Shown here: one piece after another, positions 1 through 64,000 of the stretch
How the letters are laid out: each line of letters begins with the position of its first letter
Numbering within the stretch: position 1 is the stretch's first letter
Source: Veillonella parvula
Lineage (GTDB): Bacteria; Bacillota; Negativicutes; Veillonellales; Veillonellaceae
Length of the DNA: 64,000 nucleotides
Reading direction: 5' to 3'
Assembly (NCBI RefSeq): GCF_945949885.1
Contig: NZ_CAMFFZ010000005.1
Coordinates: 13,010 to 77,009 of the forward strand
Position numbers and translations under genes: made by a program
The notes under the pieces: model-generated
Databases searched by the model: none
What the model saw: the letters and a program-made list of their open reading frames with translations, nothing else
What the model was told of the DNA's origin: nothing

Positions 1-477
1 GTACTTCTTACGGGGGATAGTAAAGAAACGGCTACATATATTGGCAAAAAAGCAGGTATTTCTGAAATACATGCGGAGCTTTTACCTGGAGAAAAAGTGA
101 GTATTATTGAAGAGTTGCAAGGAAAACACCACAAGGTTTGTATGGTTGGTGATGGAATTAATGATGCACCAGCTATGAAGACTGCTGATGTGAGTATTGC
201 AATGGGGAGTATCGGTAGTGATATTGCCATAGAAACAGCTGATATTGCATTGATGAGTGAAGATCTTAGCAAAATTCCTTATATTAAGCGACTATCAGAT
301 GCTACGATTAGAACTATTAAATTTAGTATTGCTTTATCAATGGCCATTAACTGTATCGCTATTATTCTCTCATTACTTGAGGTTTTGACACCTACTACCG
401 GTGCGTTAGTTCATAATGTGGGGTCCTGTTTGGTTGTCCTCATTGCAGCCCGTTTGTATGATAGAAAGTTTATATAA
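1..477 (+). CDS. heavy-metal (P1B-type) P-type ATPase, C-terminal part; 5' end lies outside the window
   Basis: Frame is open from nt 1. Translation has the P-type hinge motif GDGINDAPAM followed by two hydrophobic C-terminal helices. Stop at 475-477. Confidence 0.85.
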   Translation, partial: VLLTGDSKETATYIGKKAGISEIHAELLPGEKVSIIEELQGKHHKVCMVGDGINDAPAMKTADVSIAMGSIGSDIAIETADIALMSEDLSKIPYIKRLSDATIRTIKFSIALSMAINCIAIILSLLEVLTPTTGALVHNVGSCLVVLIAARLYDRKFI

Positions 478-485
478 ATGCAATA

Positions 486-524
486 AGAGCCGTCCCCGGT
501 TGTATGGGGGCGGCTCTATTGATT
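486..524 (+). terminator. stem-loop terminator after the ATPase gene
   Basis: AGAGCCGTCCCC / GGGGGCGGCTCT inverted repeat (one G-U pair) followed by a weak T-rich tail. Confidence 0.6.
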
Positions 525-598
525 AGGGCTATCATAGATCAAGTCTTGGTATATATATATTTATATATATCAAGGGAGGTAGTTATCCTCAAACTTGA

Positions 599-1375
599 TT
601 ATGATTGATGTTGTGTTTTGATGGGACTCCACCAATGGCGTCGATAGGCCTTGATGCCTTCCACCACGGTTCTTGTCGCTTTAGCTGCAATATCTTTCGT
701 TGCAGCGGGGATGCCCTCTAGGCGATAGGGAATACCTAACTCCTTATATTTAGCAGTACCCATAACGTGATAAGGTAAGCAATCAACGGCTTGTAAATTT
801 TTCAGAGATCCTAGAAAAAAGCCTAGACGATAGTGACGATCGGCATTATCTGTAATCGTAGGGACTACTACGTGACGAACCCAAATCGGAACTTCCACGT
901 CTGCCGTCAATCGAGCAAACCCGAGAATGGGTTCTAACGGTTTACCCGTTAACCATAAATGCTTGGCTGGATCGATTTCCTTAATGTCTAGGATGACGAG
1001 ACTAGTCACACTGAGTAATTTACGGTATGCCACCTCTTGGTGGGGATCAAAACAAATTCCACTTGTATCTAAACAGGTATGGACGTTTCTTTCACGGAAA
1101 TATGTGAAAAGCTCAATCACAAAGTCGATTTGCATAAGAGCTTCCCCACCTGTAACGGTGATACCACCATTAGTATAAAATTGGCGGTTACGTTCGTACT
1201 GGTCCCATAATTCCTTCACGGTCATAAATTTAGCATCATCGCTAGTTTCAGCCCATGTGTCAGGATTATGGCAATAAGCACAGCGCATGGGGCAGCCTTG
1301 AAGAAATACCACCATGCGCATGCCTGGACCATCAACCGTACCCATCGTTTCAACCGAATGAATACGTCCAGTCAT
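599..1375 (-). CDS. pflA: pyruvate formate-lyase activating enzyme (radical SAM)
   Basis: N-terminal CPMRCAYCHN radical-SAM cluster motif and GG...T.SG motifs. GAGG RBS 8 nt upstream of the ATG. Lies directly downstream of the pfl genes. Confidence 0.9.
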   Translation of the reverse strand: MTGRIHSVETMGTVDGPGMRMVVFLQGCPMRCAYCHNPDTWAETSDDAKFMTVKELWDQYERNRQFYTNGGITVTGGEALMQIDFVIELFTYFRERNVHTCLDTSGICFDPHQEVAYRKLLSVTSLVILDIKEIDPAKHLWLTGKPLEPILGFARLTADVEVPIWVRHVVVPTITDNADRHYRLGFFLGSLKNLQAVDCLPYHVMGTAKYKELGIPYRLEGIPAATKDIAAKATRTVVEGIKAYRRHWWSPIKTQHQS

Positions 1376-1387
1376 AGGAAACCTCGA

Positions 1388-1624
1388 TTAGATTTGTTGA
1401 TGGAATGTACGGGAAATAACTTCGTCCTGTTGTTGTTTTGTCAATTTGTTGAAGTGCACCGCATAACCGGATACACGAATCGTCAATTGAGGGTACAACT
1501 CAGGATGTTTTTGAGCGTCTAACAATGTTTCACGAGTAAACACGTTAACGTTCAAATGATGGCCGCCCTTTTGGGAATAACCATCCAATAACTCTACCAA
1601 GTTATCAACTTGTTGGTTGCTCAT
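1388..1624 (-). CDS. stand-alone glycyl-radical domain protein (GrcA/YfiD-like; equals the C-terminal ~75 aa of PFL)
   Basis: Contains GGHHLNVNV...[28 protein letters not shown], the PFL/GrcA glycyl-radical signature. GGAGG RBS 7 nt upstream of its own ATG. Confidence 0.85.
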
Positions 1625-1699
1625 GGGTATAACCTCCTTTCAACCAAGACTAACACGCATATCGATGCCGGTGAAAGCAGTTCGATACTGTGGAAGATT

Positions 1700-3817
1700 T
1701 TACTTATCTTCCTCTATAGTAACATTTGGTTCGCTGCATGCGAAGTTTGTATTGCTGTTAGGCAATTGAGAAGGGTCTAACTCAATATCAAAATCGCTAA
1801 CGGAAACAAATGTTTCACCAGATTTACCTAATGCGTCCGGAATGATAGAGAAGGTATTAGAAATACCATCGGAGCAATCACGCCATGGCATTTTAGCTAC
1901 GGATGCCAATGAAGATACGGCACCGTGAGAATCACGACCGTGCATTGGGTTCGCGCCAGGAGCGAAAGCTTCGCCAGCTTTACGCCCGTCTGGAGTAGAA
2001 CCTGTAGCAGTACCATATACTACGTTGGAAGTAATTGTTAACAAGCTCATAGTAGGAACGGATTGACGATATGTAGGATGTTTACGAATTTTGTTCATAA
2101 ATGTGGAAACAACTTTTGCTGCCAAGCCATCTACACGGTCATCATCGTTACCATATTTAGGGAAGTCGCCTTCGATTTCGAAATCAACAGCGATGCCATT
2201 TTCATCACGAATAGGTTTTACTTTAGCATATTTAATAGCGGATAAGGAGTCTGCTACTACGGATAAACCAGCGATACCAGTTGCAAACCAACGAGTTACC
2301 TTGCGGTCATGCAAGGCCATTTCTAGTTTTTCATAAGCATATTTATCGTGCATGTAGTGAATGATGTTTAATGCATTTACATATACGCCTGCCAACCATT
2401 CCATCATGTCGTCGAATTTTTCCCATACTTCGTCGAATTCTAAGTATTCGGAAGTGATAGGGCGGTATTTAGGACCAATTTGTTTCTTCAACTTTTCGTC
2501 AACACCGCCATTGATTGCGTAAAGCAAGCATTTAGCCAAGTTGGAACGAGCACCGAAGAATTGCATTTCTTTACCAATACGCATTGGGGATACGCAACAT
2601 GCGATTGCGTAGTCATCACCAGAGTTAGGGCGCATCAATTCGTCATTCTCGTATTGAATGGAAGATGTTTCAATGGATAATTTTGCACAGAAACGGCGGA
2701 AGCCGATTGGCATGCGAGGGGACCATAATACAGTGAGGTTTGGTTCTGGAGCAGGACCAAGGTTAGTCAATGTATGTAGGTAACGGAAGGACATCTTGGA
2801 AACCAATGTACGGCCGTCAGTACCCATACCACCGATGGATTCAGTCGTCCAAACAGGGTCACCTGTGAACAAATTGTTGTATTCGTGGATACGTGCGAAG
2901 CGAACCATGCGCAATTTCATAATGAAATGGTCTACGAATTCTTGAATTTGCTCCTCTGTGTATGTGCCGTTGCGAAGGTCTCGTTCAGCATAGATATCGA
3001 GGAATGTGGAGTTACGGCCAATGGACATAGCAGCACCGTTTTGCTCTTTAATGGCACCAAGATAGCCGAAGTAAATCCATTGCATAGCTTCACGAACATC
3101 CTTAGCTGGCTTGGAAATATCATAGCCATAGGACGCTGCCATCTCTTTCAATTCTTTCAAAGAACGGATTTGATCTTGTATTTCTTCACGGTCGCGAATG
3201 ACATCTTCTAGCATGTCACCCATTGTGATGCTAAATTGTTCTTTTTTATCTTCAATGAGATAATCAACACCGTAAAGAGCGATACGGCGATAGTCACCGA
3301 TAATACGACCGCGGCTGTACGCATCTGGCAAACCAGTTACAATATGAGCTGTACGTGCAGCACGCATTTCTGGAGTATATACATCAAATACGCCATCATT
3401 GTGAGTTTTGCGATGTTTTTTGAAGAAGTCCTCTGTTTGCGGATCCATTTTGAATCCGTATTCTTCGATAGCGGATTTTGCCGTACGCAAACCACCATAT
3501 GGGAACATAGCGCGTTTCAAAGGTTTGTCAGTTTGCAAACCAACGATTGTTTCAAGGTCTTTGTCGATATATCCTGGCGCATGGGCAGTAATGTGTGTGG
3601 CCACAGAAGTATCAGCATCGAGCATGCCGCCTTTTTCACGTTCTTCTTCATAAAGCTTCATTACTTGTTCCCACAATTTTGTTGTTCGTTCTGTAGGACC
3701 AGCAAGGAAGGAATCGTCCCCTTCATAGGGAATATAGTTTCTTTGAATAAAGTCGCGTACATCAACGGCTTTATCCCACACACCTGTGTTAAAATCTTTC
3801 CATGCAGTATGTTGCAT
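1700..3817 (-). CDS. pflB: formate C-acetyltransferase (pyruvate formate-lyase) catalytic body lacking the glycyl-radical domain
   Basis: Collinear with PFL from the N-terminus ([16 protein letters not shown]...) through the active-site IACCVSPM to ...[13 protein letters not shown]. It then has a ~37-aa unrelated tail and a stop. GGAGG RBS before the ATG at 3817. The longer ORF start at 3889 has no RBS. Confidence 0.9.
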
Positions 3818-4312
3818 TTTGCACCTCCATAAAAGGATATAACTATAGATTTCTATGCCTATAGTGTACAATGTTTGTAACAATTCCACAATGAATAGAT
3901 GATATAGATTTTCAATACATACTATGCGATTTTGTGAAGTATCTCATAAACTTCCATAAGCTAAATTGTTTGGATACAACAATATATAGGTTTGTATGAG
4001 TTTTTGTTTTTTATGATTTTATTTAATGTATATATAATAATATGAAATTGCATATCAATATTGTTAAGAGACCTTGGGTACCGACTTTTCAATAATATTG
4101 GATAGCTTATATTTGTGCATAGTTCAAGCGGTCGTTTACATCTTGTATAGAATTAGCCTGTAAGTCTTTATAAATGCATATATATTGCGATGCTACGGAA
4201 CGTTGCTGGACAGGAAAACAAGAGTTTCTTTTCTTCATTGACATCATATACTATACTTTGAGCAGCTCTTGTTGAAGAGTAATTGATATTGCTTAATATA
4301 GGAGGTCACATT

Positions 4313-5185
4313 ATGGATTTTAATGAAAAATTACGGGAGTATAGAAAACAGTCTGGATTATCTCAGGGAAAATTAGCGGAAACACTTAATGTATCGAGAC
4401 AGACCATAACAAAATGGGAATCGGGCAATGGGATGCCGGATATTTCAAATTTAAAGGCCCTTTCAGCTGTATTCAATATTTCTGTGGATGAATTACTTTC
4501 AGAAGAAGCGGTTAAACTTCGATATCCTTATGAAAGCGTCGTAGAATATGATATCGATGAGATAAAACATTTCGATGTTAAATTGGGCTCTGTTAATCAC
4601 GTAAAAATGAGAGCTGGAGAGGGTGAGAAGATAAAGGTTCAACTGGTCAGTGATACTATTGAAAATTTGACGGAACTGGTGAAAGTAAAAATCGATGATA
4701 TTAAGAGGCATATCGATGTAGATGTAAATCGTTCTAAATCCTTATCTGAGGAGCTTGTAAAAGAACATTTGTCGATTTTTATAAATTTGCCTGAAAAATA
4801 TATGGGAGATACGGAGTTAGCGACCCAATGTGAAAAACTGGAGCTATTTGATATTGATAGCGAAAGGTTTGAGCTGAATGGAGAGGCTAAAGAAATTTTT
4901 ATTGCCGGTGGTAACAGTCATATAGAGTTGGATAATAACTCTCCAATGGAGATATATGTAGCGGATTATACGGGGCGAATTGATGTAAATCAGATATCGG
5001 CGAAATCTCGTCTGTATGTCCTTCATGAGTATGCTTTCAAAGTGGTAAAAAAAGGTATTCGCACTAAATTGCTTTTTGAAGAGCGAGGAAAACTTGTAGA
5101 TGATTTTTCCGTGGCTGAATCAGAAAATCAAATTGAAATTAATGGTATTAATAGTGAACTTACGATAGTCAAGCTAAGTAATTAG
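4313..5185 (+). CDS. XRE-family helix-turn-helix protein with a long beta-rich C-terminal domain (DUF4097/LiaG-like, tentative)
   Basis: N-terminus LREYRKQSGLSQGKLAETLNVSRQTITKWESG is a classic Cro/C1 HTH. AGGAGG RBS before the ATG at 4313. Confidence 0.8.
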   Translation: MDFNEKLREYRKQSGLSQGKLAETLNVSRQTITKWESGNGMPDISNLKALSAVFNISVDELLSEEAVKLRYPYESVVEYDIDEIKHFDVKLGSVNHVKMRAGEGEKIKVQLVSDTIENLTELVKVKIDDIKRHIDVDVNRSKSLSEELVKEHLSIFINLPEKYMGDTELATQCEKLELFDIDSERFELNGEAKEIFIAGGNSHIELDNNSPMEIYVADYTGRIDVNQISAKSRLYVLHEYAFKVVKKGIRTKLLFEERGKLVDDFSVAESENQIEINGINSELTIVKLSN

Positions 5186-5219
5186 TTGCCTTAATTACAG
5201 GGCCATTCTTACAGCACAG

Positions 5220-5345
5220 TTTTCATAAAACTTAATTTCTTGTGTTCCCATAATTTTGTTGTACATTTTGCAGACCCAGTAAGGAAGAAATCGTCTCCTT
5301 CATAGGAGTAAAAGGTATGATTTGATTTCTTGTAGTTTCAGTGGT
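5220..5345 (-). pseudogene. relic of the 5' end of a second PFL-like (glycyl radical enzyme) gene
   Basis: The minus strand reads YEGDDFFLTGSAKCTTKLWEHKKLSFM. pflB here has [27 protein letters not shown], and the DNA is clearly alignable to 3660-3740. There is no start codon and it is truncated on both sides. Confidence 0.55.
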
Positions 5346-5500
5346 ATATTATGGTACAATTTAGATAGTGTTATTAAGATATAATACATATAGATAACAT
5401 TATCTTGGTAGAATTAATCAAGATAGAAATAATCTGGATAGAATATACGTGGATCAAAATTGATTATAAGATTGTATATGCGAATACTATTGAAAGGCGG

Positions 5501-6373
5501 ATGTTAATGACAAATCGAAAGAAAGCACTTTTAGGTGCATCTGCTACAATTGCTGTATGGGCTACTGCATTTCCTTTCAGTAAAATAGCATTACAATCCG
5601 TAGATTCATTAACACTTTCTGTGGCAAGGGTTATGGGTGGGGCCTTACTTATGCTGATAATCGGTGTTGTAAAAGGCTTACACATACCGACAACATGGCG
5701 TGAGTGGGGACTATATATTCTGTTAGGCGCCACAGGGAATTTTGTTTACCAAGTTGTTTTTAATGAAGGTTTGCGCACAATTCCGGCGGCCACATCCAGT
5801 ATTATTATGGCCTTGACTCCGATGACGACGGCACTGATGGCCATGATTGTTTATAAAGATAAAATACGCCCCATAGGCTGGTTATTTACAATAACGGCTT
5901 TTATAGGTGTAGCCATAATTATTCTTTGGAATTCAACCCTTACAATTCCTACAGGTGCATTATGGACTTTGCTGGGGATGACACTCTTTGCAGTTTATAA
6001 TATCCTTAATCGTGGACTTAGTTTAAAAGGATATAAGCCTATCACTATCGCCATGTGGTCTATGTTTACAGGTGCCATTATGGCTTTGCCTTTTGCGGAA
6101 CATGCCATTGAAATGATAGCTGTGGCACCGATTAGTGCAAAATTTGCCATGGCCTATTTAGCATTTCTTTCTAGTGCGTTAGGCTTTGTTTTCTGGAGCT
6201 ATGCCTTGGAACATGCTGAAAAGGTTTCAGATGTAACCAACTTTATGTATATCTCGCCCATAGTGGCAGTTATTGTTGCCGCATTTTTATTGGGAGAAAT
6301 TCCTAATATGGGGCTCTATATGGGGGCACCTGTCATTTTAGGATCATTATATCTTTTTAATCGATATAGATAA
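5501..6373 (+). CDS. EamA/DMT-family membrane transporter
   Basis: About 10 predicted TM helices in a duplicated 5+5 EamA-like layout. ATG at 5501 follows GAAAGG. The upstream extension of the ORF is not protein-like. Confidence 0.8.
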   Translation: MLMTNRKKALLGASATIAVWATAFPFSKIALQSVDSLTLSVARVMGGALLMLIIGVVKGLHIPTTWREWGLYILLGATGNFVYQVVFNEGLRTIPAATSSIIMALTPMTTALMAMIVYKDKIRPIGWLFTITAFIGVAIIILWNSTLTIPTGALWTLLGMTLFAVYNILNRGLSLKGYKPITIAMWSMFTGAIMALPFAEHAIEMIAVAPISAKFAMAYLAFLSSALGFVFWSYALEHAEKVSDVTNFMYISPIVAVIVAAFLLGEIPNMGLYMGAPVILGSLYLFNRYR

Positions 6374-6474
6374 GTTATTTTTGTTAGAGTCTGAATCGGT
6401 TCAGCTTGATGTAAAAAATATAAAATTAGATAAATAGGGATGTAAACCCTTATAAGATAAGAGCTATATAATAA

Positions 6475-6512
6475 AAGAACCTCAATCTTTTGATTGGTGA
6501 GGTTCTTTTTTG
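6475..6512 (+). terminator. rho-independent terminator
   Basis: AAGAACCTCA / TGAGGTTCTT stem followed by TTTTTT. Confidence 0.8.
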
Positions 6513-6626
6513 TTTGACAGGCATTATAAATTGTAGTAATCTAAGTACATAATTAAAACATACCTTAAAGATATGTTTTGCAAGAAATATTAATTCCTAT
6601 CAATGTACAAGGAAAGAGGCAGTACA

Positions 6627-7649
6627 GTGATTGCTATACGAAATGTAACGAAAGAATTTGATGTTAATAAGCAAAAGGTTACTGCATTATCTGATGTAAA
6701 CTTTACCATAGAAAAAGGAGACATATTTGGCATTATTGGCTTCAGTGGAGCTGGCAAATCTACACTGTTACGAATGATTAATGCTTTAGAGGTACCTACC
6801 TCTGGTCATATTGAAATAGATGGTGTGAATATCAATGGCTTAAGTTTTAGCGAGCTCAGAAAGGTTCGTAAGCGCATCGGCATGGTGTTTCAACAGTTTA
6901 ATTTATTGAATGCTAAATCTGTGTATGATAATGTGGCTATCCCGCTAATTCTTAATAGGTTACCAAAATTCGACATTGATAAAAAGGTTAAAACCTTATT
7001 AGACTTTGTTGATTTAGGCGATAAAGCAAATGCATATCCTGGAGAATTATCTGGTGGTCAAAAACAACGCGTTGGTATTGCCCGTGCATTAGCTACAGAT
7101 CCATCTATATTGCTTTGTGATGAAGCAACCAGCGCTCTAGATCCTGATACAACAGAATCTATATTACAATTACTAGAACGTGTTAATCGTGAACTAGGAG
7201 TAACAGTAGTTATCGTAACTCATGAGATCGATGTAATTCAGAAAATATGTAATCGAGTTGTAGTTATGGAGCATGGAAAGCTCATAGAGAGCGGATCTGT
7301 ACTTGAGGTGTTTAGTAAACCTAAACACGAAACAACAAAGCGATTTGTTAGAACTGTAATTCCTGATGAAATTCCATCAACAGTGAAACATACATTAGCT
7401 TGTGATAAAAGGCTATACACAATTCTTAAGATGCATTTCTTAGGAAATAATACGACAGATAATGTTCTATATCATATTAATAAAACCTTTGATTTAGAAA
7501 CGAGTGTATTATTTGCTACGGTAACAGAGTTAGAACATACTGCACTTGGTATATTCATTGTTCGGTTTATTGGCGATGATCTTGAGGTGGGCAAGGTAAA
7601 AGAGTATCTTATTGCTCAAGGTATTGAATGGCAGGAGGTGACACTATAA
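6627..7649 (+). CDS. metN: methionine ABC transporter ATP-binding protein
   Basis: Walker A GFSGAGKST, signature LSGGQKQRVGIARAL, Walker B LLCDEATSALD, and a C-terminal NIL-type domain. GTG at 6627 has an AAGAGG RBS. The ATG at 6603 has none. Confidence 0.9.
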   Translation: MIAIRNVTKEFDVNKQKVTALSDVNFTIEKGDIFGIIGFSGAGKSTLLRMINALEVPTSGHIEIDGVNINGLSFSELRKVRKRIGMVFQQFNLLNAKSVYDNVAIPLILNRLPKFDIDKKVKTLLDFVDLGDKANAYPGELSGGQKQRVGIARALATDPSILLCDEATSALDPDTTESILQLLERVNRELGVTVVIVTHEIDVIQKICNRVVVMEHGKLIESGSVLEVFSKPKHETTKRFVRTVIPDEIPSTVKHTLACDKRLYTILKMHFLGNNTTDNVLYHINKTFDLETSVLFATVTELEHTALGIFIVRFIGDDLEVGKVKEYLIAQGIEWQEVTL

Positions 7650-8320
7650 TGGATTTCTTCATGCAAGAACTTGGTGTTCCAGGATCGCAGTTATTATTAG
7701 CCGCAGAACAGACATTATATATGGTGTTCCTATCTCTATTTATTGGTACAGTACTAGGTCTAATTATCGCAGTCACACTGGTAGTAACAAATCCTAATGG
7801 TATCGTTAAAAATAGTATTGTTTATACCATTACCAATACAATTGTTAATATTGTGCGTTCCGTACCATTTATCATTTTGATGGTGTTTATATTACCGTTA
7901 ACTAAGATGATTGTAGGTACTCGTGTTGGTACAACAGCGGCTATTGTACCACTTGTTATATTCATTGCACCTTATCTTGCTCGACTCTTTGAGAACTCTA
8001 TTTTAGAGGTTAATAAAGGCATTATCGAGGCAGCACAATCGATGGGGGCCTCTCATTTTGAAGTGATTTGGCATTTTCTTTTACCAGAAGCAAAGGGTTC
8101 GCTTATTTTATCTATTACAACGGGTACTATTGGTCTAATCGGTGCTACTGCTATGGCTGGTGCTATTGGTGCTGGTGGTGTAGGTGATTTGGACCTCACC
8201 TATGGTTATGAACGATTGAACTTCCCATTGATGTTATTTACCGTAGTTATTTTGATTATTTTTGTTCAAATTATTCAAACAATAGGTAACTATTTTGCAC
8301 GTCGTGCGCGTCGTTCCTAA
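7649..8320 (+). CDS. metI: methionine ABC transporter permease
   Basis: Its ATG overlaps the metN stop (TAATG). Multi-TM protein with an EAA-like loop (IEAAQSMGAS). Confidence 0.9.
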   Translation: MDFFMQELGVPGSQLLLAAEQTLYMVFLSLFIGTVLGLIIAVTLVVTNPNGIVKNSIVYTITNTIVNIVRSVPFIILMVFILPLTKMIVGTRVGTTAAIVPLVIFIAPYLARLFENSILEVNKGIIEAAQSMGASHFEVIWHFLLPEAKGSLILSITTGTIGLIGATAMAGAIGAGGVGDLDLTYGYERLNFPLMLFTVVILIIFVQIIQTIGNYFARRARRS

Positions 8321-8374
8321 TTTGATAAAATAGATTTTAGTTATATTGATTGTGAAAATATAGGAGAAAATACT

Positions 8375-9199
8375 ATGAAATTTAAAAAGCTTCTTGCCCT
8401 TGGTGCAGCATTAGTATTCAGCGTAGCTTTTATCGCAGGCTGCGGTTCTAATAATAGCGATAATGGTGCTAAAAAAGAATTAACCTACAGTAAATCTCAG
8501 GGTCCTTATTCTGAATTGTTTGAAAAAGGTGTAAAGCCAATTTTGGAGAAACAAGGCTATACTTTTAAAGGCGTAGATATGTCTGATTTGGTACAAGCTG
8601 ACCAAGTGTTAAGTGATGGTGAGGTTGACTTTAACGTTGAACAACATACAGCATACATGAAAAACTTTAACGAAAAACAAAATGGTCATCTTGTAGCATT
8701 AACACCAATTCCAACAGTACCAGCAGGTATCTTTAGTGGTTCTAAAACATCTTTAGATCAAGTGGCAGATGGCGACACTATTGCTGTACCTAATGATGCA
8801 TCCAACATGGCTCGTGCTTATGCGTTATTGCAAAAAATCGGTTGGATTAAGCTTGATCCTAACAAAGATTTAGCAACAGTAACTCAAGCAGATATTATTG
8901 AAAATCCTAAACATCTTAAATTTACAGAAATGAAATCCCTTACAATTCCTTCTGTACGTACTGACTTTGATTATATCGTTATTACAGGCGCTATTATCTA
9001 TAATGCAAAAATTGATCCTAAATCTGCATTGGCAAATGAAGACGTATTGCCACAATGGTTATTACAACTCGTAGTTAATGAGAAAAACAAAGATGCACAA
9101 TGGGCAAAAGACATCGTAGCAGCTTACCAATCTCAAGAATTTAAAGACTACATGGAAAAAAATAACAATGGCCTATGGTTCGTACCAAAAGGTGAATAG
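8375..9199 (+). CDS. metQ: methionine-binding lipoprotein (NlpA/MetQ family)
   Basis: Signal peptide with lipobox IAGC. MetQ-like body. Third gene of the metNIQ arrangement. Confidence 0.9.
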   Translation: MKFKKLLALGAALVFSVAFIAGCGSNNSDNGAKKELTYSKSQGPYSELFEKGVKPILEKQGYTFKGVDMSDLVQADQVLSDGEVDFNVEQHTAYMKNFNEKQNGHLVALTPIPTVPAGIFSGSKTSLDQVADGDTIAVPNDASNMARAYALLQKIGWIKLDPNKDLATVTQADIIENPKHLKFTEMKSLTIPSVRTDFDYIVITGAIIYNAKIDPKSALANEDVLPQWLLQLVVNEKNKDAQWAKDIVAAYQSQEFKDYMEKNNNGLWFVPKGE

Positions 9200-9228
9200 A
9201 ATATATAAAACGTGCTTAGTTGCGGCAT

Positions 9229-9276
9229 AAAAAAGAACCACTGATAAGTTGTAGCTTAGCAGTGGTTCTTTTGTTG
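9229..9276. terminator. terminator between convergent metQ and the ABC exporter genes
   Basis: AAAGAACCACTG / CAGTGGTTCTTT stem flanked by an A-run and a T-run. Confidence 0.8.
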
Positions 9277-9353
9277 TTTGCGGAACTATGTGAGGATAGT
9301 TTTGTGCCTAATTCTAAAAAACTTATAACCTTTAGGTCAGTAATCTCTTTATA

Positions 9354-11177
9354 TTATACTGTCATACCTGCAGCATAGTTTTCATATAGTTCTTTATAGT
9401 GACCACCGCGTTTGATGAGTTCGTGGTGTGTTCCTTGTTCTACGATGATGCCGTTTTCTACAACTAGTAGGAAATCGGCATTTTTTATTGTTGATAAGCG
9501 ATGGGCGATAACGATACTAGTTCGACCTTTGAGAAGGGTGTTCATGGCTTTTTGAACTTCCACCTCGGTGCGGGTATCTACGTTAGCCGTTGCTTCGTCA
9601 AGGATGAGAATGCTAGGATCGGCTAAGAAAGCCCGAGCGATGGTAATTAATTGGCGTTGACCTTGGGATAGATCATCGCCACCTCGGTTGAGCATCGTAT
9701 CATATCCATTTGGTAAGGTGCGGATAAAGTGATCTGCCATGGCAAGCCTTGCTACATGCTCGATTTCTTCTCGTGTAGCATTTGGTTTGCCGTAGCCAAT
9801 ATTATCAGCGATAGTACCAGTGAATATCCAAGCATCTTGTAATACCATGCCCACCGTGTTGTGTAAGCTTTCACGAGATACATCACGAATATCCACGCCA
9901 TCGATGGTGATGCGTCCATTCATAATATCATAGAAGCGCATGATGAGATTCACTAATGTAGATTTACCAGCTCCGGTAGGCCCTACGATGGCTACCATAG
10001 AGCCAGCTGGAATATGGATATTAATATCCTTCATAAACACATTGGACGGTGTATAACCAAAATCAACATGTTTAAAATCGATTGTACCTGTATGGGCCTG
10101 ATTACTCGGGTTTTGGGACATCATAGGTGATTTGGTAGTAGTCGTTTCTGTATCAGCTCCGGATTCATTATCGAATAATGTTAGTTTACCATCGTCAATT
10201 TCAGACTGTGTATCAATGACTTCATAAATACGACCTAAGGCTGCAGCAGTTTCTTGGAATTTTGTCATGATATAGGAGCTGCGAGATAGAGGATCCGATA
10301 CTTGACCTACGTAGAGAAAGAAGGCCTGAATATCCCCAATGGATATGGAGCCACGCAGTACCATGAGCCCTCCTTGAATGGCAACAAGGCAATAGGTGAT
10401 TTGATTTAGAAACTTAACGAGCGGTTCTACTAGTTGACTTGTGAAAGCAGCGCTTCTCATACTTTTAAATAGATTATTATTTAGTACTTTTACTTGACTC
10501 GTCGTATTTTCTTCGAGTCCAAAGGTCTGAATAATCGGTTTGCCTATAACGATTTCTTCAATGCCACTGTTGAAAGCTCCCAATGCATTCTGATTTCTAA
10601 GATATACAAGGCGGGCTCGTTTAGATAGCCACGTTAAGCATACGATACCAATCAGTATGATGACGATGATGGATGCTCCCAGAATTGGGCTAATCCAAAG
10701 CATCATAGCAGTGGCACCGATGATACCGATAATGGCGGACACAAGGCCTGGCACACCTTCGCCTATGGTTTCTGCCACAGCATCTAAGTCTGAGGTGAGA
10801 CGGCTTAGTAAATCACCTCGTTGGTGATCGTGAAAGTATTCGATGGGCAACGAGTATAGATGAGTACTCATGCGTGTACGTAAAGCGAGTACTGTTTTTG
10901 AACCTATAGAGGCCATCATGTATTCCCCAAAGTAGGTGAATAAGGCATGTCCACTATAGATAGCAATAAGCCAGAGAATAATTGTATCAATAGAGGCAAA
11001 TATTGTATTAATGTCTTGGTTTGTTTGTAATCCGCTAACAATAGCATCTACGACCTTGCCAAGTAATACTGGAGCTGATACCTCAAACATAGCTGCTGTG
11101 ATAAGGGCTAAGATGAGTAGTGCTAGCCAACCCCATTGACTTTTAGAATCGATTAGGAAACGACGTAATGGGCTCAT
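9354..11177 (-). CDS. ABC exporter, fused permease/ATPase (heterodimer partner B)
   Basis: Six-TM domain followed by Walker A GPTGAGKST, signature LSQGQRQ and Walker B ILILDEATANVD. Overlaps the upstream partner by 4 nt. Confidence 0.9.
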   Translation of the reverse strand: MSPLRRFLIDSKSQWGWLALLILALITAAMFEVSAPVLLGKVVDAIVSGLQTNQDINTIFASIDTIILWLIAIYSGHALFTYFGEYMMASIGSKTVLALRTRMSTHLYSLPIEYFHDHQRGDLLSRLTSDLDAVAETIGEGVPGLVSAIIGIIGATAMMLWISPILGASIIVIILIGIVCLTWLSKRARLVYLRNQNALGAFNSGIEEIVIGKPIIQTFGLEENTTSQVKVLNNNLFKSMRSAAFTSQLVEPLVKFLNQITYCLVAIQGGLMVLRGSISIGDIQAFFLYVGQVSDPLSRSSYIMTKFQETAAALGRIYEVIDTQSEIDDGKLTLFDNESGADTETTTTKSPMMSQNPSNQAHTGTIDFKHVDFGYTPSNVFMKDINIHIPAGSMVAIVGPTGAGKSTLVNLIMRFYDIMNGRITIDGVDIRDVSRESLHNTVGMVLQDAWIFTGTIADNIGYGKPNATREEIEHVARLAMADHFIRTLPNGYDTMLNRGGDDLSQGQRQLITIARAFLADPSILILDEATANVDTRTEVEVQKAMNTLLKGRTSIVIAHRLSTIKNADFLLVVENGIIVEQGTHHELIKRGGHYKELYENYAAGMTV

Positions 11178-13033
11178 TCTGTCACCTCCTGAGATGCTAA
11201 AATTTGTTGATATACAGTTGAAGTGTTTGCTAGCTCATCATGTGTGCCATAGCCTGCTACTTGTCCACGATTGATAATTAAGATATGATCTGCTTTTTTT
11301 GCAGCACTTACCTTTTGCTCCACAGAGATGAGGGCGGGTCGATTATCCTTTTGCAATTCTTTGTGTAATGCTGTACGAACGGCACGTTCTGTGGTGCCAT
11401 CGAGGGCAGAGAAGCTATCATCGAATATGAATAAATCAGGTTTACGTACTAAGGCTCTAGCCATAGCAAGGCGTTGCCGTTGACCACCGGATAGATTAGT
11501 GCCACCTTGGGCAACCATATGTTGGTAACCACCATCAAGGCGATTGATAAATTCATCAGCCTTGGATAGACGACATGCATTTTCTACATCTTGAGTAGTA
11601 ACTTCTTGATTTGGTGCTGTACCATATCGTACGTTCATGTCTACCGTACCAGTAAATAAATAAGCTCGTTGTGGCACATAACCAATGCGAGCGCGCAAGT
11701 CATCTACATTCCATTCGTAGATGGACTTACCTTTAAATAGAATATCGCCAGACTCAATTGAGAATAGGCGAGGGATAAGGTTTGTAATCGTACTTTTACC
11801 TGACCCAATATCACCCATAATAGCTAAAGTTTCACCGTGATGTACCGTAAAGGAAATATTTTCTAAAGTCGGTGATTCCGCATTATCGTAGCGGAACGTA
11901 ACGTTGCAGAACTCGAGAAGAGGTGTATCATCGCTTGTCGATGTCGATGTCGATGTCGATGTCGATGTCGATGTCGATGTCGATGTCGATGCCGCAATGT
12001 TTTTGCTATTTTCTAGATTAGCCATATGATTCATAGGATAGGAATCTAAATTTGTATCATTTTTATTATATGGCTCAGGGAATATATCCGAGTTTTTGTG
12101 TTCTAACAACTCTCGAATACGGGTGTAGCATACAATAGCTTCAGGAATATCGATGATTACGAAAATAGCCATGAGCATACTTAATAAAATGAGGTTAGCG
12201 TATTCGATGACGGCTATGATATCCCCTACCTGTAGTGAGCCCATGCTGACGTTATGTCCGCCGAGCCATAGGATGGCAACGGTACTCATATTAAATAGAA
12301 TCAATATGGTAGGCAAACCAATGGCAAAGGTTTGGCGCAATCGTCTATTGAGTTGTGCTGTTTCTGTAAACATACAGATTTCTTTTTTGTTTTCGTAGCT
12401 TCGCCTGTTGAAAGCTCGTATAACAGGCATGCCCACAATATGATCGCGTACCGTGTCTGTAATGTCATCTAACTTCAGCTGTATCGCTTTGATGAGCGGT
12501 AAAGCACGATTTTCAATAAAGATGATAGTGAGTATCATACAAGTCATAACGACGAGGATGACGAGACCTAGTTGCCAGCTTTTATAGAATGTAAGACCTA
12601 AACCGACACAAATCATAAGCGGCATAGGGAGAATCATATTTAATCCTTCTCCTAGAACCGATTGGATTTTCTCTACGTCGCGGCTTGTTCGCATGAGTAT
12701 GGTACCGGTGCCAAAGTGTGTGAAGTCTCGTAGTGAAAAGTATTGTAGGGATGTTACCAAATCATTGCGTAATTCCTTGCTCATAGAGGCAGAGATGTGG
12801 GCACTCATGGCTACGCCTAGAATAGCGGATAGCACAGTTAGTAATGCCACAATAAGCATGTTCATGCTAGAGTTTGTGATCATGTCTAAATCGCCACGAA
12901 GTACGCCATCATTGATGATGGATGCCGTTAAGGTTGGTATATATAATGTGCCTGCCACGGTGAGTAACGAAAGAATTGATACGATGATGACTGGAAACCA
13001 TAAAGGTTTTATATAGCGTATAAAAGGTTTCAT
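11174..13033 (-). CDS. ABC exporter, fused permease/ATPase (heterodimer partner A) with a poly(Ser-Thr) linker
   Basis: Six-TM domain, then a linker containing (ST)9, then Walker A GDIGSGKST, signature LSGGQRQRLAMARAL and Walker B LFIFDDSFSALD. Confidence 0.9.
   Translation of the reverse strand: MKPFIRYIKPLWFPVIIVSILSLLTVAGTLYIPTLTASIINDGVLRGDLDMITNSSMNMLIVALLTVLSAILGVAMSAHISASMSKELRNDLVTSLQYFSLRDFTHFGTGTILMRTSRDVEKIQSVLGEGLNMILPMPLMICVGLGLTFYKSWQLGLVILVVMTCMILTIIFIENRALPLIKAIQLKLDDITDTVRDHIVGMPVIRAFNRRSYENKKEICMFTETAQLNRRLRQTFAIGLPTILILFNMSTVAILWLGGHNVSMGSLQVGDIIAVIEYANLILLSMLMAIFVIIDIPEAIVCYTRIRELLEHKNSDIFPEPYNKNDTNLDSYPMNHMANLENSKNIAASTSTSTSTSTSTSTSTSTSDDTPLLEFCNVTFRYDNAESPTLENISFTVHHGETLAIMGDIGSGKSTITNLIPRLFSIESGDILFKGKSIYEWNVDDLRARIGYVPQRAYLFTGTVDMNVRYGTAPNQEVTTQDVENACRLSKADEFINRLDGGYQHMVAQGGTNLSGGQRQRLAMARALVRKPDLFIFDDSFSALDGTTERAVRTALHKELQKDNRPALISVEQKVSAAKKADHILIINRGQVAGYGTHDELANTSTVYQQILASQEVTE
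11937..11990. repeat. perfect hexanucleotide tandem repeat (GTCGAT)x9 inside the ABC exporter CDS
   Basis: Nine uninterrupted GTCGAT units counted directly. In frame, encoding STSTST... between the TMD and NBD. Confidence 0.95.
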
Positions 13034-13154
13034 TTAAATCCTTTCAGTAATTTTAGTTAAATTAATAATTTTCGATATCTATATTATATTGTATAAAATT
13101 AAAAACGGCTAGTTCAATAAAAAGTATTATAAAAAGTTTAGGGACTATTAATAA

Positions 13155-13930
13155 CTGTTATGTTTTAAGTTATGTACTCTTGTATGGCTCATCGGTGCTC
13201 CTGAAGGTCTTAGCGCAAATTCTTGGATTTATGTAAGTATTTTCGCAGGCCTCGTGGTGGGGTTGATTTTAGAACCAATGCCACCAGCTTTTATCGGTAT
13301 CATTGCAGTTACCGTATCTATGTTGTTTAAGGTTGGCCCTGCCCCTGTTGTAGATAAAGCAACTGGTGTAGCAAAGGCAATTACTGATGCTCAAGCTATT
13401 AGCTGGGGGCTTAGTGGTTTCTCTAATGCCATCGTATGGTTGATTTTTGCAGCCTTTATGATTGGTATTGGTTATGAACATTCAGGCCTTGGCCGTCGTA
13501 TTGCTTTATTCCTCGTAGCAAAACTTGGTAAGTCCTCCTTAGGTTTGGTTATGCCATTGCTATTACTGACCTTGTGTTGGCTCCATTTATTCCAAGTAAC
13601 GCGGCTCGTTCTGGTGGTACGATTTATCCAATCGTATCTAGTATTTGTCCGATGTTCGAATCCTATCCAGATAAAAACTCTCGTAAAATTGGTTCTTATT
13701 TGAACTGGGTGGCATTGGCAACTACATGTGTGTCTAGCTCCATCTTCTTGACTGGTGCAGCGCCAAACCCATTGGCTCTTGAGTTGTCTGCTAAGTCTGG
13801 TATCGTAGCGGCAAACTGGGGGACATGGTTCTTAGCTTTCTTACCAGTAGGTCTTATCTTGTTTATCATCACACCATTGTTGACTTATGTATTCTGCAAA
13901 CCAGAGGTAAAAGGTTCCCCTGAAATGGCA
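13155..13930 (+). pseudogene. decayed DASS-family (divalent anion:Na+ symporter, CitT/YflS-like) transporter gene
   Basis: The reading frame opens right after a stop at 13152-13154 and has no start codon. There is a 1-nt frameshift near 13547-13549: ...LGKSSLGL then, in the next frame, APFIPSNAARSGGTIYPI. The gene stops at roughly half the family length. Confidence 0.75.
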
Positions 13931-14024
13931 ATATTCGACAAATCTAAGAAAATAAATATAATATAATATTGATATGATAGTAAATATCTTTTTTTGAGTT
14001 TTCTGATGGAGGTAGTTTATTATT

Positions 14025-14429
14025 ATGTCTGCTACAGAGCGTGTTGTACAGTCGATTTTATATGAGCTAGGCTGTGTTTTGATTGGCTGTTTGGTGATGC
14101 AGTTTGTTCCGCATGAGGGGCAGCCTTTGGTCTTGATGATTATTTTTTCCTTGTTGGCGATGGTTTGGAATTTTGTGTTTAACTGGATATTTGATAAACT
14201 AGTACCAGGTGACCGATTAGCGCGAGGGCCTGTAATCCGCACAATTCATGCAGTGTTGTTTGAAGGTTTGTTTATGCTTGCCACAGTGCCTATTATTATG
14301 CACATGATGCATATGAGCTTTTGGATGGCCTTTGCTACAGATATAACGATGACATTAGTCATATTAGGTTATACTTATATTTATAATTGGGTATATGATC
14401 GAGCACGTCTATATTTTGTAGAGGCTTAA
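14025..14429 (+). CDS. PACE-family (AceI-like, bacterial transmembrane pair domain) efflux protein
   Basis: 134 aa with four TM helices in two tandem BTP-like halves (..RV.Q.ILYE.G..L... and ..R..HA.LFE.....). GGAGG RBS. Confidence 0.7.
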   Translation: MSATERVVQSILYELGCVLIGCLVMQFVPHEGQPLVLMIIFSLLAMVWNFVFNWIFDKLVPGDRLARGPVIRTIHAVLFEGLFMLATVPIIMHMMHMSFWMAFATDITMTLVILGYTYIYNWVYDRARLYFVEA

Positions 14430-14487
14430 TTTTAAATGTGAGGTAGGTACCTCTTGTAAAATCTATATCGTATAGTAGGAGGTTCTT

Positions 14488-14991
14488 ATGTCTACAAAGT
14501 CTATTACGGGCACAGGTTTCTTGTTGGCCGTTGCCTTATTGGTGCAAAGCTTGCGCCTCATTTTCCCCTTTATTCCTAATCAGGTGAGCATGTTCCTTAT
14601 CGGTTCCATTACGTCCGCAACCTTTGTACTCGCCACATGGCGCTATGGATGGGAGAATGGTCTTGTTATTGCTTGGATTGCACCAGTAGTGGCGCATTTA
14701 CAAGGCATGTTGCCGTTGCCGCCGTTTATTTTGATTACGGCCCTAGGAACGACAGCGTATGTATTCGTAGTCCACTGGTTACAACATAAACCAAAAGCAT
14801 TGCTTATCATTGTGGCGGCTTTGGTAAAAGCCGGCGTACTCTTTGGAGGGTACTCCTTGTTCTTCTCCTTGTTCCAATTTCCACCAAAGATTGTAAATAC
14901 CATGCTTTTTGTATCTAGTTGGCCTCAATTGGTAACATCTTCTTTAGGTATTATTTTGGCATTACTTATTACAAAACGTACTAAAAATTAG
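14488..14991 (+). CDS. small polytopic membrane protein, possibly an ECF-type substrate (S) component
   Basis: 167 aa with 5-6 hydrophobic helices and an AGGAGG RBS. The function is only inferred from size, topology and position upstream of methionine genes. Confidence 0.5.
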   Translation: MSTKSITGTGFLLAVALLVQSLRLIFPFIPNQVSMFLIGSITSATFVLATWRYGWENGLVIAWIAPVVAHLQGMLPLPPFILITALGTTAYVFVVHWLQHKPKALLIIVAALVKAGVLFGGYSLFFSLFQFPPKIVNTMLFVSSWPQLVTSSLGIILALLITKRTKN

Positions 14992-15044
14992 TCTAACTTA
15001 ACTTAGAGTTATGACAACCCATTCAAAATAGATATGACTTTTTC

Positions 15045-15077
15045 GGGGCACTCAGGCAGTATGAGTGCCCATTTTTG
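15045..15077 (+). terminator. rho-independent terminator
   Basis: GGGCACTCA / TGAGTGCCC stem followed by ATTTTT. Confidence 0.8.
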
Positions 15078-15107
15078 TTGACCTTAGTCATTGTCTACTT
15101 TTATAAT
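15078..15107 (+). promoter_or_regulatory. candidate sigma-70-type promoter of the metB-like operon
   Basis: TTGACC (15078-15083), 18-nt spacer, TATAAT (15102-15107). Confidence 0.45.
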
Positions 15108-15143
15108 TAACATATTGTATACAAATATGAGGAGTTGATAGGA

Positions 15144-16277
15144 ATGAAATTTAATACAAAATGTGTTCACGGCAGTGGTAAACCAGATAGCACTGGTGCA
15201 ATTTCCCCTGCAATCTATATGTCTAGTACATTTTCTCATCCAAAGTTGGGGGATACAACAGGTTATCAATATTCGCGCGAGTCTAATCCAACGCGCGACC
15301 GTTTGGAACAATTGATAGCTGGCCTTGAAGAAGGTACAGATGCATTGGCATTTTCCTCTGGTATGGCAGCTGTGGACACAGTATTCCACCTATTCTCTCC
15401 TGGAGATCACATCATCTTAGGTGATGATTTATATGGTGGTTCTATCCGTATGTTCACAAATATTTACGAACAGAACGGCATTGAGTTCACTTATGTAGGC
15501 ACCTCTGATCTTGATGCGGTGAAAGCTGCTTTTAAATCGAATACAAAGGCTGTTTATATTGAAACACCGACAAATCCTATGATGGAGATTACCGATATTC
15601 GTGCACTCTGTGCATTGGCGCATGCACGTAATGCGCTAGTAATCATCGACAATACTTTCCTAAGTCCATATTTCCAAAAGCCATTGACTTTGGGGGCCGA
15701 TATTGTCGTTCATAGTGGTACCAAATTCATTGGTGGTCATCACGATGTAATTTCTGGCTTTACTATTGTAAAAGATGAAGAAATCGCTGCAAAATTGCGT
15801 TTAACATACAAAACAGTTGGTGCATGCCTATCCGCTATGGATAGCTGGCTCGTTATTCGCGGCGTAAAAACATTGGCACTTCGTATGGAGCAACACCAAA
15901 AGAATGCCATTGCTCTTGCGGAATGGCTAAAGACACAACCTAAGGTAACAAAAGTATTGTTCCCAGGACTTCCTGAACATCCGGGCTATGAAATCAATAA
16001 AGCCCAAACAACAGGCTTTGGCGGCATGTTATCCTTCGAAGTAGATAACGAAGAAACGGCTAAACAAGTATTAGAAGGTATTGAGCTTATTCAATTCGCT
16101 GAAAGCCTTGGTGGTACAGAATCCTTGTTGACGTATCCTGTGACGCAAACACATCCAGATTTAAAACCTGAAGATGCAGAACGCAAAGGCATTACACGTC
16201 GTTTGTTGCGTTTATCTGTAGGGATTGAAGATACAGAAGACTTGATTGCGGACTTGGAACAGGCTTTTAACAAATAA
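15144..16277 (+). CDS. Cys/Met-metabolism PLP enzyme (cystathionine gamma-synthase / beta-lyase family)
   Basis: MKFNTKCVHG... N-terminus and PLP-lysine context HSGTKFIGGH. GAGGAG RBS before the ATG at 15144. Confidence 0.85.
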   Translation: MKFNTKCVHGSGKPDSTGAISPAIYMSSTFSHPKLGDTTGYQYSRESNPTRDRLEQLIAGLEEGTDALAFSSGMAAVDTVFHLFSPGDHIILGDDLYGGSIRMFTNIYEQNGIEFTYVGTSDLDAVKAAFKSNTKAVYIETPTNPMMEITDIRALCALAHARNALVIIDNTFLSPYFQKPLTLGADIVVHSGTKFIGGHHDVISGFTIVKDEEIAAKLRLTYKTVGACLSAMDSWLVIRGVKTLALRMEQHQKNAIALAEWLKTQPKVTKVLFPGLPEHPGYEINKAQTTGFGGMLSFEVDNEETAKQVLEGIELIQFAESLGGTESLLTYPVTQTHPDLKPEDAERKGITRRLLRLSVGIEDTEDLIADLEQAFNK

Positions 16278-16287
16278 AGGAATTCCT

Positions 16288-17472
16288 ATGGGACAATATA
16301 ATTTTGATCAAATAGTAGATAGAACTCATACAAAATCATTGAAATACGACTTTGCTGTAAAGCGCGGTAAACCTGCGGATGTGTTGCCATTCTGGGTAGC
16401 GGATATGGATTTTGAAATTCCCCCTGAGTTAAAACAAATCTTATTGGATCGTGTTAAGCATGGTGTTTTCGGCTATACAGAGTCTGACGATGAATACTTT
16501 GAAGTGTTGAAGAATTGGTTTGCTACGCGTTTTAACTGGACGCCAGAACAAAAATGGCTTGTTAAAACGCCTGGTATCGTATTTGCTTTAGCGATGGCGG
16601 TTCGTGCTTTTACCGAGGTTGGCGAAGGGGTGCTCATTAATCAACCTGTGTACTACCCATTTAGTATGGTTGTTGACGATAACAATCGTCGTCTTATCAA
16701 TGTGCCGCTCATCAAAGGCGACGAAAAATACACTATCGACTTTGAAGGTATCGAACGCGCTATTATCGAGGAGAATGTAACATTATTCCTCTTGTGTAAT
16801 CCGCACAATCCAGTAGGGCGCGTGTGGACTGAGGACGAGTTGAAACGCCTCGGCGACATTTGTATTAAACACAATGTGCTCATCGTGAGCGACGAAATCC
16901 ATGCTGACTTTGTTTGGGAAGGGCATACGCACAGGGTCTTTGCCGACCTTGGTGAAAGCTATGCAGAACACTGCATTGTATGTACAGCGCCTAGCAAGAC
17001 TTTTAACATTGCAGGCTTACAAGTAAGTAATATCTTTATTCCAAATGACTCCTTACGTCGTCGTTTTATAAAAGAAATTGACCGTGCTGGTTATAGCCAA
17101 TTGAACACGATGGGGATTGTGGGCTGTGAAGGAGCCTACAAAGTCGGGGCTCCTTGGCTTGATGAATTGAAAGAATATATTCAAGACAATATTCAATTCA
17201 CCATCGACTATGTAGCAAAATATATGCCAAGGATTCGTGCATATCGTCCTGAAGGGACCTATCTCATGTGGTTGGACTGCTCTCAATTGCCGCTTAGCCC
17301 TAAAGAGCGAGACGAATGGATCATCAATGATGCTAAGCTATGGCTCGATACGGGTTCTATGTTTGGTGTCGATGGGGAGGATTTTGAACGTATCAATGTT
17401 GCTTGTCCTCGCAAAATCTTGGAAGAAGGGCTCGAAGCTTGGCGTCACGCCTATGAGGCTAAAGACTTTTAA
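16288..17472 (+). CDS. patB: MalY/PatB-type class I/II aminotransferase (cystathionine beta-lyase activity likely)
   Basis: Starts YNFDQIVDRTHTKSLKYD, the typical PatB/MalY N-terminus. Has the SKTFNIAGL PLP-lysine motif. Confidence 0.85.
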   Translation: MGQYNFDQIVDRTHTKSLKYDFAVKRGKPADVLPFWVADMDFEIPPELKQILLDRVKHGVFGYTESDDEYFEVLKNWFATRFNWTPEQKWLVKTPGIVFALAMAVRAFTEVGEGVLINQPVYYPFSMVVDDNNRRLINVPLIKGDEKYTIDFEGIERAIIEENVTLFLLCNPHNPVGRVWTEDELKRLGDICIKHNVLIVSDEIHADFVWEGHTHRVFADLGESYAEHCIVCTAPSKTFNIAGLQVSNIFIPNDSLRRRFIKEIDRAGYSQLNTMGIVGCEGAYKVGAPWLDELKEYIQDNIQFTIDYVAKYMPRIRAYRPEGTYLMWLDCSQLPLSPKERDEWIINDAKLWLDTGSMFGVDGEDFERINVACPRKILEEGLEAWRHAYEAKDF

Positions 17473-17515
17473 TTAGATTAGGTTATCAAATTGTAGAATA
17501 TGTAGAGGTGACACT

Positions 17516-18475
17516 ATGCCTATTAAAGTAATAAAAAATTTACCGGCCATAACGAAATTAGCTCAAGAGAATATTTTCGTTATGGATACCGAACGGGCGG
17601 AAAATCAACAAATCCGACCCTTGCAAATTTTGCTTGTCAATTTGATGCCTACTAAAGAAGTGACGGAAACTCAGATTTTACGTGCTCTTAGTAATAGTCC
17701 ATTGCAAGTTAATTTGACTCTTTTGCATACCGCATCTCGTAAGGCTAAAAATACAGATGAACAATATTTAGAAACCTTCTACCGCACCTTTGATGAAGTA
17801 AAAGACCAGTTCTTTGACGGCATGATTATCACCGGTGCTCCTGTAGAGTTAATGCCTTTTGAAGAGGTAGACTATTGGTCTGAACTCGTAGAAATCATGA
17901 ACTGGGGCGAAGAGCATGTTTACTCTACGTTTTATATCTGTTGGGGTGCTCAAGCTGGCTTATATCATCACTTTGGCATTAATAAATCGATTATGGATGA
18001 GAAATTATTTGGTGTTTACGAACACGATATTTATAATGATCGACCAGTGCTCATGCGTGGATTTGATGAAAAGTTTTGGATGCCACACTCACGGCACACC
18101 ACAGTTTCGTTGCAACAAATTAAGGAAAATCGTGACTTGGAACTCTTGGCTGGGTCTGAACCAACAGGAGCTGCTATCGTTCGTAGTTTAGATAATAAAC
18201 ATATTTTTGTATTTGGTCATGCCGAATACGATTGGGATACACTTAACCGTGAGTACGTGCGGGATATCAAAAAAGGTATGGATATTGCGGTTCCTGAAAA
18301 CTACTTTCCGGATAATGATCCGAAACAACGTCCCGTCGTGCGCTGGCGCTCTGTAAGTACACTATTATTTACAAACTGGTTAAACTACTATGTATACCAA
18401 GAAACGCCATATATCATTGAACAAATACAAAAAATGAAATTTGAACGAGATAAAAATTTAGGCGCTTACATCTAA
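17516..18475 (+). CDS. metA: homoserine O-acyltransferase (MetA family)
   Basis: MPIKV...LP....L..ENIFVM N-terminus plus ICWGAQA and HSRHT motifs typical of MetA. Confidence 0.9.
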   Translation: MPIKVIKNLPAITKLAQENIFVMDTERAENQQIRPLQILLVNLMPTKEVTETQILRALSNSPLQVNLTLLHTASRKAKNTDEQYLETFYRTFDEVKDQFFDGMIITGAPVELMPFEEVDYWSELVEIMNWGEEHVYSTFYICWGAQAGLYHHFGINKSIMDEKLFGVYEHDIYNDRPVLMRGFDEKFWMPHSRHTTVSLQQIKENRDLELLAGSEPTGAAIVRSLDNKHIFVFGHAEYDWDTLNREYVRDIKKGMDIAVPENYFPDNDPKQRPVVRWRSVSTLLFTNWLNYYVYQETPYIIEQIQKMKFERDKNLGAYI

Positions 18476-18515
18476 ATTTAAGTACTTATTTCTAATTTAT
18501 TGTTAGTACTATGTA

Positions 18516-18580
18516 CCCCTAATTACTTCTAACATCTCTCAAGGGAGCGGGTTCTTTGGAAGTAATTAGGGGATTTTATT
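18516..18580 (+). terminator. long-stem terminator after metA
   Basis: CCCCTAATTACTTC / GAAGTAATTAGGGG 14-bp stem followed by ATTTTATTT. Confidence 0.75.
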
Positions 18581-18765
18581 TCTTATAAAATGATTTTGCT
18601 TGCTTTAGAGGCTTTGGTAAAAGTTTTCATCATCCTTTGTTCGCTATAGTTTAAAGTTATGGAGAAGACCATGTAAAAAATAGTAGACATATTTTTTAAA
18701 ACATAGTACTATACTAGGCATAAAGAATGAACTTAAAATATAGTTAATATAAAGGAGTTGTCACA

Positions 18766-20037
18766 ATGAGTAAACAATATAGATTTGAAACATTACAATT
18801 ACATGCTGGTCATACCGTGGACCCAACAGGTGCTCGCGCAGTGCCTATTTATCAAACTACATCTTTCGTATTTAAAGATGCTGAGGAAGCAGCAGGTCGT
18901 TTTGCATTGACTAATCCTGGTGCTATTTATTCCCGCCTTGGCAATCCTACAACCGATGTATTGGATGCTCGCGTTGCACAACTTGAAGGTGGTGCAGGCG
19001 GTATAGCTGTAGCATCTGGTTCTGCAGCAGTTACGTACTCTATTTTAAATGTAGCAGATGCTGGCGACAATATTGTTGCTGCATCCACATTGTACGGTGG
19101 TACTTATAATTTGTTTACTGCTACATTGCCTCGATTGGGGATTCAAACTAAATTCGTAAATCCCGATCATTTGGAAGAATTTGAAGCAGCTATCGATGAA
19201 AAGACTAAAGCCGTTTATATCGAATCTATTGGTAACCCTGGTATTAATCTTATCGATGTACAAGCAGTAGCTGATATTGCACACAAACACAATATCATCT
19301 TGATTGTAGACAATACATTTGCATCTCCATATTTGTTCCGTCCATTGGAGCATGGGGCTGACGTTGTTATTCATTCTGCTACTAAATATCTTGGTGGACA
19401 CGGTACAACATTGGCTGGCGTAGTTGTAGAATCTGGTAAATTTGATTATAAAGGTTCTGGTAAATATCCTGGCTTCTCTGAAGGGGATGAACACTATAAT
19501 GGTTTAGTGTATGGTGATCTACCAATTCCATTTACTGTAAAAATCCGTGCCCAATTGCTTCGCGATACAGGTGCATGTATTGCACCACTTGCAGCATGGC
19601 AAATCTTGCAAGGGGTTGAAACTTTGTCCTTGCGCGTAGAACGTCATGTAGAAAATACTCGTAAAGTAGTAGACTTCTTGAGTAAACACCCTAAGGTAGC
19701 ATGGGTAAACTATCCAGAATTAGCAGATAGCAAATATAAAGCGTTAGCAGATAAATATTTCCCTAAAGGTGTTGGCTCTGTATTCACATTCGGTGTAAAA
19801 GGTGGTAAAGAATCCGGTATTAAGCTAGTTGATTCTTTGGAAATCTTCTCCAATCTTGCCAACGTAGCAGATGCTAAATCTCTTGTTATTCATCCTGCAT
19901 CTACAACTCATGCTCAACTTAATGAAGAGCAACAAAAATCTGCTGGTGTTACACCAGACATGATTCGTTTGTCTATCGGTCTTGAAAATGTAGATGACAT
20001 CATCGAAGACTTAGTACAAGCTTTAGATAAAGCTTAA
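18766..20037 (+). CDS. metY: O-acetylhomoserine (thiol)-lyase / sulfhydrylase
   Basis: [17 protein letters not shown]-terminus and [14 protein letters not shown]-lysine motif. AAGGAG RBS. Confidence 0.9.
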
Positions 20038-20159
20038 TCTTTCACATCTTTAGTTTGAAAACTATAGATCAAACTTTCAGAACTTACAAATGACATCCTT
20101 AAGCTGAACTTTGCTTAAGAAATAGAACACATAACTATCAAACCTATAAAACTTATACA

Positions 20160-20188
20160 AAAGACCTCCCGTTGGGAGGTCTTTTTGT
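20160..20188 (+). terminator. rho-independent terminator of metY
   Basis: AGACCTCCC GTT GGGAGGTCT followed by TTTTT. Confidence 0.85.
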
Positions 20189-20258
20189 TGGTATGTGCTA
20201 ATTTTATAAGAATAAAAAGTTGTATAGGTGTAATACAACCTTGATAGAATGGATATAT

Positions 20259-20292
20259 AAAAAGACCTTGGATTCAATGATCCAAGGCCTTT
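20259..20292 (-). terminator. minus-strand intrinsic terminator ending the PepSY-gene transcript
   Basis: CCTTGGAT / ATCCAAGG stem. On the minus strand it is followed by TCTTTTT. Confidence 0.6.
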
Positions 20293-20517
20293 AAGGGAGT
20301 ATAGTGTGTGTAACGTTTGGTCTGTGGTGTGTGCACAGACCGTTTTCCTATTGTGTGAGATAGGATGTTAGGGAACCCGTGGTTAGTGTTACGGGCTCTC
20401 TGAGAGTGTGTTAGAGAGTGTATCCAAAGGATACAGTGTGTATAGTATGTGTGTTATATGTGTAGTGTGTCATCTAAGTGGGTTAGGATAGGGTTTCACT
20501 TGATGAAAGAAAAAATC
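20293..20517 (-). other. structured CA-rich 3' region (candidate 3'UTR-derived or independent RNA)
   Basis: Five short hairpins lie between the PepSY stop and the terminator: 20319-20341, 20347-20364, 20376-20395, 20396-20418 and 20420-20434. At least seven GTGTG (minus strand CACAC) motifs sit mostly in loops and linkers. Confidence 0.35.
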
Positions 20518-21105
20518 TTAGTATTTTGTGTTTTTAACTTTAGCGCTAATAACTTTACCGGATGTAGCGTCTACTTTTACTTCAGCATTTTTACCACCGC
20601 CAGTTGTCATATCGAATTCATATACAACTCTGCCGTTTTCACGTTCAACAGTCCAATCCATAGTTTGGAAATCAGAACCAACTTTTTCCATAGCTTTTGT
20701 TTCAGCTACTTCAGGAATGATGATGTTTTGAACGTTAATTGTTTTAGAAGCTTTGGAGTAACCTTTTACTTCTTTACCAACGATTTGACCAGATGCTTCG
20801 TCTACTTTAATTTCTACTTCACGGTTGCCATAATAACCTTCTACTTCATAGTAAGGATTGTGTTTTGCGTCATAGGAAATAGATTTTACAGTAGCGCCAG
20901 GGAATTGTTGTTGGAATACTGTAATAGCGCCCATATAATCAACAGAATAGTTAGCTTGTGCGGATGGAACAACGCTACCAACACCATTCCAGTTGCTATG
21001 GTTGTTGTAACTATGGTTGCTAGCTGCACCAACTACACCTGCTAATAATACTGTACTAACGCCAAATGCACATAGTACTTTGGATACTTTCTTAACATTT
21101 TTCAT
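20518..21105 (-). CDS. secreted tandem PepSY-domain protein
   Basis: Signal peptide (MKNVKKVSKVLCAFGVSTVLLAGVVGAA) and two PepSY-like modules (...YEVEGYYGNREVEIKVDEASGQIV; ...VYEFDMTTGGGKNAEVKVDATSGKVI). GGAGG RBS before the ATG at 21105. Confidence 0.8.
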   Translation of the reverse strand: MKNVKKVSKVLCAFGVSTVLLAGVVGAASNHSYNNHSNWNGVGSVVPSAQANYSVDYMGAITVFQQQFPGATVKSISYDAKHNPYYEVEGYYGNREVEIKVDEASGQIVGKEVKGYSKASKTINVQNIIIPEVAETKAMEKVGSDFQTMDWTVERENGRVVYEFDMTTGGGKNAEVKVDATSGKVISAKVKNTKY

Positions 21106-21372
21106 AAGCAATGCCTCCTGATACCAAATTATAATTTTTGTTTAGTTACGATTTTATGAAAGTAGATTTTACTCAATCTACTTATGTATAATTTAATCTT
21201 GTTATATGAAAATAAGATTAAATTAAATGATTTTTGTATGAAGATGAGTATATCTTTTAGTTATTATGAACTATTGATAATAACTATTAGCTATAGTCAA
21301 AATTAAAAAGTACAAAAAACATAGTATATATAATATTAGACTATATAGTAAACTAAAAGTCAAACATTATAG

Positions 21373-21401
21373 TTGACAATTAAAAATGCAAGTGCTTTAA
21401 T
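21373..21401 (+). promoter_or_regulatory. candidate promoter of bioY
   Basis: TTGACA (21373-21378), 17-nt spacer, TTTAAT. Confidence 0.35.
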
Positions 21402-21499
21402 TTAGATAGTTAGTAGTTTGTTTTCGTGTTATCTTGGATTTTTATTCTCCATTGATAGCACAAATTCCTGCTTAGGTCTGTTATGAATGGAGGTATACC

Positions 21500-22066
21500 A
21501 TGAGCTCTACTGTATCAAAACAAACTCACATTACCACCCGTCAGTTAACGATGACAGCACTCTTTGTGGCGCTAATCGCCGTTGGTGCTTTCATACGGGT
21601 CCCATTACCGAATTGTCCGTTTACATTGCAAATCTTATTTACTACATTAGCGGGCATTGTTTTAGGTAGTCGTTTAGGTGCCGCTAGTGTTGGCATTTAT
21701 ATTGTATTAGGTCTTGTTGGGGTTCCTATTTTTACGTCCGGTGGTGGTCCTAGTTATATTTTGCAACCTACCTTTGGTTATTTAATTGGCTTTATGGTTG
21801 GTGCGTATGCAGTAGGACGCATTGCAGAGACAATGGATACATTATCGTTTAAACGTTTGCTAGCTGGATCCATATTAAATCTATTTATTGTATATGGTCT
21901 TGGCATGGTGTACCTATACTTTATTATGAATCTGTATTTAGGTAAGCCTATTGGTGTCGAAGCTGTTATTATTACATGCTTCCTAATCCCCGTTGGTCCA
22001 GATATTTTCTTGTGCGCTGTAGCGGCATCTCTTGGTAAGAGAATTATTAAAGAATTACAGCACTAA
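21500..22066 (+). CDS. bioY: biotin transporter S component BioY
   Basis: FIRVPLP..PFTLQ.LF..LAG..LG...G......Y..LG..G.P.F..GGG....L.PTFGYL.GF is the BioY signature region. GGAGG RBS. Confidence 0.85.
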   Translation: MSSTVSKQTHITTRQLTMTALFVALIAVGAFIRVPLPNCPFTLQILFTTLAGIVLGSRLGAASVGIYIVLGLVGVPIFTSGGGPSYILQPTFGYLIGFMVGAYAVGRIAETMDTLSFKRLLAGSILNLFIVYGLGMVYLYFIMNLYLGKPIGVEAVIITCFLIPVGPDIFLCAVAASLGKRIIKELQH

Positions 22067-22173
22067 TAGAACGTTTTAATAATTATTATAAGGCATCAAT
22101 CTTTTGTAGATTCATATAGACATTGAACTATGAAATATACGTTATTATTTTATTCAACAGAATCATTCCTATT

Positions 22174-22200
22174 AAAAACGAGGCGTTAAGCCTCGTTTTT
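22174..22200. terminator. bidirectional terminator between bioY and the DUF1980 gene
   Basis: AAAAACGAGGC GTTAA GCCTCGTTTTT. Confidence 0.85.
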
Positions 22201-22210
22201 AATGTAATTC

Positions 22211-22975
22211 TTAAGGGTATACATAGCCTAATATAGGTTCTGCAGATTTGATTTTTGTAATCTCTACATATGGTTGTTTACGACCGTGGAAGTTTCGCGT
22301 AGAAACCTTACCTTCAATCGATACCCATTGTTCATTTTGTAAGCTATCACCATCTGTTTTATAGGCTGTCATGCCAATAGGGGCAACGTCAGCAATACAA
22401 CAAGCCATAGCCATACGAGAAATAGTAAATTCGTTAGATTTTAATGTATTATCTTCGCGGTTTACATAGCCTGTCATATAAACTGTGTAGTCTTTATATT
22501 GATCAACATTAGATCCAACCTTTACAATGGTTTGATAGAAATTATCTGAGTTCAAAACGATTTCTTTTTTGTCCTTGGAAATCCCTGGCTCTTTACTTTC
22601 ACTGTTAACGGTGACAACCTCTCCAATAGCATCGTTTGTAAAGTCGAAATTGTTAGTATCATCGTTTACGCGAGCGGCACCATGAACGCCTGTTGATGGT
22701 ACAAGAACGGGAGGAATGATGAGCAACATAATGGGAATAATAATCGGAACGATAGACTTCCAGTTATGCTTGTAGTATTTTGAAGGCGCCCAAATGATCG
22801 TCGCTAGACCTCCTAAAATAAGGGCAACGCCACTAATACCTAGTAAAAGTTCATAACGTGGTGCAATATAGTTCAAATAACGACCTGTCACAATGAGGTA
22901 AATACAGCAGATACCTAAGGTGAGATACAATAGACCTTTCACGATAGAAAAGCGATCTTTCAGTCCTAATGTCAT
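22211..22975 (-). CDS. TIGR03943/DUF1980-family membrane protein (partner subunit of COG0701-type permeases)
   Basis: Two N-terminal TM helices, a third TM, then a C-terminal soluble domain with the family-typical CC motif (RMAMACCIADVAP). Confidence 0.8.
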   Translation of the reverse strand: MTLGLKDRFSIVKGLLYLTLGICCIYLIVTGRYLNYIAPRYELLLGISGVALILGGLATIIWAPSKYYKHNWKSIVPIIIPIMLLIIPPVLVPSTGVHGAARVNDDTNNFDFTNDAIGEVVTVNSESKEPGISKDKKEIVLNSDNFYQTIVKVGSNVDQYKDYTVYMTGYVNREDNTLKSNEFTISRMAMACCIADVAPIGMTAYKTDGDSLQNEQWVSIEGKVSTRNFHGRKQPYVEITKIKSAEPILGYVYP

Positions 22976-23007
22976 GAAATCATCTCCTTTTAATCAATTA
23001 AGAACTG

Positions 23008-23022
23008 AGATAATAATTATCT
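23008..23022. promoter_or_regulatory. perfect 7-1-7 Fur-family operator-like palindrome
   Basis: AGATAAT-A-ATTATCT sits 33-47 nt upstream of the DUF1980 start codon. The core GATAAT-N-ATTATC equals the Fur-type 7-1-7 core. Confidence 0.5.
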
Positions 23023-23161
23023 TAAAATTAAGATATATTACACTATAAGATGTAATGATTATACTGGATTACAAATAGTAGCTCGTTAATTTAATGAGTA
23101 ATTGTGAATTGGAAAGTAGTTAAGTAAGAATTTGCCTACTAACTAAGTAAAAATTTGTAAA

Positions 23162-24697
23162 CTAGCTAAGAAAAAATTTGAATACTAATGCTGCTATGTA
23201 GGACATAACGGCAATTGTTATACTTAATCGTATGATAAATGAGGTAGGCATATATTGTTTTAATATATATACGTTTTTGATATCTAGCATCGGACCCAAG
23301 ATGAGGAAACCCATTACGGAGCTAATAGGAAATAAAGTGCTCAAGGATTTACCGATGATAGCATCTGATGTAGAGCAGACTGAGAAGAAGAATGCTAACA
23401 TCAGCAAAATTGGAATGGCTGTAAATTCTGGCAAGGTTAATCCTGCATTGAGAAGCCAAGGCTTGCCATACATTTGAATTATAGATAGTACAGTTGCCGC
23501 CATGGAGAAATAGAGTAAGAGTTGAGAAAACTCTTGTTCCATATGGATTAACAATCTTTTTTTATCAATATACTTAGTTTTAGTTGTTTCTAAAATGATT
23601 TCTTCATAGCTAAGACTCTGTGGTGCTCTTGCTTTCAATATAGATGTGGCTGGAGACCAGAATCGGAATGATAGGGCTACTAACAAGGCCACAACTAGTC
23701 CTAAAACGATACGCCATACGGAGAGCATAGGATTGTCTGGAAATGCATACCAAGTAGAAAGAATGGTGATAGGGTTTATAATCGGACTAGCGAGCATAAA
23801 TAAAAGGGCTACCGATAAAGGGATACCTCTGTCTATTAGTGCTTTGAATAAGGGGATGATAGCACAGTCACAAATTGGCAAGGCAAAGCCACTGACCATA
23901 GCAGCCCCATAACTTTTCCAAGAATGGTCGCCTAACAGTTTTAGTAGCACTCGTTGTGGTACGAAATAGCGAATAATCGTTGAGCCTACCGTGCCTAGCA
24001 ATAGGAATGGGATGGCTTCGATGATGAGACCCGTGATTATAGCGAAGCATTGGTGGATGGAATAGGGGATGTCATGGCGAAAAGCTGTGACTAACAGTAT
24101 ATAAGTTGTAACACCAATAACTAATAGATTGGGAATGAGTCCCCATGTAGAATTTCGGCACAGCTGCTCCACTTTTTCAGGGGTGGGAGTGGTTACAATT
24201 TTAGCCTCTCCGTTGTAGGTGCGCAATAAAGCGTGATGTGTATCGGATTCTGTGATGATACAATCTGCGCTGTATAATTGACTCATTACGTCATTACCTA
24301 AGCCAGGGAGTATGGTTGAAACAAATTGATCGGTACAAATATATAACACCTTTTCTATTTGTACCAGGTGGCTTAATATATCGCTATATAGTAAGGCTTC
24401 TAGTTGATGAAAGCTTACCATGCCATTCCACTCAATCCATAGCTCTTTTGGCTGTAGTCGTTTTAAATAATCCGCAATTTTACAGGCTATCAACTCGTAA
24501 GACTTGATATCGCTAGGAACGATGGCACTGAGTTCATCCGCATTGAGTTGTAAGGGCTCTTTGATAAGAGGCTCACTGCCTTCTTCGGCGCTGATTATTG
24601 CGGTACCGCCTAGCTTTTTTCGGTATTGTAATTGTTTGTTTATGAACGTGCTTTTACCGGATCCAATAAACCCTGTAACGATATAAACAGGAATCAT
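23162..24697 (-). CDS. fusion protein: degenerate CobW/G3E-like P-loop domain + COG0701 (DUF318/ArsP-like) permease
   Basis: N-terminus MIPVYIVTGFIGSGKSTF has a Walker A but no CxCC motif. About 190 aa later come 8 or more TM helices with intramembrane Cys motifs LPICDCAIIPL and FSVCSTSDA. Its ATG overlaps the upstream stop (ATGA). Confidence 0.8.
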   Translation of the reverse strand: MIPVYIVTGFIGSGKSTFINKQLQYRKKLGGTAIISAEEGSEPLIKEPLQLNADELSAIVPSDIKSYELIACKIADYLKRLQPKELWIEWNGMVSFHQLEALLYSDILSHLVQIEKVLYICTDQFVSTILPGLGNDVMSQLYSADCIITESDTHHALLRTYNGEAKIVTTPTPEKVEQLCRNSTWGLIPNLLVIGVTTYILLVTAFRHDIPYSIHQCFAIITGLIIEAIPFLLLGTVGSTIIRYFVPQRVLLKLLGDHSWKSYGAAMVSGFALPICDCAIIPLFKALIDRGIPLSVALLFMLASPIINPITILSTWYAFPDNPMLSVWRIVLGLVVALLVALSFRFWSPATSILKARAPQSLSYEEIILETTKTKYIDKKRLLIHMEQEFSQLLLYFSMAATVLSIIQMYGKPWLLNAGLTLPEFTAIPILLMLAFFFSVCSTSDAIIGKSLSTLFPISSVMGFLILGPMLDIKNVYILKQYMPTSFIIRLSITIAVMSYIAALVFKFFLS

Positions 24698-25563
24698 GAT
24701 TGACACACTTCGTTATGTACCATTGGTACATTAAAATCTGTTCCGATAACGACTAAACTATAATCATTAGTTTCACTAGGTGAAAGCGAACAATAATGTG
24801 TGCCGTACTGGAGTTCGTGTGGGCCTTCTGTAGTAGGTACAATCCCTTTGGCACGAAGCACTGTATCAGGCATGCCTTCTAAAATGGTTTTCCACTGTGC
24901 GAGACTGAGAGTACGTAAATCCTTAAAGGTATGACTCATAAATAAATGTTCATCGTGCAAACAGTGATCATCATGACAATGATATAGGCGCTTGATGTAA
25001 TCACGCAAACTGATGGTATTCCATGCTTCTTCATGGATTGGTGTATGTGGCGCGAGGTCGCGAATCATACGTTTCGTAATGCTTGTTTGTTGAATATCTT
25101 CTGTATGGCTCAAAAAAATCGCATCACTATGAGTGATTTGATCCTTGAAGAAAAGACCAAAATTTTTGATAAACATTGGTGCTTGCATAGCATCGACAGT
25201 CGTTATCGATGCGTGAACGTAAGCAGATTTTGCAATGTCCTCGTCCTTACAAGTATGGATGATTTCACTAAGCTTGCTAACACCTGATGGCTCGATGTAG
25301 ATCATATCGATTTTGTAATTTTGGAGAATATCAAGTAGTGCTTGCTGGAAATTTCCTTGTAAGCTACAACAAATACAGCCAGAGGTTACTTCGCGGACTG
25401 TAGCCCCTGTTTTTGCGAGATTAGTCGCATCAAGGCTAGTTTCACCAAAATCGTTTTCTATAATAAGAATTTTATCTTTCGATGTATGTTCTTTTAATAT
25501 ATGTTGTAATAATGTTGTTTTTCCAGAACCTAGAAATCCGGATATAATAACTATTGGAATCAT
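24694..25563 (-). CDS. COG0523/CobW-family metal-chaperone GTPase
   Basis: GFLGSGKTTLL Walker A, ENDFGE, GCICCSL metal-binding motif and His/Cys-rich stretch HCHDDHCLHDEH. GGAGG RBS before the ATG at 25563. Confidence 0.9.
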   Translation of the reverse strand: MIPIVIISGFLGSGKTTLLQHILKEHTSKDKILIIENDFGETSLDATNLAKTGATVREVTSGCICCSLQGNFQQALLDILQNYKIDMIYIEPSGVSKLSEIIHTCKDEDIAKSAYVHASITTVDAMQAPMFIKNFGLFFKDQITHSDAIFLSHTEDIQQTSITKRMIRDLAPHTPIHEEAWNTISLRDYIKRLYHCHDDHCLHDEHLFMSHTFKDLRTLSLAQWKTILEGMPDTVLRAKGIVPTTEGPHELQYGTHYCSLSPSETNDYSLVVIGTDFNVPMVHNEVCQS

Positions 25564-25831
25564 ATATACCTCCTGCGTAATGTAAACACAGTATACACCT
25601 ATAGGATAACACAGAAAATACTCTATGGGGTATATGGAGACTAGCAAGTTCCTCAGAGTTTAACAGTCTTCTCTGAAATTTATAGGTTATATACTATATA
25701 TGAGTATACTGACACATGTAGTTGATATTCATAATTATTTATAAATAAAATGATGCATTACATGTTGTTCACATATGAAAGAATACTCCTATGTGAATAA
25801 ATATTTATTTGTATAGTTGAGAAATTTTTAT

Positions 25832-25893
25832 AAAAAAATCCCTCCTACAAGATAATTCAGTTGGAGAGATTTGCTGAATTACTTGTAGGAGGG
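25832..25893 (-). terminator. terminator of pepD
   Basis: About 20-bp stem CCCTCCTACAAG(A)TAATTCAG / CTGAATTACTTGTAGGAGGG with a T-run on the minus strand. Confidence 0.8.
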
Positions 25894-25987
25894 TTGGAGA
25901 GTCATTATTACATGGGTCTCGTAATTTGATGTGCTATTTGCTTATAGTATAACAAATTATACAGCAAAAATATAGTAATTATTTATT

Positions 25988-27436
25988 TTATTGTAATTTT
26001 GCTAATAATGCTTTGAGGTACACATATACATTTTCAACAGAAGGTAAATGAACGCGTTCTGTTGGTGTATGAGGACTTACGATAGTAGGCCCAAAGCTAA
26101 TCATCTGTGTATTTGGTAATACGCCTTTTAATAAACCACATTCGAGGCCTGCGTGAATGGCATTTACATTAGCTGGTGTATTGAACATTTCGTTATGCAA
26201 GGAAATCGCTTGTTCTTCCAATTTTGAGCCTTTGTCGTATTCCCATGCTGGATATCCACCTGTACGCTCTGCAGCTACGCCAAGTGCTTTTGCAAGAAGC
26301 ATCATTTTTTTAGTTAAGAATTCAAGACTATTGCTATTGGAACTACGAATAGAAATGAGTATTTCAATGGTATGTTGATTTTCACGTACGATAGCAATAT
26401 TATTAGATGTTTCTACAAGGTTTGGGATAGACTTACTTACAGAATGAACCCCATCTTGTGCAAGATAGATATATGTAATAAGTGCTTCTGTTGTGTCTTC
26501 TGCATATACTATTTCAGGAGTAGGAACATCTTCAACTACGAATGTAAGTCTTGGATCCTGCACGCTATATTCGTGTTGATATTGTTTTTCTTGGTATGCG
26601 AGTAATGTTTTAATGGCTGCCACATCTTCAGAACGTACAGATAATACAGCTACTGCCTTAGACGGGATTGCATTATGTTTTACGCCACCTTCGAAGAACG
26701 CTAAACTAATAGGATATTGTTGTTGAATATCATAGAGCACACGGGTTAGTACTTGGTTTGCATTGGCTAGTTGCTCGTTGATTTCGATGCCGGAGTGCCC
26801 CCCTTTGAGGCCGGTTACTGTAATGGATAGGCCCGCATCATAGCCTGGTTGATTGTTATCGCGTAACAATGGAATTTTTACATGTACGTGGCAACCGCCA
26901 GCACAACTAACGGTGAAGTCATGTTCTACCTCTGTATCTAGGTTGAGTAAGTAGTCACCAGTTACTTGGCCTTCTTTAATGGCAAAGGCACCATCCATAC
27001 CAGTTTCTTCGTTGGTAGTGAATAATAATTGCATTGGACCATGTTGTTGGTTTTCATCTTCAAGGAGAGCAAGCATCATAGCAGCACCCATGCCATTATC
27101 AGCACCTAACGTTGTATGGTCTGCGTGCATCCAATCGCCTTCGATGATGTTGGCGATTGGATCTTTAGAGAAGTCGTGGTTAGAGTCATGGTCTTTAACA
27201 CAAACCATATCAATATGGCCTTGTAAAATGATGGATGGACGGTTTTCATAACCAGGAGATGCAGCTTTTTTTATAACTACATTAAAGATTTCGTCTTGAT
27301 GAACTTCAAGACCTAAATTTTTGGCAAAGTTCACGATGTAATCGCTGATTCCTTTTTCATTGCCGGACTCACGCGGAATTTGGCTCATTTCTTTAAAAAT
27401 TTCTAAAACGCGTTTTGATTGAACGATTGTTTCCAT
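25988..27436 (-). CDS. pepD: aminoacyl-histidine (Xaa-His) dipeptidase, M20 family
   Basis: Typical PepD motifs QGHIDMV, TLGADNGMG, TTNEETGMDGA and HAGLECG. ATG at 27436 is preceded by AAAGGTG. Confidence 0.9.
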   Translation of the reverse strand: METIVQSKRVLEIFKEMSQIPRESGNEKGISDYIVNFAKNLGLEVHQDEIFNVVIKKAASPGYENRPSIILQGHIDMVCVKDHDSNHDFSKDPIANIIEGDWMHADHTTLGADNGMGAAMMLALLEDENQQHGPMQLLFTTNEETGMDGAFAIKEGQVTGDYLLNLDTEVEHDFTVSCAGGCHVHVKIPLLRDNNQPGYDAGLSITVTGLKGGHSGIEINEQLANANQVLTRVLYDIQQQYPISLAFFEGGVKHNAIPSKAVAVLSVRSEDVAAIKTLLAYQEKQYQHEYSVQDPRLTFVVEDVPTPEIVYAEDTTEALITYIYLAQDGVHSVSKSIPNLVETSNNIAIVRENQHTIEILISIRSSNSNSLEFLTKKMMLLAKALGVAAERTGGYPAWEYDKGSKLEEQAISLHNEMFNTPANVNAIHAGLECGLLKGVLPNTQMISFGPTIVSPHTPTERVHLPSVENVYVYLKALLAKLQ

Positions 27437-27736
27437 AATGGCACCTTTCATTCTCATGTAGAATAGACATGTATGTATTATTGAAAGCTTTTAAAACAAT
27501 ATAAAATGAAATACTTTATCGTAATGGTCGCTTGTTTTACAACCTATAGTGGGTTCTTTCATACATACACATGAAATATATAAATTATTACTATATATAG
27601 TTATATCACAATAAGGATTATTAGGATAGCTTATGCTAGGTGCTAGCTATATAGGAATAATATTGTATAATGAGGGTATACGAATAACGAATAACAATTA
27701 ACTAAATTCTATAGATCTTAGAAGGTTGGTGAACCA

Positions 27737-29188
27737 ATGCAACATGAAAGCCGCAATATTAGCATGCTTATGGATTTTTATGAGATGACTATGGCACATG
27801 GCTACTTTACAAAATTAAAAAATGTGGATCGCGTCGCATTTGATGTTTTCTTTAGACGTAATCCAGACAAGGGCGGTTTTGCTATTTTTGGTGGTCTCGA
27901 ACAAATCGTTGAGTACATTTTAAATCTACACTTTGATGAAAGTGATATCTCTTATTTACGGAGTCAGGGTATTTTTAGTGAAGAATTTTTAGCATATCTA
28001 AAAGATTTCTCTTTTACCGGTGATGTATATGCCTTTCCAGAAGGTTCTATCATCTATCCTAATGAACCTGTTATTACAATTGTGGCACCTCTCATAGATG
28101 CACAAATCATAGAAACTGCAGTGCTTACTATGATGAACCATCAATCTCTTATTGCCACAAAAGCTAATCGCATTGTTCGCGCTGCGGATGGGCGTATTGT
28201 GGCTGACTTTGGTGCTCGCCGTGCACATAATGTAGATGCTGCTGTATACGGTGCAAGAGCTGCTTATATTGGTGGTGTTCAGTCCACTGCAACTGTTTTA
28301 GCAGGGCAACAATTTGGTATTCCTGTCAGTGGGACCATGGCACATAGCTGGGTTATGTACTATGGCTCTGAATATGATGCTTTCAAAGCCTATGCCGAAG
28401 TGTATCCAGATAATCCAGTATTCCTCGTTGATACTTATGATGTGTTAAATTCTGGCGTGCCTAATGCTATTAAGGTAGCAAAGGATGTATTGGAGCCAAT
28501 GGGTAAACGCTTAAAAGGAATTCGCCTAGATTCTGGTGACCTTGCGTATTTGGCTAAAAAAGCACGGCGCATGCTAGATGATGCAGGTTTAGAGGATTGT
28601 AAAATCATGGCATCTAATAGTCTAGATGAGTATACAATCACATCTTTGCTAATACAAGGTGGGCCTATTGATATTTTTGGTGTAGGGGAACGCCTCATTA
28701 CCTCTAAGAGTGCCCCCGTATTTGGTGCGGTATATAAGATTGCTAGCATCGAGAAAGATGGTATGTGGGAACCGCGTATCAAGATTTCTGAAAGTGTTGA
28801 AAAAATTACTAATCCAGGTTTAAAAAAGGTATATCGTGTTTATAATGATAAAGGTCGTGCGATTGCAGATCTATTAACATTGTTGCGAGAGGTACCCGAT
28901 ACAGAGGAACCATATCGTTATATCGATCCTGAGCAACCTTGGCGTGAATTATATTTTGAAAACTGTACCTTTAAAGAAATGAAACAACTCGTTATCAAGG
29001 ATGGTAAACTTGTTGTAAATTTGCCAACCTTAGAGGAAATTCGAGAATATGTACAGAAACAATTATCTAATGAAATTTGGCCCGAAGAACAACGCTTTGA
29101 AAATCCACATCGTCACTATCTTGATATGAGCCCTAGCTACTATCAATTGAAGATGGATTTATTGAACCGTATTTATCGAAAAAAATAG
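27737..29188 (+). CDS. pncB: nicotinate phosphoribosyltransferase
   Basis: LMDFYEMTMAHGYF N-terminus and GTMAHSWV motif. Followed by nadE. Confidence 0.9.
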   Translation: MQHESRNISMLMDFYEMTMAHGYFTKLKNVDRVAFDVFFRRNPDKGGFAIFGGLEQIVEYILNLHFDESDISYLRSQGIFSEEFLAYLKDFSFTGDVYAFPEGSIIYPNEPVITIVAPLIDAQIIETAVLTMMNHQSLIATKANRIVRAADGRIVADFGARRAHNVDAAVYGARAAYIGGVQSTATVLAGQQFGIPVSGTMAHSWVMYYGSEYDAFKAYAEVYPDNPVFLVDTYDVLNSGVPNAIKVAKDVLEPMGKRLKGIRLDSGDLAYLAKKARRMLDDAGLEDCKIMASNSLDEYTITSLLIQGGPIDIFGVGERLITSKSAPVFGAVYKIASIEKDGMWEPRIKISESVEKITNPGLKKVYRVYNDKGRAIADLLTLLREVPDTEEPYRYIDPEQPWRELYFENCTFKEMKQLVIKDGKLVVNLPTLEEIREYVQKQLSNEIWPEEQRFENPHRHYLDMSPSYYQLKMDLLNRIYRKK

Positions 29189-29196
29189 GAGGGGCT

Positions 29197-29964
29197 ATGT
29201 TAGAAAATCCACAATCTACAAAGAATGCCCTTATTCAATGGATTAGAGATTATTTTAGTCAAAACGGTCCTAACTGTAGTGCTGTAGTCGGTATTTCAGG
29301 TGGTAAGGATTCTACTATCGTGGCAGCTCTTTGCAAAGAAGCTCTTGGTGCAAATCGCGTAGTTGGTGTTCTTATGCCAAATGGAGTGCAATCCGATATT
29401 GATGATGCTCAGGCAGTGGTGAATCATTTAGGAATTCCTCACATGACAGTTAACATTGGTGCTGCCTATGAGGCGCTAACTCATGCTATCGTTCAAGCTA
29501 AGGGCTATGATGTTGTAACGGGGAGAACTGATTTAGCCAAGGATGCAATTATCAATACACCGCCTCGCCTTCGAATGACAACGCTCTATGCAGTAGGGCA
29601 AAATTTGCCAAATGGTGCTCGTGTAGCCAATACTTGTAATGGTTCTGAAGACTACGTAGGATATTCTACAAAATACGGAGATAGTGCAGGTGATTTTAGC
29701 CCTCTCGCTCAACTCGTGGTAGAAGAGGTTCGTCAAATAGGCAAGCTTCTTGATATTCCCTCATATTTAGTTGATAAGGTGCCAAGTGATGGTCTTAGTG
29801 GTCAGTCAGATGAGGATAAATTGGGATTTACCTATGCTATACTGGATCGTTATATCAGAACTGGTGAAATTGAAGATCAGCCAACAAAAGAGCGAATAGA
29901 TCATCTGAATCGAATTAATAAACATAAATTGGAGTTGATGCCATCATTTGACCCAAAGCTTTAA
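29197..29964 (+). CDS. nadE: ammonia-dependent NAD+ synthetase
   Basis: PP-loop GISGGKDST. NadE-like length and C-terminus. Confidence 0.9.
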   Translation: MLENPQSTKNALIQWIRDYFSQNGPNCSAVVGISGGKDSTIVAALCKEALGANRVVGVLMPNGVQSDIDDAQAVVNHLGIPHMTVNIGAAYEALTHAIVQAKGYDVVTGRTDLAKDAIINTPPRLRMTTLYAVGQNLPNGARVANTCNGSEDYVGYSTKYGDSAGDFSPLAQLVVEEVRQIGKLLDIPSYLVDKVPSDGLSGQSDEDKLGFTYAILDRYIRTGEIEDQPTKERIDHLNRINKHKLELMPSFDPKL

Positions 29965-30056
29965 TTGATAAGGCGGAAATCTCGATTTATAGAGATGAAT
30001 CCATGAATCGATAGGGGCGAAGCCATAAAATAAGATAAAATAATTTTTTAGAATAT

Positions 30057-30095
30057 AATAAGGCTGGCCATTATTGACCAGCCTTATTGAATCGT
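30057..30095 (+). terminator. stem-loop after nadE (weak T tail)
   Basis: AATAAGGCTGG / CCAGCCTTATT inverted repeat. Confidence 0.5.
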
Positions 30096-30150
30096 ACTTA
30101 GTTTAAATTTAATAACAATAATTATTTTATAGTTTTATAGTGGAGGTAAT

Positions 30151-31128
30151 ATGGATACAAAAATCGCTTTGATTGGTACTGGAGGAACTATTGCAGGAAA
30201 AGGTACTTCAAATACTGATTTAACAGGCTATACGGCAGGGGTGTTAGGGCTTGACGAAATCTTAGCCTCCGTACCTGGTACAAAACCGTATGGTCCTTAT
30301 ACATATACTCAGTTTAGTAATATTGAAAGCTCCGATATTACCGTAAATCACTGGTTAGAACTTTCTAAGTTGGTGCAAAAATTGGTTAATCGAGATGATA
30401 TCGGTGGTGTTGTTATTACTCATGGCACAGATAGCATGGAGGAGACGGCATATTTTCTGAATCTGACAGTTCATACAGACAAGCCAATTGTTATTACTGG
30501 ATCTATGAGACCCGCAGGTGCTATTAGTGCAGATGGGCCAATTAATTTATTGCAAGCTATCCAAGTAGCGAGAACACCATCGTCTGTAGGTAAAGGTGTG
30601 ATAGTCGTATTAAATGGCTACATTGATGGGGCAAGGGATGTATCTAAATGCAACACTACTAATGTAGCGACTTTTGATAGTCCATTAGTGGGGCATCTTG
30701 GTATTGTACAAGATGGTTTTGCCCACTATTATAAAGTGTCTACTCGACGTCATACTCAAGACTCTGTATTTGATGTGAGTAAATTGTCTGAGTTACCTCG
30801 TGTAGTTATAATGACCTGCTATGGTGGTATGGATGATATGGTGCCTATGAGTGTAGTTGCTACAAATCCTGACGGTTTAATCTTAACAGGTCTTGGTCAT
30901 GGTACAATCCCACAAAACGTACGTCAAATCACACAGAATACAAAGTTTCCAACGGTACGTGCTTCTCGTACCGGTAGTGGTATGGTATCTGCAGTGCCAC
31001 AAGATGCACTGGCAAACTATCTAGTATGTGATACTTTAAGTCCACAAAAAGCGCGTATTTTATTGATGCTAGGGCTTACAAAAACTAAAAATCTTAAAAA
31101 GTTACAACAATTCTTCTATGATTATTAA
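30151..31128 (+). CDS. L-asparaginase (type II family fold, no signal peptide)
   Basis: IGTGGTIAG catalytic Thr motif, HGTDSMEETAYFL, and 325 aa length. Confidence 0.85.
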   Translation: MDTKIALIGTGGTIAGKGTSNTDLTGYTAGVLGLDEILASVPGTKPYGPYTYTQFSNIESSDITVNHWLELSKLVQKLVNRDDIGGVVITHGTDSMEETAYFLNLTVHTDKPIVITGSMRPAGAISADGPINLLQAIQVARTPSSVGKGVIVVLNGYIDGARDVSKCNTTNVATFDSPLVGHLGIVQDGFAHYYKVSTRRHTQDSVFDVSKLSELPRVVIMTCYGGMDDMVPMSVVATNPDGLILTGLGHGTIPQNVRQITQNTKFPTVRASRTGSGMVSAVPQDALANYLVCDTLSPQKARILLMLGLTKTKNLKKLQQFFYDY

Positions 31129-31264
31129 AAGCACATAATATTTATGGAACATAATGATTCTTTGATCTAATAATTAATTTAATAAAAGTTGAGAAAATAT
31201 CTCAAAATTTAATTTGATATTCATTTTCAAGAATTATACTACATGTAACAGTTTTATATGCAAT

Positions 31265-31303
31265 AAACCGCACATTCCGATCGCCTAGGATGTGCGGTTT
31301 TCA
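31265..31303 (+). terminator. rho-independent terminator
   Basis: AACCGCACAT..CC / GGATGTGCGGTT followed by TTTCATTT. Confidence 0.8.
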
Positions 31304-31389
31304 TTTGTATTATATTTTTCATATATGAGTGGGGTGTTGAATGATAAGTTGGGGGCATTCTAGATGTTTTTGGATATCATAAGATAGGA

Positions 31390-32166
31390 TTATTCAGCTC
31401 CAATAGCATTTTCTAGTGCTCTTTGTACGCCTACATAGACGGCCTTGGCTAAAGTGTCTCCAAATAGTGAGAAGGAGCCAGCATCGGTTAAGATATCTCC
31501 ATTTGTATCGATGGTGAGAACGATACCATCTGTAGAGGTACCTGTGGCAGATGTTTTGCGTTCTTTCGTAATTGCGTCAGGAATGTCTTCATTAATAAAC
31601 GGATGGAGGCGTACGCTTTCAACATTCCAATCTTGTAGGGCTGCGGTTTTAGCTTCGGTAATCGTCATGATAGCTTTTACCATAGCGCTATCTGTTAAAG
31701 CTTTATTTGTAAATACGAGGATATTAATTGTGCCTGGTACTATGAAGTCTCCATCACGCTCTTCATAACAATAACCTGTACCTGCGCGATGTGCCGTTTT
31801 TTCATAGCCTGCAGTCACGATAGTTTCTACGATAGTATCATGTTCTTCGACTTTGGCATAGGCGTGTAGATGTATTGTGGCAGACGTGAGGAGGGCTGTA
31901 CTAAAATGAACAGGTGTATCAATGTGCTCAAATTCTTGAGCTAAATAATCGGCTACAGAGCCACCGGGTAAATCTTTTTCTGTTTCGATTTGATATGTTA
32001 GCTGCTGGTTGCGTACCGCTAGAGTATGGTGATAGCCACCATTTAATTGTCCGCTCGAAAGAGAATAGTGGATATCGTCAAAGTGTACCGTGACGGAGTG
32101 TAACTCTCTAGTTACATAGCCTCCAGTAGCGAGTTCTTGGGGTGCTTCGTATAGATTTTTGAACAT
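31390..32166 (-). CDS. CbiZ-like adenosylcobinamide amidohydrolase family protein (tentative)
   Basis: Motif pattern recalled for the CbiZ family: TAGYEKTAHRAG, PGTINILV, ITEAKTAAL, ATGTSTDGI. ATG at 32166 is preceded by GGGAGA. Confidence 0.6.
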   Translation of the reverse strand: MFKNLYEAPQELATGGYVTRELHSVTVHFDDIHYSLSSGQLNGGYHHTLAVRNQQLTYQIETEKDLPGGSVADYLAQEFEHIDTPVHFSTALLTSATIHLHAYAKVEEHDTIVETIVTAGYEKTAHRAGTGYCYEERDGDFIVPGTINILVFTNKALTDSAMVKAIMTITEAKTAALQDWNVESVRLHPFINEDIPDAITKERKTSATGTSTDGIVLTIDTNGDILTDAGSFSLFGDTLAKAVYVGVQRALENAIGAE

Positions 32167-32341
32167 GTAAGTCTCCCTAGTTTTATGATTGTTATATATG
32201 GAATATAACGATATAATATCTTTATTATCGTATTGCGAATGCATATGTAAAATTATAGCATATATGTTTACTGTTATTATATTGACATTATGTTGAGACG
32301 TATATTTGTTATTGTATAGATTTATATTATGGATGGTTATT

Positions 32342-33271
32342 ATGGCTAATTTCTTAAGTGCTGTTTCTGAATTTCTTTTTAAAGACGCTAATATATTAAT
32401 TCAAATAAGGGACTGGTTCTTTGCACAAGCTGGAAATATCTTATTAGCGTTAATTTTATTTTGGATAGGACGATATGCTATTAAATGGGTAAAAGCTTTT
32501 GCTGTTCGCATTATGACAAAAGCTTCCTATGACTCAGCAGCAATGAGCTTTATTACTCAAATTATTAATTACGCCTTGCTAGTAGGGTTAGTATTGATTT
32601 GCTTAAACCAAATTGGTATTCCTACAACATCTTTTATAGCTGCTTTTGGTGCTTTTGGTTTAGGTATTGGTCTCTCCTTACAGAATAACCTTTCTAATTT
32701 AGCATCTGGTTTATTAATTCTTATCTTCAAGCCTTTTAGAGCGGGTCACGTTATTCAGGTAGGTGATGTAGTCGGCAGTGTTAAATCAATCCAATTTATG
32801 TATACAGTTATTACTACAAAAGATCAAAAGAATGTATACATACCTAACTCTCTTCTTACATCCCAAGCTGTAACTAACATTGTTTATACTTCAGAACGCG
32901 TTATCCCATTTACGTTTGACATTGGTTATAATAATGATCATCATGAAGCAATAAAAATCTTAAAGAATATTTTTGCAGCAGATAAACGTGTCCTTAATCC
33001 GAAGAATATGGAAATAGGTATCTCTGAATTTGGAGATAATTCTGTACGAATCGCCGCTTATGCTCGTGTTAAGTCGAATGATTTCCTCGCTGTTCAATAC
33101 GGCATTATGTCTGATGTAAAAGATGCTTTTGATAAATATGGCATCGACATTCCATATCCTCAACGTGTAGTATATATTCAAAATGTAGATACATCGACAG
33201 GTGAAATTAAAGGGACAAAGAAAAAAGCAACTACTACAAATGTAGAAATAGATAATAGTCTTGAAAGTTAG
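32342..33271 (+). CDS. mscS: small-conductance mechanosensitive channel (MscS family)
   Basis: Three TM helices, then a pore helix with LQNNLSNLASGLLILIFKPFRAGHVI and a beta domain. The choice among nearby ATG starts is uncertain. Confidence 0.85.
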   Translation: MANFLSAVSEFLFKDANILIQIRDWFFAQAGNILLALILFWIGRYAIKWVKAFAVRIMTKASYDSAAMSFITQIINYALLVGLVLICLNQIGIPTTSFIAAFGAFGLGIGLSLQNNLSNLASGLLILIFKPFRAGHVIQVGDVVGSVKSIQFMYTVITTKDQKNVYIPNSLLTSQAVTNIVYTSERVIPFTFDIGYNNDHHEAIKILKNIFAADKRVLNPKNMEIGISEFGDNSVRIAAYARVKSNDFLAVQYGIMSDVKDAFDKYGIDIPYPQRVVYIQNVDTSTGEIKGTKKKATTTNVEIDNSLES

Positions 33272-33296
33272 GATACTGGAAGGTAGAACGAGAGTG

Positions 33297-34154
33297 ATGA
33301 CACTTTTAACGACGAATATTCATATGTTTTATAAGAAATTGGTATTGGCCATAACTTTTATAGGAATCGTATTTATAGGTGCTGGTGTTGCTCAAGCTGC
33401 ATACATTACACCTCCTTCTACTGTTGGTGAGGCCGTAGTCCTTATTGATGCAGATACAAAAGAAATTTTATTTGCAAAGAATCCAGATAAGTGGATGCAT
33501 CCAGCTAGTACTACGAAAATGGTTACCTTGTTAACTGCTTTAGAACTAAAGGGCACACAGCTTGATGAATTAGCTACGATAAGTAGCTATGCAACGAGCA
33601 TGGAAGAATCAAACCTTGGGATTCGCGTAGGCGATCAGATTACATTGGAAGGTGTTCTTGAAGGTATGATGGTTGCTAGTGGCAATGATGCGGCCGTTGT
33701 AGTAGCCGAAAATGTAAGTGGTTCTGTAGATAAATTTGCTAAGGATATGACTCGCATTGCTACAAAAGCGGGTGCAAAGAATAGTGTGTTCTTGAACCCT
33801 CATGGATTAACACAAAAGGGTCACCATTCTACGGCTCGTGATTTAGCGATGATTGCAGCGTACGGCATGAAATACCAAATGTTCCGTGACAAGGTTGCTA
33901 ATGATTATTACAAGGTGCCGTATCAAAATCGTGCACCAGAAACAATTCGTACTACAAACCATTTTATTCGCAATAAATATCCAGGTGCGAATGGCTTGAA
34001 AACAGGTTTTACAAATGCAGCAGGAGAATGTTTGATTGCGTCTGCCACACGGAAGGGCCATACTATGATTGTAGTTATGCTTAATGATGATAATCGTTGG
34101 GAAGAAGCTGTACAATTTCTTGATTATGGATTTAAACTCCGTGGGGTAATTTAA
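33297..34154 (+). CDS. D-alanyl-D-alanine carboxypeptidase (S11, PBP5/6-like)
   Basis: Signal/anchor helix, SxxK as PASTTKM, SGN as ASGNDAA and KTG as LKTGFT. Confidence 0.85.
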   Translation: MTLLTTNIHMFYKKLVLAITFIGIVFIGAGVAQAAYITPPSTVGEAVVLIDADTKEILFAKNPDKWMHPASTTKMVTLLTALELKGTQLDELATISSYATSMEESNLGIRVGDQITLEGVLEGMMVASGNDAAVVVAENVSGSVDKFAKDMTRIATKAGAKNSVFLNPHGLTQKGHHSTARDLAMIAAYGMKYQMFRDKVANDYYKVPYQNRAPETIRTTNHFIRNKYPGANGLKTGFTNAAGECLIASATRKGHTMIVVMLNDDNRWEEAVQFLDYGFKLRGVI

Positions 34155-34179
34155 GGACCTATTGTGTAATGGGGGACAT

Positions 34180-34770
34180 ATGAGTTCATTTTTTGCATTT
34201 TTAAAACGCATGCGCTTTATCAATCGATGGAGCCTCATGCGAAATACGGAAATAGAAAATATTCAAGAACATAGCCTTGAAGTGGCTATGGTAGCACACA
34301 ACTTAGGGGCCATAAAAAATGAATACTTCGGTGGGAATGTAGATATCAATAAGGTAGCTGTCATAGCTATGTATCATGAGGTGAGCGAAATCTTTACAGG
34401 AGATATGCCGACACCAATCAAGTATTTTGATCCAAAGTTGCGGGAGCTGTATGGTGAGGTTGAAACTTTGGCGCAAGAAAAAATGCTATCAACCTTGCCA
34501 GACCGGTTACAATCTGTTTATAAGCCTATACTTGTTGATGCAGAGGCTAGTCCAGAATGGCCTCTCGTTAAGGCTGCCGATATAATTTCAGCCTATATGA
34601 AATGTGTCAAAGAGCTCAAGGCAGGGAATGATGAGTTTAAAGAGGCACATGACTCTATCTTAGCTAAGTTGAAAAATCTAAATATGCCTGAGGTAGATAT
34701 GTTTCTTGAAATATATCTACCTGCTCTTGGTAAGAGTTTGGATGAGTTGAACTATTACGAAATTAAATAA
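34180..34770 (+). CDS. yfbR: HD-domain 5'-deoxynucleotidase (YfbR family)
   Basis: FLKRMRFINRWSLMRNTEIENIQEHSLEVAMVAH and MYHEVSEIFTGD are HD-domain metal ligands in the YfbR pattern. Confidence 0.85.
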   Translation: MSSFFAFLKRMRFINRWSLMRNTEIENIQEHSLEVAMVAHNLGAIKNEYFGGNVDINKVAVIAMYHEVSEIFTGDMPTPIKYFDPKLRELYGEVETLAQEKMLSTLPDRLQSVYKPILVDAEASPEWPLVKAADIISAYMKCVKELKAGNDEFKEAHDSILAKLKNLNMPEVDMFLEIYLPALGKSLDELNYYEIK

Positions 34771-34775
34771 TTACT

Positions 34776-34855
34776 AAAAGAGACGACTTCTTGAACTGAA
34801 CCCCCAAAATTGGGCACAATTTTGGGGGTTCAGTTCATTTTGGCCGTCTCTTTTT
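34776..34855. terminator. nested, very stable bidirectional terminator hairpin
   Basis: The outer stem AAAAGAGACG/CGTCTCTTTT encloses a perfect 20-bp stem GAACTGAACCCCCAAAATTG / CAATTTTGGGGGTTCAGTTC with a 4-nt loop. Lies between convergent yfbR and queG. Confidence 0.8.
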
Positions 34856-34965
34856 GATTCTAAAAATTTGTAGATTATTTTGCTAATGCTTTATCAAATT
34901 TTTGTTAGTTTGCTTAATAAAAATTATTATAAGTGTATTTGTTAATTATTATGTCTTATTGAGTG

Positions 34966-35850
34966 TTATAGTTTACTTTTTCTATCTATAATCTCTTGAT
35001 TTCTCATTAGTGTTTTTTTACCTCGCCATGAGAAGGCTCGACGACCGTATTTTGCTTTGAATTCTTTGTTCGTTAGTGCTTCTAGTTCGTCTATATTGAC
35101 ATACGGCTCTATCTGTTGAAATTCAGGGATAGGCGTAGTTGGGATATCTTTATTGTGAGGACACACTTCTTGGCATACATCACAACCAAATACGAGTGGA
35201 GTTTTAGCGAGGATATTTTCCTCTTCATCAGTGAGTTCTCCTTTTTTCTGCGTCAAGAAGCTTTTACAAGTGTTGTATTTAAAATCGTCATGACCTAAAC
35301 ATTGACCTAAGCACGCTGTAATACAACGATTGCATCCCATGCAGGACTGCTCAAGGGGGGGATTTGGCTCGAGCTCTAGTGTTGTTAAAATTGTGCCAAT
35401 AACGACATAAGAACCCCACTTAGGACTGATAAAACAGTTGTTTTTTCCATAAAAGCCGAGACCTGCCAAGTAGGCCATGTACCGATCGGCTAAAGGAGAG
35501 GTATCGCAATGAATGGAGAACTGAGCCGAGTCATCAATTATTTGTAATCTTTCAATAAGACGTTCTAAATATTCATTAATGATTAGGTGATAATCTGTAG
35601 ACCATGTATAGCGAGATAGATTGAATTGGCCTTTGTGTTCTACATGGTATGGGAATAGACAAACGATGGCACTTTTCGGTATGAATTGTTTCGTTCCTAG
35701 TAGCCTTGCTTCTACATCTGCCGTAGTGAAGGGGCATGGGTTGCTTTCAAATAAAATAGTTTTGGCTTGTTCAGGCAGTGGCCATGAGGCAATTCCAAAT
35801 TCATAAATATGTAATTCTTTGCAAATTTCCTGTAAATTTATATCTTTCAT
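34966..35850 (-). CDS. queG: epoxyqueuosine reductase (QueG family, short form)
   Basis: DUF1730-like N-terminus, GFYGKNNCFISPKWGSYVVIG, and two 4Fe-4S motifs CMGCNRCITAC and FGCDVCQEVCPHN. Confidence 0.78.
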   Translation of the reverse strand: MKDINLQEICKELHIYEFGIASWPLPEQAKTILFESNPCPFTTADVEARLLGTKQFIPKSAIVCLFPYHVEHKGQFNLSRYTWSTDYHLIINEYLERLIERLQIIDDSAQFSIHCDTSPLADRYMAYLAGLGFYGKNNCFISPKWGSYVVIGTILTTLELEPNPPLEQSCMGCNRCITACLGQCLGHDDFKYNTCKSFLTQKKGELTDEEENILAKTPLVFGCDVCQEVCPHNKDIPTTPIPEFQQIEPYVNIDELEALTNKEFKAKYGRRAFSWRGKKTLMRNQEIIDRKSKL

Positions 35851-36005
35851 CGTAGATTTAGTGGTAAATAATTGGTAAAATAAAAGTATAAGAAATGCGT
35901 GAGATTCTATAGAACTTTATTATGTTTGTAGTTTGGTGATAACTGTATTTTTATAGTTAGCACCGTAATTCTGTTAGTATTAGTATATCATTGAGAGGAC
36001 AGATT

Positions 36006-36788
36006 ATGTTAGCATTTATGAAAGTATTACAACCGAAGACGGTGGAAGAGGCTTATGAATTAGCCACAAAGAACAAAACTGCTCCTATGCTAGCAGGCGG
36101 CTGTTGGCTGCGTCTAGGACGACGAACTTGGCCATCAGTGATTGATATGGCAGGTCTTGATTTGCGTTATGTTCGTGAAGAAGATAAGGAGTTTGTAATT
36201 GGCGCTATGGCGACACAAGGAGATGTGGAACGCTTTGAGCCTTTACAACAATTCTGCGGCGGTGCCGTAGTTAAAGGCGTTAAGGAGATTCTTGGCGTTC
36301 AATTTAGGAATACTGCTACCATGGGCGGTTCTGTAGCAAGTAAATTTGGCTTCTCAGATATCATTCCTGCTTTATTGGCAGTACATGCAGACATCGTAAC
36401 CTTTAAAGGTGGTCGTATGTCCATGCAAGACTATATGAAATATAGAGAACGTGATATTCTCGTGGAAATTCGCATCCCTAAAGTAGATGTACCTGTAGCT
36501 GTTGAAGCTCTTCGCATCTCTCGTGGCGACTTCCCATTATTAACAGGTGCTCTTCGCCATGACGAAAAAGGCGTTGAATTATACATCGGCACAAGACCTG
36601 GTACACCTCAATTAGCAGAAAAAGCAAGTGCTTTGCTTTCAGAAAGAGGATTATCTGCCGCAAAAGAGGCAGCTCAATTGGCATCTGAAGAACTAGTGTA
36701 TCAATCTAACTCTCATGCGTCCAAAGAATATCGCATGGAGATGGTAAAAGCAATGGTTCAACGCTTAGCTAAGGAGGTGGCACAATAA
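36006..36788 (+). CDS. molybdenum hydroxylase FAD-binding (medium) subunit
   Basis: CoxM/XdhB-like FAD_binding_5 pattern (LAGGCWL, ATMGGS). First gene of the three-subunit operon. Confidence 0.85.
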   Translation: MLAFMKVLQPKTVEEAYELATKNKTAPMLAGGCWLRLGRRTWPSVIDMAGLDLRYVREEDKEFVIGAMATQGDVERFEPLQQFCGGAVVKGVKEILGVQFRNTATMGGSVASKFGFSDIIPALLAVHADIVTFKGGRMSMQDYMKYRERDILVEIRIPKVDVPVAVEALRISRGDFPLLTGALRHDEKGVELYIGTRPGTPQLAEKASALLSERGLSAAKEAAQLASEELVYQSNSHASKEYRMEMVKAMVQRLAKEVAQ

Positions 36789-37240
36789 TGGAACTCGTAC
36801 TTAATATTAATAACAAAAATGTAACTGTTAATGTGCCAACTGATGAGATGTTGTTAGATACATTGCGCAATCTTGGCTATTACAGTGTCCGCTGTGGCTG
36901 TGACACCACAAACTGTGGCCTTTGCACTGTATGGGTGGATGATGAAATTATTTTGTCTTGTGCTTATCCTACATTTCGTGCGCCAGGCCATAAGATTACT
37001 ACATTAGAAGGTTTACAAGAGGAAGCTGAATTATTGGCGGCTTGTATCGCAAGTGAAGGCGCAGATCAGTGTGGTTTTTGTACAACTGGCATGATGATGA
37101 GTGCTATCAATTTGAAACGCAAAAATCCAAAGGCTAGCGATGATGAAATTCGCGAATACCTTATAGGTAACTTGTGCCGCTGTACTGGTTATGAATCACA
37201 ACTTCGAGGAGTTCGTAAATTCTTAGAAGGAGGCCTATAA
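36788..37240 (+). CDS. molybdenum hydroxylase [2Fe-2S] (small) subunit
   Basis: Two 2Fe-2S clusters: CGCDTTNCGLC...C and CGFCTTGM...CRCTGY. Start overlaps the upstream stop. Confidence 0.9.
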   Translation: MELVLNINNKNVTVNVPTDEMLLDTLRNLGYYSVRCGCDTTNCGLCTVWVDDEIILSCAYPTFRAPGHKITTLEGLQEEAELLAACIASEGADQCGFCTTGMMMSAINLKRKNPKASDDEIREYLIGNLCRCTGYESQLRGVRKFLEGGL

Positions 37241-39537
37241 TGATGAACAAGCATATTGGTAAATCCTATGACAAAGTTGACTCAAAAGGTATTTTGTCTG
37301 GTAAACCGTCTTATACTGGCGATTTTGTTCCCAAAGATGCGCTTGTTATTAAGGTTCTTCGTAGCCCTCATGCTCAAGCGCGCATCAAATCTATTGATAC
37401 ATCTAAAGCTAAATTGATCCCTGGCATAGAAGCTATTTTTACTTATGAAGATGTGCCTAATACGCGATTCACATTAGCAGGTCAAACATATCCAGAGCCA
37501 TCCGCTTATGATGCGCTCATCTTGGACTCTGTAGTTCGTTATGTTGGAGACGAAGTAGCTCTCATCGTAGCAAAAGATGAAGCTACAGCGCTTAAAGCAA
37601 TGCCACTTATCAAGGTTGAATACGAAGTACAGAAACCTGTACTTGATATGCACACTGCTATCGACCATGAAACTATAGTACATCCTGAGGATGATATTCA
37701 TAACAATATCCCCGTAGGTCAAGATTACAAACGCAATATTTGCGTATCCTATCACAAACGGGTAGGAGATGTGGAAGCAGAACTCGCTAAATGTGATTAC
37801 GTGGCAGAAGGTACATACTTTGATCAGGCCACACGCCAAACAGCGATGGAACCATTCCAAAGCTTTGGATATATAGATGCGCTAGGTCGTGTAGTTATTG
37901 TATCCTCCACGCAAATCGTATTCCATGTACGCCGTCACATCGCTCGTGCACTCGGTATTCCGGCTACAAAAGTCCGTGTAATTAAGCCTCGTATCGGCGG
38001 CGGCTTCGGTTCTAAACAAACAGCTTGTACAGAAATTATGACAGCTTTCGTAGCGTGGACACTAAAAAAACCTTGTTATCTTTTATACGATCGTACAGAA
38101 GCACAAACTTGCTCCACTACACGTCATGCTCGTGAATGGAAAATCCGTGTAGGTGCTACGAAAGATGGCATTATTAAAGTTATTGATATGGACTCCATCA
38201 CAGCCGCTGGGGCACATGCAACTCATTGCTTCACTACTACAACGGCTGGTGAACATAAATCTGTACCGTTGTACAACAAAGCGACTGCTGTTCATTATGG
38301 TACAGAAGGTGTGTATACTAACCAAACTCCGGGAGGTGCTTTCCGTGGGTACGGTGCAACAGAAGCATTGTGGCCATTAGAGTGTGCAGTAAACCAGTTA
38401 GCCGACAAAATGGGGATTGATCCAGCTGAATTACGTCAGAAGAACTTAATAGCGGAAGGTGAACAAAGCTTAGTATATGCTCCAGATGAATATCTTGATT
38501 CTGGTCTTTTCCAAGATACTGTAAATCGTGTAAAAGAAATGGCTCGTTGGGATGAACGCCCTCATTCTTGGGACATCGATGAGCGCTATCGCGGTGGACT
38601 TGGCATGGCTTTAGCATTACAAGGCTCTGGTGTCGCAAATATCGACGTAGCATCTGTTGAAATCCGACTTGGTGACGATGGCAATTATACATTGTATACT
38701 GGATCTTCTGATATGGGCATGGGGTCTAATACCGTATTAACTCAAATGGCCTGTGAAGTAATAGGTTGTCCTATGGAATATATGACTGTTATTGAATCAG
38801 ATACAGATATCGTACCATTCGATCCAGGGTCCTACGCATCTAGTACAACCTATGTAACGGGTACTGCTGCTAAGATGGCTGCAGAAGAGTTACGCACTAA
38901 GATTATTGCTAAATTTGCTCAATTCTTTGAAACCGACGTTGAGAACGTTGACTTTGACGGCGTTGTAGCTACCACGAAAGACGGCTCCAAAACAATGGAT
39001 ATACATCAATTGGCACCAAAATTATTAGTTGGTGCTAATGCGGAGCAATTGTCTGGTTTCGCTACATGGGGCAGTCATACGTCTCCACCTCCATTTATGG
39101 CATCTATTGCTGAGGTAAAGGTAGATAAACAAACAGGTAAGGTTATTCCTCTTCATTTCTATTCTTGTGTTGATTGCGGTACTGTTATCAACCCTAAATT
39201 GGCTCGCGTTCAAGTTGAGGGTGGTGTGGTACAAGCTATCGGGATGGCTTTATATGAAGATGTACGCTATTCCAACAATGGTCGTTTGGAAACAAATAAT
39301 CTTATGACTTATAAAATCCCAACCCGTCAGGATATTGGTGAATTACATACAGACTTTGTAGAATCTTACGAGCCTACAGGTGGCTTCGGCGCTAAATCTA
39401 TTGGTGAGGTTGTCATCAATACGGGGTGCCCTGCGATCCAACATGCCATTAAAAATGCAGTTGGTGCGGATATTCGTACATTACCTATGACACCTGAGAA
39501 GGTATTTATGGCTATGGACGAGAAATATAAAGTATAG
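37240..39537 (+). CDS. molybdenum hydroxylase molybdopterin-binding (large) subunit, xanthine dehydrogenase family
   Basis: 765 aa with GGGFG motif (PRIGGGFGSKQ), GAFRGYG and C-terminal ..GAKSIGE. Confidence 0.9.
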   Translation: MMNKHIGKSYDKVDSKGILSGKPSYTGDFVPKDALVIKVLRSPHAQARIKSIDTSKAKLIPGIEAIFTYEDVPNTRFTLAGQTYPEPSAYDALILDSVVRYVGDEVALIVAKDEATALKAMPLIKVEYEVQKPVLDMHTAIDHETIVHPEDDIHNNIPVGQDYKRNICVSYHKRVGDVEAELAKCDYVAEGTYFDQATRQTAMEPFQSFGYIDALGRVVIVSSTQIVFHVRRHIARALGIPATKVRVIKPRIGGGFGSKQTACTEIMTAFVAWTLKKPCYLLYDRTEAQTCSTTRHAREWKIRVGATKDGIIKVIDMDSITAAGAHATHCFTTTTAGEHKSVPLYNKATAVHYGTEGVYTNQTPGGAFRGYGATEALWPLECAVNQLADKMGIDPAELRQKNLIAEGEQSLVYAPDEYLDSGLFQDTVNRVKEMARWDERPHSWDIDERYRGGLGMALALQGSGVANIDVASVEIRLGDDGNYTLYTGSSDMGMGSNTVLTQMACEVIGCPMEYMTVIESDTDIVPFDPGSYASSTTYVTGTAAKMAAEELRTKIIAKFAQFFETDVENVDFDGVVATTKDGSKTMDIHQLAPKLLVGANAEQLSGFATWGSHTSPPPFMASIAEVKVDKQTGKVIPLHFYSCVDCGTVINPKLARVQVEGGVVQAIGMALYEDVRYSNNGRLETNNLMTYKIPTRQDIGELHTDFVESYEPTGGFGAKSIGEVVINTGCPAIQHAIKNAVGADIRTLPMTPEKVFMAMDEKYKV

Positions 39538-39578
39538 AGATTTCTAGTTCCTTTTACTTTCTAAGGAGGCCTGGTTCT

Positions 39579-40337
39579 ATGACATCACAAACATCCTATT
39601 GGAATCGATTGATTCAGCCGGGAATCGTTGCCCTTGTTGGGGCAGGCGGTAAAACGACTGTGCTTTCAAAACTAGTAGAATATGGACGGCTGAAAGGTCA
39701 GCCAATCGTAGTTACGACTACAACTCGACTCTATGAATCTCAGGTGGCTCATTATGAACCGATTTATACTCGTAATATTAATGAAGCTGATGAATATTGT
39801 ACTGACCGACTTTTACGTGGCTATTGTGGTGCGTGGTTCGCTGGAATTACAGGAACAAAAGTAGACTCCTTAGATTGTGATCTTATCGATGGTTTATCCA
39901 AGTTACATCCCAATTGGCAAATTGTTGTAGAAGCAGATGGGGCGAAGGAAAAATGGCTCAAGGCACCTAAGACGACCGAACCTGTCATTCCATCTCTTAC
40001 AAAGACTACGATTGGCCTCGTAAATCTACAAATGCTAGGGGCCCCATTAGATGATGAGCACGTACATAATATCGAGCTCGTTCAAGATATCGTAAAACGC
40101 GATATGGGGGCTATTGTAACTCCGCGTATGTTGGCTGATCTTGTTTTGCATAAACAAGGTTTATTCCAATATAGTAAAGGCAAGAAAATACTGTTCTGTA
40201 CTGGTTATGAAACAGTGCAACATCGCATTATCGATGATTTTATTGATCATATTGTTGATAGCGATATTACGGCTATCATTTTGGCTGATGGATATAAAGC
40301 AAGTTGTGAAATCCGTCGCATTATTCAATGTCGGTAG
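39579..40337 (+). CDS. yqeC: YqeC-family selenium-dependent hydroxylase accessory protein
   Basis: VALVGAGGKTT P-loop near the N-terminus, about 250 aa. Position matches the selenium-dependent molybdenum hydroxylase marker set. Confidence 0.75.
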   Translation: MTSQTSYWNRLIQPGIVALVGAGGKTTVLSKLVEYGRLKGQPIVVTTTTRLYESQVAHYEPIYTRNINEADEYCTDRLLRGYCGAWFAGITGTKVDSLDCDLIDGLSKLHPNWQIVVEADGAKEKWLKAPKTTEPVIPSLTKTTIGLVNLQMLGAPLDDEHVHNIELVQDIVKRDMGAIVTPRMLADLVLHKQGLFQYSKGKKILFCTGYETVQHRIIDDFIDHIVDSDITAIILADGYKASCEIRRIIQCR

Positions 40338-40343
40338 GTACTC

Positions 40344-41066
40344 ATGACTATTATGAAAGCAAATTGTGACACCGCTTTTAGTCCCATGAAAGACCCCATA
40401 GACCGTCATCCTTTGCATATTGGTATTGTCCTCCTTGTGGGAGGGCAATCCAAGCGCATGGGATGTAATAAGCAACTCTTGCCCTGGCGTGGTAAGACTG
40501 TTCTAGATGCGGTCTGTGGGGCTCTTCAATGTGGATGGGGTGGACAGGTAGTTTCTGCTGCGTCGTGTAAACTACCTTTTGTGGCAGTTACTGGTGATGA
40601 TCATGAGAAACTAGAACCTATTGTCACAAGCTATGGTTTTGAAGCCATTCGAAATGACCATCCTGAACTAGGGCAAGGAGTATCCATAGCGTTGGGAGTA
40701 CATCATTTGGTGAATACGTCGCCCATACCGCTAGACGGTATTCTCTGTTCAGTAGGGGATCAACCACTTCTGACGAGTGCTGTTGTACATGAGGTCATTA
40801 GTGTATTTAGTGATAACTTTCATCCGAAAACTATCGTCGTTCCACATTATGGGGCGAATTATCACTCGGGGAATCCTGTTATCTTTGGTTCTCATTGGTT
40901 TGATTTTTTACAACAGATTCAAGGGGATCAAGGCGGTAAGACCATTATTCGTGGTGCTGGTAAAGCCCATGTCGTGAAACTATGGATTAGTGATGATATT
41001 GGCGACGATATAGATACACCCGATGATTTTGAGCGTTTGAAACATCGTGAAAGTGAGGCATTATGA
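40344..41066 (+). CDS. mocA: MobA/MocA-like nucleotidyltransferase (molybdenum cofactor cytidylyltransferase likely)
   Basis: IGIVLLVGGQSKRMGCNKQLLPW is the NTP_transf_3 signature. Sits within the hydroxylase locus. Confidence 0.75.
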   Translation: MTIMKANCDTAFSPMKDPIDRHPLHIGIVLLVGGQSKRMGCNKQLLPWRGKTVLDAVCGALQCGWGGQVVSAASCKLPFVAVTGDDHEKLEPIVTSYGFEAIRNDHPELGQGVSIALGVHHLVNTSPIPLDGILCSVGDQPLLTSAVVHEVISVFSDNFHPKTIVVPHYGANYHSGNPVIFGSHWFDFLQQIQGDQGGKTIIRGAGKAHVVKLWISDDIGDDIDTPDDFERLKHRESEAL

Positions 41067-41875
41067 AACCATTGGTACTCATGCGTGGAGGCGGAGACAT
41101 CGCTTCCGGCGCTGTATATAGATTGAGACGGGCGGGCTATCCCGTTGTAATTAGTGAAATAGCGATTCCTACCATGATTCGCCGCGAAGTATGTTACGGT
41201 AATGCGGTTCATCGTGGAGAAATGATTTTGGAACGTTTTGTTGCTCGTCATGTGTCTATTAGTGAAGTGAAGGATACATTGGCACAGGAAATCATTCCCG
41301 TTGTCACTAGCTCATATGAGGAATTATTGGACACTTTAAAACCAGAGATTGTAGTCGATGCTATTTTGAGTAAAAAGAATCTTGGAACAAAACGAGATGA
41401 TGCAGAGCTCGTTATAGGTGTTGGCCCTGGATTTACTGCTGGAGAAGATGTAGATGTGGTCATTGAAACGATGCGTGGTCATTCATTAGGTCGCTGTATC
41501 TATGATGGGCCGGCTCAACCTAATACAGGTATCCCTGGAAATGTAGGTGGCTACACTCATGAGCGCGTTATCCATTCTCCAAAGGCTGGACTATTTACAG
41601 CAAAACGGCATATTGGCGATTCTGTACAAGCCAATGAGGTGATTGGTTATGTCGATGAAGAACCAGTCCGAGCTAAAATTACAGGCATTCTACGAGGAAT
41701 TTTAAAAAGTGGGCTCATCGTATCAGATCATTTTAAGTTGGCTGATGTGGATGCTCGTTGTGAAGAGTCTCATTGTTATAGTATTTCAGATAAATCTCTA
41801 GCTGTTGGTGGTGGCGTTTTAGAGGCTGTTACTGCTTGGGATTATGAAAGGAATCTAGATGAAAACAATTTATGA
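41063..41875 (+). CDS. yqeB: YqeB/EF2563-family selenium-dependent molybdenum hydroxylase system protein
   Basis: VLMRGGGDIASGAVYRLRRAGYPVV N-terminus typical of this family. Overlaps the flanking genes. Confidence 0.75.
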   Translation: MKPLVLMRGGGDIASGAVYRLRRAGYPVVISEIAIPTMIRREVCYGNAVHRGEMILERFVARHVSISEVKDTLAQEIIPVVTSSYEELLDTLKPEIVVDAILSKKNLGTKRDDAELVIGVGPGFTAGEDVDVVIETMRGHSLGRCIYDGPAQPNTGIPGNVGGYTHERVIHSPKAGLFTAKRHIGDSVQANEVIGYVDEEPVRAKITGILRGILKSGLIVSDHFKLADVDARCEESHCYSISDKSLAVGGGVLEAVTAWDYERNLDENNL

Positions 41876-42587
41876 TGTGATGAAAAATCGTCTACAGGTT
41901 ACTGAAACTACCGTGATGGTTACAGTTCTATCCGGTCCTCGTCAAGGGGATAAGACTATTTATGCCGAAGATGGTAGCGTCCTATATGGTACTCCTATTG
42001 AAGGCTTTACTGTAGATAAAGCAAAGCTAAATTCTCTCTGCATGGTAGGCGAAATGGAGTGTTTCGTACAACCTGTAGAAAATGATCCGTCAGTTCTCGT
42101 ATTAGGCGCAGGTCATGTTAGCCGAGCTATTACTGATTTGCTGTTGTTTATTGGCTGTCGTGTTACAGTCGTAGATGACCGTCCAGAATATGTGGTTCCT
42201 GAATTCTTTGATGAACGTGTTACACGTAAGTGCTTACCTTTAGAAAACTTTAAGAATGATTTACCTCTTGATGAATATAATGGCTTTATCATTGTGACGC
42301 GTGCTCATGAGTACGATAATATATGTTTAGAACAATTGCGTGGTTACTTGCCTACGTATATGGGTGTTATGGGTAGCCAAAAACGCATTCATCATGCTTT
42401 TGAAGTGTTGCGTGAGCAAGGTTGGACCCAAGATGAGTTAGATATGATTTATGCTCCAATTGGTCTAGACCTTGGTGCACAAACACCTGAGGAGATTGCA
42501 TTATCTATCGTTAGTGAATATTTGGCAGTGGTACGTGGTAAAAAAGGCGGCTCATTGCGGAAAGGTAGAGTGAGCCATGAATCGTGA
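41859..42587 (+). CDS. xdhC: XdhC/CoxI-family molybdenum cofactor insertion chaperone (N domain + Rossmann domain)
   Basis: VLVLGAGHVSRAITDLL Rossmann motif after an XdhC_CoxI-like N domain. Confidence 0.8.
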   Translation: MKTIYDVMKNRLQVTETTVMVTVLSGPRQGDKTIYAEDGSVLYGTPIEGFTVDKAKLNSLCMVGEMECFVQPVENDPSVLVLGAGHVSRAITDLLLFIGCRVTVVDDRPEYVVPEFFDERVTRKCLPLENFKNDLPLDEYNGFIIVTRAHEYDNICLEQLRGYLPTYMGVMGSQKRIHHAFEVLREQGWTQDELDMIYAPIGLDLGAQTPEEIALSIVSEYLAVVRGKKGGSLRKGRVSHES

Positions 42588-42891
42588 GTTTATTGAATAT
42601 CTTAGTGAACGTAAAAACGAAACCTTAGCAGTAGCCACTATTTTATATACCCGTGGATCCACACCTCGTAAAGCTGGTACATCTATGGTTGTATTTCCTG
42701 ATGGCTCTATTTTTGGTACTATTGGCGGCGGTCGTGCAGAAAATGAAATCCGTCTAAGTGCTGTGGACTCTTTGAATAAAAAAGAAGCTCACCGCCGTAT
42801 TGATGTTCTCCTCGATGATGACGTAGCTGTTAAAGAAGGTATGGTTTGTGGGGGGCAAATGGATGTTTGGATTGAAACACAAAACATCTAA
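42577..42891 (+). CDS. XdhC_CoxI N-domain-only protein
   Basis: ATILYTRGSTPRKAGTSMVVFPDGSIFGTIGGGRAE matches the XdhC N-terminal domain pattern. 104 aa. Confidence 0.7.
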   Translation: MNREFIEYLSERKNETLAVATILYTRGSTPRKAGTSMVVFPDGSIFGTIGGGRAENEIRLSAVDSLNKKEAHRRIDVLLDDDVAVKEGMVCGGQMDVWIETQNI

Positions 42892-42952
42892 TAAAAATCT
42901 CATTCAGCGTTTGTTTATAAATTTACAGTACTTTCAAAATGAGTTAAAATAT

Positions 42953-42990
42953 AAGGTACAGTCAAAGAATTGACTGTACCTTATTATTTT
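42953..42990 (+). terminator. rho-independent terminator of the hydroxylase operon
   Basis: AAGGTACAGTCAA / TTGACTGTACCTT followed by ATTATTTT. Confidence 0.8.
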
Positions 42991-43008
42991 GTATAAGGAG
43001 CTATTTTT

Positions 43009-43821
43009 ATGCATATTGACGCACTTATACATACCTTTAGGCTTCTTGATATTGTTGATATCATAATCGTTGCCATTGGTATTTACTATTTATATAAATT
43101 GCTTAAAGATACGAGGGCCGTTTCTCTTTTAAAAGGTCTCGTTATGTTGGCAATTTTAAATTTATTGAGTCATTTGTTAAATCTATACGTTATCAACTGG
43201 ATTTTGCAACAAAGTATGACCGTTCTTCTCTTTGCGTTACCGGTTGTATTCCAACCAGAATTGCGTCGTGCTCTAGAACAATTGGGGCGTGGACGAATTT
43301 TCAGCAAGGCACAAAATGTAAACGAAGAAGAAATGGATATGGCCATTAATGAAGTAATGGCTGCGGCTCGCGTTATGTCTCGTGAACATACGGGGGCACT
43401 TATCGTTTTTGAACGTGAAGTAGGTCTCAATGACTTTGTAGATACTGGTATTCTTATTGATGCTGTATTGAGCCGCGAGTTGATTAAAAATATTTTCGTT
43501 CCAAGTACACCTCTTCATGATGGGGCCTTGATTATTCGTGATGGGCGAATTCGTGCAGCAGGCTGCTTGTTGCCGTTGACTGAGGACCGCACATTGAGTA
43601 CTGAACTAGGTACACGTCACCGTGCAGCTATTGGTTTGTCTGAGCAAACTGACGCTGTTGTAGTCGTTGTCAGTGAGGAAACAGGGACTATTTCTTATAC
43701 GTATGGCGGTCATATTTATCGCCATTTACCAGAGGATCAAATTAAAGAGGCATTGCGCACCTTTATGGAACGCCCTCGTCAAACCATTACTAGTATGTGG
43801 AAATGGAGGGCAAATAAATGA
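43009..43821 (+). CDS. cdaA: diadenylate cyclase CdaA
   Basis: Three N-terminal TM helices plus the DAC domain motifs DGALIIRDGRI.AAG and GTRHRAA. Confidence 0.9.
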   Translation: MHIDALIHTFRLLDIVDIIIVAIGIYYLYKLLKDTRAVSLLKGLVMLAILNLLSHLLNLYVINWILQQSMTVLLFALPVVFQPELRRALEQLGRGRIFSKAQNVNEEEMDMAINEVMAAARVMSREHTGALIVFEREVGLNDFVDTGILIDAVLSRELIKNIFVPSTPLHDGALIIRDGRIRAAGCLLPLTEDRTLSTELGTRHRAAIGLSEQTDAVVVVVSEETGTISYTYGGHIYRHLPEDQIKEALRTFMERPRQTITSMWKWRANK

Positions 43822-44744
43822 TGATTCATTTGAAACGCAATTGGCCTGCTAAATTATTATCCTTGTTAGCGGCTATCGTTATGTGGTTCTTTATTATGCG
43901 TGATCAGAACCCTGTGATGGAGGTAACCTATACAATACCTGTACAGGTTCAAAATCTCAATTCTGGCTATATCATAGAAGATGCACCAGATGTGGTCCGT
44001 GTTGTACTAGCTGGCCCACGTGATACCATTATGTCTATGAAATCAGATAATTTACGGGCTTATATTGATGCATCCGGTGTAAAACCAGGTCAAAATAATG
44101 TAACTATTAATTTTACTCCTCCTGCAGGAATGAATCTTGTGGAGGTTAAACCAGACACCATCACCATCAATGTTGATGAATATGCAGAGAAAACAATTCC
44201 TGTTGAAATAGTTCCAATCGGTAAGTTCTCTGATGATATTGCTTTGAAATCGGTAACGATTGTGCCGAAAGAGGTAACTGTTTCTGGACGCAAACAACAA
44301 GTTAACGCAGTGAATAAGGTTGTCATGAAAGTTAATGTGGCTGGTCAAACGAAGAACTTTAGCGCTGTTAGTACTTTAGAAGCTTGGGATACGGCAGGTA
44401 ATGTACTGGATGTACATATTAATCCAAACCAAGGTCAAGCACAATATGAACTTAACTTATTACGTAAAGAAAAGGCAGTTCCTATTACTGTTCCGACTGT
44501 TGGTACAGTAGCAGAAGGTTATGAAGTTAAGTCTACGTCTGCTACACCAACGCAACTAACGGTTACCGGTCGTGAAGAAATGATTGATTCCGTTACAGAA
44601 ATACAAACAGAACCTATCGATGTGTCGGGTGCTACTGAAACTGTACAGGGTAATTATAATTTGGTATTACCGAATGGAGTTAATAGCAATACCACAACGG
44701 TACGGGTGAAAGTAGAAATACAAAAGAAAGTACTTAATGGATGA
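43818..44744 (+). CDS. cdaR: CdaA regulator CdaR (YbbR-domain protein)
   Basis: N-terminal anchor and repeated YbbR-like beta modules. Start overlaps the cdaA stop. Confidence 0.85.
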   Translation: MMIHLKRNWPAKLLSLLAAIVMWFFIMRDQNPVMEVTYTIPVQVQNLNSGYIIEDAPDVVRVVLAGPRDTIMSMKSDNLRAYIDASGVKPGQNNVTINFTPPAGMNLVEVKPDTITINVDEYAEKTIPVEIVPIGKFSDDIALKSVTIVPKEVTVSGRKQQVNAVNKVVMKVNVAGQTKNFSAVSTLEAWDTAGNVLDVHINPNQGQAQYELNLLRKEKAVPITVPTVGTVAEGYEVKSTSATPTQLTVTGREEMIDSVTEIQTEPIDVSGATETVQGNYNLVLPNGVNSNTTTVRVKVEIQKKVLNG

Positions 44745-44782
44745 TAAGTTTTTTGTGAGGCTTTGAAATCTTGTGACAAAGA

Positions 44783-44820
44783 CCCTAATAGAGCGAATAT
44801 TTCTCTATTAGGGCCTTTTT
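44783..44820 (+). terminator. rho-independent terminator after cdaR
   Basis: CCCTAATAGAG / CTCTATTAGGG followed by CCTTTTT. Confidence 0.85.
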
Positions 44821-44960
44821 ATGATTTATATATTAGCTTTTATGGTAGTGTTGTATAATAAAGATGTATGACTATTTTCTTACAGATCAAGTGGTAAAGA
44901 ATTTTGGTCAAAGATTAAAGAAGTAGGCTCGCCTAAAAGGGAGGCTTTAATAGGAAAGAT

Positions 44961-46559
44961 ATGATTAGAATAATAAATCTCCGCGTGGCTGTTACGGTTA
45001 AGTCGGATATCAGAAGTATTGTAGAAAAGAGATATCCCCCGTTACGTGGTGCTATCGAAACGATTCATGTTGTTCGACGTGCCGTAGATGCCCGTAAGAA
45101 GCCAAACATTGTTTTTGTATATACCCTATTCATTGAGGTTCATAATGAAGCTCAAGTTATGAAAAAGCTTGGTAAAGAAAAGGATGTATCTGTATTTGCT
45201 GCAGAAGATCCAGAACCTATAGTTTTGGGGTCTGTACCATTAGCACATCGTCCTGTTGTTATGGGCTTTGGTCCTGCGGGGATGCTTGCAGCCTTTTACT
45301 TAGCTCGTGAAGGCTATCGCCCTATCGCACTTGAACGCGGTCAAGATGTAGATACACGTAGTCATGATGTAGAAACATTTTGGAAGAAGGGCGTATTTAA
45401 ACCTGAATCCAACGTACAATTTGGGGAAGGTGGCGCAGGAACTTTTTCCGATGGTAAGTTGACAACTCGCATTACCCATCCGCGTTTACATGAGATATCT
45501 AAATACTTTGTTGAGTTTGGTGCGCCTGAAGAAATATTATATAAACATAAACCTCACGTAGGTACAGATAAATTGCGTACTATGGTAAAAGCCATGCGTG
45601 AGCGCATCATCGAATGGGGCGGTGAAGTCCGTTTTGGTTCTAAGGTAACGGATTTGTTTGTTGAAAATGACCGTATCGTAGGCGTTGAAGTTAATGGTAG
45701 TGAGCGTATTGATACGACTGTTGTTTTGTCTGGTGTAGGCCATAGTGCGCGTGACACATACGAGATGCTTCATAAACGCAATGTGGAAATGACGGCAAAA
45801 CCCTTTGCTATCGGTGTTCGTATTGAACATGATCAGGCTGTAATCGATGAGTCCCAATATGGCGTGGAACCATCTAGCTTGGGCCTCGGTGCAGCAGAAT
45901 ACTCTCTCGTATACCATGATAAAGAAACAGGCCGTACTGCGTATAGCTTCTGTATGTGCCCAGGAGGTCAAGTAGTAGCATCTGCCTCTGAAAATGGTGG
46001 CGTTGTCGTAAATGGCATGAGTTTGTACGCTCGTGATAGCGGTGTTGCCAATAGTGCTATCGTGGTCAACGTAGGTCCAGATGACTTTGGTACTCATCCA
46101 TTAGATGGCGTCGCATTCCAACGAGAATGGGAACGAAAGGCCTATGAGTTGGGCGGATCTAATTTCCATGCACCTGCACAAACAGTAGGGCAGTTTTTAG
46201 GGCTTTCACAAGCACCTAGTGTACAAAATAGTATATATAGCTACGAGCCAGGTGTCGTGAATTGCGATTTACATGATTGCTTGCCACCGTTCGTCACATC
46301 CGTATTAGAGCGAGCCTTGCCATACTGGGGCCGTCGTATCCGTGGATTCGATAATCCTGCGGTGTGTATGACAGGCGTTGAAACGCGTACCTCTGCACCG
46401 CTTCGTATGGGACGCAATGAAGAACGCATTTCTCCTACTGTAGGAGGTTTCTATCCTATGGGTGAAGGAGCTGGCTATGCAGGGGGAATTATGAGTGCTG
46501 CCCTTGATGGTGCGGAAACAGCCATTTTATGTATGGCAAAATACGCTAAACCTAATTAG
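44961..46559 (+). CDS. FAD-dependent protein of the COG2509 type (uncharacterised dehydrogenase)
   Basis: GFGPAGMLAA dinucleotide-binding motif after a ~90-aa N-terminal domain, and a GEGAGYAGGI C-terminal motif. Confidence 0.8.
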   Translation: MIRIINLRVAVTVKSDIRSIVEKRYPPLRGAIETIHVVRRAVDARKKPNIVFVYTLFIEVHNEAQVMKKLGKEKDVSVFAAEDPEPIVLGSVPLAHRPVVMGFGPAGMLAAFYLAREGYRPIALERGQDVDTRSHDVETFWKKGVFKPESNVQFGEGGAGTFSDGKLTTRITHPRLHEISKYFVEFGAPEEILYKHKPHVGTDKLRTMVKAMRERIIEWGGEVRFGSKVTDLFVENDRIVGVEVNGSERIDTTVVLSGVGHSARDTYEMLHKRNVEMTAKPFAIGVRIEHDQAVIDESQYGVEPSSLGLGAAEYSLVYHDKETGRTAYSFCMCPGGQVVASASENGGVVVNGMSLYARDSGVANSAIVVNVGPDDFGTHPLDGVAFQREWERKAYELGGSNFHAPAQTVGQFLGLSQAPSVQNSIYSYEPGVVNCDLHDCLPPFVTSVLERALPYWGRRIRGFDNPAVCMTGVETRTSAPLRMGRNEERISPTVGGFYPMGEGAGYAGGIMSAALDGAETAILCMAKYAKPN

Positions 46560-46746
46560 TGGGGAAATTATACTGATGGATTGAATTACAGTATAGATTC
46601 ATACTATTTATGTAATATAGATGTGACTTTATAGTAGGTATGCTTTCTATATTGTGATATAATACACAACAGTAATTATTGAAATGATACACACGGTAGA
46701 TATATAGACTTGTGAAACTTTCACAAATCCTTAAAGGAGGATAATT

Positions 46747-48099
46747 ATGGCTCGTTTATTTGGTACAGATGGTGTACGTGGTGTTGTTAATGAGTTTTTA
46801 ACGCCAGAATTAGCCTATCATTTAGGTCGTGCGGCAGGAACGCATTTTGGTAAGGAAAAGGAACATCCTACGTTCTTGATTGGGCGCGATACGCGAATTT
46901 CTGGTTCTATGCTTGAAAGTGCATTAGCAGCGGGCATTTGTTCTGTTGGCGGTAATGTAGTGATTGCAGGCGTTATCCCAACTCCAGCAGTAGCGTACCT
47001 TGTACGTCAACAAGGGTTTGATGCGGGTGCTGTTATTTCTGCATCTCACAATCCATATCCAGATAATGGCATTAAATTCTTTGATAGCAATGGCTATAAA
47101 TTACCTGATGAAGTGGAAGATGAATTGGAAAAATATGTTCGTCAAAGTGCAGATAATGAATTGGCGCGTCCTACAGGGAATGGTATAGGTAAAATTGAGT
47201 TTAATAGTAACTTGGCTCATTTATATGCTCATTTCGTACGTCACACAATCGATACGTCCCTTGAAGGGTTGACTATCGTTTATGATGGTGCCAATGGCGC
47301 AGCTTCCAGTGTAGGTCCGGAAATTTTGTCTGGACTAGGGGCTAAAGTCATCAATATTAATGTGAATCCAGATGGCTTGAACATCAATCATCACTGTGGT
47401 TCTACGCATATCGAAGGATTGCAAGTAGCTGTGCAACAACATAATGCAGACCTTGGTATTGCTAATGATGGCGATGCTGACCGCTGTTTATTGGTTGATG
47501 AAAAAGGTCAAGTTCTCGATGGCGATCAAATTATGTTGTTATGCGCTCTTAAGTTGAAAGAAGAAGGCAAACTTAAAGGTGATACCATAGTTGGTACCGT
47601 TATGAGTAATATCGGATTCCATAAAGCAGCAGAAGAACTTGGTATGAAAACGGTTTCCACTGCTGTTGGTGATCGGTATGTATTGGAATACATGCGTGAA
47701 CATAATCTTTCCGTTGGCGGTGAACAATCTGGTCACGTAATCTTCTTAGATCACAACACCACTGGTGACGGTATGTTAACAGCTGTTCAAGTGGCGGCTC
47801 TTATGAAGGAGAAAAAGCAGCCTCTTTCTGAATTGGCTTGCATTATGACAAAATACCCACAAGTTCTTGTAAATGTTCGTGTAGCTACAAAAACTGGCTG
47901 GGAAGATAATGATCTTATCAAAGCTGCTATCGTAACAGCTGAAGGAGAGCTCGGTGACGAAGGTCGCGTACTTGTACGTGCCTCTGGTACAGAACCACTC
48001 ATTCGCGTTATGGCAGAAGGTCCAGACCAAGAAACATTACAATCATTATGTGAAGAAATCGCTGATATTATCGGTAGAGAACAAGGGTTGGCAGAGTAA
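46747..48099 (+). CDS. glmM: phosphoglucosamine mutase
   Basis: MARLFGTDGVRG N-terminus, active-site SASHNP, GDGDADR and GEQSGH motifs. AAGGAGG RBS. Confidence 0.95.
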   Translation: MARLFGTDGVRGVVNEFLTPELAYHLGRAAGTHFGKEKEHPTFLIGRDTRISGSMLESALAAGICSVGGNVVIAGVIPTPAVAYLVRQQGFDAGAVISASHNPYPDNGIKFFDSNGYKLPDEVEDELEKYVRQSADNELARPTGNGIGKIEFNSNLAHLYAHFVRHTIDTSLEGLTIVYDGANGAASSVGPEILSGLGAKVININVNPDGLNINHHCGSTHIEGLQVAVQQHNADLGIANDGDADRCLLVDEKGQVLDGDQIMLLCALKLKEEGKLKGDTIVGTVMSNIGFHKAAEELGMKTVSTAVGDRYVLEYMREHNLSVGGEQSGHVIFLDHNTTGDGMLTAVQVAALMKEKKQPLSELACIMTKYPQVLVNVRVATKTGWEDNDLIKAAIVTAEGELGDEGRVLVRASGTEPLIRVMAEGPDQETLQSLCEEIADIIGREQGLAE

Positions 48100-48114
48100 C
48101 ATAAAATTGAGATT

Positions 48115-48168
48115 AAGACCTCTGAGGTATCTAGTAGTAATTTAGATACTTTAGAGGTCTTTTTTTTC
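48115..48168 (+). terminator. rho-independent terminator after glmM
   Basis: About 19-bp stem AAGACCTCTGAGGTATCTA / TAGATACTTTAGAGGTCTT followed by TTTTTTT. Confidence 0.8.
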
Positions 48169-48223
48169 TCAATATTAAATTAATTAGATATGAGGTGGAA
48201 ATTCCCCATGACATTTATCTTTA

Positions 48224-48252
48224 TTGACTGAAAAGAATTCATAAATTATAAT
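48224..48252 (+). promoter_or_regulatory. near-consensus sigma-70-type promoter of the islet operon
   Basis: TTGACT (48224-48229), 17-nt spacer, TATAAT (48247-48252). Confidence 0.55.
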
Positions 48253-48316
48253 TAGCTCATCAAATATTCATGAGTTTTAAATGAAGCTTTGCGCATGGTT
48301 TATAAAGGTGCTGATT

Positions 48317-49870
48317 ATGGAGTCAAAGAAAAAGAAAGATTATCGTGATAACTTTAGAAATGCATCTATCTCTGGTGGGATGGTAGAGACCGTTGATAGA
48401 TTTGGTTCTGCAAACAAAGAGCATTTAGTTGCGTATTCTGGGATTGATAATGAGCGTTCTAAAGTATTAAAAAAAGGATTAGAAAGAACAGCAAGTTCAA
48501 AAGTTAATTCTAAGTACAAATTTAAGAATGAACACCAACAAGCTGGATTTTCTGCTGAAGATAAAACAGTAGCACGTGCTAATGCAGAGGCAATTATTGA
48601 AAAACGAACAGAGCGCATGGTTCGTACTGATGATATAGGAAGAGTAAATGATCCTCTTTATGATACGGTAATTATAGATCGTGATGGCAATATAGTAGAA
48701 GGAAGTGGAACACAACTTAAATTTGTTGGTGCTGCTGAGAAAGATCCATCAGGAAAATATACTGCAAAACGTGTTGTAGATTATTTAAAAAATAGTAAAA
48801 GAGATAAGTATTGGGAAAATGATGTACCGGTAGAGATTCCATCAGATCAATATAAATCTGTTAAGGATGAATTATTAAAACAAAAAAATAGTATAAAACG
48901 ACAACTTGAAAGTAAAAAAATAAGTGAAGAAACTAGAGCTAAAAAAGAATTACAACTTAAGAAATTAGAAAAAATAGAATCCAAATTGAAAAAAGGTCGA
49001 GTTTCTTCTGCTGAGGCTATAGAGGCTCGTCGTAATCCTAAATTATCAACAATTAAGGACATAAATAAATTATCGCATAGGGCTGGTTTAGAAGGTGCGA
49101 AATATGGAGCTGCTATAGGTGGTATTATGTCGATAATTAATAATACCGTAGCGGTATGCCGTGGCGAGAAAAGCATGTCAGAGGCTATAAAACATGTTGC
49201 ATTAGATACGGGTGTTTCAGGAGGAGTTGGCTATATTTCTACGTATACTGGTGCTGCAATAAAAGGGGTGATGCAAAATTCAAGTAATGCATATATTAGA
49301 ACTATATCTAATACGGGTTTGCCTGGCATTATGGTTTCCGCTACTCTTGCAAGTGGAAAAGTTTTAAATAGATATTTAAAGGGGGAAATAGATGGTGTTC
49401 AGTGTTTGCAAGAGTTAGGACAAGAGAATATGAATATGATTTCTTCTTCTTTATATGCAGTTATTGGGCAAGCACTTATTCCAATTCCTGTTGTGGGAGG
49501 GATAGTAGGCGGAATGATGGGGTATGCATTATCCTCCGCAACATTTAGTTTGCTAAAGAATGCACTAGAAGAAGAGAAATTAGTAAAAGAAAATCGAATA
49601 TTGATTGAAAAAGCTTGTGCTGAACATATTCAGAAAATGCAAGATTATAAGCGTGATTTAGAAGAGTTTGTTAATAAATATATAGCTGAAAGGATTGATT
49701 TATTTAATGAGTCTTTAACAGGGGTTTTGGATGCATTAAATATTGATGATACAGAGTGGTTTGTAGACAGCTGTAATAGTATTACTAAACAATATGGTGG
49801 TGATCCTCTTGTTGACTCTCAAGAAGAGTTTAATAGGAAAATGATTTCCAAAGATGTTTTTGTATTATAA
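48317..49870 (+). CDS. islet protein A: unknown N-terminal domain + Lys-rich coiled coil + Gly-rich hydrophobic (glycine-zipper-like) segments + helical C-terminus
   Basis: ATG at 48317 follows AAAGGTG. Coiled-coil stretch KQKNSIKRQLESKKISEETRAKKELQLKKLEKIESKLKK. Hydrophobic small-residue segments GAKYGAAIGGIMSII, TGVSGGVGYISTYTGAAIKG and IPIPVVGGIVGGMMGYALSS. I recognise no family. Confidence 0.75.
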   Translation: MESKKKKDYRDNFRNASISGGMVETVDRFGSANKEHLVAYSGIDNERSKVLKKGLERTASSKVNSKYKFKNEHQQAGFSAEDKTVARANAEAIIEKRTERMVRTDDIGRVNDPLYDTVIIDRDGNIVEGSGTQLKFVGAAEKDPSGKYTAKRVVDYLKNSKRDKYWENDVPVEIPSDQYKSVKDELLKQKNSIKRQLESKKISEETRAKKELQLKKLEKIESKLKKGRVSSAEAIEARRNPKLSTIKDINKLSHRAGLEGAKYGAAIGGIMSIINNTVAVCRGEKSMSEAIKHVALDTGVSGGVGYISTYTGAAIKGVMQNSSNAYIRTISNTGLPGIMVSATLASGKVLNRYLKGEIDGVQCLQELGQENMNMISSSLYAVIGQALIPIPVVGGIVGGMMGYALSSATFSLLKNALEEEKLVKENRILIEKACAEHIQKMQDYKRDLEEFVNKYIAERIDLFNESLTGVLDALNIDDTEWFVDSCNSITKQYGGDPLVDSQEEFNRKMISKDVFVL

Positions 49871-49879
49871 GGAGGAAAA

Positions 49880-50446
49880 ATGTATTTATCTGGTAATGAT
49901 TATGAAGTTGCGTTGTATTATTTGTTTATGCTTTCTGATAATAAATTGACTGATGATGAAATGAAACTTTTTAAAAATATATGCTTTCGTTTAGATAAGA
50001 TGGATTCATACGAAGCCATTATAAATTATTGTGATTCACTAGGAAGAGAATCTAGCTTTACGAAGTTAGAAAATGAAAAAATTGCCGAGCAATTAGAAAG
50101 CTATTACTACTCTAAAGAAATTGATTCTAAATTTTCTAAAGGTCGTTTGATTGAAATCATATGGAATCTTATTGGGTTAGCAAAAAGTGATAGTGATTAT
50201 AGTGAATTTGAAAAGCATATGATTTTACATCTCTGTAATTCTTGGAATATTAATGAATCAGTTTATAAAGAGTTATTAGATTGCTCTCGGACTATGGATT
50301 GCATCGAATCTTATAGAGGTTGGGTTAGAAATACATTATCTGCTGATAAAGGGCTATTTGAAGAGGAGAAGCTTATTGATGATCAATTAACCCTAATTCA
50401 AAATATGGTAGCTAATTCAGCAAAAGAATTTACTATAAATGCATAG
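49880..50446 (+). CDS. islet protein B: cytoplasmic helical protein, TerB-like (tentative)
   Basis: GGAGG RBS. Two copies of the TerB-type pattern: MLSDNKLTDDEMKLFKNI and LAKSDSDYSEFEKHMILHL, compared with A.ADG.....E...l. Confidence 0.7.
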   Translation: MYLSGNDYEVALYYLFMLSDNKLTDDEMKLFKNICFRLDKMDSYEAIINYCDSLGRESSFTKLENEKIAEQLESYYYSKEIDSKFSKGRLIEIIWNLIGLAKSDSDYSEFEKHMILHLCNSWNINESVYKELLDCSRTMDCIESYRGWVRNTLSADKGLFEEEKLIDDQLTLIQNMVANSAKEFTINA

Positions 50447-50458
50447 GAGGTTAATATT

Positions 50459-51454
50459 ATGCCATTACCATTATTATTAATTGCAGGTGCAGCTGTTGCT
50501 GGTACTATTGGTGTAGGAAAAACTATTGATGCTATTAGTACTCAAAATAAAGCTAACGATATAAATGATGATGCTCAAAGTATTGTAGACTATGCTAAGA
50601 GCAAAATGTCTTTTGCCAGAGTCGCTTCTGGAGAATCTTTAAGCCTGTTGGGTGAATGTAAAGTTAAAATTTTGAATTCTTCTATTCACAATTTTGTAAA
50701 TGAATTTAGTAAGGTAACTAATGTAGAAACAGATAACTCCGTTGATACATCTTTTGAACTTGTGATTGACGAAAAAGAGCTGGAAGAGTTAAAAGAATTA
50801 TCTGTTATTGCATCTTCTTTAGCAAAAGGTGCCGCTGGAGGTGTGGTATCTGGAGCTGTTACTGCTTTTGGTGCATATAGTGCTGCCGGTATTTTAGCAT
50901 CTGCATCTACTGGGACTGCAATTGCTACATTGAGTGGTGCTGCCGCAACTAATGCTACATTGGCCTTTTTTGGCGGAGGCTCGATAGCTGCAGGTGGTCT
51001 TGGAATAGCAGGTGGAACTGCTGTTTTAGGTGGGCTTGTTGCAGCGCCAGCCTTAGTAATTTTAGGTGTAGTTGCATCATCTAAAGCTAATGCGAACCTC
51101 GAAGATGCAAGATCCAATTTGGCAAAAGCAAAAGCTTTTGACTCTGAAATCGATTTAGCTGTAACAGAATGTGCCTCAATAAGACGTGGTGCAGATATGC
51201 TGAATAGATTTTTGATATCTTTAAATTCGATATTTGCTCCATTAGTATTTGAAATGACAGATATAATTAATCGTAAAGGAACTGATTTTAGTTTATATTC
51301 AGATGGAGATAAGCAGATATTTAGGAAAGCGGGTACATTGGCACGTACTATTAAATCCATTTTAAATATAGCTATCTTAAATGATGATGGTAAGCATGAC
51401 TCTAATAGCATTGCACAATTAGAAGCTATAAAAAAAGAATCTAACCTTGTTTAG
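50459..51454 (+). CDS. islet protein C: N-terminal TM helix + helical region + ~90-aa Gly/Ala-zipper hydrophobic core + helical C-terminus
   Basis: GGAGG RBS. Core sequence GAAGGVVSGAVTAFGAYSAAGILASASTGTAIATLSGAAATNATLAFFGGGSIAAGGLGIAGGTAVLGGLVAAPALVILGVVASS. Confidence 0.75.
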   Translation: MPLPLLLIAGAAVAGTIGVGKTIDAISTQNKANDINDDAQSIVDYAKSKMSFARVASGESLSLLGECKVKILNSSIHNFVNEFSKVTNVETDNSVDTSFELVIDEKELEELKELSVIASSLAKGAAGGVVSGAVTAFGAYSAAGILASASTGTAIATLSGAAATNATLAFFGGGSIAAGGLGIAGGTAVLGGLVAAPALVILGVVASSKANANLEDARSNLAKAKAFDSEIDLAVTECASIRRGADMLNRFLISLNSIFAPLVFEMTDIINRKGTDFSLYSDGDKQIFRKAGTLARTIKSILNIAILNDDGKHDSNSIAQLEAIKKESNLV

Positions 51455-51474
51455 TTAAATTTTACGGATTAATT

Positions 51475-51726
51475 ATGTTTTTATGTGATAAATGTGGATT
51501 ATGTTGTAGAAATATTGATAAAGTTCCGCAATTAAAAGAGTTTCATAATGGTGATGGTATCTGTAAATTTTTGACTAATAATAAATGTAGTATATATGAG
51601 AGCAGGCCATTAATCTGTAATATTGATAAAGTTTATGAATTATTCTTTAGTAATTTATATACTTTGGAGGAGTTTTATAAATTGAATTATCAGGTGTGTA
51701 TGATTTTAAAGAAACATAAAGTTTAA
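51475..51726 (+). CDS. islet protein D: YkgJ-family Cys-cluster (CxxCxxCC) zinc/iron-chelating domain protein
   Basis: CDKCGLCC at the N-terminus and CSIYESRPLIC further on, the two hallmark blocks of the YkgJ/UPF0153 family. 83 aa. Confidence 0.75.
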   Translation: MFLCDKCGLCCRNIDKVPQLKEFHNGDGICKFLTNNKCSIYESRPLICNIDKVYELFFSNLYTLEEFYKLNYQVCMILKKHKV

Positions 51727-51773
51727 TTTTGATTATAAAACTTTATAGTATAGATTCTAAAAAGTAAAGATAA

Positions 51774-51806
51774 TGAGTAGGAGCTAATTTATTCCTACTC
51801 GTTATT
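51774..51806 (+). terminator. terminator of the islet operon
   Basis: GAGTAGGA / TCCTACTC stem followed by a T-rich tail. Confidence 0.65.
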
Positions 51807-51816
51807 AAAATCATTG

Positions 51817-52260
51817 GTTTTGATAGTTGATGACCGTTATGTATTGGAATATATGCGTGAACACAATCTCTCCGTTGGCGGTGAACAATCTGGTCACGTA
51901 ATCTTCTTAGATCACAACACCACTGGTGACGGTATGTTAACAGCTGTTCAAGTGGCGGCTCTTATGAAGGAGAAAAAGCAGCCTCTTTCTGAATTGGCTT
52001 GCATTATGACAAAATACCCACAAGTTCTTGTAAATGTTCGTGTAGCTACAAAAACTGGCTGGGAAGATAATGATCTTATCAAAGCTGCTATCGTAACAGC
52101 TGAAGGAGAGCTCGGTGACGAAGGTCGCGTCTTAGTACGTGCATCCGGGACAGAACCACTCATTCGTGTCATGGCTGAAGGACCTAACCAAGAAGAACTA
52201 CAATCTCTGTGCCAAGAAATCGCTGATATTATCGGTAGAGAACAAGGGTTGGCGGAATAA
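51817..52260 (+). pseudogene. glmM' : displaced duplicate of the last ~145 codons of glmM, with no start or promoter
   Basis: Alignable to 47658-48099. Positions 51871-52130 are identical to 47710-47969. It ends with its own stop and a diverged C-terminal coding stretch. Confidence 0.9.
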
Positions 52261-52585
52261 AAGTAGGGTGTGAGGCGGCAGAGGAGCTTGCGACGATGAA
52301 GCCCACACATCACTTTGTTCCGAGCGTAAGATTTCGGAAAGCAAAATCCACAGCGAGGAACCATCTTTACTGAGATTAATCTTATGGATTTTAATAATTG
52401 TGAATTCATTCTACAATTTTTATATCAAAGGTATACCCTCCTATATATGTCCCTTTGCTCCGTCCTACGTAAAGTCGCCGCAGGAACATATATAGGAGGT
52501 TTAGAGATAAGTGATATTTTAAATTGAATAATCATAATGAATAACTTTTTTGTTTTGGGTTATTCTAAGCTTAGAGGGTGACATT

Positions 52586-53281
52586 ATGAAAACAATAGGC
52601 TTAATTGGGGGAATGAGCTGGGAAAGTACGATTACGTATTACCAAGTTTTGAATGAAACTATTAAGCAAGTTTTGGGCGGCTTACATTCGGCAAAATGTA
52701 TTTTATATAGCGTTGATTTTGAAGAAATAGAAAAGTGCCAGGCAAATGGCGATTGGGATAGAAGCGCTGAAATTTTATCCGATGCGGCTCAATCTCTTGA
52801 AAAGGCTGGTGCTGATTATATTGTTATATGCACGAATACAATGCATAAAGTAGCGGATGAAATAGAAAAACATATTCACATACCTCTTCTTCATATTGCG
52901 GAAATGACTGCAGTAGAGTTAGAAAAATCAGGTATTACAAAGGTAGGTCTACTCGGTACCAAGTACACGATGCAACAAGATTTTTATAAATGTATCTTGG
53001 AAAATCGGGGGATTCATGTTGTTATCCCTAACGAAGATCAAGTTGAACTTGTGAATGGTATTATATACAATGAATTGTGTTTAGGTGTTATTTCTAATGA
53101 ATCTAAACAACAATACTTAGATATTATTGGTGATTTGGTAAAATCTGGTGTACAAGGTGTTATTTTAGGCTGTACTGAAATCGGACTACTTATTAAACAG
53201 GATGATACAGATATACCGTTATTTGATACTACATTGATACATGCAAAAAATGCGGCGTTGATTTCTATTGGTAGAGCATAA
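52586..53281 (+). CDS. aspartate/glutamate racemase-family protein (aspartate racemase-like)
   Basis: MKTIGLIGGMSWEST N-terminus, with catalytic Cys contexts ICTNTMH and LGCTEI. Confidence 0.85.
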   Translation: MKTIGLIGGMSWESTITYYQVLNETIKQVLGGLHSAKCILYSVDFEEIEKCQANGDWDRSAEILSDAAQSLEKAGADYIVICTNTMHKVADEIEKHIHIPLLHIAEMTAVELEKSGITKVGLLGTKYTMQQDFYKCILENRGIHVVIPNEDQVELVNGIIYNELCLGVISNESKQQYLDIIGDLVKSGVQGVILGCTEIGLLIKQDDTDIPLFDTTLIHAKNAALISIGRA

Positions 53282-53314
53282 TATAGTTAGCTTTTATTTT
53301 TGTTTAAATAACAT

Positions 53315-53372
53315 AACCCTCTATTAGATATTTTTATTCATTTTTAGAATATCTAATAGAGGGTTGTTTTTA
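53315..53372 (+). terminator. rho-independent terminator
   Basis: 17-bp stem AACCCTCTATTAGATAT / ATATCTAATAGAGGGTT followed by GTTTTT. Confidence 0.85.
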
Positions 53373-53520
53373 TGCAATTAGAACTAGCTAGAGACTAAAG
53401 GAAATCTTTTAGCATGGTTTGAATTTATATGAGAGGAGTTACTATAGGCACGTATATAGGAAGTAATTTGTGTTATTATAGCCATATAGTCTGAAATATA
53501 TTCGATAGAAAAGGTGTAAT

Positions 53521-54633
53521 ATGAAGCTTGCTATAAAAGAGTATTGGGAAAATCTTAAAGTAGAATATGAAGCTACATATAATGCGTCTATATTTAGTGA
53601 TTATGATGTGCTAAAGCAATACGCAGAGCGTTTTAGAACGTATTTAATTACTTTGATGTGTGAGTATTCTAATGATGTGGATGTGGCCTGTACTTTAGCA
53701 ACTGTTGAACAGGTGTTGAGGGATGAGAAAAATTCAATACAACTATTGGAAGGGTTCCTTGAAGCTTATACTAATGAACTTAGTGATACTGATAAAGCGA
53801 GAATTTACACTAATTTGGCTTTTTATTATAACGATGAGGGGAGTATAAAAGAATATGACTATCTATCAGCAGCTGTAAAGTTAGATTCTCCATATATAGA
53901 GACTTACAGAGGGCTGGCTTTATATCATTTTTCCTCTTATGCAGATAAGGGTTCAATAGAGGAGTTGAAGAAAAGTTTATGTGCCTTTGAAAAGGGAAGA
54001 ATAGTATCCAACGATTATGAAATGAACTTTGGCTATGCAGTGTGTTTGTTTGAGCTTAAGAAATATGAGAAAGCAAAGGTCATTTTTGAAGAGTTATTAA
54101 AAAGCTATCCCAATAGAATGAGATTACTAGTTTGTATTGTTTATTGTGATGTCTATTTAGGTAATAAAAAGCAAGCCCTCGATCGTTTGAAGCAAATTAA
54201 GCTTGGAGGTGATGTAGCATATCATTTAAGTAATGATGAAGTTTTTGAGTTTGATATCATTGACGCCTATTATATATTAGATGAGTATGGCCTATTCTTA
54301 GATGAGTGTGAAAAGGCTAAAGAGCACTGTGATTTAAGTGATGGCCCTTATTACTTTGGTCTTTTGATTATGAATCAACATGATATGTTCCATCGTGAAG
54401 TGGACAAGCAACGAACAGAAATATTGGCATGCATTGAAAATGCAAAAATGGACGAAGACTTTGATAGCGAAGAAGAAAAGCAGGACTATATCAAAAGCTG
54501 GGAAGATGATTTAGAGAATCTAAATTTGTTGGAACATAAAATTAAAGATGAAAACTTTAAACCTACAGTTGAACTAAAACTATGGCCAATATATGGTTGC
54601 TATTTAATAGATTGTTTAACTCATAATTTTTAA
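53521..54633 (+). CDS. cytoplasmic helical-repeat (TPR-like) protein of unknown function
   Basis: AT-rich ORF with TPR-like helix pairs (e.g. FELKKYEKAKVIFEELLKSYPNRMR). No signal peptide. Confidence 0.65.
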   Translation: MKLAIKEYWENLKVEYEATYNASIFSDYDVLKQYAERFRTYLITLMCEYSNDVDVACTLATVEQVLRDEKNSIQLLEGFLEAYTNELSDTDKARIYTNLAFYYNDEGSIKEYDYLSAAVKLDSPYIETYRGLALYHFSSYADKGSIEELKKSLCAFEKGRIVSNDYEMNFGYAVCLFELKKYEKAKVIFEELLKSYPNRMRLLVCIVYCDVYLGNKKQALDRLKQIKLGGDVAYHLSNDEVFEFDIIDAYYILDEYGLFLDECEKAKEHCDLSDGPYYFGLLIMNQHDMFHREVDKQRTEILACIENAKMDEDFDSEEEKQDYIKSWEDDLENLNLLEHKIKDENFKPTVELKLWPIYGCYLIDCLTHNF

Positions 54634-54705
54634 TCTGCTTATTGGTAGATTTATATAAAGATGATTTATATATTTAAACTGATATACAAGTAAGTTTAAC
54701 AAATT

Positions 54706-54752
54706 AAAAGCACTACTTTGAATTGCAATTATTCAGAGTAGTGCTTTTGTTA
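54706..54752. terminator. bidirectional terminator between convergent genes
   Basis: AAAAGCACTACT / AGTAGTGCTTTT stem. Confidence 0.8.
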
Positions 54753-56150
54753 TTATTTATCAGCTACAACAAGTTTATATCCATTCAATTGAATGTTACT
54801 GCCGGTTGTGTCTTCGTTGCTCAAGGATTTTACATGGCTGTCGCCAGTGAGTATCCAATTGGAGTCTTTGCTGAGTTTCACAGTTACTTCTTTAGCCGTA
54901 TTGTCTGTGTTTACAGCACCTACAAGGCTAGATCCATTTGTCATGTCAAGAGCGATGGTACTGATTGAATCGGCCATAATATTACCGCTTAGTTCTTGAT
55001 TAGATGCGCGGAGTGTAAGGTGACCGCCGTTCTCACCAGTTTTTCCCCAACGGGAGTCAGCAGCTGCTTTCACTAGGGTAGATGTGTTCGGCATAGAGAT
55101 TGCATTGTTAGAAAGGTCTACTTCAGCAATGGTGTTGTTTACATAGAGGAACGCACCTGTAGCGTGAGTTGTGAGTGTGTTATTCTCTGCTTTCAGACGA
55201 GCAATACCGCTTTCAGCATCACCAGAGAAGCTTTGATATAGCATGAAGCCATTATCTTTGTAGCCTGTTACATTGGAGTTTGTAAGGGTTATGGAATTTT
55301 TACCTTCTACGACGCCAATTTCACTGTTATTCGCTATGCCGTTGACATTGTTTACCATAATATTACCCGTGGAGTAGATAACAGGACTGCCTTCGCCAGA
55401 TGTGGTGAGTTTGGCTGCTTCTGCGGTGATAGTGCCTTCTCCGCGATCTGTAGCAAGTGTAGCGGAGTGAGCCCCTTCAGTGGTGATAGTTAGGTTTTTG
55501 CCATTTACAGTACCTTTGTAAGTAGCATCTAAACCACGAGAGGAATCGCTTTTTGTGTGAATATTAGTATTTTCTACGTTGATAACCGAGCCTTCGCCAG
55601 TGGCAAAGACTGCATTAGAGCCTTTAGCGTTAGATGTAATATTGCTACCCTTGATATTGATTTGACTGCCGTCAATGCTGAGAACTACTGCATTTTGACC
55701 ACGAAAATTGCTGTTATCGTCGTTTGTAGTGTTGCCAGTCTTATCGAAAACACTATTTTCAATATCAATTATCGCTTTATTTTTACCGATGAAAGCATTC
55801 TGATCGGCTGTTGTGTTTGTCATCGACTCATGAGCAATGGATTTGTTTTCTGTAACGATAGTTGAGCCTTTGAAAGTATTAGGATCTACTTCGGCTTGTG
55901 GTGCCATACCATTAGGACCACCGTTTGGAGATGTGCTTCCTTGTGCGGATGGTACTGTTTTGGTTTGCTCTGTTGTGGTTACAACTGCGATGTTAGTGTT
56001 AGACTGAGTTTCTGCTGCTAAGGTTGGAATAACCGCTAATGTCGACAGAGCTGCACCAAGGACCGCAGGTAATATCCAACGACGCAATTTTCTATATGAT
56101 AAACTATTCTTTTTAGTTTTATGTTGCTTCTTTATAGTTGTTTTATTCAT
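54753..56150 (-). CDS. secreted parallel beta-helix-like repeat protein
   Basis: Basic N-terminus plus signal peptide (..RRWILPAVLGAALSTLAVIPTLAAE). The rest is Asn/Gly/Thr/Ser-rich ~20-25-aa repeats (..GSNITSNAKGSNAVFATGEGSVINVENTNI..). The ATG at 56150 is preferred over the longer ORF. Confidence 0.75.
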   Translation of the reverse strand: MNKTTIKKQHKTKKNSLSYRKLRRWILPAVLGAALSTLAVIPTLAAETQSNTNIAVVTTTEQTKTVPSAQGSTSPNGGPNGMAPQAEVDPNTFKGSTIVTENKSIAHESMTNTTADQNAFIGKNKAIIDIENSVFDKTGNTTNDDNSNFRGQNAVVLSIDGSQINIKGSNITSNAKGSNAVFATGEGSVINVENTNIHTKSDSSRGLDATYKGTVNGKNLTITTEGAHSATLATDRGEGTITAEAAKLTTSGEGSPVIYSTGNIMVNNVNGIANNSEIGVVEGKNSITLTNSNVTGYKDNGFMLYQSFSGDAESGIARLKAENNTLTTHATGAFLYVNNTIAEVDLSNNAISMPNTSTLVKAAADSRWGKTGENGGHLTLRASNQELSGNIMADSISTIALDMTNGSSLVGAVNTDNTAKEVTVKLSKDSNWILTGDSHVKSLSNEDTTGSNIQLNGYKLVVADK

Positions 56151-56305
56151 GATTAATATCTCCCAAATTATATACATACATTTTGAAAATACAACAAAAT
56201 CTAATTGTGTAAAATTTAGAATGATAGAAGTATAATTTCTTACAATGAAAAGGACGTGAAGCATAGAAACAATCTTTTTTATTCCTTTTGAATTATCTTA
56301 GGTGG

Positions 56306-56335
56306 TTTACTTTTTATCGATTTTTTTAGTATAAT
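56306..56335 (+). promoter_or_regulatory. candidate promoter of the glmS leader
   Basis: TTTACT, 18-nt spacer, TATAAT (56330-56335). Confidence 0.4.
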
Positions 56336-56399
56336 ATACCTCAGTACATATTTTATTTGTACTGATTCTGCCATATATCACAGAAAGGAATTCCGAATT

Positions 56400-56546
56400 C
56401 GTAAAGGCGAATAGCGCAAGTACCCACGAAGGCAGTCGTTAGGGTAGACGAGGTGAAGAGTGATCGAGTCATCAGCGGATGCTCTTCCGGCATATTCATG
56501 TCGTAACAGGTATTAAAAAACCCATCGGTAACGATGGGGACAAAGT
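56400..56546 (+). ncRNA. glmS leader: glmS ribozyme (GlcN6P-dependent self-cleaving riboswitch)
   Basis: AGCGC at 56413 (expected cleavage just 5' of it), then GACGAGGTGAAGAG..ATCGA...CAGCGGATGCTCTTCCGGC...GTAAC...CCCATCGGTAACGATGGGGACAAAG. This matches the conserved glmS ribozyme core blocks. It lies ~130 nt upstream of glmS. Confidence 0.85.
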
Positions 56547-56673
56547 ATATCTGAATGAATTGTATTGAATTAATAATTAATATATTAAATAGAATATTAA
56601 TCTAGAACATTAATTAGTTAGCCTTAGTTTTTGCTGGGGCTAGAAATACCCCCAGTTATAGGAGGATATACTC

Positions 56674-59551
<2,878 letters not shown>

Positions 59552-59587
59552 AATCATATAGTAGACTTTCAATTTGTGAGGTAAACC

Positions 59588-60064
59588 ATGACGAAACAAG
59601 AGGCGATGGAACGCTTTTCATCAGGTGCCGTACAACAGAGCTTAGAAATACATCGCGGTATACAGTGGACCGGTCGCATCATCGGTCTAGTTGTGTGTGC
59701 GTTGATCGTAAAATATATGCCCTCAGACTGGGCGGAACGTGTATGGTATTATCTGTTGCTGCTCGTGATATTATGGACCCTTCATAGATTAGGTGAAAGT
59801 CAAGCTTTTATCTGTGAAAAGGGCCTCGTGTTAAAACGTAGGCCTTTTTCTGTGAAAGAATACTTTCACAGTTTATTCTATGGGGATGAATATTTCGTCT
59901 TTGTTGATTATGAGCATATTATCGGATTCACTGAGGAATGGCGCGAGTTGCAAGCGATGAATGGTCATGGTGGAATCTATGTGATACCACTTGATTTGTA
60001 TCAGGTGGCGTACAAGGATAAAATGGCGATGATTGAGGCCATCCATAAACATACGCAGTCATAA
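59588..60064 (+). CDS. hypothetical two-TM membrane protein with a small C-terminal domain
   Basis: GAGG RBS and two hydrophobic helices (IIGLVVCALIV, YYLLLLVILWTL). I recognise no family. Confidence 0.6.
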   Translation: MTKQEAMERFSSGAVQQSLEIHRGIQWTGRIIGLVVCALIVKYMPSDWAERVWYYLLLLVILWTLHRLGESQAFICEKGLVLKRRPFSVKEYFHSLFYGDEYFVFVDYEHIIGFTEEWRELQAMNGHGGIYVIPLDLYQVAYKDKMAMIEAIHKHTQS

Positions 60065-60211
60065 AGTACGAGTATGGAGCGTTATATAATATAGGCATAC
60101 AGAAATATAAATATAGGACTACAGAAACATAAAGCAAATGAATCTAGAATCATAAACTATATATGTGGAGAATCTGTAAGAAAAAAACTCAAAAATTCAT
60201 CAAATTAATTA

Positions 60212-60240
60212 TTTACAACTTTAATGAACTAAAGTATAAT
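60212..60240 (+). promoter_or_regulatory. candidate promoter of the amino-acid ABC operon
   Basis: TTTACA, 17-nt spacer, TATAAT. Confidence 0.5.
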
Positions 60241-60323
60241 ACAATCATCGGATACAGAATGTAAATCTGTACAAAGTATATTAGTAAGTAGTAAATAGGC
60301 GAAAAGCGCCGTGGAGGATAGTT

Positions 60324-61136
60324 ATGAATTGGAAAAAGATGATGGCCGTTGGCCTTGCAGCCGTATCTATGATGGCATTTGTAACAGGTTGTGGTGGTGA
60401 CGCTAAAAAAGCTAATACAGAATTGCCTAAGAAAGTCGTTATCGGTTTAGATGATAGTTTCCCTCCAATGGGCTTTAAAGATGAAAAAGGCGAAATTGTT
60501 GGCTTTGATATCGACATGGCTAAAGAAGCAGCTAAACGTGCTGGCATGGATGTAGAGTTCAAAGCTATTGACTGGTCCAGTAAAGAAGCGGAACTAAAAT
60601 CTAAAAAAATTGATGCTTTGTGGAATGGCTTAACAGTTTCTCCTGAGCGCGAGAAAAATATTTTGTTCTCTAACACATATATGAAGGATAAACAATACGT
60701 CATTGTTCGTAATGACGATGACTCCATTAAAGGTAAAGCCGATTTAGCTGGTAAGGTAGTAGGCGTGCAACAAGCTAGTACTGGTGAAACAGCATTGCAA
60801 AACGACCCAAGCGGTAAGACTGTTAAGGAGACAAAATCCTATGCGGATTTTGTAAGTGCATTTATGGATCTTGGTATTGGTCGTGTTGATGCGGTTATTG
60901 CTGACGGTGTAATCGCTCGTTATCTTATGACAAAAGAACCTGGTAAATACAAAATTGTAGAAGGTACTGACTACGGTGTTGATAATTTCGCTGTTGGTTT
61001 CCGTAAAGATGATACTGCTTTGCGTGACAAAATTAATGGTATCTTAGCTGAAATGAAAAAAGACGGTACTGCTGATAAAATTGCTGAAAAATGGTTAGGC
61101 TCAGGCGCAGACTTAGATAAGAGCGATGCTAAATAG
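60324..61136 (+). CDS. polar amino-acid ABC transporter substrate-binding lipoprotein
   Basis: Lipobox VTGCGG and a family-3 SBP body (GFDIDMAKE..., ALWNGLT...). Confidence 0.9.
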   Translation: MNWKKMMAVGLAAVSMMAFVTGCGGDAKKANTELPKKVVIGLDDSFPPMGFKDEKGEIVGFDIDMAKEAAKRAGMDVEFKAIDWSSKEAELKSKKIDALWNGLTVSPEREKNILFSNTYMKDKQYVIVRNDDDSIKGKADLAGKVVGVQQASTGETALQNDPSGKTVKETKSYADFVSAFMDLGIGRVDAVIADGVIARYLMTKEPGKYKIVEGTDYGVDNFAVGFRKDDTALRDKINGILAEMKKDGTADKIAEKWLGSGADLDKSDAK

Positions 61137-61259
61137 TACAATTCGTGATATACTAATAGTATTATGGTCAGTAGGTACAACTGATAATTAAAGAACGAAA
61201 TGTACACTAGAGAAGCGGCCAGATGGCCCTTCTCTAGTCGTGTTTTGAAGGAGTCTTTC

Positions 61260-61916
61260 ATGTTAGATTATTTATTGCAGATTATCCCAACCATCGCTGA
61301 TGGTTTAAAGGTAACCGTATCGCTATTCTGTATTGTATGGATTTTATCTATTCCTGGTGGCATTTTAATGGCTATGTTACGTCTATCTAAATTGCCTTTA
61401 GTAGATAAGCTTGTCGATGCTTTCGTGTACTTAATGCGTGGCACACCGTTGATGTTACAAATTTTATTCGTCTATTATGCCTTGCCAATCATTACAGACG
61501 GTGCCATTCAGATGGATGATGCGACGGCAGCAGTTCTTACCTTCGTCTTAAACTACGCAGCTTATTTATGTGAGATTTTCCGTGGGGGTATTCAATCTAT
61601 CTCTCGAGGTCAGTACGAAGGGGCGAAGGTTCTTGGTTTTACCTATGCACAAACTATGCGTAAGATCATCTTGCCACAAATGTTTAAACGTGTATTGCCT
61701 CCTCTTGCGAATGAGACGATTAACTTATTGAAAGATACATCTCTCGTGTATGTATTGGCGATGAATGATATCTTGCGTATTACAAAATCTATCGTACAAC
61801 GTGATTTTGATATTTCTGCATTCCTCGTGGCAGCATTATTCTACTTGATTTTTACCTTTATTTTGACGAATATCTTCAGCTACTTAGAACGAAGATTTGC
61901 TGTATACGAAGATTAA
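61260..61916 (+). CDS. polar amino-acid ABC transporter permease
   Basis: His/Glu/Gln/Arg-type permease with the EAA loop (YEGAKVLGFTYAQTMRKIILPQ). ATG at 61260 follows AGGAG. Confidence 0.9.
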   Translation: MLDYLLQIIPTIADGLKVTVSLFCIVWILSIPGGILMAMLRLSKLPLVDKLVDAFVYLMRGTPLMLQILFVYYALPIITDGAIQMDDATAAVLTFVLNYAAYLCEIFRGGIQSISRGQYEGAKVLGFTYAQTMRKIILPQMFKRVLPPLANETINLLKDTSLVYVLAMNDILRITKSIVQRDFDISAFLVAALFYLIFTFILTNIFSYLERRFAVYED

Positions 61917-62069
61917 TCTAATTCTATGGTAGTTTGTCGTATGTAATGGTGTAGCTAGTTTTATAGGTGGGATAGCTTTATTTGATGTCTATAGATGCGA
62001 TTTCGTAGATGAGATATCTTTACTTGAGACGCTAATTATATACTTAATATGACGATGTAAGAGGTACTT

Positions 62070-62825
62070 ATGACATTTGTAAATATGGAGCGTATTGAAA
62101 AACGCTTTAATAATCAAACCGTATTGCGCGATGTGTCGCTCAAAATGAATAGAGGAGAAATCGTTTCTATTATCGGGCCTTCTGGTTCTGGTAAATCTAC
62201 ATTTTTACGCTGCTTGGGTCAGTTAGAAACGATTGATGGAGGCTCTATTACCGTTGATGGTACGATTCTTGCTAGTACTGAAAATGGGGTTGTAAAATAC
62301 GCTTCTCCTCAAACTCAGCATGAATTATTGCTCCGCATGGGTATGGTATTCCAATCTTTCAATTTGTTCCCGCATATGACGGTATTAGATAATATTATGA
62401 TTGCTCCACGTATGGTAAAAGGTATGAAAGATGACGAAATCTCACCGATTGCAGAGCAATTACTCAATAAAGTAGGATTATGGGAAAAACGAGATATGTA
62501 TCCATCTCGCTTGTCTGGCGGTCAGCAACAGCGTGTAGCTATTGCCCGTGCGCTAGCGATGAATCCAGAAATCATGCTTTTTGATGAACCCACATCTGCT
62601 CTTGATCCTGAGCTTACTGGTGAGGTTCTTAAGACAATCAAACAATTGGCGGACGATCACATGACGATGATTATCGTAACTCATGAAATGAACTTTGCTC
62701 GTGAAGTATCGGATTGTGTTATCTTTATGGCTGATGGTGTTATTCAAGAAAAAGGAACACCAGAACAAATTTTTAGTCATCCGCAGAACGAAAGAACGAA
62801 AGCGTTCTTGGATAATATGTTATAG
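62070..62825 (+). CDS. polar amino-acid ABC transporter ATP-binding protein
   Basis: Walker [10 protein letters not shown], signature [15 protein letters not shown] and Walker [12 protein letters not shown]. Confidence 0.9.
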
Positions 62826-62833
62826 GAGGTTCT

Positions 62834-64000
62834 ATGAAGTTACGTTTATTTGCGGCAACCTTAGCTGTCATGGCTTTGGGAACGACTTCTATTATGGCGG
62901 AAGGTTTACAGAAGACGCCTGATACACCTTTATCTATTGTGGAATCTCAGAAGGATTCCGCATCTATTTTGCCAGAACAATACAAATCCTATGCTACTAA
63001 GATGAACACGGTGGTGAAGGATTACAAAAATGGTTATATGTTCTCGATTCCTTGGCGTGTAGCTGATGGCGTTATGTTAGATATGGATGTGCGTAGTGAA
63101 AGCGAACATATTCAAGGGTATTCCTTCAATTTAGCGGGCCCTAAGCAAGAGGATTCCTATACAGTATCTTTTACTAAGCGCAATAATACACCACAAGAAG
63201 GAATATCTCAAAAAGAATGGAATACGACTTGGTATGGTGTACCTATTAAGGGCATGTCTAATGAGGAGTATTTAAATATCTGGCGCCAACATAGCAATAA
63301 CTTTGAGCATAATGATATTGTTGGTGGGTTCTTTGCTAAGAAAGGTGCAGTTTCCGCACGCTGGGATAAGAGTACACCAAAATCTTATGCAGATATGACA
63401 TCTACAGAGCCGGTTCAGTCTGTATTTGAAGCAGAATTTATCATGGAGAAAGATCCAACTCATCGGTACAATTTGTCTAGTACGTATGCACCTGTTCGTG
63501 CAGAGTTTATGGAGCTAGGTTTGATGGAGAATACAATTCCATCCTTTGAATTGATCAATAAGCGCGGTTCTAATGCTATTAAAGGGGTAAAAAAAATATT
63601 AACCGGCACAAGCGATATCAGTGTTGCAGAAGGTATCAAATTTACCTATCCAAAAGGTTTCACCCGTCTTAATGAAAAAGGTAAGATTGCTTTCACTAAA
63701 CATAATGTACGCCTTGACATTGAGTCCTTTACAATTCCAGTACAAGCTGTTAGTTCCGGCATGCCAACTATGATGGCTAAGCAGATGCTTGGTGATTATT
63801 ATCTTAAACAATTGGTTGATATGAACAAGGCCACGATTACTCGTTATGAAACGCATATCATTGACGGTAATGTGATGTTCTATTTGGCGGGCCATATGAA
63901 AAATCCAAATATATCTGATACATCTGTAGCGGAACCAGTATCCTTTGGCGCAACAATTATTCTTGGCAATGAAGGTAATGTAGCAGTAGCTCGAATGATT
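62834..64000 (+). CDS. secreted protein of unknown function; 3' end lies outside the window
   Basis: AGGAGG RBS, ATG at 62834, signal peptide MKLRLFAATLAVMALGTTSIMAEG. The frame stays open to nt 64000 by my reading. It is absent from the ORF track because no stop is reached. Confidence 0.6.
   Translation, partial: MKLRLFAATLAVMALGTTSIMAEGLQKTPDTPLSIVESQKDSASILPEQYKSYATKMNTVVKDYKNGYMFSIPWRVADGVMLDMDVRSESEHIQGYSFNLAGPKQEDSYTVSFTKRNNTPQEGISQKEWNTTWYGVPIKGMSNEEYLNIWRQHSNNFEHNDIVGGFFAKKGAVSARWDKSTPKSYADMTSTEPVQSVFEAEFIMEKDPTHRYNLSSTYAPVRAEFMELGLMENTIPSFELINKRGSNAIKGVKKILTGTSDISVAEGIKFTYPKGFTRLNEKGKIAFTKHNVRLDIESFTIPVQAVSSGMPTMMAKQMLGDYYLKQLVDMNKATITRYETHIIDGNVMFYLAGHMKNPNISDTSVAEPVSFGATIILGNEGNVAVARMI

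What the first reader, a model, noticed from the sequence alone, without database searches (positions are those of the whole stretch)
20259..20517. CA-rich, multi-hairpin RNA element between the PepSY gene and its terminator
The ~225 nt between the PepSY stop codon and a minus-strand intrinsic terminator (20266-20287 plus T-run) fold on paper into five consecutive short hairpins. On the plus strand at least seven GTGTG motifs occur. On the transcribed minus strand these become CACAC/ACACA and sit mainly in the loops (CACACAC, CUCACACA, AACACUAACC, AACACACUCUC) and in a long G-poor linker. Repeated single-stranded motifs displayed on a hairpin array are how protein-sponge RNAs such as the CsrB/RsmZ class are built, though the motif here is different. 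The element could be a 3'UTR-derived sRNA, a decoy for an ACA-specific RNA-binding protein or endoribonuclease, or a stabiliser.
Basis: partly seen in the sequence, partly recalled or inferred. Interest (0 to 1): 0.6.

Follow-up and report, generated by a model that had tools for sequence, protein, structure and literature searches.

The report
Conserved CA-rich tail on Veillonella PepSY mRNA
The stretch is a real, conserved and folded RNA tail on the message for a secreted Veillonella protein, rich in exposed C/A tracts, and it may act as a landing pad for a matching G/U-rich RNA made elsewhere in the genome, though its function is untested.

Summary
Window 20256-20517 (minus strand) is the 3'UTR of a two-PepSY-domain secreted-protein gene of Veillonella. 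It is G-poor. It holds 9 of the window's 62 CACAC hits, folds far better than shuffles (z -8.7) and ends in an intrinsic terminator. RNA-library contigs cover gene and tail as one piece.

It evolves more slowly than synonymous sites. Its hairpins are supported by compensatory changes, and its 35-nt C/A linker is nearly invariant. No Rfam family matches.

A second, unlinked PepSY gene carries its own CA-rich structured 3'UTR. Distant orthologues keep CA-rich, G-poor tails even where the sequence no longer aligns.

The genome gave no match to Hfq, CsrA, ProQ, Rho, RRM or MazF/PemK profiles, so a CsrB-like protein sponge, a rut site and an ACA-nuclease decoy each lack a partner. KhpA/KhpB are present.

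My best reading (about 0.4) is an RNA docking platform. An equally conserved GU-rich 3'UTR of another secreted-protein gene is complementary to the shared CA box. Support is strong for the paralogous element and for a sister lineage, and weak for this element itself. This would be GcvB-like logic without Hfq. It is an undescribed RNA family whose mechanism is unproven.

The parts
20518..21105 (-). Coding sequence of a secreted protein with two PepSY domains (195 aa from the ATG at 21105; signal peptide; stop TAA at 20518-20520)
   Evidence: ORF listing. Pfam PepSY PF03413, E 8.6e-18, two stretches. Orthologues at 81-99% identity in named Veillonella records.
21106..21227 (-). 5'UTR and promoter-proximal region of the same transcript
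   Evidence: RNA-library contigs that cover the gene reach 21155, 21167, 21172 and 21227 in four runs and then stop. There is no cover at 21275-21475.
20470..20506 (-). Hairpin 1, just after the stop codon: a 10-bp stem and a 16-nt loop carrying the conserved CCUAACC motif
   Evidence: Fold. Six of 10 pairs show compensatory change. Three lineages have unrelated stem sequences but the same loop motif.
20436..20470 (-). Unpaired C/A-rich linker, an almost pure alternation of A with C or U. It is invariant in 17 of 17 genus genomes and 97.5-100% identical in pairwise comparisons.
20436..20447 (-). 12-nt CA box (UACUAUACACAC) shared with the second PepSY 3'UTR. It is perfectly complementary to the GU box of an unlinked 3'UTR (own genome contig C17, about 11596-11610, minus strand).
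20419..20435 (-). Hairpin 2 (6-7 bp stem, 3-4 nt loop)
   Evidence: 91.8% of cells paired. A 1-nt loop insertion in some species keeps the stem and breaks any reading frame.
20376..20418 (-). Hairpins 3a and 3b. The AGAGAG strand can pair either upstream (CUCUCU) or, extended, downstream. The loops are C/A-rich and carry C/A insertions in other species.
   Evidence: 95.0% and 91.6% of cells paired; alternative helix, 86.5%.
20346..20365 (-). Hairpin 4 with loop CUCACACA
   Evidence: 89.7% paired. It is replaced by a different hairpin in the V. denticariosi-type sequence.
20319..20341 (-). Hairpin 5: an 8-bp stem with loop CACACAC. The loop is kept in all 40 sequences, including one with a wholly different stem.
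   Evidence: 4 of 8 pairs compensatory, 99.7% paired.
20293..20318 (-). Unpaired 3' linker with a C/A run followed by a CUCCCUU motif just before the terminator
   Evidence: nearly invariant. A similar CUCC(C)UU motif occurs in 3'UTRs of orthologues in another genus.
20256..20292 (-). Intrinsic terminator (13-bp stem, 6-nt loop, U-run)
   Evidence: RNA-library contigs of three studies stop at 20285-20304. G-U wobble pairs fit only the minus-strand RNA.

Best explanation
Shown: the element is the long 3'UTR of the mRNA for a secreted two-PepSY-domain protein of Veillonella. It is transcribed in one piece with the gene and ends at an intrinsic terminator. It is under purifying selection as an RNA. 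It is built so that G-free C/A tracts stay single-stranded between short hairpins. Inferred: these tracts work as a docking platform for a complementary G/U-rich RNA. The best candidate partner is the equally conserved GU-rich 3'UTR of an unlinked secreted-protein gene (weak PdaC-like domain). It sits between a small hairpin and its own terminator, the usual layout of a 3'UTR-derived sRNA. Pairing would either let that RNA control the stability of the PepSY mRNAs, or let the PepSY tails titrate it as an RNA sponge. This is the logic of GcvB with its C/A-rich targets and the SroC sponge, but without Hfq. Which RNA regulates which, and the physiological output, are unknown.
For: Transcription: in 4 RNA libraries from 3 studies, a single contig spans about 20285/20304 to 21155/21227, covering the CDS plus the element. 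The flanks have no cover.

Selection: against five of the seven compared species, the 3'UTR is 87-89% identical, where codon third positions are 76-82% and the DNA after the terminator is 34-66%. The linker is 97.5-100% identical.

Structure: 96.0% of 2184 cells are paired. Fourteen of 55 pairs carry compensatory changes, against 2.3 +/- 0.9 in shuffles (0 of 500 reach it) and 1-3 in slid controls.

Family: the only other comparable C/A window in the genome is the 3'UTR of a second PepSY gene. It is conserved in 52 of 61 genus genomes and folds with z -9.6. Orthologues at 59, 55 and 42% protein identity keep CA-rich, G-poor tails.

Partner:
- The 56-nt GU 3'UTR has 50 of 54 invariant columns (core 35 of 36) in 21 distinct sequences, against 20 of 33 at third positions and 1 of 24 downstream.
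- Its GU box is a perfect 15-nt complement of the CA box of the second PepSY tail and of the sister-lineage orthologues of this element. It is a 12-nt complement of the invariant linker here.
- The 14-mer or its complement occurs in 65 of 82 Veillonella genomes, usually twice (GU locus plus CA element). It occurs in 0 of 39 genomes of other genera, and the reversed-pattern control gives 0 in all 121 genomes.
- Duplex energies against 200 dinucleotide shuffles of the GU RNA: second tail z -3.3 (1/200); sister-lineage orthologues of this element z -5.0 (0/200) and z -3.2 (1/200), the first through three co-linear modules.
- Genome-wide, the second tail is the top complement to the GU RNA (69 of 100 nt covered, next non-self 40).
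Against: For this element in this genome the pairing signal is weak. The duplex is -29.8 against -23.7 +/- 3.1 (z -1.95, 8 of 200 shuffles as good). The element is not among the 25 best 100-nt windows for 7-mer complementarity to the GU RNA.

A 15-nt perfect match is expected about 0.6 times per genome by chance, and 12-mers are common. The case therefore rests on conservation and context, which I judged after seeing the match.

Two lineages show no significant pairing. The V. denticariosi type gives z -0.3 and -1.8, and G020 gives z -1.2. In G016 the GU-locus 3'UTR has no GU box, although its PepSY tail is CA-rich.

Within lineages both sides are almost invariant, so there is no pair-by-pair intermolecular covariation. 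Where the GU side varies (2 of 8 sister-lineage genomes) the CA side does not compensate.

Two C/A-rich and G/U-rich low-complexity sequences pair easily. The same data fit an inverted DNA duplication. No read-level data show either RNA's ends or abundance, and expression of the GU locus was not examined.
Confidence: 0.4

Rival explanations
1. Docking platform or sponge for a single-strand RNA-binding protein. The exposed C/A tracts and the CCUAACC and CACACAC loops bind a protein, most plausibly the KH-domain pair KhpA/KhpB. Binding would stabilise, localise or silence the PepSY mRNAs, or titrate the protein.
For: The architecture shows repeated motifs in loops and linkers. Loop motifs are kept while stems change. 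KhpA and KhpB are the only widely studied global RNA-binding proteins found in the genome. Hfq, CsrA, ProQ and RRM were not found. A 2026 preprint's discussion says a Thermus KhpB dimer binds a C-rich 10-mer RNA (10.64898/2026.10.12.757534; passages read). Two PepSY paralogues share the feature, as expected for a common trans-factor.
Against: No binding motif is known for KhpA/B, so nothing specific links them to C/A repeats. The passages read say the KhpB contacts are mainly to the backbone. No protein evidence of any kind was obtainable here. This reading does not explain the conserved complementary GU 3'UTR.
Confidence: 0.25
2. Passive stabiliser or insulator. The hairpin array and terminator simply protect an abundant mRNA from 3' exonucleases and stop read-through into the convergent metY-like gene. 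The G-poor linkers are kept only to avoid misfolding.
For: There is a dense hairpin array next to a strong terminator. A convergent gene lies 220 nt away. Hairpin number and identity vary between lineages, and some orthologues have only one hairpin plus a C/A tract.
Against: A spacer would not keep a 35-nt unpaired stretch invariant across species whose synonymous sites differ by about 20%. It would not keep specific loop motifs on changing stems. The same C/A signature would not recur on a paralogue that is only 23-25% identical in protein.
Confidence: 0.15
3. Source of a trans-acting 3'UTR-derived sRNA. It would be made by processing, or from a weak internal promoter (-35-like and -10-like hexamers at 20473-20444). 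It would use its C-rich and C/A seeds, such as CUCCCUU before the terminator, to pair with G-rich ribosome-binding sites of other mRNAs.
For: The conserved 3'UTR shares the mRNA's terminator, which is the usual layout of such sRNAs. G-poor RNAs with UCCC-type motifs are typical seeds in Firmicutes (recalled, not tested). A promoter-like site lies in the invariant linker. Orthologue tails in another genus keep CUCC(C)UU motifs.
Against: Promoter-like sites in the region are no more frequent than in shuffles (6 found, 6.7 expected). No genomic site matches the complement of the terminator-proximal seed with 3 or fewer mismatches, apart from the element's own antisense. No extended complementarity of 15 nt or more beyond chance was found. 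Contigs cannot show a discrete short species.
Confidence: 0.1
4. DNA-level feature. It could be alternating purine-pyrimidine (CA/TG) tracts prone to slippage or non-B DNA, a protein-binding DNA motif, or remnants of an inverted duplication, with no RNA function for the C/A tracts.
For: C/A tracts in the second PepSY tail vary by repeat-unit insertions and deletions. C/A insertions occur in a loop of this element. A perfect heptamer microsatellite follows the terminator in relatives. Complementarity between two transcripts equals one DNA motif present in two orientations.
Against: The compensatory changes and G-U wobbles fit only the minus-strand RNA. The linker here is invariant and not length-variable. 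The element is transcribed.
Confidence: 0.05
5. Decoy or substrate for an ACA-specific endoribonuclease (MazF-type), or a Rho-loading (rut) site.
For: There are many ACA triplets and a C-rich, G-poor unstructured composition.
Against: The 99.94%-complete genome gave no PemK/MazF toxin match and no Rho RNA-binding-domain match. A strong intrinsic terminator is already present.
Confidence: 0.03

Closest known systems
GcvB sRNA with its C/A-rich mRNA targets, and the mRNA-derived sponge SroC (Enterobacteria). PMC4474525 and PMC3879156: search listing and abstracts only.
   Same: A G/U-rich single-stranded seed faces C/A-rich, ACA-containing single-stranded tracts. An mRNA-derived RNA can titrate the sRNA. 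Here a conserved GU 3'UTR faces conserved CA boxes.
   Different: No sequence relation exists: the Rfam GcvB model scores 13.5 bits against a cut-off of 42 on the GU locus and does not hit the element. There is no Hfq. The C/A tracts lie in 3'UTRs, not at ribosome-binding sites. Both partners are 3'UTRs of secreted-protein genes. Nothing is experimentally shown.
CsrB/RsmZ-class protein sponges
   Same: An array of short hairpins displays one repeated motif in loops and linkers.
   Different: The motif is C/A, not GGA, and the RNA is G-poor. No CsrA was found. It is a 3'UTR of an mRNA, not a free-standing sRNA gene.
CrcZ of Pseudomonas, an Hfq/Crc sponge with 'CA motifs' (PMC4063720: search listing and abstract only)
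   Same: An RNA with several A/C-rich single-stranded motifs is proposed to sequester a regulator.
   Different: No Hfq was found in this genome. The motifs here are alternating A-pyrimidine runs, whereas the A-rich AANAANAA pattern is what I recall for CrcZ. There is no sequence relation in Rfam.
icaR mRNA of Staphylococcus aureus: a long 3'UTR with a UCCC-type anti-SD motif that pairs with its own 5'UTR (recalled, not read)
   Same: A long, conserved 3'UTR carries C-rich motifs and acts by base pairing.
   Different: Pairing between the 5'UTR and 3'UTR here is no better than for shuffles (-22.7 against -23.5 +/- 4.1; 167 of 300 as good).
   Same: A C/A-only single-stranded tract lies between stop codon and terminator and is read as an mRNA tag with an unknown reader.
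   Different: It comes from another phylum, the tracts are much shorter (18-32 nt), and no hairpin array or partner RNA is reported.

Membership tests
CsrB/RsmZ protein-sponge RNAs | Multiple GGA motifs exposed in hairpin loops | tested here: not met
   The loops carry C/A motifs and the RNA is 11% G.
CsrB/RsmZ protein-sponge RNAs | Cognate CsrA/RsmA protein encoded in the genome | tested here: not met
   Pfam CsrA gave 0 matches in the 99.94%-complete genome.
CrcZ-type Hfq sponge | Hfq encoded in the genome | tested here: not met
   Pfam Hfq gave 0 matches.
GcvB/SroC-type GU-seed and CA-target (or sponge) pair | C/A-rich single-stranded tract in the target or sponge | tested here: met
   The linker at 20436-20470 is unpaired and nearly G-free.
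GcvB/SroC-type GU-seed and CA-target (or sponge) pair | A conserved G/U-rich partner RNA complementary to the tract | tested here: inconclusive
   A candidate was found. The signal is strong for the paralogous tail and the sister lineage (z -3.3, -5.0, -3.2). It is weak for this element (z -1.95) and absent in two lineages.
GcvB/SroC-type GU-seed and CA-target (or sponge) pair | Sequence and structure homology to Rfam GcvB or SroC | tested here: not met
   No hit on the element. GcvB scores 13.5 bits against a cut-off of 42 on the GU locus.
icaR-type 3'UTR/5'UTR anti-SD pairing | The 3'UTR pairs with the mRNA's own ribosome-binding region better than chance | tested here: not met
   -22.7 against -23.5 +/- 4.1 kcal/mol.
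Rho-utilisation (rut) site | Rho factor present | tested here: not met
   Pfam Rho_RNA_bind gave 0 matches.
MazF/ACA-endoribonuclease decoy | A PemK/MazF-family toxin encoded in the genome | tested here: not met
   Pfam PemK_toxin gave 0 matches.
3'UTR-derived sRNA (processed or internally promoted) | A 3'UTR more conserved than neutral sites that shares the mRNA's terminator | tested here: met
3'UTR-derived sRNA (processed or internally promoted) | A discrete short RNA species with its own 5' end | not testable with these tools
   Only assembled contigs of RNA libraries were on offer, and contigs cannot show ends.
Any Rfam 15 family | Covariance-model match at or near the gathering score | tested here: not met
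   The best hits in or near the element are terminator-driven and far below their cut-offs. The same holds for the second tail and the GU locus.

The most novel reading that the evidence does not exclude
Veillonella, which gave no match to Hfq, ProQ or CsrA profiles, runs an mRNA-to-mRNA regulatory circuit through 3'UTRs. The CA-rich tails of the PepSY mRNAs act as sponges or targets for a GU-seed RNA carried in, or cut from, the 3'UTR of another envelope-protein gene. This would be an independent invention of the GcvB/C-A 'code' in diderm Firmicutes that couples the output of several secreted proteins.
Probability: 0.25. Interest if true: 0.8.

Novelty: new variant of a known kind. Interest (0 to 1): 0.6.

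Why it matters
Veillonella is an abundant human oral and gut commensal, and I found no post-transcriptional regulator described for it. Four full-text searches found no sRNA or 3'UTR element described in this genus at these genes. A survey of structured RNAs in V. parvula DSM 2008 (PMC8632094; passages and the one held supplement searched) does not mention PepSY or CA-rich motifs.

The genome gave no match to the profiles of the usual RNA chaperones. A conserved, structured 3'UTR family with a conserved complementary partner would therefore be a way into Hfq-independent RNA regulation in diderm Firmicutes. It would also shed light on the control of PepSY proteins, which were detected in the outer-membrane proteome but have no known function (PMC5491611, passages read).

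Tried and rejected
- **Small ORF in the linker.** An ATG opens a roughly 20-codon frame, but a 1-nt loop insertion in several species shifts the frame while keeping hairpin 2. Rejected.
- **Antisense small ORF on the plus strand** behind an SD-like sequence. The inferred peptide is not conserved in the V. denticariosi-type sequence (my reading). Rejected.
- **Third C/A-rich window** (contig C9). It is the antisense of a lipoprotein signal-peptide coding region. Rejected.
- **All PepSY genes carry such tails.** Only 2 of 5 PepSY loci do.
- **Own 5'UTR pairs with the 3'UTR.** Not above shuffles.
- **Long antisense partner by BLAST.** Nothing beyond chance-level 14-15-mers.
- **SD-like target of the terminator-proximal seed.** None with 3 or fewer mismatches.
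- **Pair-by-pair intermolecular covariation in the sister lineage.** Both sides are nearly invariant, and 2 of 8 GU variants are uncompensated.
- **Duplex-shuffle test restricted to the two invariant cores.** It was not run. That step was stopped, so the specificity of the 12-nt site in this element remains less well controlled than the whole-UTR test.
- **Expression ranking from contig depth.** PepSY contig figures were 12.6-245.6 and neighbour-gene contig figures 2.8-10.9, with no neighbour contig in one run. The tool warns that such figures cannot rank genes, so no claim of high expression rests on them.
- **Earlier-findings look-ups** by place and by sequence returned nothing.

Full report
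**What is there.** On the minus strand a 195-aa ORF (ATG at 21105, stop TAA at 20518-20520) encodes a signal peptide and two PepSY domains. Record titles of 56 related loci place it in Veillonella: parvula, hominis, rogosae, dispar, infantium, fallax and denticariosi, at 81-99% protein identity. From its two-domain architecture, and its spacing from a second PepSY gene, it is probably the counterpart of Vpar_0270. That protein was detected in outer-membrane preparations of V. parvula (PMC5491611, passages read). The equivalence is my inference.

Between the stop codon and an intrinsic terminator (stem 20261-20292) lie about 225 nt of G-poor RNA. Nine of the window's 62 CACAC hits fall here. 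The RNA folds at -67.3 kcal/mol against -34.3 +/- 3.8 for shuffles (z -8.7). It forms six short hairpins whose loops carry C/A motifs, and it has a roughly 35-nt unpaired linker that is an almost pure alternation of A with C or U. No Rfam family matches. The element is single-copy in its genome.

**Is it transcribed, and on which strand?** In four RNA libraries from three studies one contig each runs from 20285-20304 to 21155-21227. That is the coding sequence and the element in one piece, stopping in or just before the terminator, with no cover on either flank. These are assembled contigs. They cannot show strand, ends or level, and the tool calls contigs that stop at one place a weak hint. 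The strand follows from two observations. The terminator works only on the minus strand. The G-U wobble pairs in the helices would be A-C mismatches on the other strand.

**Conservation and structure.** Full-length homologues occur in 17 of 25 genus genomes searched, including the window's own. None occurs in 16 genomes of other genera of the order. Against five of the seven compared species, the 3'UTR is 87-89% identical. Codon third positions are 76-82% identical and the DNA beyond the terminator 34-66%. The linker is 97.5-100% identical and invariant in 17 of 17 sequences.

I built an alignment of the window plus 39 distinct sequences. These came from 55 of the 56 loci, after dropping one partial match. 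On that alignment 96.0% of cells pair and 14 of 55 pairs carry compensatory changes. Shuffles give 2.3 +/- 0.9 (0 of 500 reach 14) and slid controls give 1-3. Most double changes come from one divergent sequence (V. denticariosi type), so they represent few events.

That sequence is still telling. Hairpins 1 and 5 have quite different stems but the same loops, CCUAACC and CACACAC. A third lineage has yet another stem under the CCUAACC loop. One AGAGAG strand can pair either upstream or downstream, with 95.0% and 86.5% of cells paired respectively.

**A family tied to PepSY genes.** A genome-wide count of ACAC per 170 nt puts this element first, with 17. Second, with 16, is the 3'UTR of another PepSY gene about 25 kb away, outside the window. 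That tail is about 380 nt long. It has a long-range closing helix, an unpaired C/A tract of about 120 nt whose length varies by repeat units, three very conserved hairpins and a terminator. It folds with z -9.6, has no Rfam match, and occurs in 52 of 61 genus genomes.

The two proteins are only 23-25% identical, so shared ancestry alone would not have kept a neutral tail alike. The other three PepSY loci have ordinary short 3' ends. Orthologues of the window's gene at 59, 55 and 42% identity still have CA-rich, G-poor tails, with 10, 6 and 10 ACAC per 250 nt, although the sequences no longer align. Orthologues in another genus of the family are G-poor, with CUCC(C)UU motifs but only one ACAC.

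**Which partners are available?** The genome is 99.94% complete. It gave no match to Hfq, CsrA, ProQ, RRM, Rho or PemK/MazF profiles. KhpA and KhpB are present. This removes the cognate protein for a CsrB- or CrcZ-like sponge, for a rut site and for an ACA-nuclease decoy. A KH-protein platform remains possible. Pairing of the tail with its own 5'UTR is no better than chance.

**A complementary RNA.** I listed intergenic GU-rich heptamers. One lies in the roughly 95-nt 3'UTR of a 281-aa secreted protein on contig C17, which has a weak PdaC-like match below the Pfam cut-off. The GU box sits between a small hairpin and a strong terminator.

In 21 distinct sequences from 30 genus genomes, 50 of 54 pre-terminator columns are invariant, and 35 of 36 in the core. 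This compares with 20 of 33 third codon positions and 1 of 24 downstream columns. No Rfam family matches.

The GU box is a perfect 15-nt complement of the CA box in the second PepSY tail, and of the box in the sister-lineage orthologues of the window's element. It is a 12-nt complement of the last 12 nt of the invariant linker here, at 20436-20447. The 14-mer or its complement occurs in 65 of 82 Veillonella genomes, typically once at each locus. It occurs in 0 of 39 genomes of other genera, and the reversed-pattern control is 0 in all 121 genomes.

Duplex energies were compared with 200 dinucleotide shuffles of the GU RNA:

| Pair | z | Shuffles as good |
|---|---|---|
| Second tail (own genome) | -3.3 | 1/200 |
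| Sister-lineage orthologue G055 | -5.0 | 0/200 |
| Sister-lineage orthologue G023 | -3.2 | 1/200 |
| This element (own genome) | -1.95 | 8/200 |
| V. denticariosi type (G060), this element | -0.3 | 72/200 |
| V. denticariosi type (G060), second tail | -1.8 | 10/200 |
| G020 | -1.2 | 20/200 |
| Second tail, sister lineage (G055) | -0.6 | 42/200 |
| Second tail, sister lineage (G023) | -0.5 | 68/200 |

The G055 pairing runs through three co-linear modules, one of them a G-containing stretch.

Genome-wide, the second tail is the best complement to the GU RNA, with 69 of 100 nt covered against 40 for the next non-self window. The window's element is not among the top 25. In G016 the GU-locus tail lacks a GU box. 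Within the eight-genome sister lineage both partners are nearly invariant, and two GU-side variants are not compensated.

**Reading.** That the element is a functional RNA part of the PepSY mRNA is well supported. How it works is inferred. I favour a single-stranded C/A platform that pairs with the GU-rich 3'UTR RNA, acting as its target or its sponge. That partner is conserved, is laid out like a 3'UTR-derived sRNA, and matches the one box that all CA tails share.

For this element in this genome the support is modest. A 15-mer match alone is expected by chance (E 0.59). Low-complexity C/A and G/U sequences pair readily, and an inverted DNA duplication would look the same. A protein platform (KhpA/KhpB), a passive stabiliser and a trans-acting sRNA remain live rivals.

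**Novelty.** I found no description of these elements. Four full-text searches returned nothing relevant. The V. parvula survey in PMC8632094 reports other motifs, with no mention of PepSY in the passages or in the one held supplement. Other supplements of that paper were not held and could list further candidates. An earlier unchecked note of this scan, on a CPR bacterium, describes C/A-only tracts between stop codon and terminator. That suggests the theme may be wider.

Noticed in passing
L020:1774-1844 (relative G012); also L021, L023, L024, L014, L018 just after the terminator that corresponds to window 20256-20292: Several Veillonella species have a perfect heptamer microsatellite directly after the element's terminator (10.1 copies in G012; unit TCTATCC). 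Its unit resembles the motif in the loop of hairpin 1. It is missing from the window's own genome, where only two 1-mismatch 14-mers occur elsewhere.
   Followed up: partly
L028:1400-1500 (own genome C5, about 7400-7500, outside the window): The second PepSY gene appears split. A 206-aa signal-peptide and Pro/Thr/Val/Lys-rich ORF ends at 1467. The PepSY-domain frame is open from about 1401 but has no start codon before 1626. A run of nine A at about 1405-1413 lies at the junction. Possible causes are a homopolymer frameshift, phase variation, an assembly error or programmed shifting.
   Followed up: no
own genome C17:11534-11632 (L158:1135-1233, minus strand), outside the window: The GU-rich 3'UTR of a 281-aa secreted-protein gene is almost invariant across the genus (50 of 54 columns), with no Rfam match. 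It is a candidate 3'UTR-derived sRNA in its own right.
   Followed up: yes
window 20155-20245: Between the element's terminator and the convergent O-acetylhomoserine sulfhydrylase-like gene lie a second hairpin with a T-run on the minus strand (about 20213-20240) and a bidirectional terminator (about 20160-20190). One RNA-library contig from the neighbouring gene reaches 20245, past that terminator.
   Followed up: no
own genome C9:74910-75079 and C37:14451-14650 (outside the window): Arrays of a roughly 36-nt direct repeat with unique spacers showed up in the C/A scans. They look like CRISPR arrays.
   Followed up: no
window 21150-21172 (minus strand): The 5'UTR of the PepSY gene contains a 9-bp hairpin about 45 nt upstream of the start codon. 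It is conserved in position in the distant orthologues printed.
   Followed up: no
L227:2326-2400 (G055) and relatives: In the sister lineage the GU-locus 3'UTR begins with tandem CAAAAYUAA-like units (three in G055) ahead of the GU arm. Copy number differs between genomes.
   Followed up: no

Follow-up and report, generated by a model that had tools for sequence, protein, structure and literature searches.

How did a block of genes come to lie between two copies of the 3' end of glmM, and why are these copies identical over part of their length and clearly different over the rest? The question is raised by a 64,000-nt stretch of Veillonella parvula DNA (the window), in which the gene order is cdaA-ybbR-FAD protein-glmM, then the islet, and then the glmS ribozyme and glmS. 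The intact glmM (46747..48099; all features described here are on the forward strand) is an essential gene and codes for a phosphoglucosamine mutase of 450 aa with the Pfam domains PGM_PMM_I-IV (matches taken on the identical called gene). The protein is 98% identical to those of V. parvula and V. hominis, which places the window in the V. parvula group. The original prediction invoked an element that integrates into the 3' end of the gene, supplies a replacement end and leaves the displaced original at the far junction, with acquisition by homologous recombination as a fallback. It is only partly supported. The reading we prefer, with a probability of ca. 0.7, is that a cassette occupies a hotspot free of mobile elements between glmM and glmS, where it has been moved and remodelled by homologous recombination.

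Anatomy of the repeat

The predicted duplication is real. The last 435 nt of glmM (copy 1, 47665-48099) recur as copy 2 at 51826-52260, an offset of 4161 nt. The end of the downstream fragment had been placed correctly, but its start had been set at 51817 and the homology begins at 51826; the fragment ORF opens at 51814, with a TTG start upstream of the homology. An ungapped comparison of the copies gave 6 mismatches in 47665-47709 (a diverged segment had been noticed there, but counted as 5 mismatches in 39 nt), none over the 260 nt of 47710-47969 against 51871-52130, exactly as claimed, and 20 by site list in 47970-48052. The final 130 nt had been described as diverged; this holds for the latter segment, but not for the next 40 nt (48053-48092), which are free of mismatches, and the last differences are two sites, 48093 and 48096, both synonymous. 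The same comparison found no homology between the copies past the stop codon. If the 28 mismatches were spread uniformly over 435 nt, a mismatch-free run of at least 260 nt would have a probability of P <= 3.7e-10. The difference announced between the peptides of the tails, PDQETLQSLCEE in copy 1 and PNQEELQSLCQE in copy 2, was confirmed.

In copy 1, segment A (47665..47709) is host-type, with 1-2 mismatches to the V. parvula-group representatives, none to L006 (a conspecific empty site) and 6 to copy 2. Segment B (47710..47969), the block identical to 51871-52130, is the lineage's own allele: L006 has the identical sequence, and the V. parvula representatives differ from it at 12-13 positions. 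Segment C (47970..48052), tail allele C_X, encodes PDQETLQSLCEE and differs at 20 sites from the V. parvula-group representatives, at 20 from copy 2 and at 10 from the cassette-bearing L087 of another species (17 for the parvula-type tail). Segment D (48053..48092) is the 40-nt block, the same in both copies and near-invariant across Veillonella. It contains the left junction of the islet, since here the empty site L006 changes from the copy-1 to the copy-2 type. Next comes an islet-specific end of glmM (48093..48099), GCAGAGTAA versus GCG/GCT GAA TAA at empty sites, whose A at 48093 and G at 48096 are found in all islet-bearing copies 1 and in no empty site.

Between the cassette module and copy 2 there is a junction filler of ~19 nt (51807..51825). 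Copy 2 itself starts with segment A_F (51826..51870), a surviving remnant of a foreign (F-type) glmM with a private G308D at 51830, and continues with segments B-E (51871..52260), conspecific glmM overwriting the foreign fragment: B as in copy 1, then a second tail allele, C_N, and the native stop region. The end of copy 2 (GCGGAATAA) and its flank match the empty sites L006 and L112. This flank (52261..52500, flank type T1) is the non-coding sequence that normally follows the glmM stop; it is near-invariant across species, gave no Rfam match and can be used as right-hand homology for recombination.

An assembly artefact, considered in the original prediction, is excluded because more than 25 independent assemblies from ENA and Logan show both islet and fragment, with contigs of up to 537 kb. 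One caveat concerns the window-type arrangement, whose 260-nt exact repeat exceeds short-read k-mers, so that long-read support would still be useful.

The cassette and its distribution

The cassette module opens with an intrinsic terminator for glmM (48115..48169), in which a stem of 20 pairs precedes a T run; it is conserved in L087 and L100. The promoter (48224..48252; TTGACT-17-TATAAT, 11/12 matches) is conserved in L087, L093 and L167, and one of the same type stands upstream of a different cassette in L126. Gene 1 (48317..49870) encodes a protein of 517 aa with a Gly/Ala-rich membrane segment, similar to PADLOC PDC-M09B (E 1.8e-14); its ORF opens at 48281 (529 aa), and the start codon at 48317 is conserved across species. 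It has 1089 homologs, mostly ~50% identical and of ~518 aa, the few with source names coming from Clostridia and Fusobacterium, and no match in PDB or NCBIfam. Gene 2 (49880..50446) encodes a TerB-domain protein of 188 aa (Pfam TerB, E 4.7e-8, above the family cut-off). The product of gene 3 (50459..51454; 331 aa), with a helical hairpin and a Gly/Ala-rich membrane core, resembles PADLOC PDC-M09A (E 1.3e-21) and has 4914 homologs; Foldseek with its AlphaFold2 model (pLDDT 61.5) returned no informative match. Gene 4 (51475..51726) codes for an 83-aa CxxCxxCC (YkgJ-type) cysteine-cluster protein (Pfam PF03692, E 2.3e-7). The module closes with the hairpin GAGTAGGA...TCCTACTC (51775..51806), at the end of which homology to the fragment-free cassettes of other species stops.

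The four genes are probably a candidate anti-phage system of the PADLOC PDC-M09 kind. Two of the proteins match the PDC-M09A and PDC-M09B models, but the cassette has a TerB-domain gene between these two and the CxxCxxCC gene after them. We infer a defence function from this HMM similarity to a PADLOC candidate and from the genomic context. No mention of PDC-M09 was found in the literature searched, and neither the candidate nor the Veillonella cassette has a known activity. The GC content of the islet is ca. 0.25-0.42, versus 0.41-0.44 in the upstream core genes, and is also lower (0.30-0.37) in the flank downstream of the fragment. By the ORF list, the islet has no unaccounted coding space.

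The glmM-glmS interval was compared in relatives, as the original prediction had proposed, and this revealed empty sites and alternative cargo but no integrase-bearing version. The site is empty in all 11 GTDB Veillonella species representatives and, among conspecifics, at L006, L110 and L112-L115; the islet is present at L001-L005, L094-L109, L170 and L171. The exact 83-aa protein of gene 4 was found in 1609 blocks of the public assembly collection and the window-type fragment ORF in only 12; the window lineage is rare. Other Veillonella species have a fragment-free cassette directly 3' of glmM (L087-L092, L093 and L167), which in L087-L092 shows 86% nt identity, with homology through window position 51806. 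Elsewhere the interval carries RM systems, a racemase, TPR proteins or SUKH-type immunity proteins, and also a LeoBC-like cassette behind the same promoter module. In agreement with what had been reported for the window, no recombinase, transposase or relaxase was called within ~10 kb in any related contig (>25 independent contigs), and there are no terminal inverted repeats around the islet.

Origin and remodelling of the glmM fragment

The fragment had been taken for the displaced original end of the resident gene. In the predominant type of islet it is instead foreign: comparison of copy 2 with copy 1 of the same locus gives 58/429 mismatches, spread over the whole length (~86% identity), and copy 1 is host-type up to 48067. 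Between this form of the fragment and the glmM of a V. infantium-like species group the identity is 93-95%: it differs from L012 at 28/429 positions and from 47 intact metagenome genes at 23-36/432, whereas 58-60 differences separate it from the V. parvula group. Closest to this "F" lineage among the sampled sequences are 50 metagenome contigs, L012 and a V. infantium MAG, and a 57-mer that extends the A_F sequence upstream into intact glmM has matches in 50 intact genes from another Veillonella group. Of the 9 private substitutions in the fragment, 6 are non-synonymous and three fall on invariant glycines; G308D is absent from the 47 intact genes. Being foreign to its host, and with private substitutions that are mostly non-synonymous, it is therefore a decaying foreign pseudogene.

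The fragment exists in three states. Besides the predominant type, in which copy 2 is diverged throughout, there is the window type, foreign only in its first 45 nt (51826-51870); the equivalents of 51871..52260 are F-type in 13 other loci. In L107, copy 2 is foreign up to about the equivalent of 47823, and from there the copies agree at every position of 47824-48005. Seven diagnostic bases of A_F are common to the window and predominant types; L107 has one extra private difference, at 47695. Since the filler is identical in the window, L100 and L107, and A_F with its G308D is common to all three types, a single origin of the junction is indicated.

The C_X tail of copy 1, which would have been the replacement end, is also found at the empty sites L006, L110, L114 and L115, and C_N at the empty sites L112 and L113 and in the V. 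parvula and V. hominis representatives. As both occur at empty sites, they are standing alleles of a highly mosaic gene, although C_X at empty sites could alternatively be the scar of islet loss via the 40-nt block, and it does lie nearer to L087 than does the parvula-type tail. The tails of the window copies differ because copy 1 is C_X and copy 2 is C_N, both segregating in the species, and the 260-nt block shows no difference because the lineage's own allele now stands in both copies. The C_N tail, native end and T1 flank of the window copy 2 are all missing from copy 1 and are found in L112 and L006, so the overwriting sequence must have come from outside copy 1. In the window and in L107 the block common to both copies carries the own-lineage B allele, though at least three B alleles segregate, and this fits a little better with a process on the same chromosome (gap repair or a single reciprocal crossover) than with two independent exchanges.

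We suggest the following history for the V. parvula-group version. A 5'-truncated 435-nt glmM 3' end from the other Veillonella lineage, "F", would have been fused about 100 nt past the last cassette gene, a non-functional relic joined once by an illegitimate event. The unit of cassette and fragment may then have spread between strains by RecA-type homologous recombination, with glmM as the left homology arm and either the fragment or the conserved post-glmM flank as the right one. The literature makes natural transformation a plausible route, V. parvula being naturally competent (PMC5397411). The mosaic of the window would be secondary: a tract from 51871 through the native stop and into the flank was presumably replaced by conspecific glmM, which would have left 45 foreign nucleotides. 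Between L004 and the window there are 3 differing sites in 46500-53500 and about 86 in 54000-58000, a pattern consistent with exchange of a roughly 7-kb block, and among conspecifics glmM is strongly mosaic, stretches with 0 differences alternating with others of 5-20 per 90 nt. A point against this history is that the donor arrangement did not turn up: 0 of 50 F-like loci have the cassette behind an F-type intact glmM, and a diagnostic 45-mer had no match in the metagenome collection. We judge the fallback in the original prediction to be correct, both in acquisition by homologous recombination and in the later conversion that gave the sharp identity boundaries.

Other routes and known systems

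Insertion-duplication of the Campbell type, with circular or permuted DNA, is a laboratory technique in naturally competent bacteria. Applied to this locus, a 4161-bp unit (glmM' fragment, glmM end, terminator and cassette) would have been a circle or a circularly permuted molecule, arising by recombination between the repeats or from a circularised segment of donor chromosome, and its entry into glmM would have taken a single reciprocal crossover between homologous sequences, or ends-in gap repair. The tract of that crossover or gap repair would be the identical block, and the glmM' fragment would serve as a portable homology arm. The homologous segment is indeed directly duplicated on either side of the islet, and the two hybrid copies are reciprocal: copy 1 of the window has host A and B and then C_X and the islet end, and copy 2 foreign A and then host B, C_N and the native end. 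L107 follows the same logic with other breakpoints and its own B allele in the identical block, and in the predominant type copy 1 turns islet-type and copy 2 ceases to be F-type within the same 25 nt (48068-48092). Moreover, the insert relative to L006 is exactly one 4161-nt repeat period, flanked by the 40-nt block, and F-like species do have a terminator and promoter module 3' of glmM. We nevertheless consider this route unlikely. A diagnostic 45-mer for the predicted donor/circle junction had 0 matches in the metagenome collection, an F-type intact glmM followed by the cassette was found in 0/50 F-like loci, and no circular form of the islet was observed. The predominant copy 2 ends in GCTGAA-AAG (lacking TAA), as do 7/47 F-like intact genes and no parvula-group gene, so the foreign tract probably extends past the proposed crossover. 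The block common to the window and L004 reaches 1-1.6 kb past both repeats, which fits a linear fragment and not a 4.2-kb circle; exchange of linear fragments explains part of the natural history better.

Intrachromosomal gene conversion, with copy 1 converting the central 260 nt of a diverged copy 2, would account for the sharp edges of the identical block, for the strain's own allele in it and for the unconverted fragment kept in other strains. It is quite improbable as the full explanation. Relative to the ancestral F-type, the changed tract of copy 2 runs past 52130 to take in the C_N tail, a restored TAA and the native flank, and copy 1 cannot have been the sole donor because it has none of these; an extra, earlier exchange would be required for the remainder.

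In Escherichia coli, the integrase-encoding elements e14 and phage 21 insert at icd and bring a whole replacement end from a short att core; the 3' end of an essential metabolic gene is duplicated there, with scattered, mostly synonymous differences and a pseudogene fragment at the far junction. The glmM islet resembles them in these last features, and its low GC and empty sites are also in favour of a remnant (of a prophage, ICE, IME or satellite) that targeted the 3' end of glmM and later lost its recombinase. This is nonetheless very hard to believe: there is no recombinase or recombinase pseudogene in >25 contigs of at least three fragment types or in three other cassette-bearing species, nor coding space for one, every islet-bearing contig has an intact glmM of host type up to 7-32 nt before the stop, so that the islet supplies only its last 7 nt, any possible core or exchange point has homology on either side, the far fragment is not a displaced host end, other species carry the cassette at the same place without duplication, and the cassette is missing from phage records and all but missing from plasmids.

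Parallels are also found among loci without recombinases. At Rhs, CDI and T6SS loci, orphan 3' fragments and immunity arrays have been attributed to homology-facilitated illegitimate recombination (Kirchberger et al. 2017, PMC5361080, and references within). There, as here, a module is anchored by homology to a conserved upstream gene, and a truncated 3' piece from the family of that gene is left downstream. However, glmM encodes a housekeeping enzyme and not a polymorphic toxin, its fragment is single, not in an array, and has no linked immunity gene, and in most present-day hosts it is foreign and not the host's own displaced end.

Transformable species commonly have hotspots where mobile elements are lacking and the adjoining core genes recombine (Oliveira et al. 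2017, PMC5635113). One Veillonella cargo version differs in having a partial copy of the flanking gene at its far side, which is not general in those hotspots. Shared features are strain-variable cargo between the core genes glmM and glmS, the absence of mobility genes, a mosaic flanking core gene and a naturally transformable genus, and the glmM islet appears to reflect ordinary gene exchange at such a hotspot and not integrase-driven spread.

The duplicated end of glmM

The 3' end of glmM is indeed present twice in the window, as the original prediction had it. A repeat search aligned 47665-47964 with 51826-52125 at 98% identity, and the complete repeat is 435 nt long, with the end of the intact gene as copy 1 (47665-48099) and an orphan fragment as copy 2 (51826-52260). 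The start first given for this fragment, 51817, was not borne out: the homology begins at 51826, and only chance-level similarity was found further to the left. Compared without gaps at an offset of 4161 nt, the copies differ at six positions in segment A (47665-47709) and then at none over the 260 nt of segment B (47710-47969, equal to 51871-52130), which confirms the clean block described before. There follow 20-22 mismatches in segment C (47970-48052), 40 nt without mismatch in segment D (48053-48092), and two synonymous differences at 48093 and 48096. Past the glmM stop codon this comparison found no similarity. A mismatch-free run of 260 nt has P <= 3.7e-10, given 28 mismatches uniform over 435 nt. 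The amino-acid difference between the two tails had been quoted correctly.

The copies are separated by four genes of one orientation, with a strong intrinsic terminator (48115-48161, followed by a T run) and a promoter close to the consensus (48224-48252) ahead of them, and by a small hairpin. The GC content of the islet (cassette plus fragment) is ca. 0.25-0.42, against 0.41-0.44 in the upstream flank. Its lack of terminal inverted repeats, integrase and transposase was corroborated in the window region and in the ca. 10-kb flanks of more than 25 related contigs; no integrase, transposase or relaxase was found within 6-10 kb of the islet in any related contig examined. Neither the window nor the more than 25 related contigs held a site-specific recombinase gene or spare coding space for one, and there is no tRNA or tmRNA target in the whole window. 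There is also a 29-nt imperfect direct repeat (25/29 matches) between the 3' half of the glmM terminator (48135-48163) and the inside of the CxxCxxCC gene (51648-51676), which is probably due to chance (ca. 0.02 expected in 10 kb, by a rough estimate).

The glmM-glmS interval in related genomes

The window glmM, whose protein is 98% identical to those of V. parvula and V. hominis, stands in the order cdaA, ybbR, FAD protein, glmM, a variable stretch, the glmS ribozyme (RF00234, 95 bits, 56402-56563, the far edge of the variable interval) and glmS (56674-58506). The gene content between glmM and glmS differs among strains and species. Empty sites and alternative cargo, both suggested as things to look for in relatives, were found, and a version with an integrase was not, in more than 25 related contigs. 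In all 11 Veillonella species representatives from GTDB, other DNA directly follows glmM, with cassette and fragment both absent. An exact look-up of the glmM protein gave five contigs arranged in exactly the same way (L001-L005, 99.3-100% identity) and one conspecific empty site (L006), where a racemase gene follows 326 nt after glmM; a look-up of the exact racemase protein led to more conspecific empty sites (L110, L112-L115).

The exact 83-aa cassette protein occurs in 1609 blocks of the assembly collection, and in all ten places shown for it (L100-L109, contigs of up to 537 kb) the cassette is accompanied by a glmM fragment. The window-type fragment ORF was found in only 12 blocks, so the window represents a rare variant. 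A second, partial glmM copy was detected by tblastn with glmM only in V. parvula-group loci. In other species, reached via homologs of the 331-aa protein (84% and ca. 64% identity), the same four genes with terminator and promoter directly follow glmM and there is no duplication (L087-L092, L093, L167). In L087 the nucleotide homology to the window runs from glmM through 51806 and then ends, an MmeI-type restriction-modification (RM) gene coming next. Because of these fragment-free cassettes, we regard the duplication as a peculiarity of one cassette version and not as the usual setting.

Three contigs with F-like glmM, i.e., resembling the foreign lineage from which the fragment appears to derive (L118, L126, L145), also have this terminator and promoter module 3' of glmM, there with a LeoBC-like cassette (ca. 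6895-11146 in L126) encoding a 694-aa dynamin-like GTPase (PADLOC LeoBC, E 3e-15) and proteins of 212 and at least 446 aa. In L126, from another Veillonella species, the terminator is very similar to that of the window and promoter and leader are near-identical, which suggests that the expression module is shared and the cargo can be swapped. Other cargo of the interval comprises an MmeI-type RM fusion (L087, 11690-15304), a C5 methylase with a SinI-type endonuclease (L107, 7146-9433) and SUKH/SMI1-type immunity-like proteins (L093, 12311-12922; L167, 11596-12207). Genes for defence and competition gather in this interval, which acts as a hotspot for them.

Within the cassette itself, PADLOC matched the 331-aa protein to the candidate PDC-M09A (E 1.3e-21) and the 529-aa protein to the candidate PDC-M09B (E 1.8e-14); gene 2 encodes a TerB domain and gene 4 the CxxCxxCC cysteine cluster. 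Gly/Ala-rich segments in the 331-aa and 529-aa proteins are probably membrane-embedded. The AlphaFold2 model of the former (pLDDT 61.5) shows a long helical hairpin enclosing a core of low confidence, and with this model Foldseek gave only long coiled coils (E > 0.04) and no informative structural neighbour. NCBIfam and PDB sequence searches with the cassette proteins were uninformative, and the PF26373 label carried by homologs of the 529-aa protein was not reproduced in a Pfam search. Homologs of the 331-aa protein number thousands, the few with a source name being from Clostridia; the cassette had no matches in phage records and only three weak ones in plasmids. A literature search found no mention of PDC-M09. 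An anti-phage defence role of the cassette is plausible, given the PADLOC matches, the neighbouring RM systems and SUKH proteins, and the LeoBC-like alternative cassette. A JGI contig considered as a second locus (P0123/L169) was set aside, as it holds, at 2882-4431, only window positions 48914-50463 (99.6% identity), fused into unrelated genes (RVT_1/sigma-54 activator, HicAB); this is most likely an assembly chimera, although it may be a partial cassette transfer.

Downstream of the islet, a GC-rich element of ca. 105 nt (52261-52370, AAGTAGGGTGTGAGGCGGCAGAGG...CAGCGAGGAACC) directly follows the glmM stop region and hardly varies among Veillonella species with 5-18% difference in glmM. RNAalifold folds it into two hairpins (-35 kcal/mol) with one compensatory pair only, and Rfam gave no match to it at E <= 0.1. 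Another conserved hairpin, with GGAGG at its end, lies at ca. 52440-52500, and the whole conserved stretch (52261 to ca. 52500) may be an unannotated 3'UTR-derived RNA or leader. Further on, the minus strand (54753-56264) encodes a protein of 503 aa whose N-terminus is signal-like and whose sequence is repetitive and rich in Thr/Asn/Gly; no family match was found for it. Its length varies from 465 to 544 aa among strains, inter-strain SNP density peaks here, and it could be a surface protein or adhesin.

Three states of the glmM fragment

Typed by diagnostic-site matrices, the fragment was found in three states. In the predominant type (13 loci: L094-L097, L100-L106, L108, L109), copy 1 has V. 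parvula-group sequence to 48067 and then the islet-specific end GCAGAGTAA, and copy 2 differs from it at 58 of 429 positions spread along the full length, ending in GCTGAA-AAG with the TAA absent. The window type shares with it only the first 45 nt of copy 2 (A_F, 51826-51870, with the same seven bases) and is conspecific from 51871. In the third (L107), copy 2 is foreign to the equivalent of ca. 47823 and conspecific after, and the two copies are identical over 47824-48005. Examined for microhomology at the cassette-fragment joint, the ca. 19 nt of filler that separate the last position of cassette homology (51806) from the first of the fragment (51826) have weak ATnAAAA similarity to glmM only; this filler and the first fragment bases are common to all three types, from which we infer that the cassette-fragment junction formed once. 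On these alignments, the diverged state (F-type) appears to be the ancestral one.

This ancestral fragment is ca. 86% identical to the host glmM of V. parvula-group carriers. It has 28 mismatches in 429 to an F-like relative (L012), 41 to a V. infantium MAG and 58-60 to the V. parvula group. A 57-mer joining intact upstream glmM to A_F retrieved 50 metagenome contigs, whose intact glmM differs from the fragment at 23-36 of 432 positions; none of these 50 loci was identical to it and none had the cassette. Nine substitutions of the fragment are private when it is set against 47 intact F-like genes, and six of these are non-synonymous (G308D, G324S, G342D, D389N, A412T, A433V), a pattern typical of a pseudogene that has been drifting for some time. 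G308D, which sits in A_F, is the only private change left in copy 2 of the window.

In the window, segment A of copy 2 is what survives of the foreign fragment. After it, from 51871, the copy consists of four conspecific parts: the B allele of its own lineage, the tail allele C_N, the native end GCGGAATAA and the conserved post-glmM flank. C_N differs at 1-4 positions from V. parvula and V. hominis and at a single one from each of two conspecific empty sites (L112, L113). Copy 1 has the other tail allele, C_X, followed by the islet end; C_X with the native end was found at four empty sites (L006, L110, L114, L115) and is hence not confined to islet carriers. What is specific to the islet in glmM is limited to its last 7 nt. 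Such mosaicism is common to glmM of conspecific strains, where 0 differences alternate with 5-20 per 90 nt (window against L006, L110, L112, L107 and L100), and in one relative (L014) the tail is half C_X and half C_N. Between the window and L006, glmM (46747-48099) differs only within ca. 47330-47560.

Read in this way, the first identity boundary marks where the overwriting of the foreign fragment begins on the left, with the switch within 47710-47733; the second (47969/47970) is the border between two standing tail alleles; and the third, inside the 40-nt block, the true left junction of the islet. The original prediction had proposed, as secondary hypotheses, later gene conversion or acquisition of a foreign glmM end with its cargo by homologous recombination, and these were largely right. 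Simple conversion of copy 2 by copy 1 cannot explain everything, since the overwritten tract holds a tail, stop region and flank that copy 1 lacks; these alleles require as donor a conspecific glmM that had its native flank. The exchange could have taken place either at islet acquisition or later. The window and one of the contigs with the same arrangement (L004) differ at 3 sites in 46500-53500 and at ca. 86 in 54000-58000, as expected if an islet-bearing block of ca. 7 kb had been exchanged as a linear fragment.

Routes of acquisition and known counterparts

Homologous recombination at a hotspot without mobile elements is the reading that the evidence supports best. On the left, the exchange would have occurred in glmM, where foreign sequence would have been eroded up to the edge of heterology, and on the right in the fragment or the conserved flank. 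The puzzle of the missing recombinase goes away, because none is needed. Natural competence is common among V. parvula isolates (PMC5397411), and hotspots without mobile elements, flanked by recombining core genes, are over-represented in transformable species (PMC5635113). Fragment and cassette may first have been joined by homology-facilitated illegitimate recombination of a cassette donor into an F-like host, with later transfer to the V. parvula group by homologous recombination, or else by circularisation of a glmM'-cassette segment of an F-like chromosome.

A stricter insertion-duplication account of Campbell type (ends-in) seems to us rather unlikely. It would explain why the window and L107 have reciprocal hybrid copies (host-left with donor-right, donor-left with host-right), why the shared block of each is the host lineage's own B allele and why the insert is exactly one repeat period; the predominant type is compatible with such hybrids without compelling them. 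However, the shared tract reaches beyond the repeats, copy 2 of the predominant type has an end that looks F-derived, and F-like contigs are devoid of the cassette. The predicted donor or circle junction, a 45-mer (GCCGATGTTATCGGTAGAGAACAAGGGTTGGCAGAGTAACATAAA), had 0 matches in the metagenome contigs, a collection that may not sample it. It is quite improbable that the cassette is a recombinase-free, "self-armed" mobile unit. Host RecA would excise such a unit by recombining glmM with the glmM' fragment, which would give a 4161-bp circle; taken up by competent cells, this circle would re-enter any Veillonella glmM by a single or an ends-in crossover. If this were true, the fragment would be a portable homology arm, insertion would be independent of the variable DNA downstream of glmM, and the identical blocks of the window and L107 would be footprints of insertion events. 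Two earlier models, a mostly foreign fragment with a crossover in the 40-nt block (from L006 alone) and a reciprocal crossover in block B (after the species representatives), were superseded by the unconverted F-type fragments.

With homologous recombination as the preferred reading, the locus offers a nucleotide-level case of how a probable defence cassette can enter and move through a commensal population without mobility genes, relying on essential-gene homology alone. Nothing in it is unexpected in kind. It does indicate that a gene-end duplication, usually taken as an integrase footprint, can be a hitch-hiking foreign pseudogene progressively overwritten by recombination, a caution for automated island and att-site callers. 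The cassette (PDC-M09-like, TerB and CxxCxxCC proteins) is widespread and uncharacterised, and the locus, which belongs to an oral and gut species that is naturally transformable, lends itself to concrete tests.

The arrangement of e14 and phage 21 at icd is that of an integrase footprint. The islet resembles it in architecture and differs in having no recombinase (in the window or in more than 25 related contigs), no att core and a supplied end of only 7 nt, on which grounds the integrating element of the original prediction is not sustained; empty sites do exist in relatives (L006, L110, L112-L115 and the 11 GTDB representatives), but instead of an att core there is a repeat of 435 nt, in which copy 2 is foreign at its upstream end and the breakpoints differ among lineages. 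Another likeness is to the orphan 3' fragments of Rhs, CDI and T6SS loci, where the incoming module is followed by a truncated 3' piece of the gene that anchors it (PMC5361080). Unlike HFIR-type orphan fragments, the one described here is not the former end of the V. parvula-group recipient's own gene (it is F-type, ca. 86% identical), although this could hold for an unsampled first host. The architecture also resembles laboratory insertion-duplication. In its variable interval content and mosaic flanking core gene, the islet fits the class of hotspots without mobile elements.

Follow-up and report, generated by a model that had tools for sequence, protein, structure and literature searches.

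A probable Dionysus-family anti-phage operon with a fourth, cysteine-cluster gene is inserted beside glmM in Veillonella parvula

What does a compact block of four genes, encoding two glycine-rich membrane proteins, a TerB-like protein and a small cysteine-cluster protein, do immediately behind glmM in a Veillonella genome? The host is an anaerobe of the gut and the oral cavity. The window, that is the whole stretch of DNA analysed, comprises 64,000 nucleotides of V. parvula contig NZ_CAMFFZ010000005.1, and all coordinates refer to it. The locus is made up of the following features, the four genes being designated A to D.

47665-48099, + strand: copy 1 of a direct repeat of the glmM 3' end, the end of intact glmM (46747-48099)
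48115-48161, + strand: glmM terminator-like hairpin with a 20-bp stem and T-run, within the inserted unit, at its left end
48224-48252, + strand: sigma-70-like promoter TTGACT-17-TATAAT (11/12 matches), within the inserted unit
48317-49870, + strand: gene A, 517 aa, DinA homologue
49880-50446, + strand: gene B, 188 aa, soluble TerB-domain protein in the DinB position
50459-51454, + strand: gene C, 331 aa, DinC homologue
51475-51726, + strand: gene D, 83 aa, CxxCxxCC (YkgJ-type) Cys-cluster protein
51769-51806, + strand: hairpin with a 15-bp stem 3' of D, called by folding energy, with a weak U-tract
51826-52260, + strand: copy 2 of the glmM 3'-end repeat, a truncated glmM' remnant

That the four genes are genuine is shown by their homologues, at least 4914 for C and at least 659 for A, whose lengths are conserved. 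An alternative ATG for A at 48281 has no ribosome-binding site, and the homologues begin at the 517-aa start. The initial annotation had described a four-gene operon with a near-consensus promoter, ribosome-binding sites on three of the four genes, a terminator of its own and an AT-rich composition, and most of this description was reproduced. The ORF positions agree, with A, B, C and D co-directional and separated by gaps of 9, 12 and 20 nt, and the ribosome-binding sites are AAAGGTG for A, AAGGAGG for B and AGGAGG for C, that of D being weak. The promoter is the top match in the 6 kb scanned, which contained 20 promoter-like matches as compared with 24.4 in shuffled sequences; as such matches are no commoner than in the shuffles, the promoter is plausible and unproven. 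Upstream of it, the glmM hairpin insulates the operon against read-through from glmM. The hairpin that follows D is probably the operon terminator: its stability (MFE -24.9 kcal/mol for the 104-nt region, z = -3.8) upholds the earlier terminator call in part, although it displays no clean U-tract and was not flagged by the consensus terminator scan. The G+C content is 0.29-0.38 over most of the cassette versus 0.41-0.44 in glmM and the flanks, the exception being the Gly/Ala-rich part of C, where it reaches 0.42.

On either side of the cassette lies one copy of a 435-nt direct duplication, derived from the glmM 3' end, that delimits an inserted unit of 4161 bp (4.16 kb). This duplication, together with the existence of an empty-site contig (L015) with identical GlmM, bears out the proposal that the operon lies on an inserted islet; the duplication itself had been overlooked in the initial annotation. 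The empty-site contig changes from copy-1-type to copy-2-type sequence inside a 40-nt identical stretch (48053-48092 / 52214-52253), and the junctions fit a Campbell-type homologous exchange in the glmM repeat or the reverse event. Site-specific integration was rejected, as a survey of ORFs and Pfam domains found no integrase or transposase in the 4.16-kb unit and the junctions suit recombination in the glmM repeat. At the glmM-glmS site of other Veillonella-like contigs, the cassette adjoins an MmeI-type restriction-modification (R-M) enzyme or SUKH-type genes.

The closest described system is Dionysus (DinA-DinB-DinC), an anti-phage system that works in Pseudomonas aeruginosa, where it reduces the efficiency of plating of the jumbo phages phiKZ and oPa36 more than 10^6-fold, with all three genes needed, and which has been reported only from Gamma- and Betaproteobacteria (10.1101/2025.09.30.679545). 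Its evidence base consists of one preprint, one host and nucleus-forming jumbo phages. Alignments and profile comparisons demonstrate that A, B and C are one-to-one counterparts of DinA, DinB and DinC, and the co-directional order dinA-dinB-dinC is matched by A-B-C. Protein A aligns with DinA at 34% identity (BLASTP, 393 columns, 193 bits) in a comparison that covered the N-terminal 399 of the 557 DinA residues, all of them aligned; 42 of the 50 family-invariant positions of A are identical in DinA. The two proteins share the head, the K/E-rich ("MAEBL-like") coiled coil and the Gly-rich membrane region. Protein C aligns with DinC, which is alpha-helical with ~4 hydrophobic segments, at 37% identity (BLASTP, 324 columns, 129 bits), and both possess an MPIP... 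N-terminus and the near-invariant core ...ASTGTAI..L.G.AATNATLA..GGGS.AAGG.G.AGG.... The homology between B and DinB is at profile level only, since pairwise BLAST finds no match: the B-family HMM detects DinB with E=2.6e-10, and hhalign gives 86% over 56 columns in the second half of B. A WYL annotation and a short ORF rich in Cys are further features of the Pseudomonas locus that recur at many of the loci studied here. Differences are that identity is just 34-37% for the A/DinA and C/DinC pairs, that the present host is a Negativicute, that B fits Pfam TerB better (E=4.7e-8, above the gathering score) than DinB does (0.09), and that the Veillonella operon has a fourth conserved gene, D, without a counterpart in Dionysus.

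A second match is PDC-M09 (CAS_00055, FAM_02775>>FAM_02807), a candidate two-gene cassette, experimentally untried, among the PADLOC PDC systems that were predicted from embedding in BREX, DISARM or type I R-M loci (10.1101/2024.01.29.577857). Protein A matches PDC-M09B (E=1.5e-14) and protein C matches PDC-M09A (E=1.3e-21), and DinC lies at a similar distance to C from the latter model (E=8e-25); profile matching places PDC-M09, Dionysus and the Veillonella cassette in one superfamily. PDC-M09 has the C-like gene first and the A-like gene second, an order found among our loci only in the two from Pseudomonadota (L063 and L090), in contrast to the Veillonella order of M09B-like A, TerB, M09A-like C and D, and it comprises no TerB or CxxCxxCC model. 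A literature search for "PDC-M09" gave no mention in paper texts. The earlier statement that no named system has this gene set must therefore be withdrawn, A, B and C being homologous to the Dionysus proteins and A and C matching PDC-M09. Among the structure, profile and PADLOC searches that had been suggested as checks, PADLOC thus yielded matches, and Foldseek on A and C yielded nothing significant; neither protein has a significant PDB match, by sequence or by fold. Searches of NCBIfam and PHROGs returned only noise arising from the Gly-rich segments (GvpT, tape-measure).

Protein A can be subdivided into four parts.

Residues ~20-175 of 517: conserved alpha/beta head domain
Residues ~176-240: K/E-rich coiled coil
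Residues ~245-415: Gly-rich hydrophobic helical region
Residues ~420-517: C-terminal helical domain, the sole part common to all family variants

The AF2 model of A has a pLDDT of 82-96 over residues ~20-260. The head is marked by the invariants QQxGFxAE, RxDD, D116 and QxKF; in some variants it is swapped for a Peptidase_M48 (HtpX-like) domain or is missing, and one variant carries a PARG domain ahead of it. Of A, nothing but the C-terminal ~100 aa is retained in every variant next to C. These alignments portray A as modular, its N-terminal head being both highly conserved and swappable, and such modularity is typical of conflict systems. Uncharged Gly-rich segments lie at 263-281, 298-315, 329-347 and 371-413; the initial annotation, which regarded A as a potential pore or lesion former, undersold the modular architecture. 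The order of secondary structures in the head and the invariant residues E81, D116/D121 and Q133-x-K135 are compatible with the alpha-beta-beta-beta-alpha-beta core and the E...D...(D/E/Q)xK pattern of a PD-(D/E)xK nuclease, a speculative assignment unsupported by Pfam, by a PDB profile search and by Foldseek on the full-length model. The near-invariant H254 of A aligns with DinA H296; the tested DinA mutant is H326, an offset of exactly 30 that could reflect a start-codon difference. Two further relationships were considered and rejected, namely paralogy of A and C (hhalign probability 3%) and, for the M48-headed variants, kinship with the protease-gated pore effectors EACC1/Pepco, to which neither protein could be linked by sequence.

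For the three smaller proteins, the domain calls made from the letters alone were confirmed: a glycine zipper with an N-terminal hydrophobic helix in C, a TerB-like fold with two acidic helix motifs in B, and a YkgJ-type cluster in D. Protein C has a hydrophobic segment at residues 1-20 and an uncharged, near-invariant Gly/Ala stretch of 85 residues (124-208). Its AF2 model (mean pLDDT 60) shows an extended hairpin of antiparallel helices whose tip is hydrophobic; the Gly/Ala membrane region is modelled poorly (pLDDT 23-39). As modelled, this hairpin may resemble the alpha-pore-forming toxins of the ClyA family (ClyA, Hbl, Nhe, AhlB); those toxins are secreted, whereas C is cytoplasmic and membrane-anchored and contains the 85-residue Gly/Ala element.

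Membrane effectors are frequent in abortive systems, and one alternative is that, once infection is sensed, A and/or C would perforate the host cytoplasmic membrane with lethal effect, so that the cell loses its membrane potential and the phage cycle is cut short. The predicted hairpin with its Gly/Ala tip and the AhlB pre-pore among the top PDB fold matches of C (prob 0.63, E=0.21, TM ~0.26, not significant) point in this direction, as does the comparison of DinC with ClyA/Hbl/Nhe by the Dionysus authors (10.1101/2025.09.30.679545). The pore-forming step is putative, given that no PDB match of A or of C reaches significance and that the membrane region of C is modelled at a pLDDT below 40. 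Cells carrying Dionysus take up no propidium iodide and are alive after infection at an MOI of 10, so that the system is non-abortive (10.1101/2025.09.30.679545); this conflicts with the abortive-infection logic of lethal host lesions that the initial annotation had favoured, and we consider such a mode of action unlikely.

The family was found in at least 492 species genomes belonging to at least seven phyla. Clear homologues occur in Veillonella, Lachnospiraceae, Bacteroidota, Spirochaetota, Fusobacteriota, Actinomycetota and Synergistota, and the A-(B)-C core extends across seven phyla at 42-55% identity with a patchy distribution. A WYL regulator is adjacent in ~20% of the loci, and the cassette neighbours comprise WYL regulators (10/146), LmuB, DrmD, LeoA/BC, mad2, HEC-07 and integrases, many others being ordinary housekeeping genes. 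The cassette is demonstrably accessory, horizontally spread and strain-variable, and the variable-island context proposed for it is corroborated by the empty-site contig, the patchy spread and the R-M and WYL neighbours. In the phage, plasmid and IMG/VR collections searched, the family is not typically borne by mobile elements (0 phage records, 3 of 72,556 plasmid records and three IMG/VR contigs).

Glycine-zipper proteins include membrane-depolarising antibacterial toxins, and the operon might accordingly be read as an inter-bacterial toxin/immunity set or as an addiction (toxin-antitoxin-like) cassette stabilising the island. SUKH/SMI1-type immunity-like genes adjoin the cassette in one contig (L005), and the Gly-rich regions give weak Bacteriocin_IIc matches. 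The near absence of the family from plasmids and phages argues against this reading, as do A to D themselves, for which no signal peptide, secretion-system gene or double-glycine leader was found; moreover, Dionysus requires all three genes for phage protection, and no toxicity is reported for it (10.1101/2025.09.30.679545). On balance, a toxin/immunity or addiction role is very improbable.

Protein B, whose gene separates A from C in ~70% of 80 loci, contains two conserved D-x6-E pairs (D20/E27 and D104/E111). Its TerB domain is shared with Shango SngA, Bunzi BnzA and the ter operon, and is thought to be amphitropic and membrane-proximal. Shango has helicase/ATPase partners, which are missing from the Veillonella cassette; unlike the ter stress operon, the cassette is devoid of terZACDE and has TerB placed between two Gly-zipper membrane proteins. 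The origin of TerB in tellurite/stress operons (Pfam) would suit a module for envelope or membrane-stress homeostasis unrelated to phages, acting in TerB-type stress, membrane-protein quality control or metal/redox balance. YtxH/DUF883-like stress-protein helices in some B variants, the HtpX-like M48 domain in some A variants, the putative metal-chelating nature of D and the many housekeeping neighbours fit such a role. It is, however, difficult to reconcile with the patchy occurrence across phyla at high identity, with presence/absence variation in a population with identical GlmM, with the association with defence genes, R-M and WYL among them, and with homology to a system whose anti-phage effect exceeds 10^6-fold (10.1101/2025.09.30.679545). 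Furthermore, the ORFs and Pfam annotations of the surrounding ~8 kb, here and on related contigs, revealed no TerC-, TerD- or TerZ-type gene, and no other ter gene was seen beside the cassette. A stress-homeostasis function is hence quite improbable.

Protein D matches Pfam CxxCxxCC (PF03692; E=2.3e-7, above the gathering score) and has eight invariant Cys. Its gene comes after C at 26 of the 76 loci (34%), one protein cluster (P0252) combines a D-type domain and an A-type protein in a single fusion, and the gene order is D-A-C in one locus (L039); this recurrence and fusion link D to A. D represents an accessory component that is new relative to Dionysus as described. Homology of D to the 70-aa Zn-ribbon ORF that follows Pseudomonas dinC was rejected (hhalign 7%, HMM E=0.08), and the two may be functional analogues only.

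We conclude, with a probability of roughly 0.7, that the operon is a Dionysus-family anti-phage defence member from the Bacillota, extended by a fourth gene, whose products would form a membrane complex directed at a phage structure. This reading is supported by the DinABC homology, the PDC-M09A/B matches, the accessory and strain-variable nature of the cassette and the modularity of the head; the membrane-associated defence module put forward initially accordingly stands as the most likely function. DinA and DinC form foci at the sites of the phage early-infection (EPI) vesicles, and AlphaFold 3 predicts that DinC binds the DinA C-terminus in a 1:1 complex (10.1101/2025.09.30.679545). By analogy, A and C may form a membrane-associated complex through the C-terminal helical domain of A, which is consistent with this being the only segment of A kept in all variants beside C, and the near-invariant Gly/Ala tip of C would be the membrane-inserting element. 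B, with its two D-x6-E pairs, may act as a membrane-proximal sensor or regulator, and the N-terminal head of A as a sensor or enzymatic module that was exchanged for other heads in evolution. D, by pure inference, could be a metal-binding (Zn or Fe-S) accessory acting on or with the head of A. Upon infection, the complex would target the injection site or some membrane structure associated with the phage, and would spare the host.

New here are the spread over seven phyla, the D partner, the head swapping and the adjacent WYL regulators. Very few defences, Dionysus among them, are reported to act on the membrane vesicle that nucleus-forming jumbo phages produce early in infection; Dionysus is known so far from one preprint and two proteobacterial classes, and the homologues described here widen the family greatly. 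Annotation pipelines would assign such loci a PDC-M09-like label at best, the TerB and CxxCxxCC genes being outside the PADLOC v2 models. The universal C-terminus of A, the swappable heads, the Cys-cluster partner and the WYL regulator lead to testable ideas on which parts bind, sense and act, and on residues for mutation. The spread also raises the question of what the family senses in hosts without known jumbo phages; nucleus-forming jumbo phages are not known for Veillonella. A speculative and rather doubtful extension is that Dionysus-like systems constitute a pan-bacterial, modular membrane-surveillance platform, in which C and the C-terminal and Gly-zipper modules of A would be constant, the heads interchangeable, and TerB, a Cys-cluster protein (D or Zn-ribbon) and WYL optional, with D as a redox or metal switch of anaerobe-type variants. 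If this were true, the abundance of the family in gut and oral anaerobes of seven phyla would imply that EPI vesicles or comparable phage membrane structures extend far beyond the Chimalliviridae, or else that the family senses a more general membrane event of phage entry.

Genes A to D form a four-gene operon on the forward strand, and its co-directional open reading frames were recovered by ORF calling at exactly the places given in the initial annotation, with A-B, B-C and C-D spacers of 9, 12 and 20 nt. The genes and their putative signals are as follows.

48224-48252, +, promoter TTGACT-17-TATAAT (11 of 12 positions match; top-scoring in the region)
48317-49870, +, gene A (ORF calling; 517 aa)
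49880-50446, +, gene B (ORF calling)
50459-51454, +, gene C (ORF calling)
51475-51726, +, gene D (ORF calling)
51769-51806, +, hairpin with a 15-bp stem 3' of D (z = -3.8), without a clean U-tract

Promoter-like matches as a whole were no more frequent in this region than in shuffled sequence. For gene A, the start of the 517-aa product appears preferable to an upstream ATG at 48281, because an AAAGGTG ribosome-binding site is found there and homologues start at the same position. Most of the cassette displays a GC content of 0.29-0.38, versus 0.41-0.44 for the flanks, in agreement with the AT-rich segment described earlier.

Protein B belongs to the Pfam family TerB (E=4.7e-8) and protein D to CxxCxxCC (E=2.3e-7), both above the gathering score; a Pfam search gave no family for A and C. 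Hydropathy analysis revealed Gly-rich uncharged segments in A, and a hydrophobic N-terminal segment plus a Gly/Ala stretch of 85 residues in C, so that the earlier description of a TerB-like B, a Cys-cluster D and Gly-rich A and C is backed by Pfam matches and hydropathy. When compared with PADLOC-DB, C matched PDC-M09A (E=1.3e-21) and A matched PDC-M09B (E=1.5e-14), and B and D had no match. PDC-M09, a cassette of two families (FAM_02775>>FAM_02807), is one of 145 experimentally untried phage-defence candidates, which were predicted from the location of their genes within BREX, DISARM or type I R-M loci (bioRxiv 10.1101/2024.01.29.577857).

The initial annotation recognized no named system with this gene set; one exists in the anti-phage system Dionysus, which is composed of DinA (a 'MAEBL-like' region and a TM domain), the TerB-like DinB (a homodimer as predicted by AlphaFold 3) and the alpha-PFT-like DinC with four TM segments, and which has been reported only from Gamma- and Betaproteobacteria (bioRxiv 10.1101/2025.09.30.679545). 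Using the protein sequences from the preprint supplement, A showed 34% identity over 393 columns (193 bits) to DinA, of which 399 of 557 aa were covered by the comparison, and C showed 37% identity over 324 columns (129 bits) to DinC. DinA is identical at 42 of the 50 alignable invariant positions of the A family, including the head residues QQxG(F/Y)xAE, RxDD, D116 and QxKF. Pairwise BLAST of B against DinB gave no match; a 52-sequence B profile matched DinB with E=2.6e-10, and hhalign gave 86% over 56 columns. A, B and C are homologous and syntenic with DinA, DinB and DinC, and the operon differs from Dionysus by its additional gene D and by its host phylum. Judged from these sequence matches, the cassette belongs to the Dionysus family, which it represents in a new phylum and with four genes instead of three.

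A 70-aa Zn-ribbon ORF located after dinC was rejected as a homologue of D (hhalign 7%); this Pseudomonas ORF may be an analogue of D. DinC matches PDC-M09A with E=8e-25, a distance similar to that of C, which places PDC-M09, on profile comparison, as a sister branch of the same superfamily as Dionysus. At the start of its membrane region, A has the near-invariant His (H254) of the 'SH(R/K)AG' motif, whose counterpart in the alignment is DinA H296. Loss of function was published for the DinA mutant H326A (bioRxiv 10.1101/2025.09.30.679545), and, the offset being exactly 30 residues, H296 and H326 may be the same residue under different start-codon annotation.

At least 4914 homologues of C (~335 aa) and at least 659 of A (~520 aa) were found, and relatives of C were present in at least 492 species in a scan of one genome per species. 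The best 80 loci, labelled by ORF calling and phmmer, include Veillonella, many Lachnospiraceae/Clostridia, Enterococcus, Bacteroidota (Alistipes, Phocaeicola, Bacteroides, Prevotella), Treponema/Spirochaetota, Fusobacterium, Eggerthellaceae, Fretibacterium, Ruminobacter and Marinobacterium, with C identities of 41-63% except for one Veillonella MAG at 84%. At nearly all of these 80 loci A and C are neighbours, ~70% have a TerB protein in between, and the order C-then-A is that of the two Pseudomonadota loci. A D-family gene is located directly 3' of C in 26 of the 76 loci with enough flank (34%), and A at such loci is almost invariably of the ~520-aa type. The plasmid, phage and IMG/VR collections contain hardly any members of the family; two near-identical viral-classified IMG/VR contigs of ~44 kb (L096 and L097) carry a C homologue with 48% identity near the contig end (8001-8954). 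Lachnospiraceae bacterium NK4A144 carries the system twice, each copy on its own scaffold (L027 and L061), and [Clostridium] aminophilum (L022) apparently has two C-family genes ~4.7 kb apart, suggesting tandem systems.

In ~20% of the loci a same-strand gene immediately 5' of A or shortly after D specifies a WYL-domain protein of ~320-370 aa, likely an optional transcriptional regulator (L006:9338-10354; also L020, L024, L031, L038, L040, L022 and others); it is absent from the window. Other neighbours comprise LmuB, DrmD, LeoA/BC, mad2, HEC-07, Cas3-like helicases and integrases, and many are housekeeping genes. In a Clostridia-like MAG (L006-L009:369-5842), a Dynamin_N GTPase gene cluster and a NERD-helicase gene are located upstream of the cassette, and WYL and septin/AIG1-like GTPase genes downstream; LeoA/LeoBC-type matches occur at other loci. 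There may be a recurrent association of the cassette with dynamin-like membrane-remodelling defence genes.

The cassette is an accessory and mobile element. Approximately 435 nt of the 3' end of glmM (gene 46747-48099) are repeated directly after the operon, a duplication that had been overlooked in the initial annotation. The features of this region are as follows.

47665-48099, copy 1 of the glmM 3'-end repeat, the end of the upstream glmM
51826-52260, copy 2 (glmM', a truncated remnant), direct duplication that with copy 1 brackets the cassette
48053-48092 and 52214-52253, 40-nt stretch identical in both copies (three-way alignment with L015)
52437-52499, inverted repeat between the glmM' remnant and the racemase gene (18-nt arms, 94% complementarity)
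52550-53281, +, Asp/Glu racemase, 3' of the cassette
53310-53370, inverted repeat just 3' of the racemase gene (23-nt arms, 91% complementarity)
53521-54633, +, TPR-containing protein of 370 aa, 3' of the cassette
54753-56264, -, Asn/Thr-rich 503-aa ORF with a hydrophobic N-terminal segment and no Pfam family

The two inverted repeats are probably terminators or regulatory hairpins. An exact-GlmM protein look-up retrieved five metagenome contigs with the same cassette and glmM' remnant. The contig L015 (6.2 kb, low coverage) displays the empty site, in which glmM is directly followed by the Asp/Glu-racemase gene that follows glmM' in the window. L015 carries the copy-1 polymorphisms up to the 40-nt stretch, past which it matches the last codons of copy 2 and the downstream DNA. 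On alignment, this switch implies that one crossover, at the very 3' terminus of glmM, added or removed a 4161-bp unit. Such a crossover would yield the L015 junction through insertion of a circular intermediate or through excision; no recombinase gene lies inside the unit. The small size and low coverage of L015 call for caution; a simple assembly collapse of the repeat is nevertheless disfavoured as an explanation, since it would have given the copy-2 polymorphisms.

Other Veillonella-like contigs carry a related cassette in the same glmM-glmS interval (C identity of 84% and 64%), adjoining an MmeI-type R-M enzyme or SUKH/SMI1-type genes, with the racemase absent. The interval comprises the cassette, racemase, TPR protein and 503-aa ORF in the window (48100-56670), the cassette, an MmeI-type type IIG R-M enzyme and a 450-aa ORF in contig L001, and the cassette and SUKH_5/SMI1-type genes in contig L005; the 503-aa ORF and the TPR protein are missing from some related contigs. 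Across Veillonella-like genomes, the stretch from glmM to glmS has the character of a variable hot spot.

Protein A has a modular architecture. Every variant adjoining a C gene retains the C-terminal ~100 residues, which fits the AlphaFold 3 prediction that the DinA C-terminus is bound by DinC (bioRxiv 10.1101/2025.09.30.679545), and most variants also keep the Gly-rich region; in those of ~800, ~540 and ~270 aa, the first ~240 residues are exchanged or absent. The ~800-aa variants contain a Peptidase_M48 domain (E=2e-15), a zinc-metalloprotease domain that occupies the N-terminus in place of the DinA-type head (L036:5028-7436 and L048:6873-9191), whereas their C-terminal ~100 aa are preserved; next come a longer TerB protein and a C homologue, so that by domain content these loci constitute a protease-headed sub-type of the family. 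Further ~800-aa variants are found at L038, L040, L066, L067, L069, L070, L079, L084, L086, L088 and L092.

A deep search of 1.84 billion representative proteins with the head of A (window 48317-48856) retrieved 292 clusters with this domain, nearly all of which resemble A in length. In rare fusions another domain precedes the A-type head: a microbial PARG (macro-fold) catalytic domain in cluster P0306, which hints at ADP-ribose chemistry around the head, and a CxxC...CxxC zinc ribbon in cluster P0338. In cluster P0252 a D-type CxxCxxCC protein contributes its C-terminal half, fused in frame to the N-terminus of an A-type protein. Given this fusion, the D-A-C gene order at locus L039, the 34% co-occurrence and its eight invariant cysteines, D appears to be a true accessory partner of A.

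The head of A is modelled confidently as an alpha/beta domain (pLDDT 82-96), and the many invariant polar residues in its family alignment suggest a catalytic or ligand-binding site. Its alpha-beta-beta-beta-alpha-beta order, with E81, D116/D121 and Q133-x-K135, is compatible with PD-(D/E)xK, an assignment that received support from no sequence, profile or fold search. The B family retains two D-x6-E pairs, and some variants carry extra YtxH/DUF883-like helices. No solved-structure relative of A or C was found by sequence or fold search, and a relation between A and C themselves, also considered, was not detectable. The predicted model of C is a long helical hairpin with an unmodelled Gly/Ala tip (pLDDT 23-39); among its weak fold matches was the AhlB pre-pore (prob 0.63, E=0.21), which proves nothing and recalls the comparison of DinC with ClyA/Hbl/Nhe by the Dionysus authors.

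In P. aeruginosa PAO1, Dionysus protects against the jumbo phages phiKZ and oPa36 with a drop in plating of more than 10^6-fold, for which all three genes are needed; DinA and DinC form foci at sites of early-phage-infection (EPI) vesicle formation, EPI vesicles and phage nuclei are abolished, and neither PI uptake nor cell death is observed (bioRxiv 10.1101/2025.09.30.679545). These PI and survival data, from one host and one phage type, contradict an Abi mechanism, in which pores in the host membrane abort infection and which we consider unlikely; the initial annotation had guessed the general biology of the operon correctly, and it is its abortive mechanism that these data speak against. 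That the operon is an envelope-stress module seems improbable, and that it is a toxin/immunity or addiction cassette highly improbable. As a Dionysus-family system, A and C would form a membrane-associated complex via the C-terminal domain of A, the Gly/Ala tip of C would insert into the target membrane, and the TerB protein B would be involved in sensing or regulation at the membrane. The head of A may sense a signal or act enzymatically, and D may lend it a function that depends on metal or redox state. Extrapolating from Pseudomonas, one would expect the operon to interfere directly and non-abortively with an early membrane-associated infection step. To our knowledge, no nucleus-forming jumbo phages are known for Veillonella.

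New here are the very wide taxonomic range of the Dionysus-type family, its D component and the D-A fusion, the swappable heads of A, with the M48 protease among them, the association with WYL proteins, and the apparent insertion by glmM duplication, for which an empty site exists.
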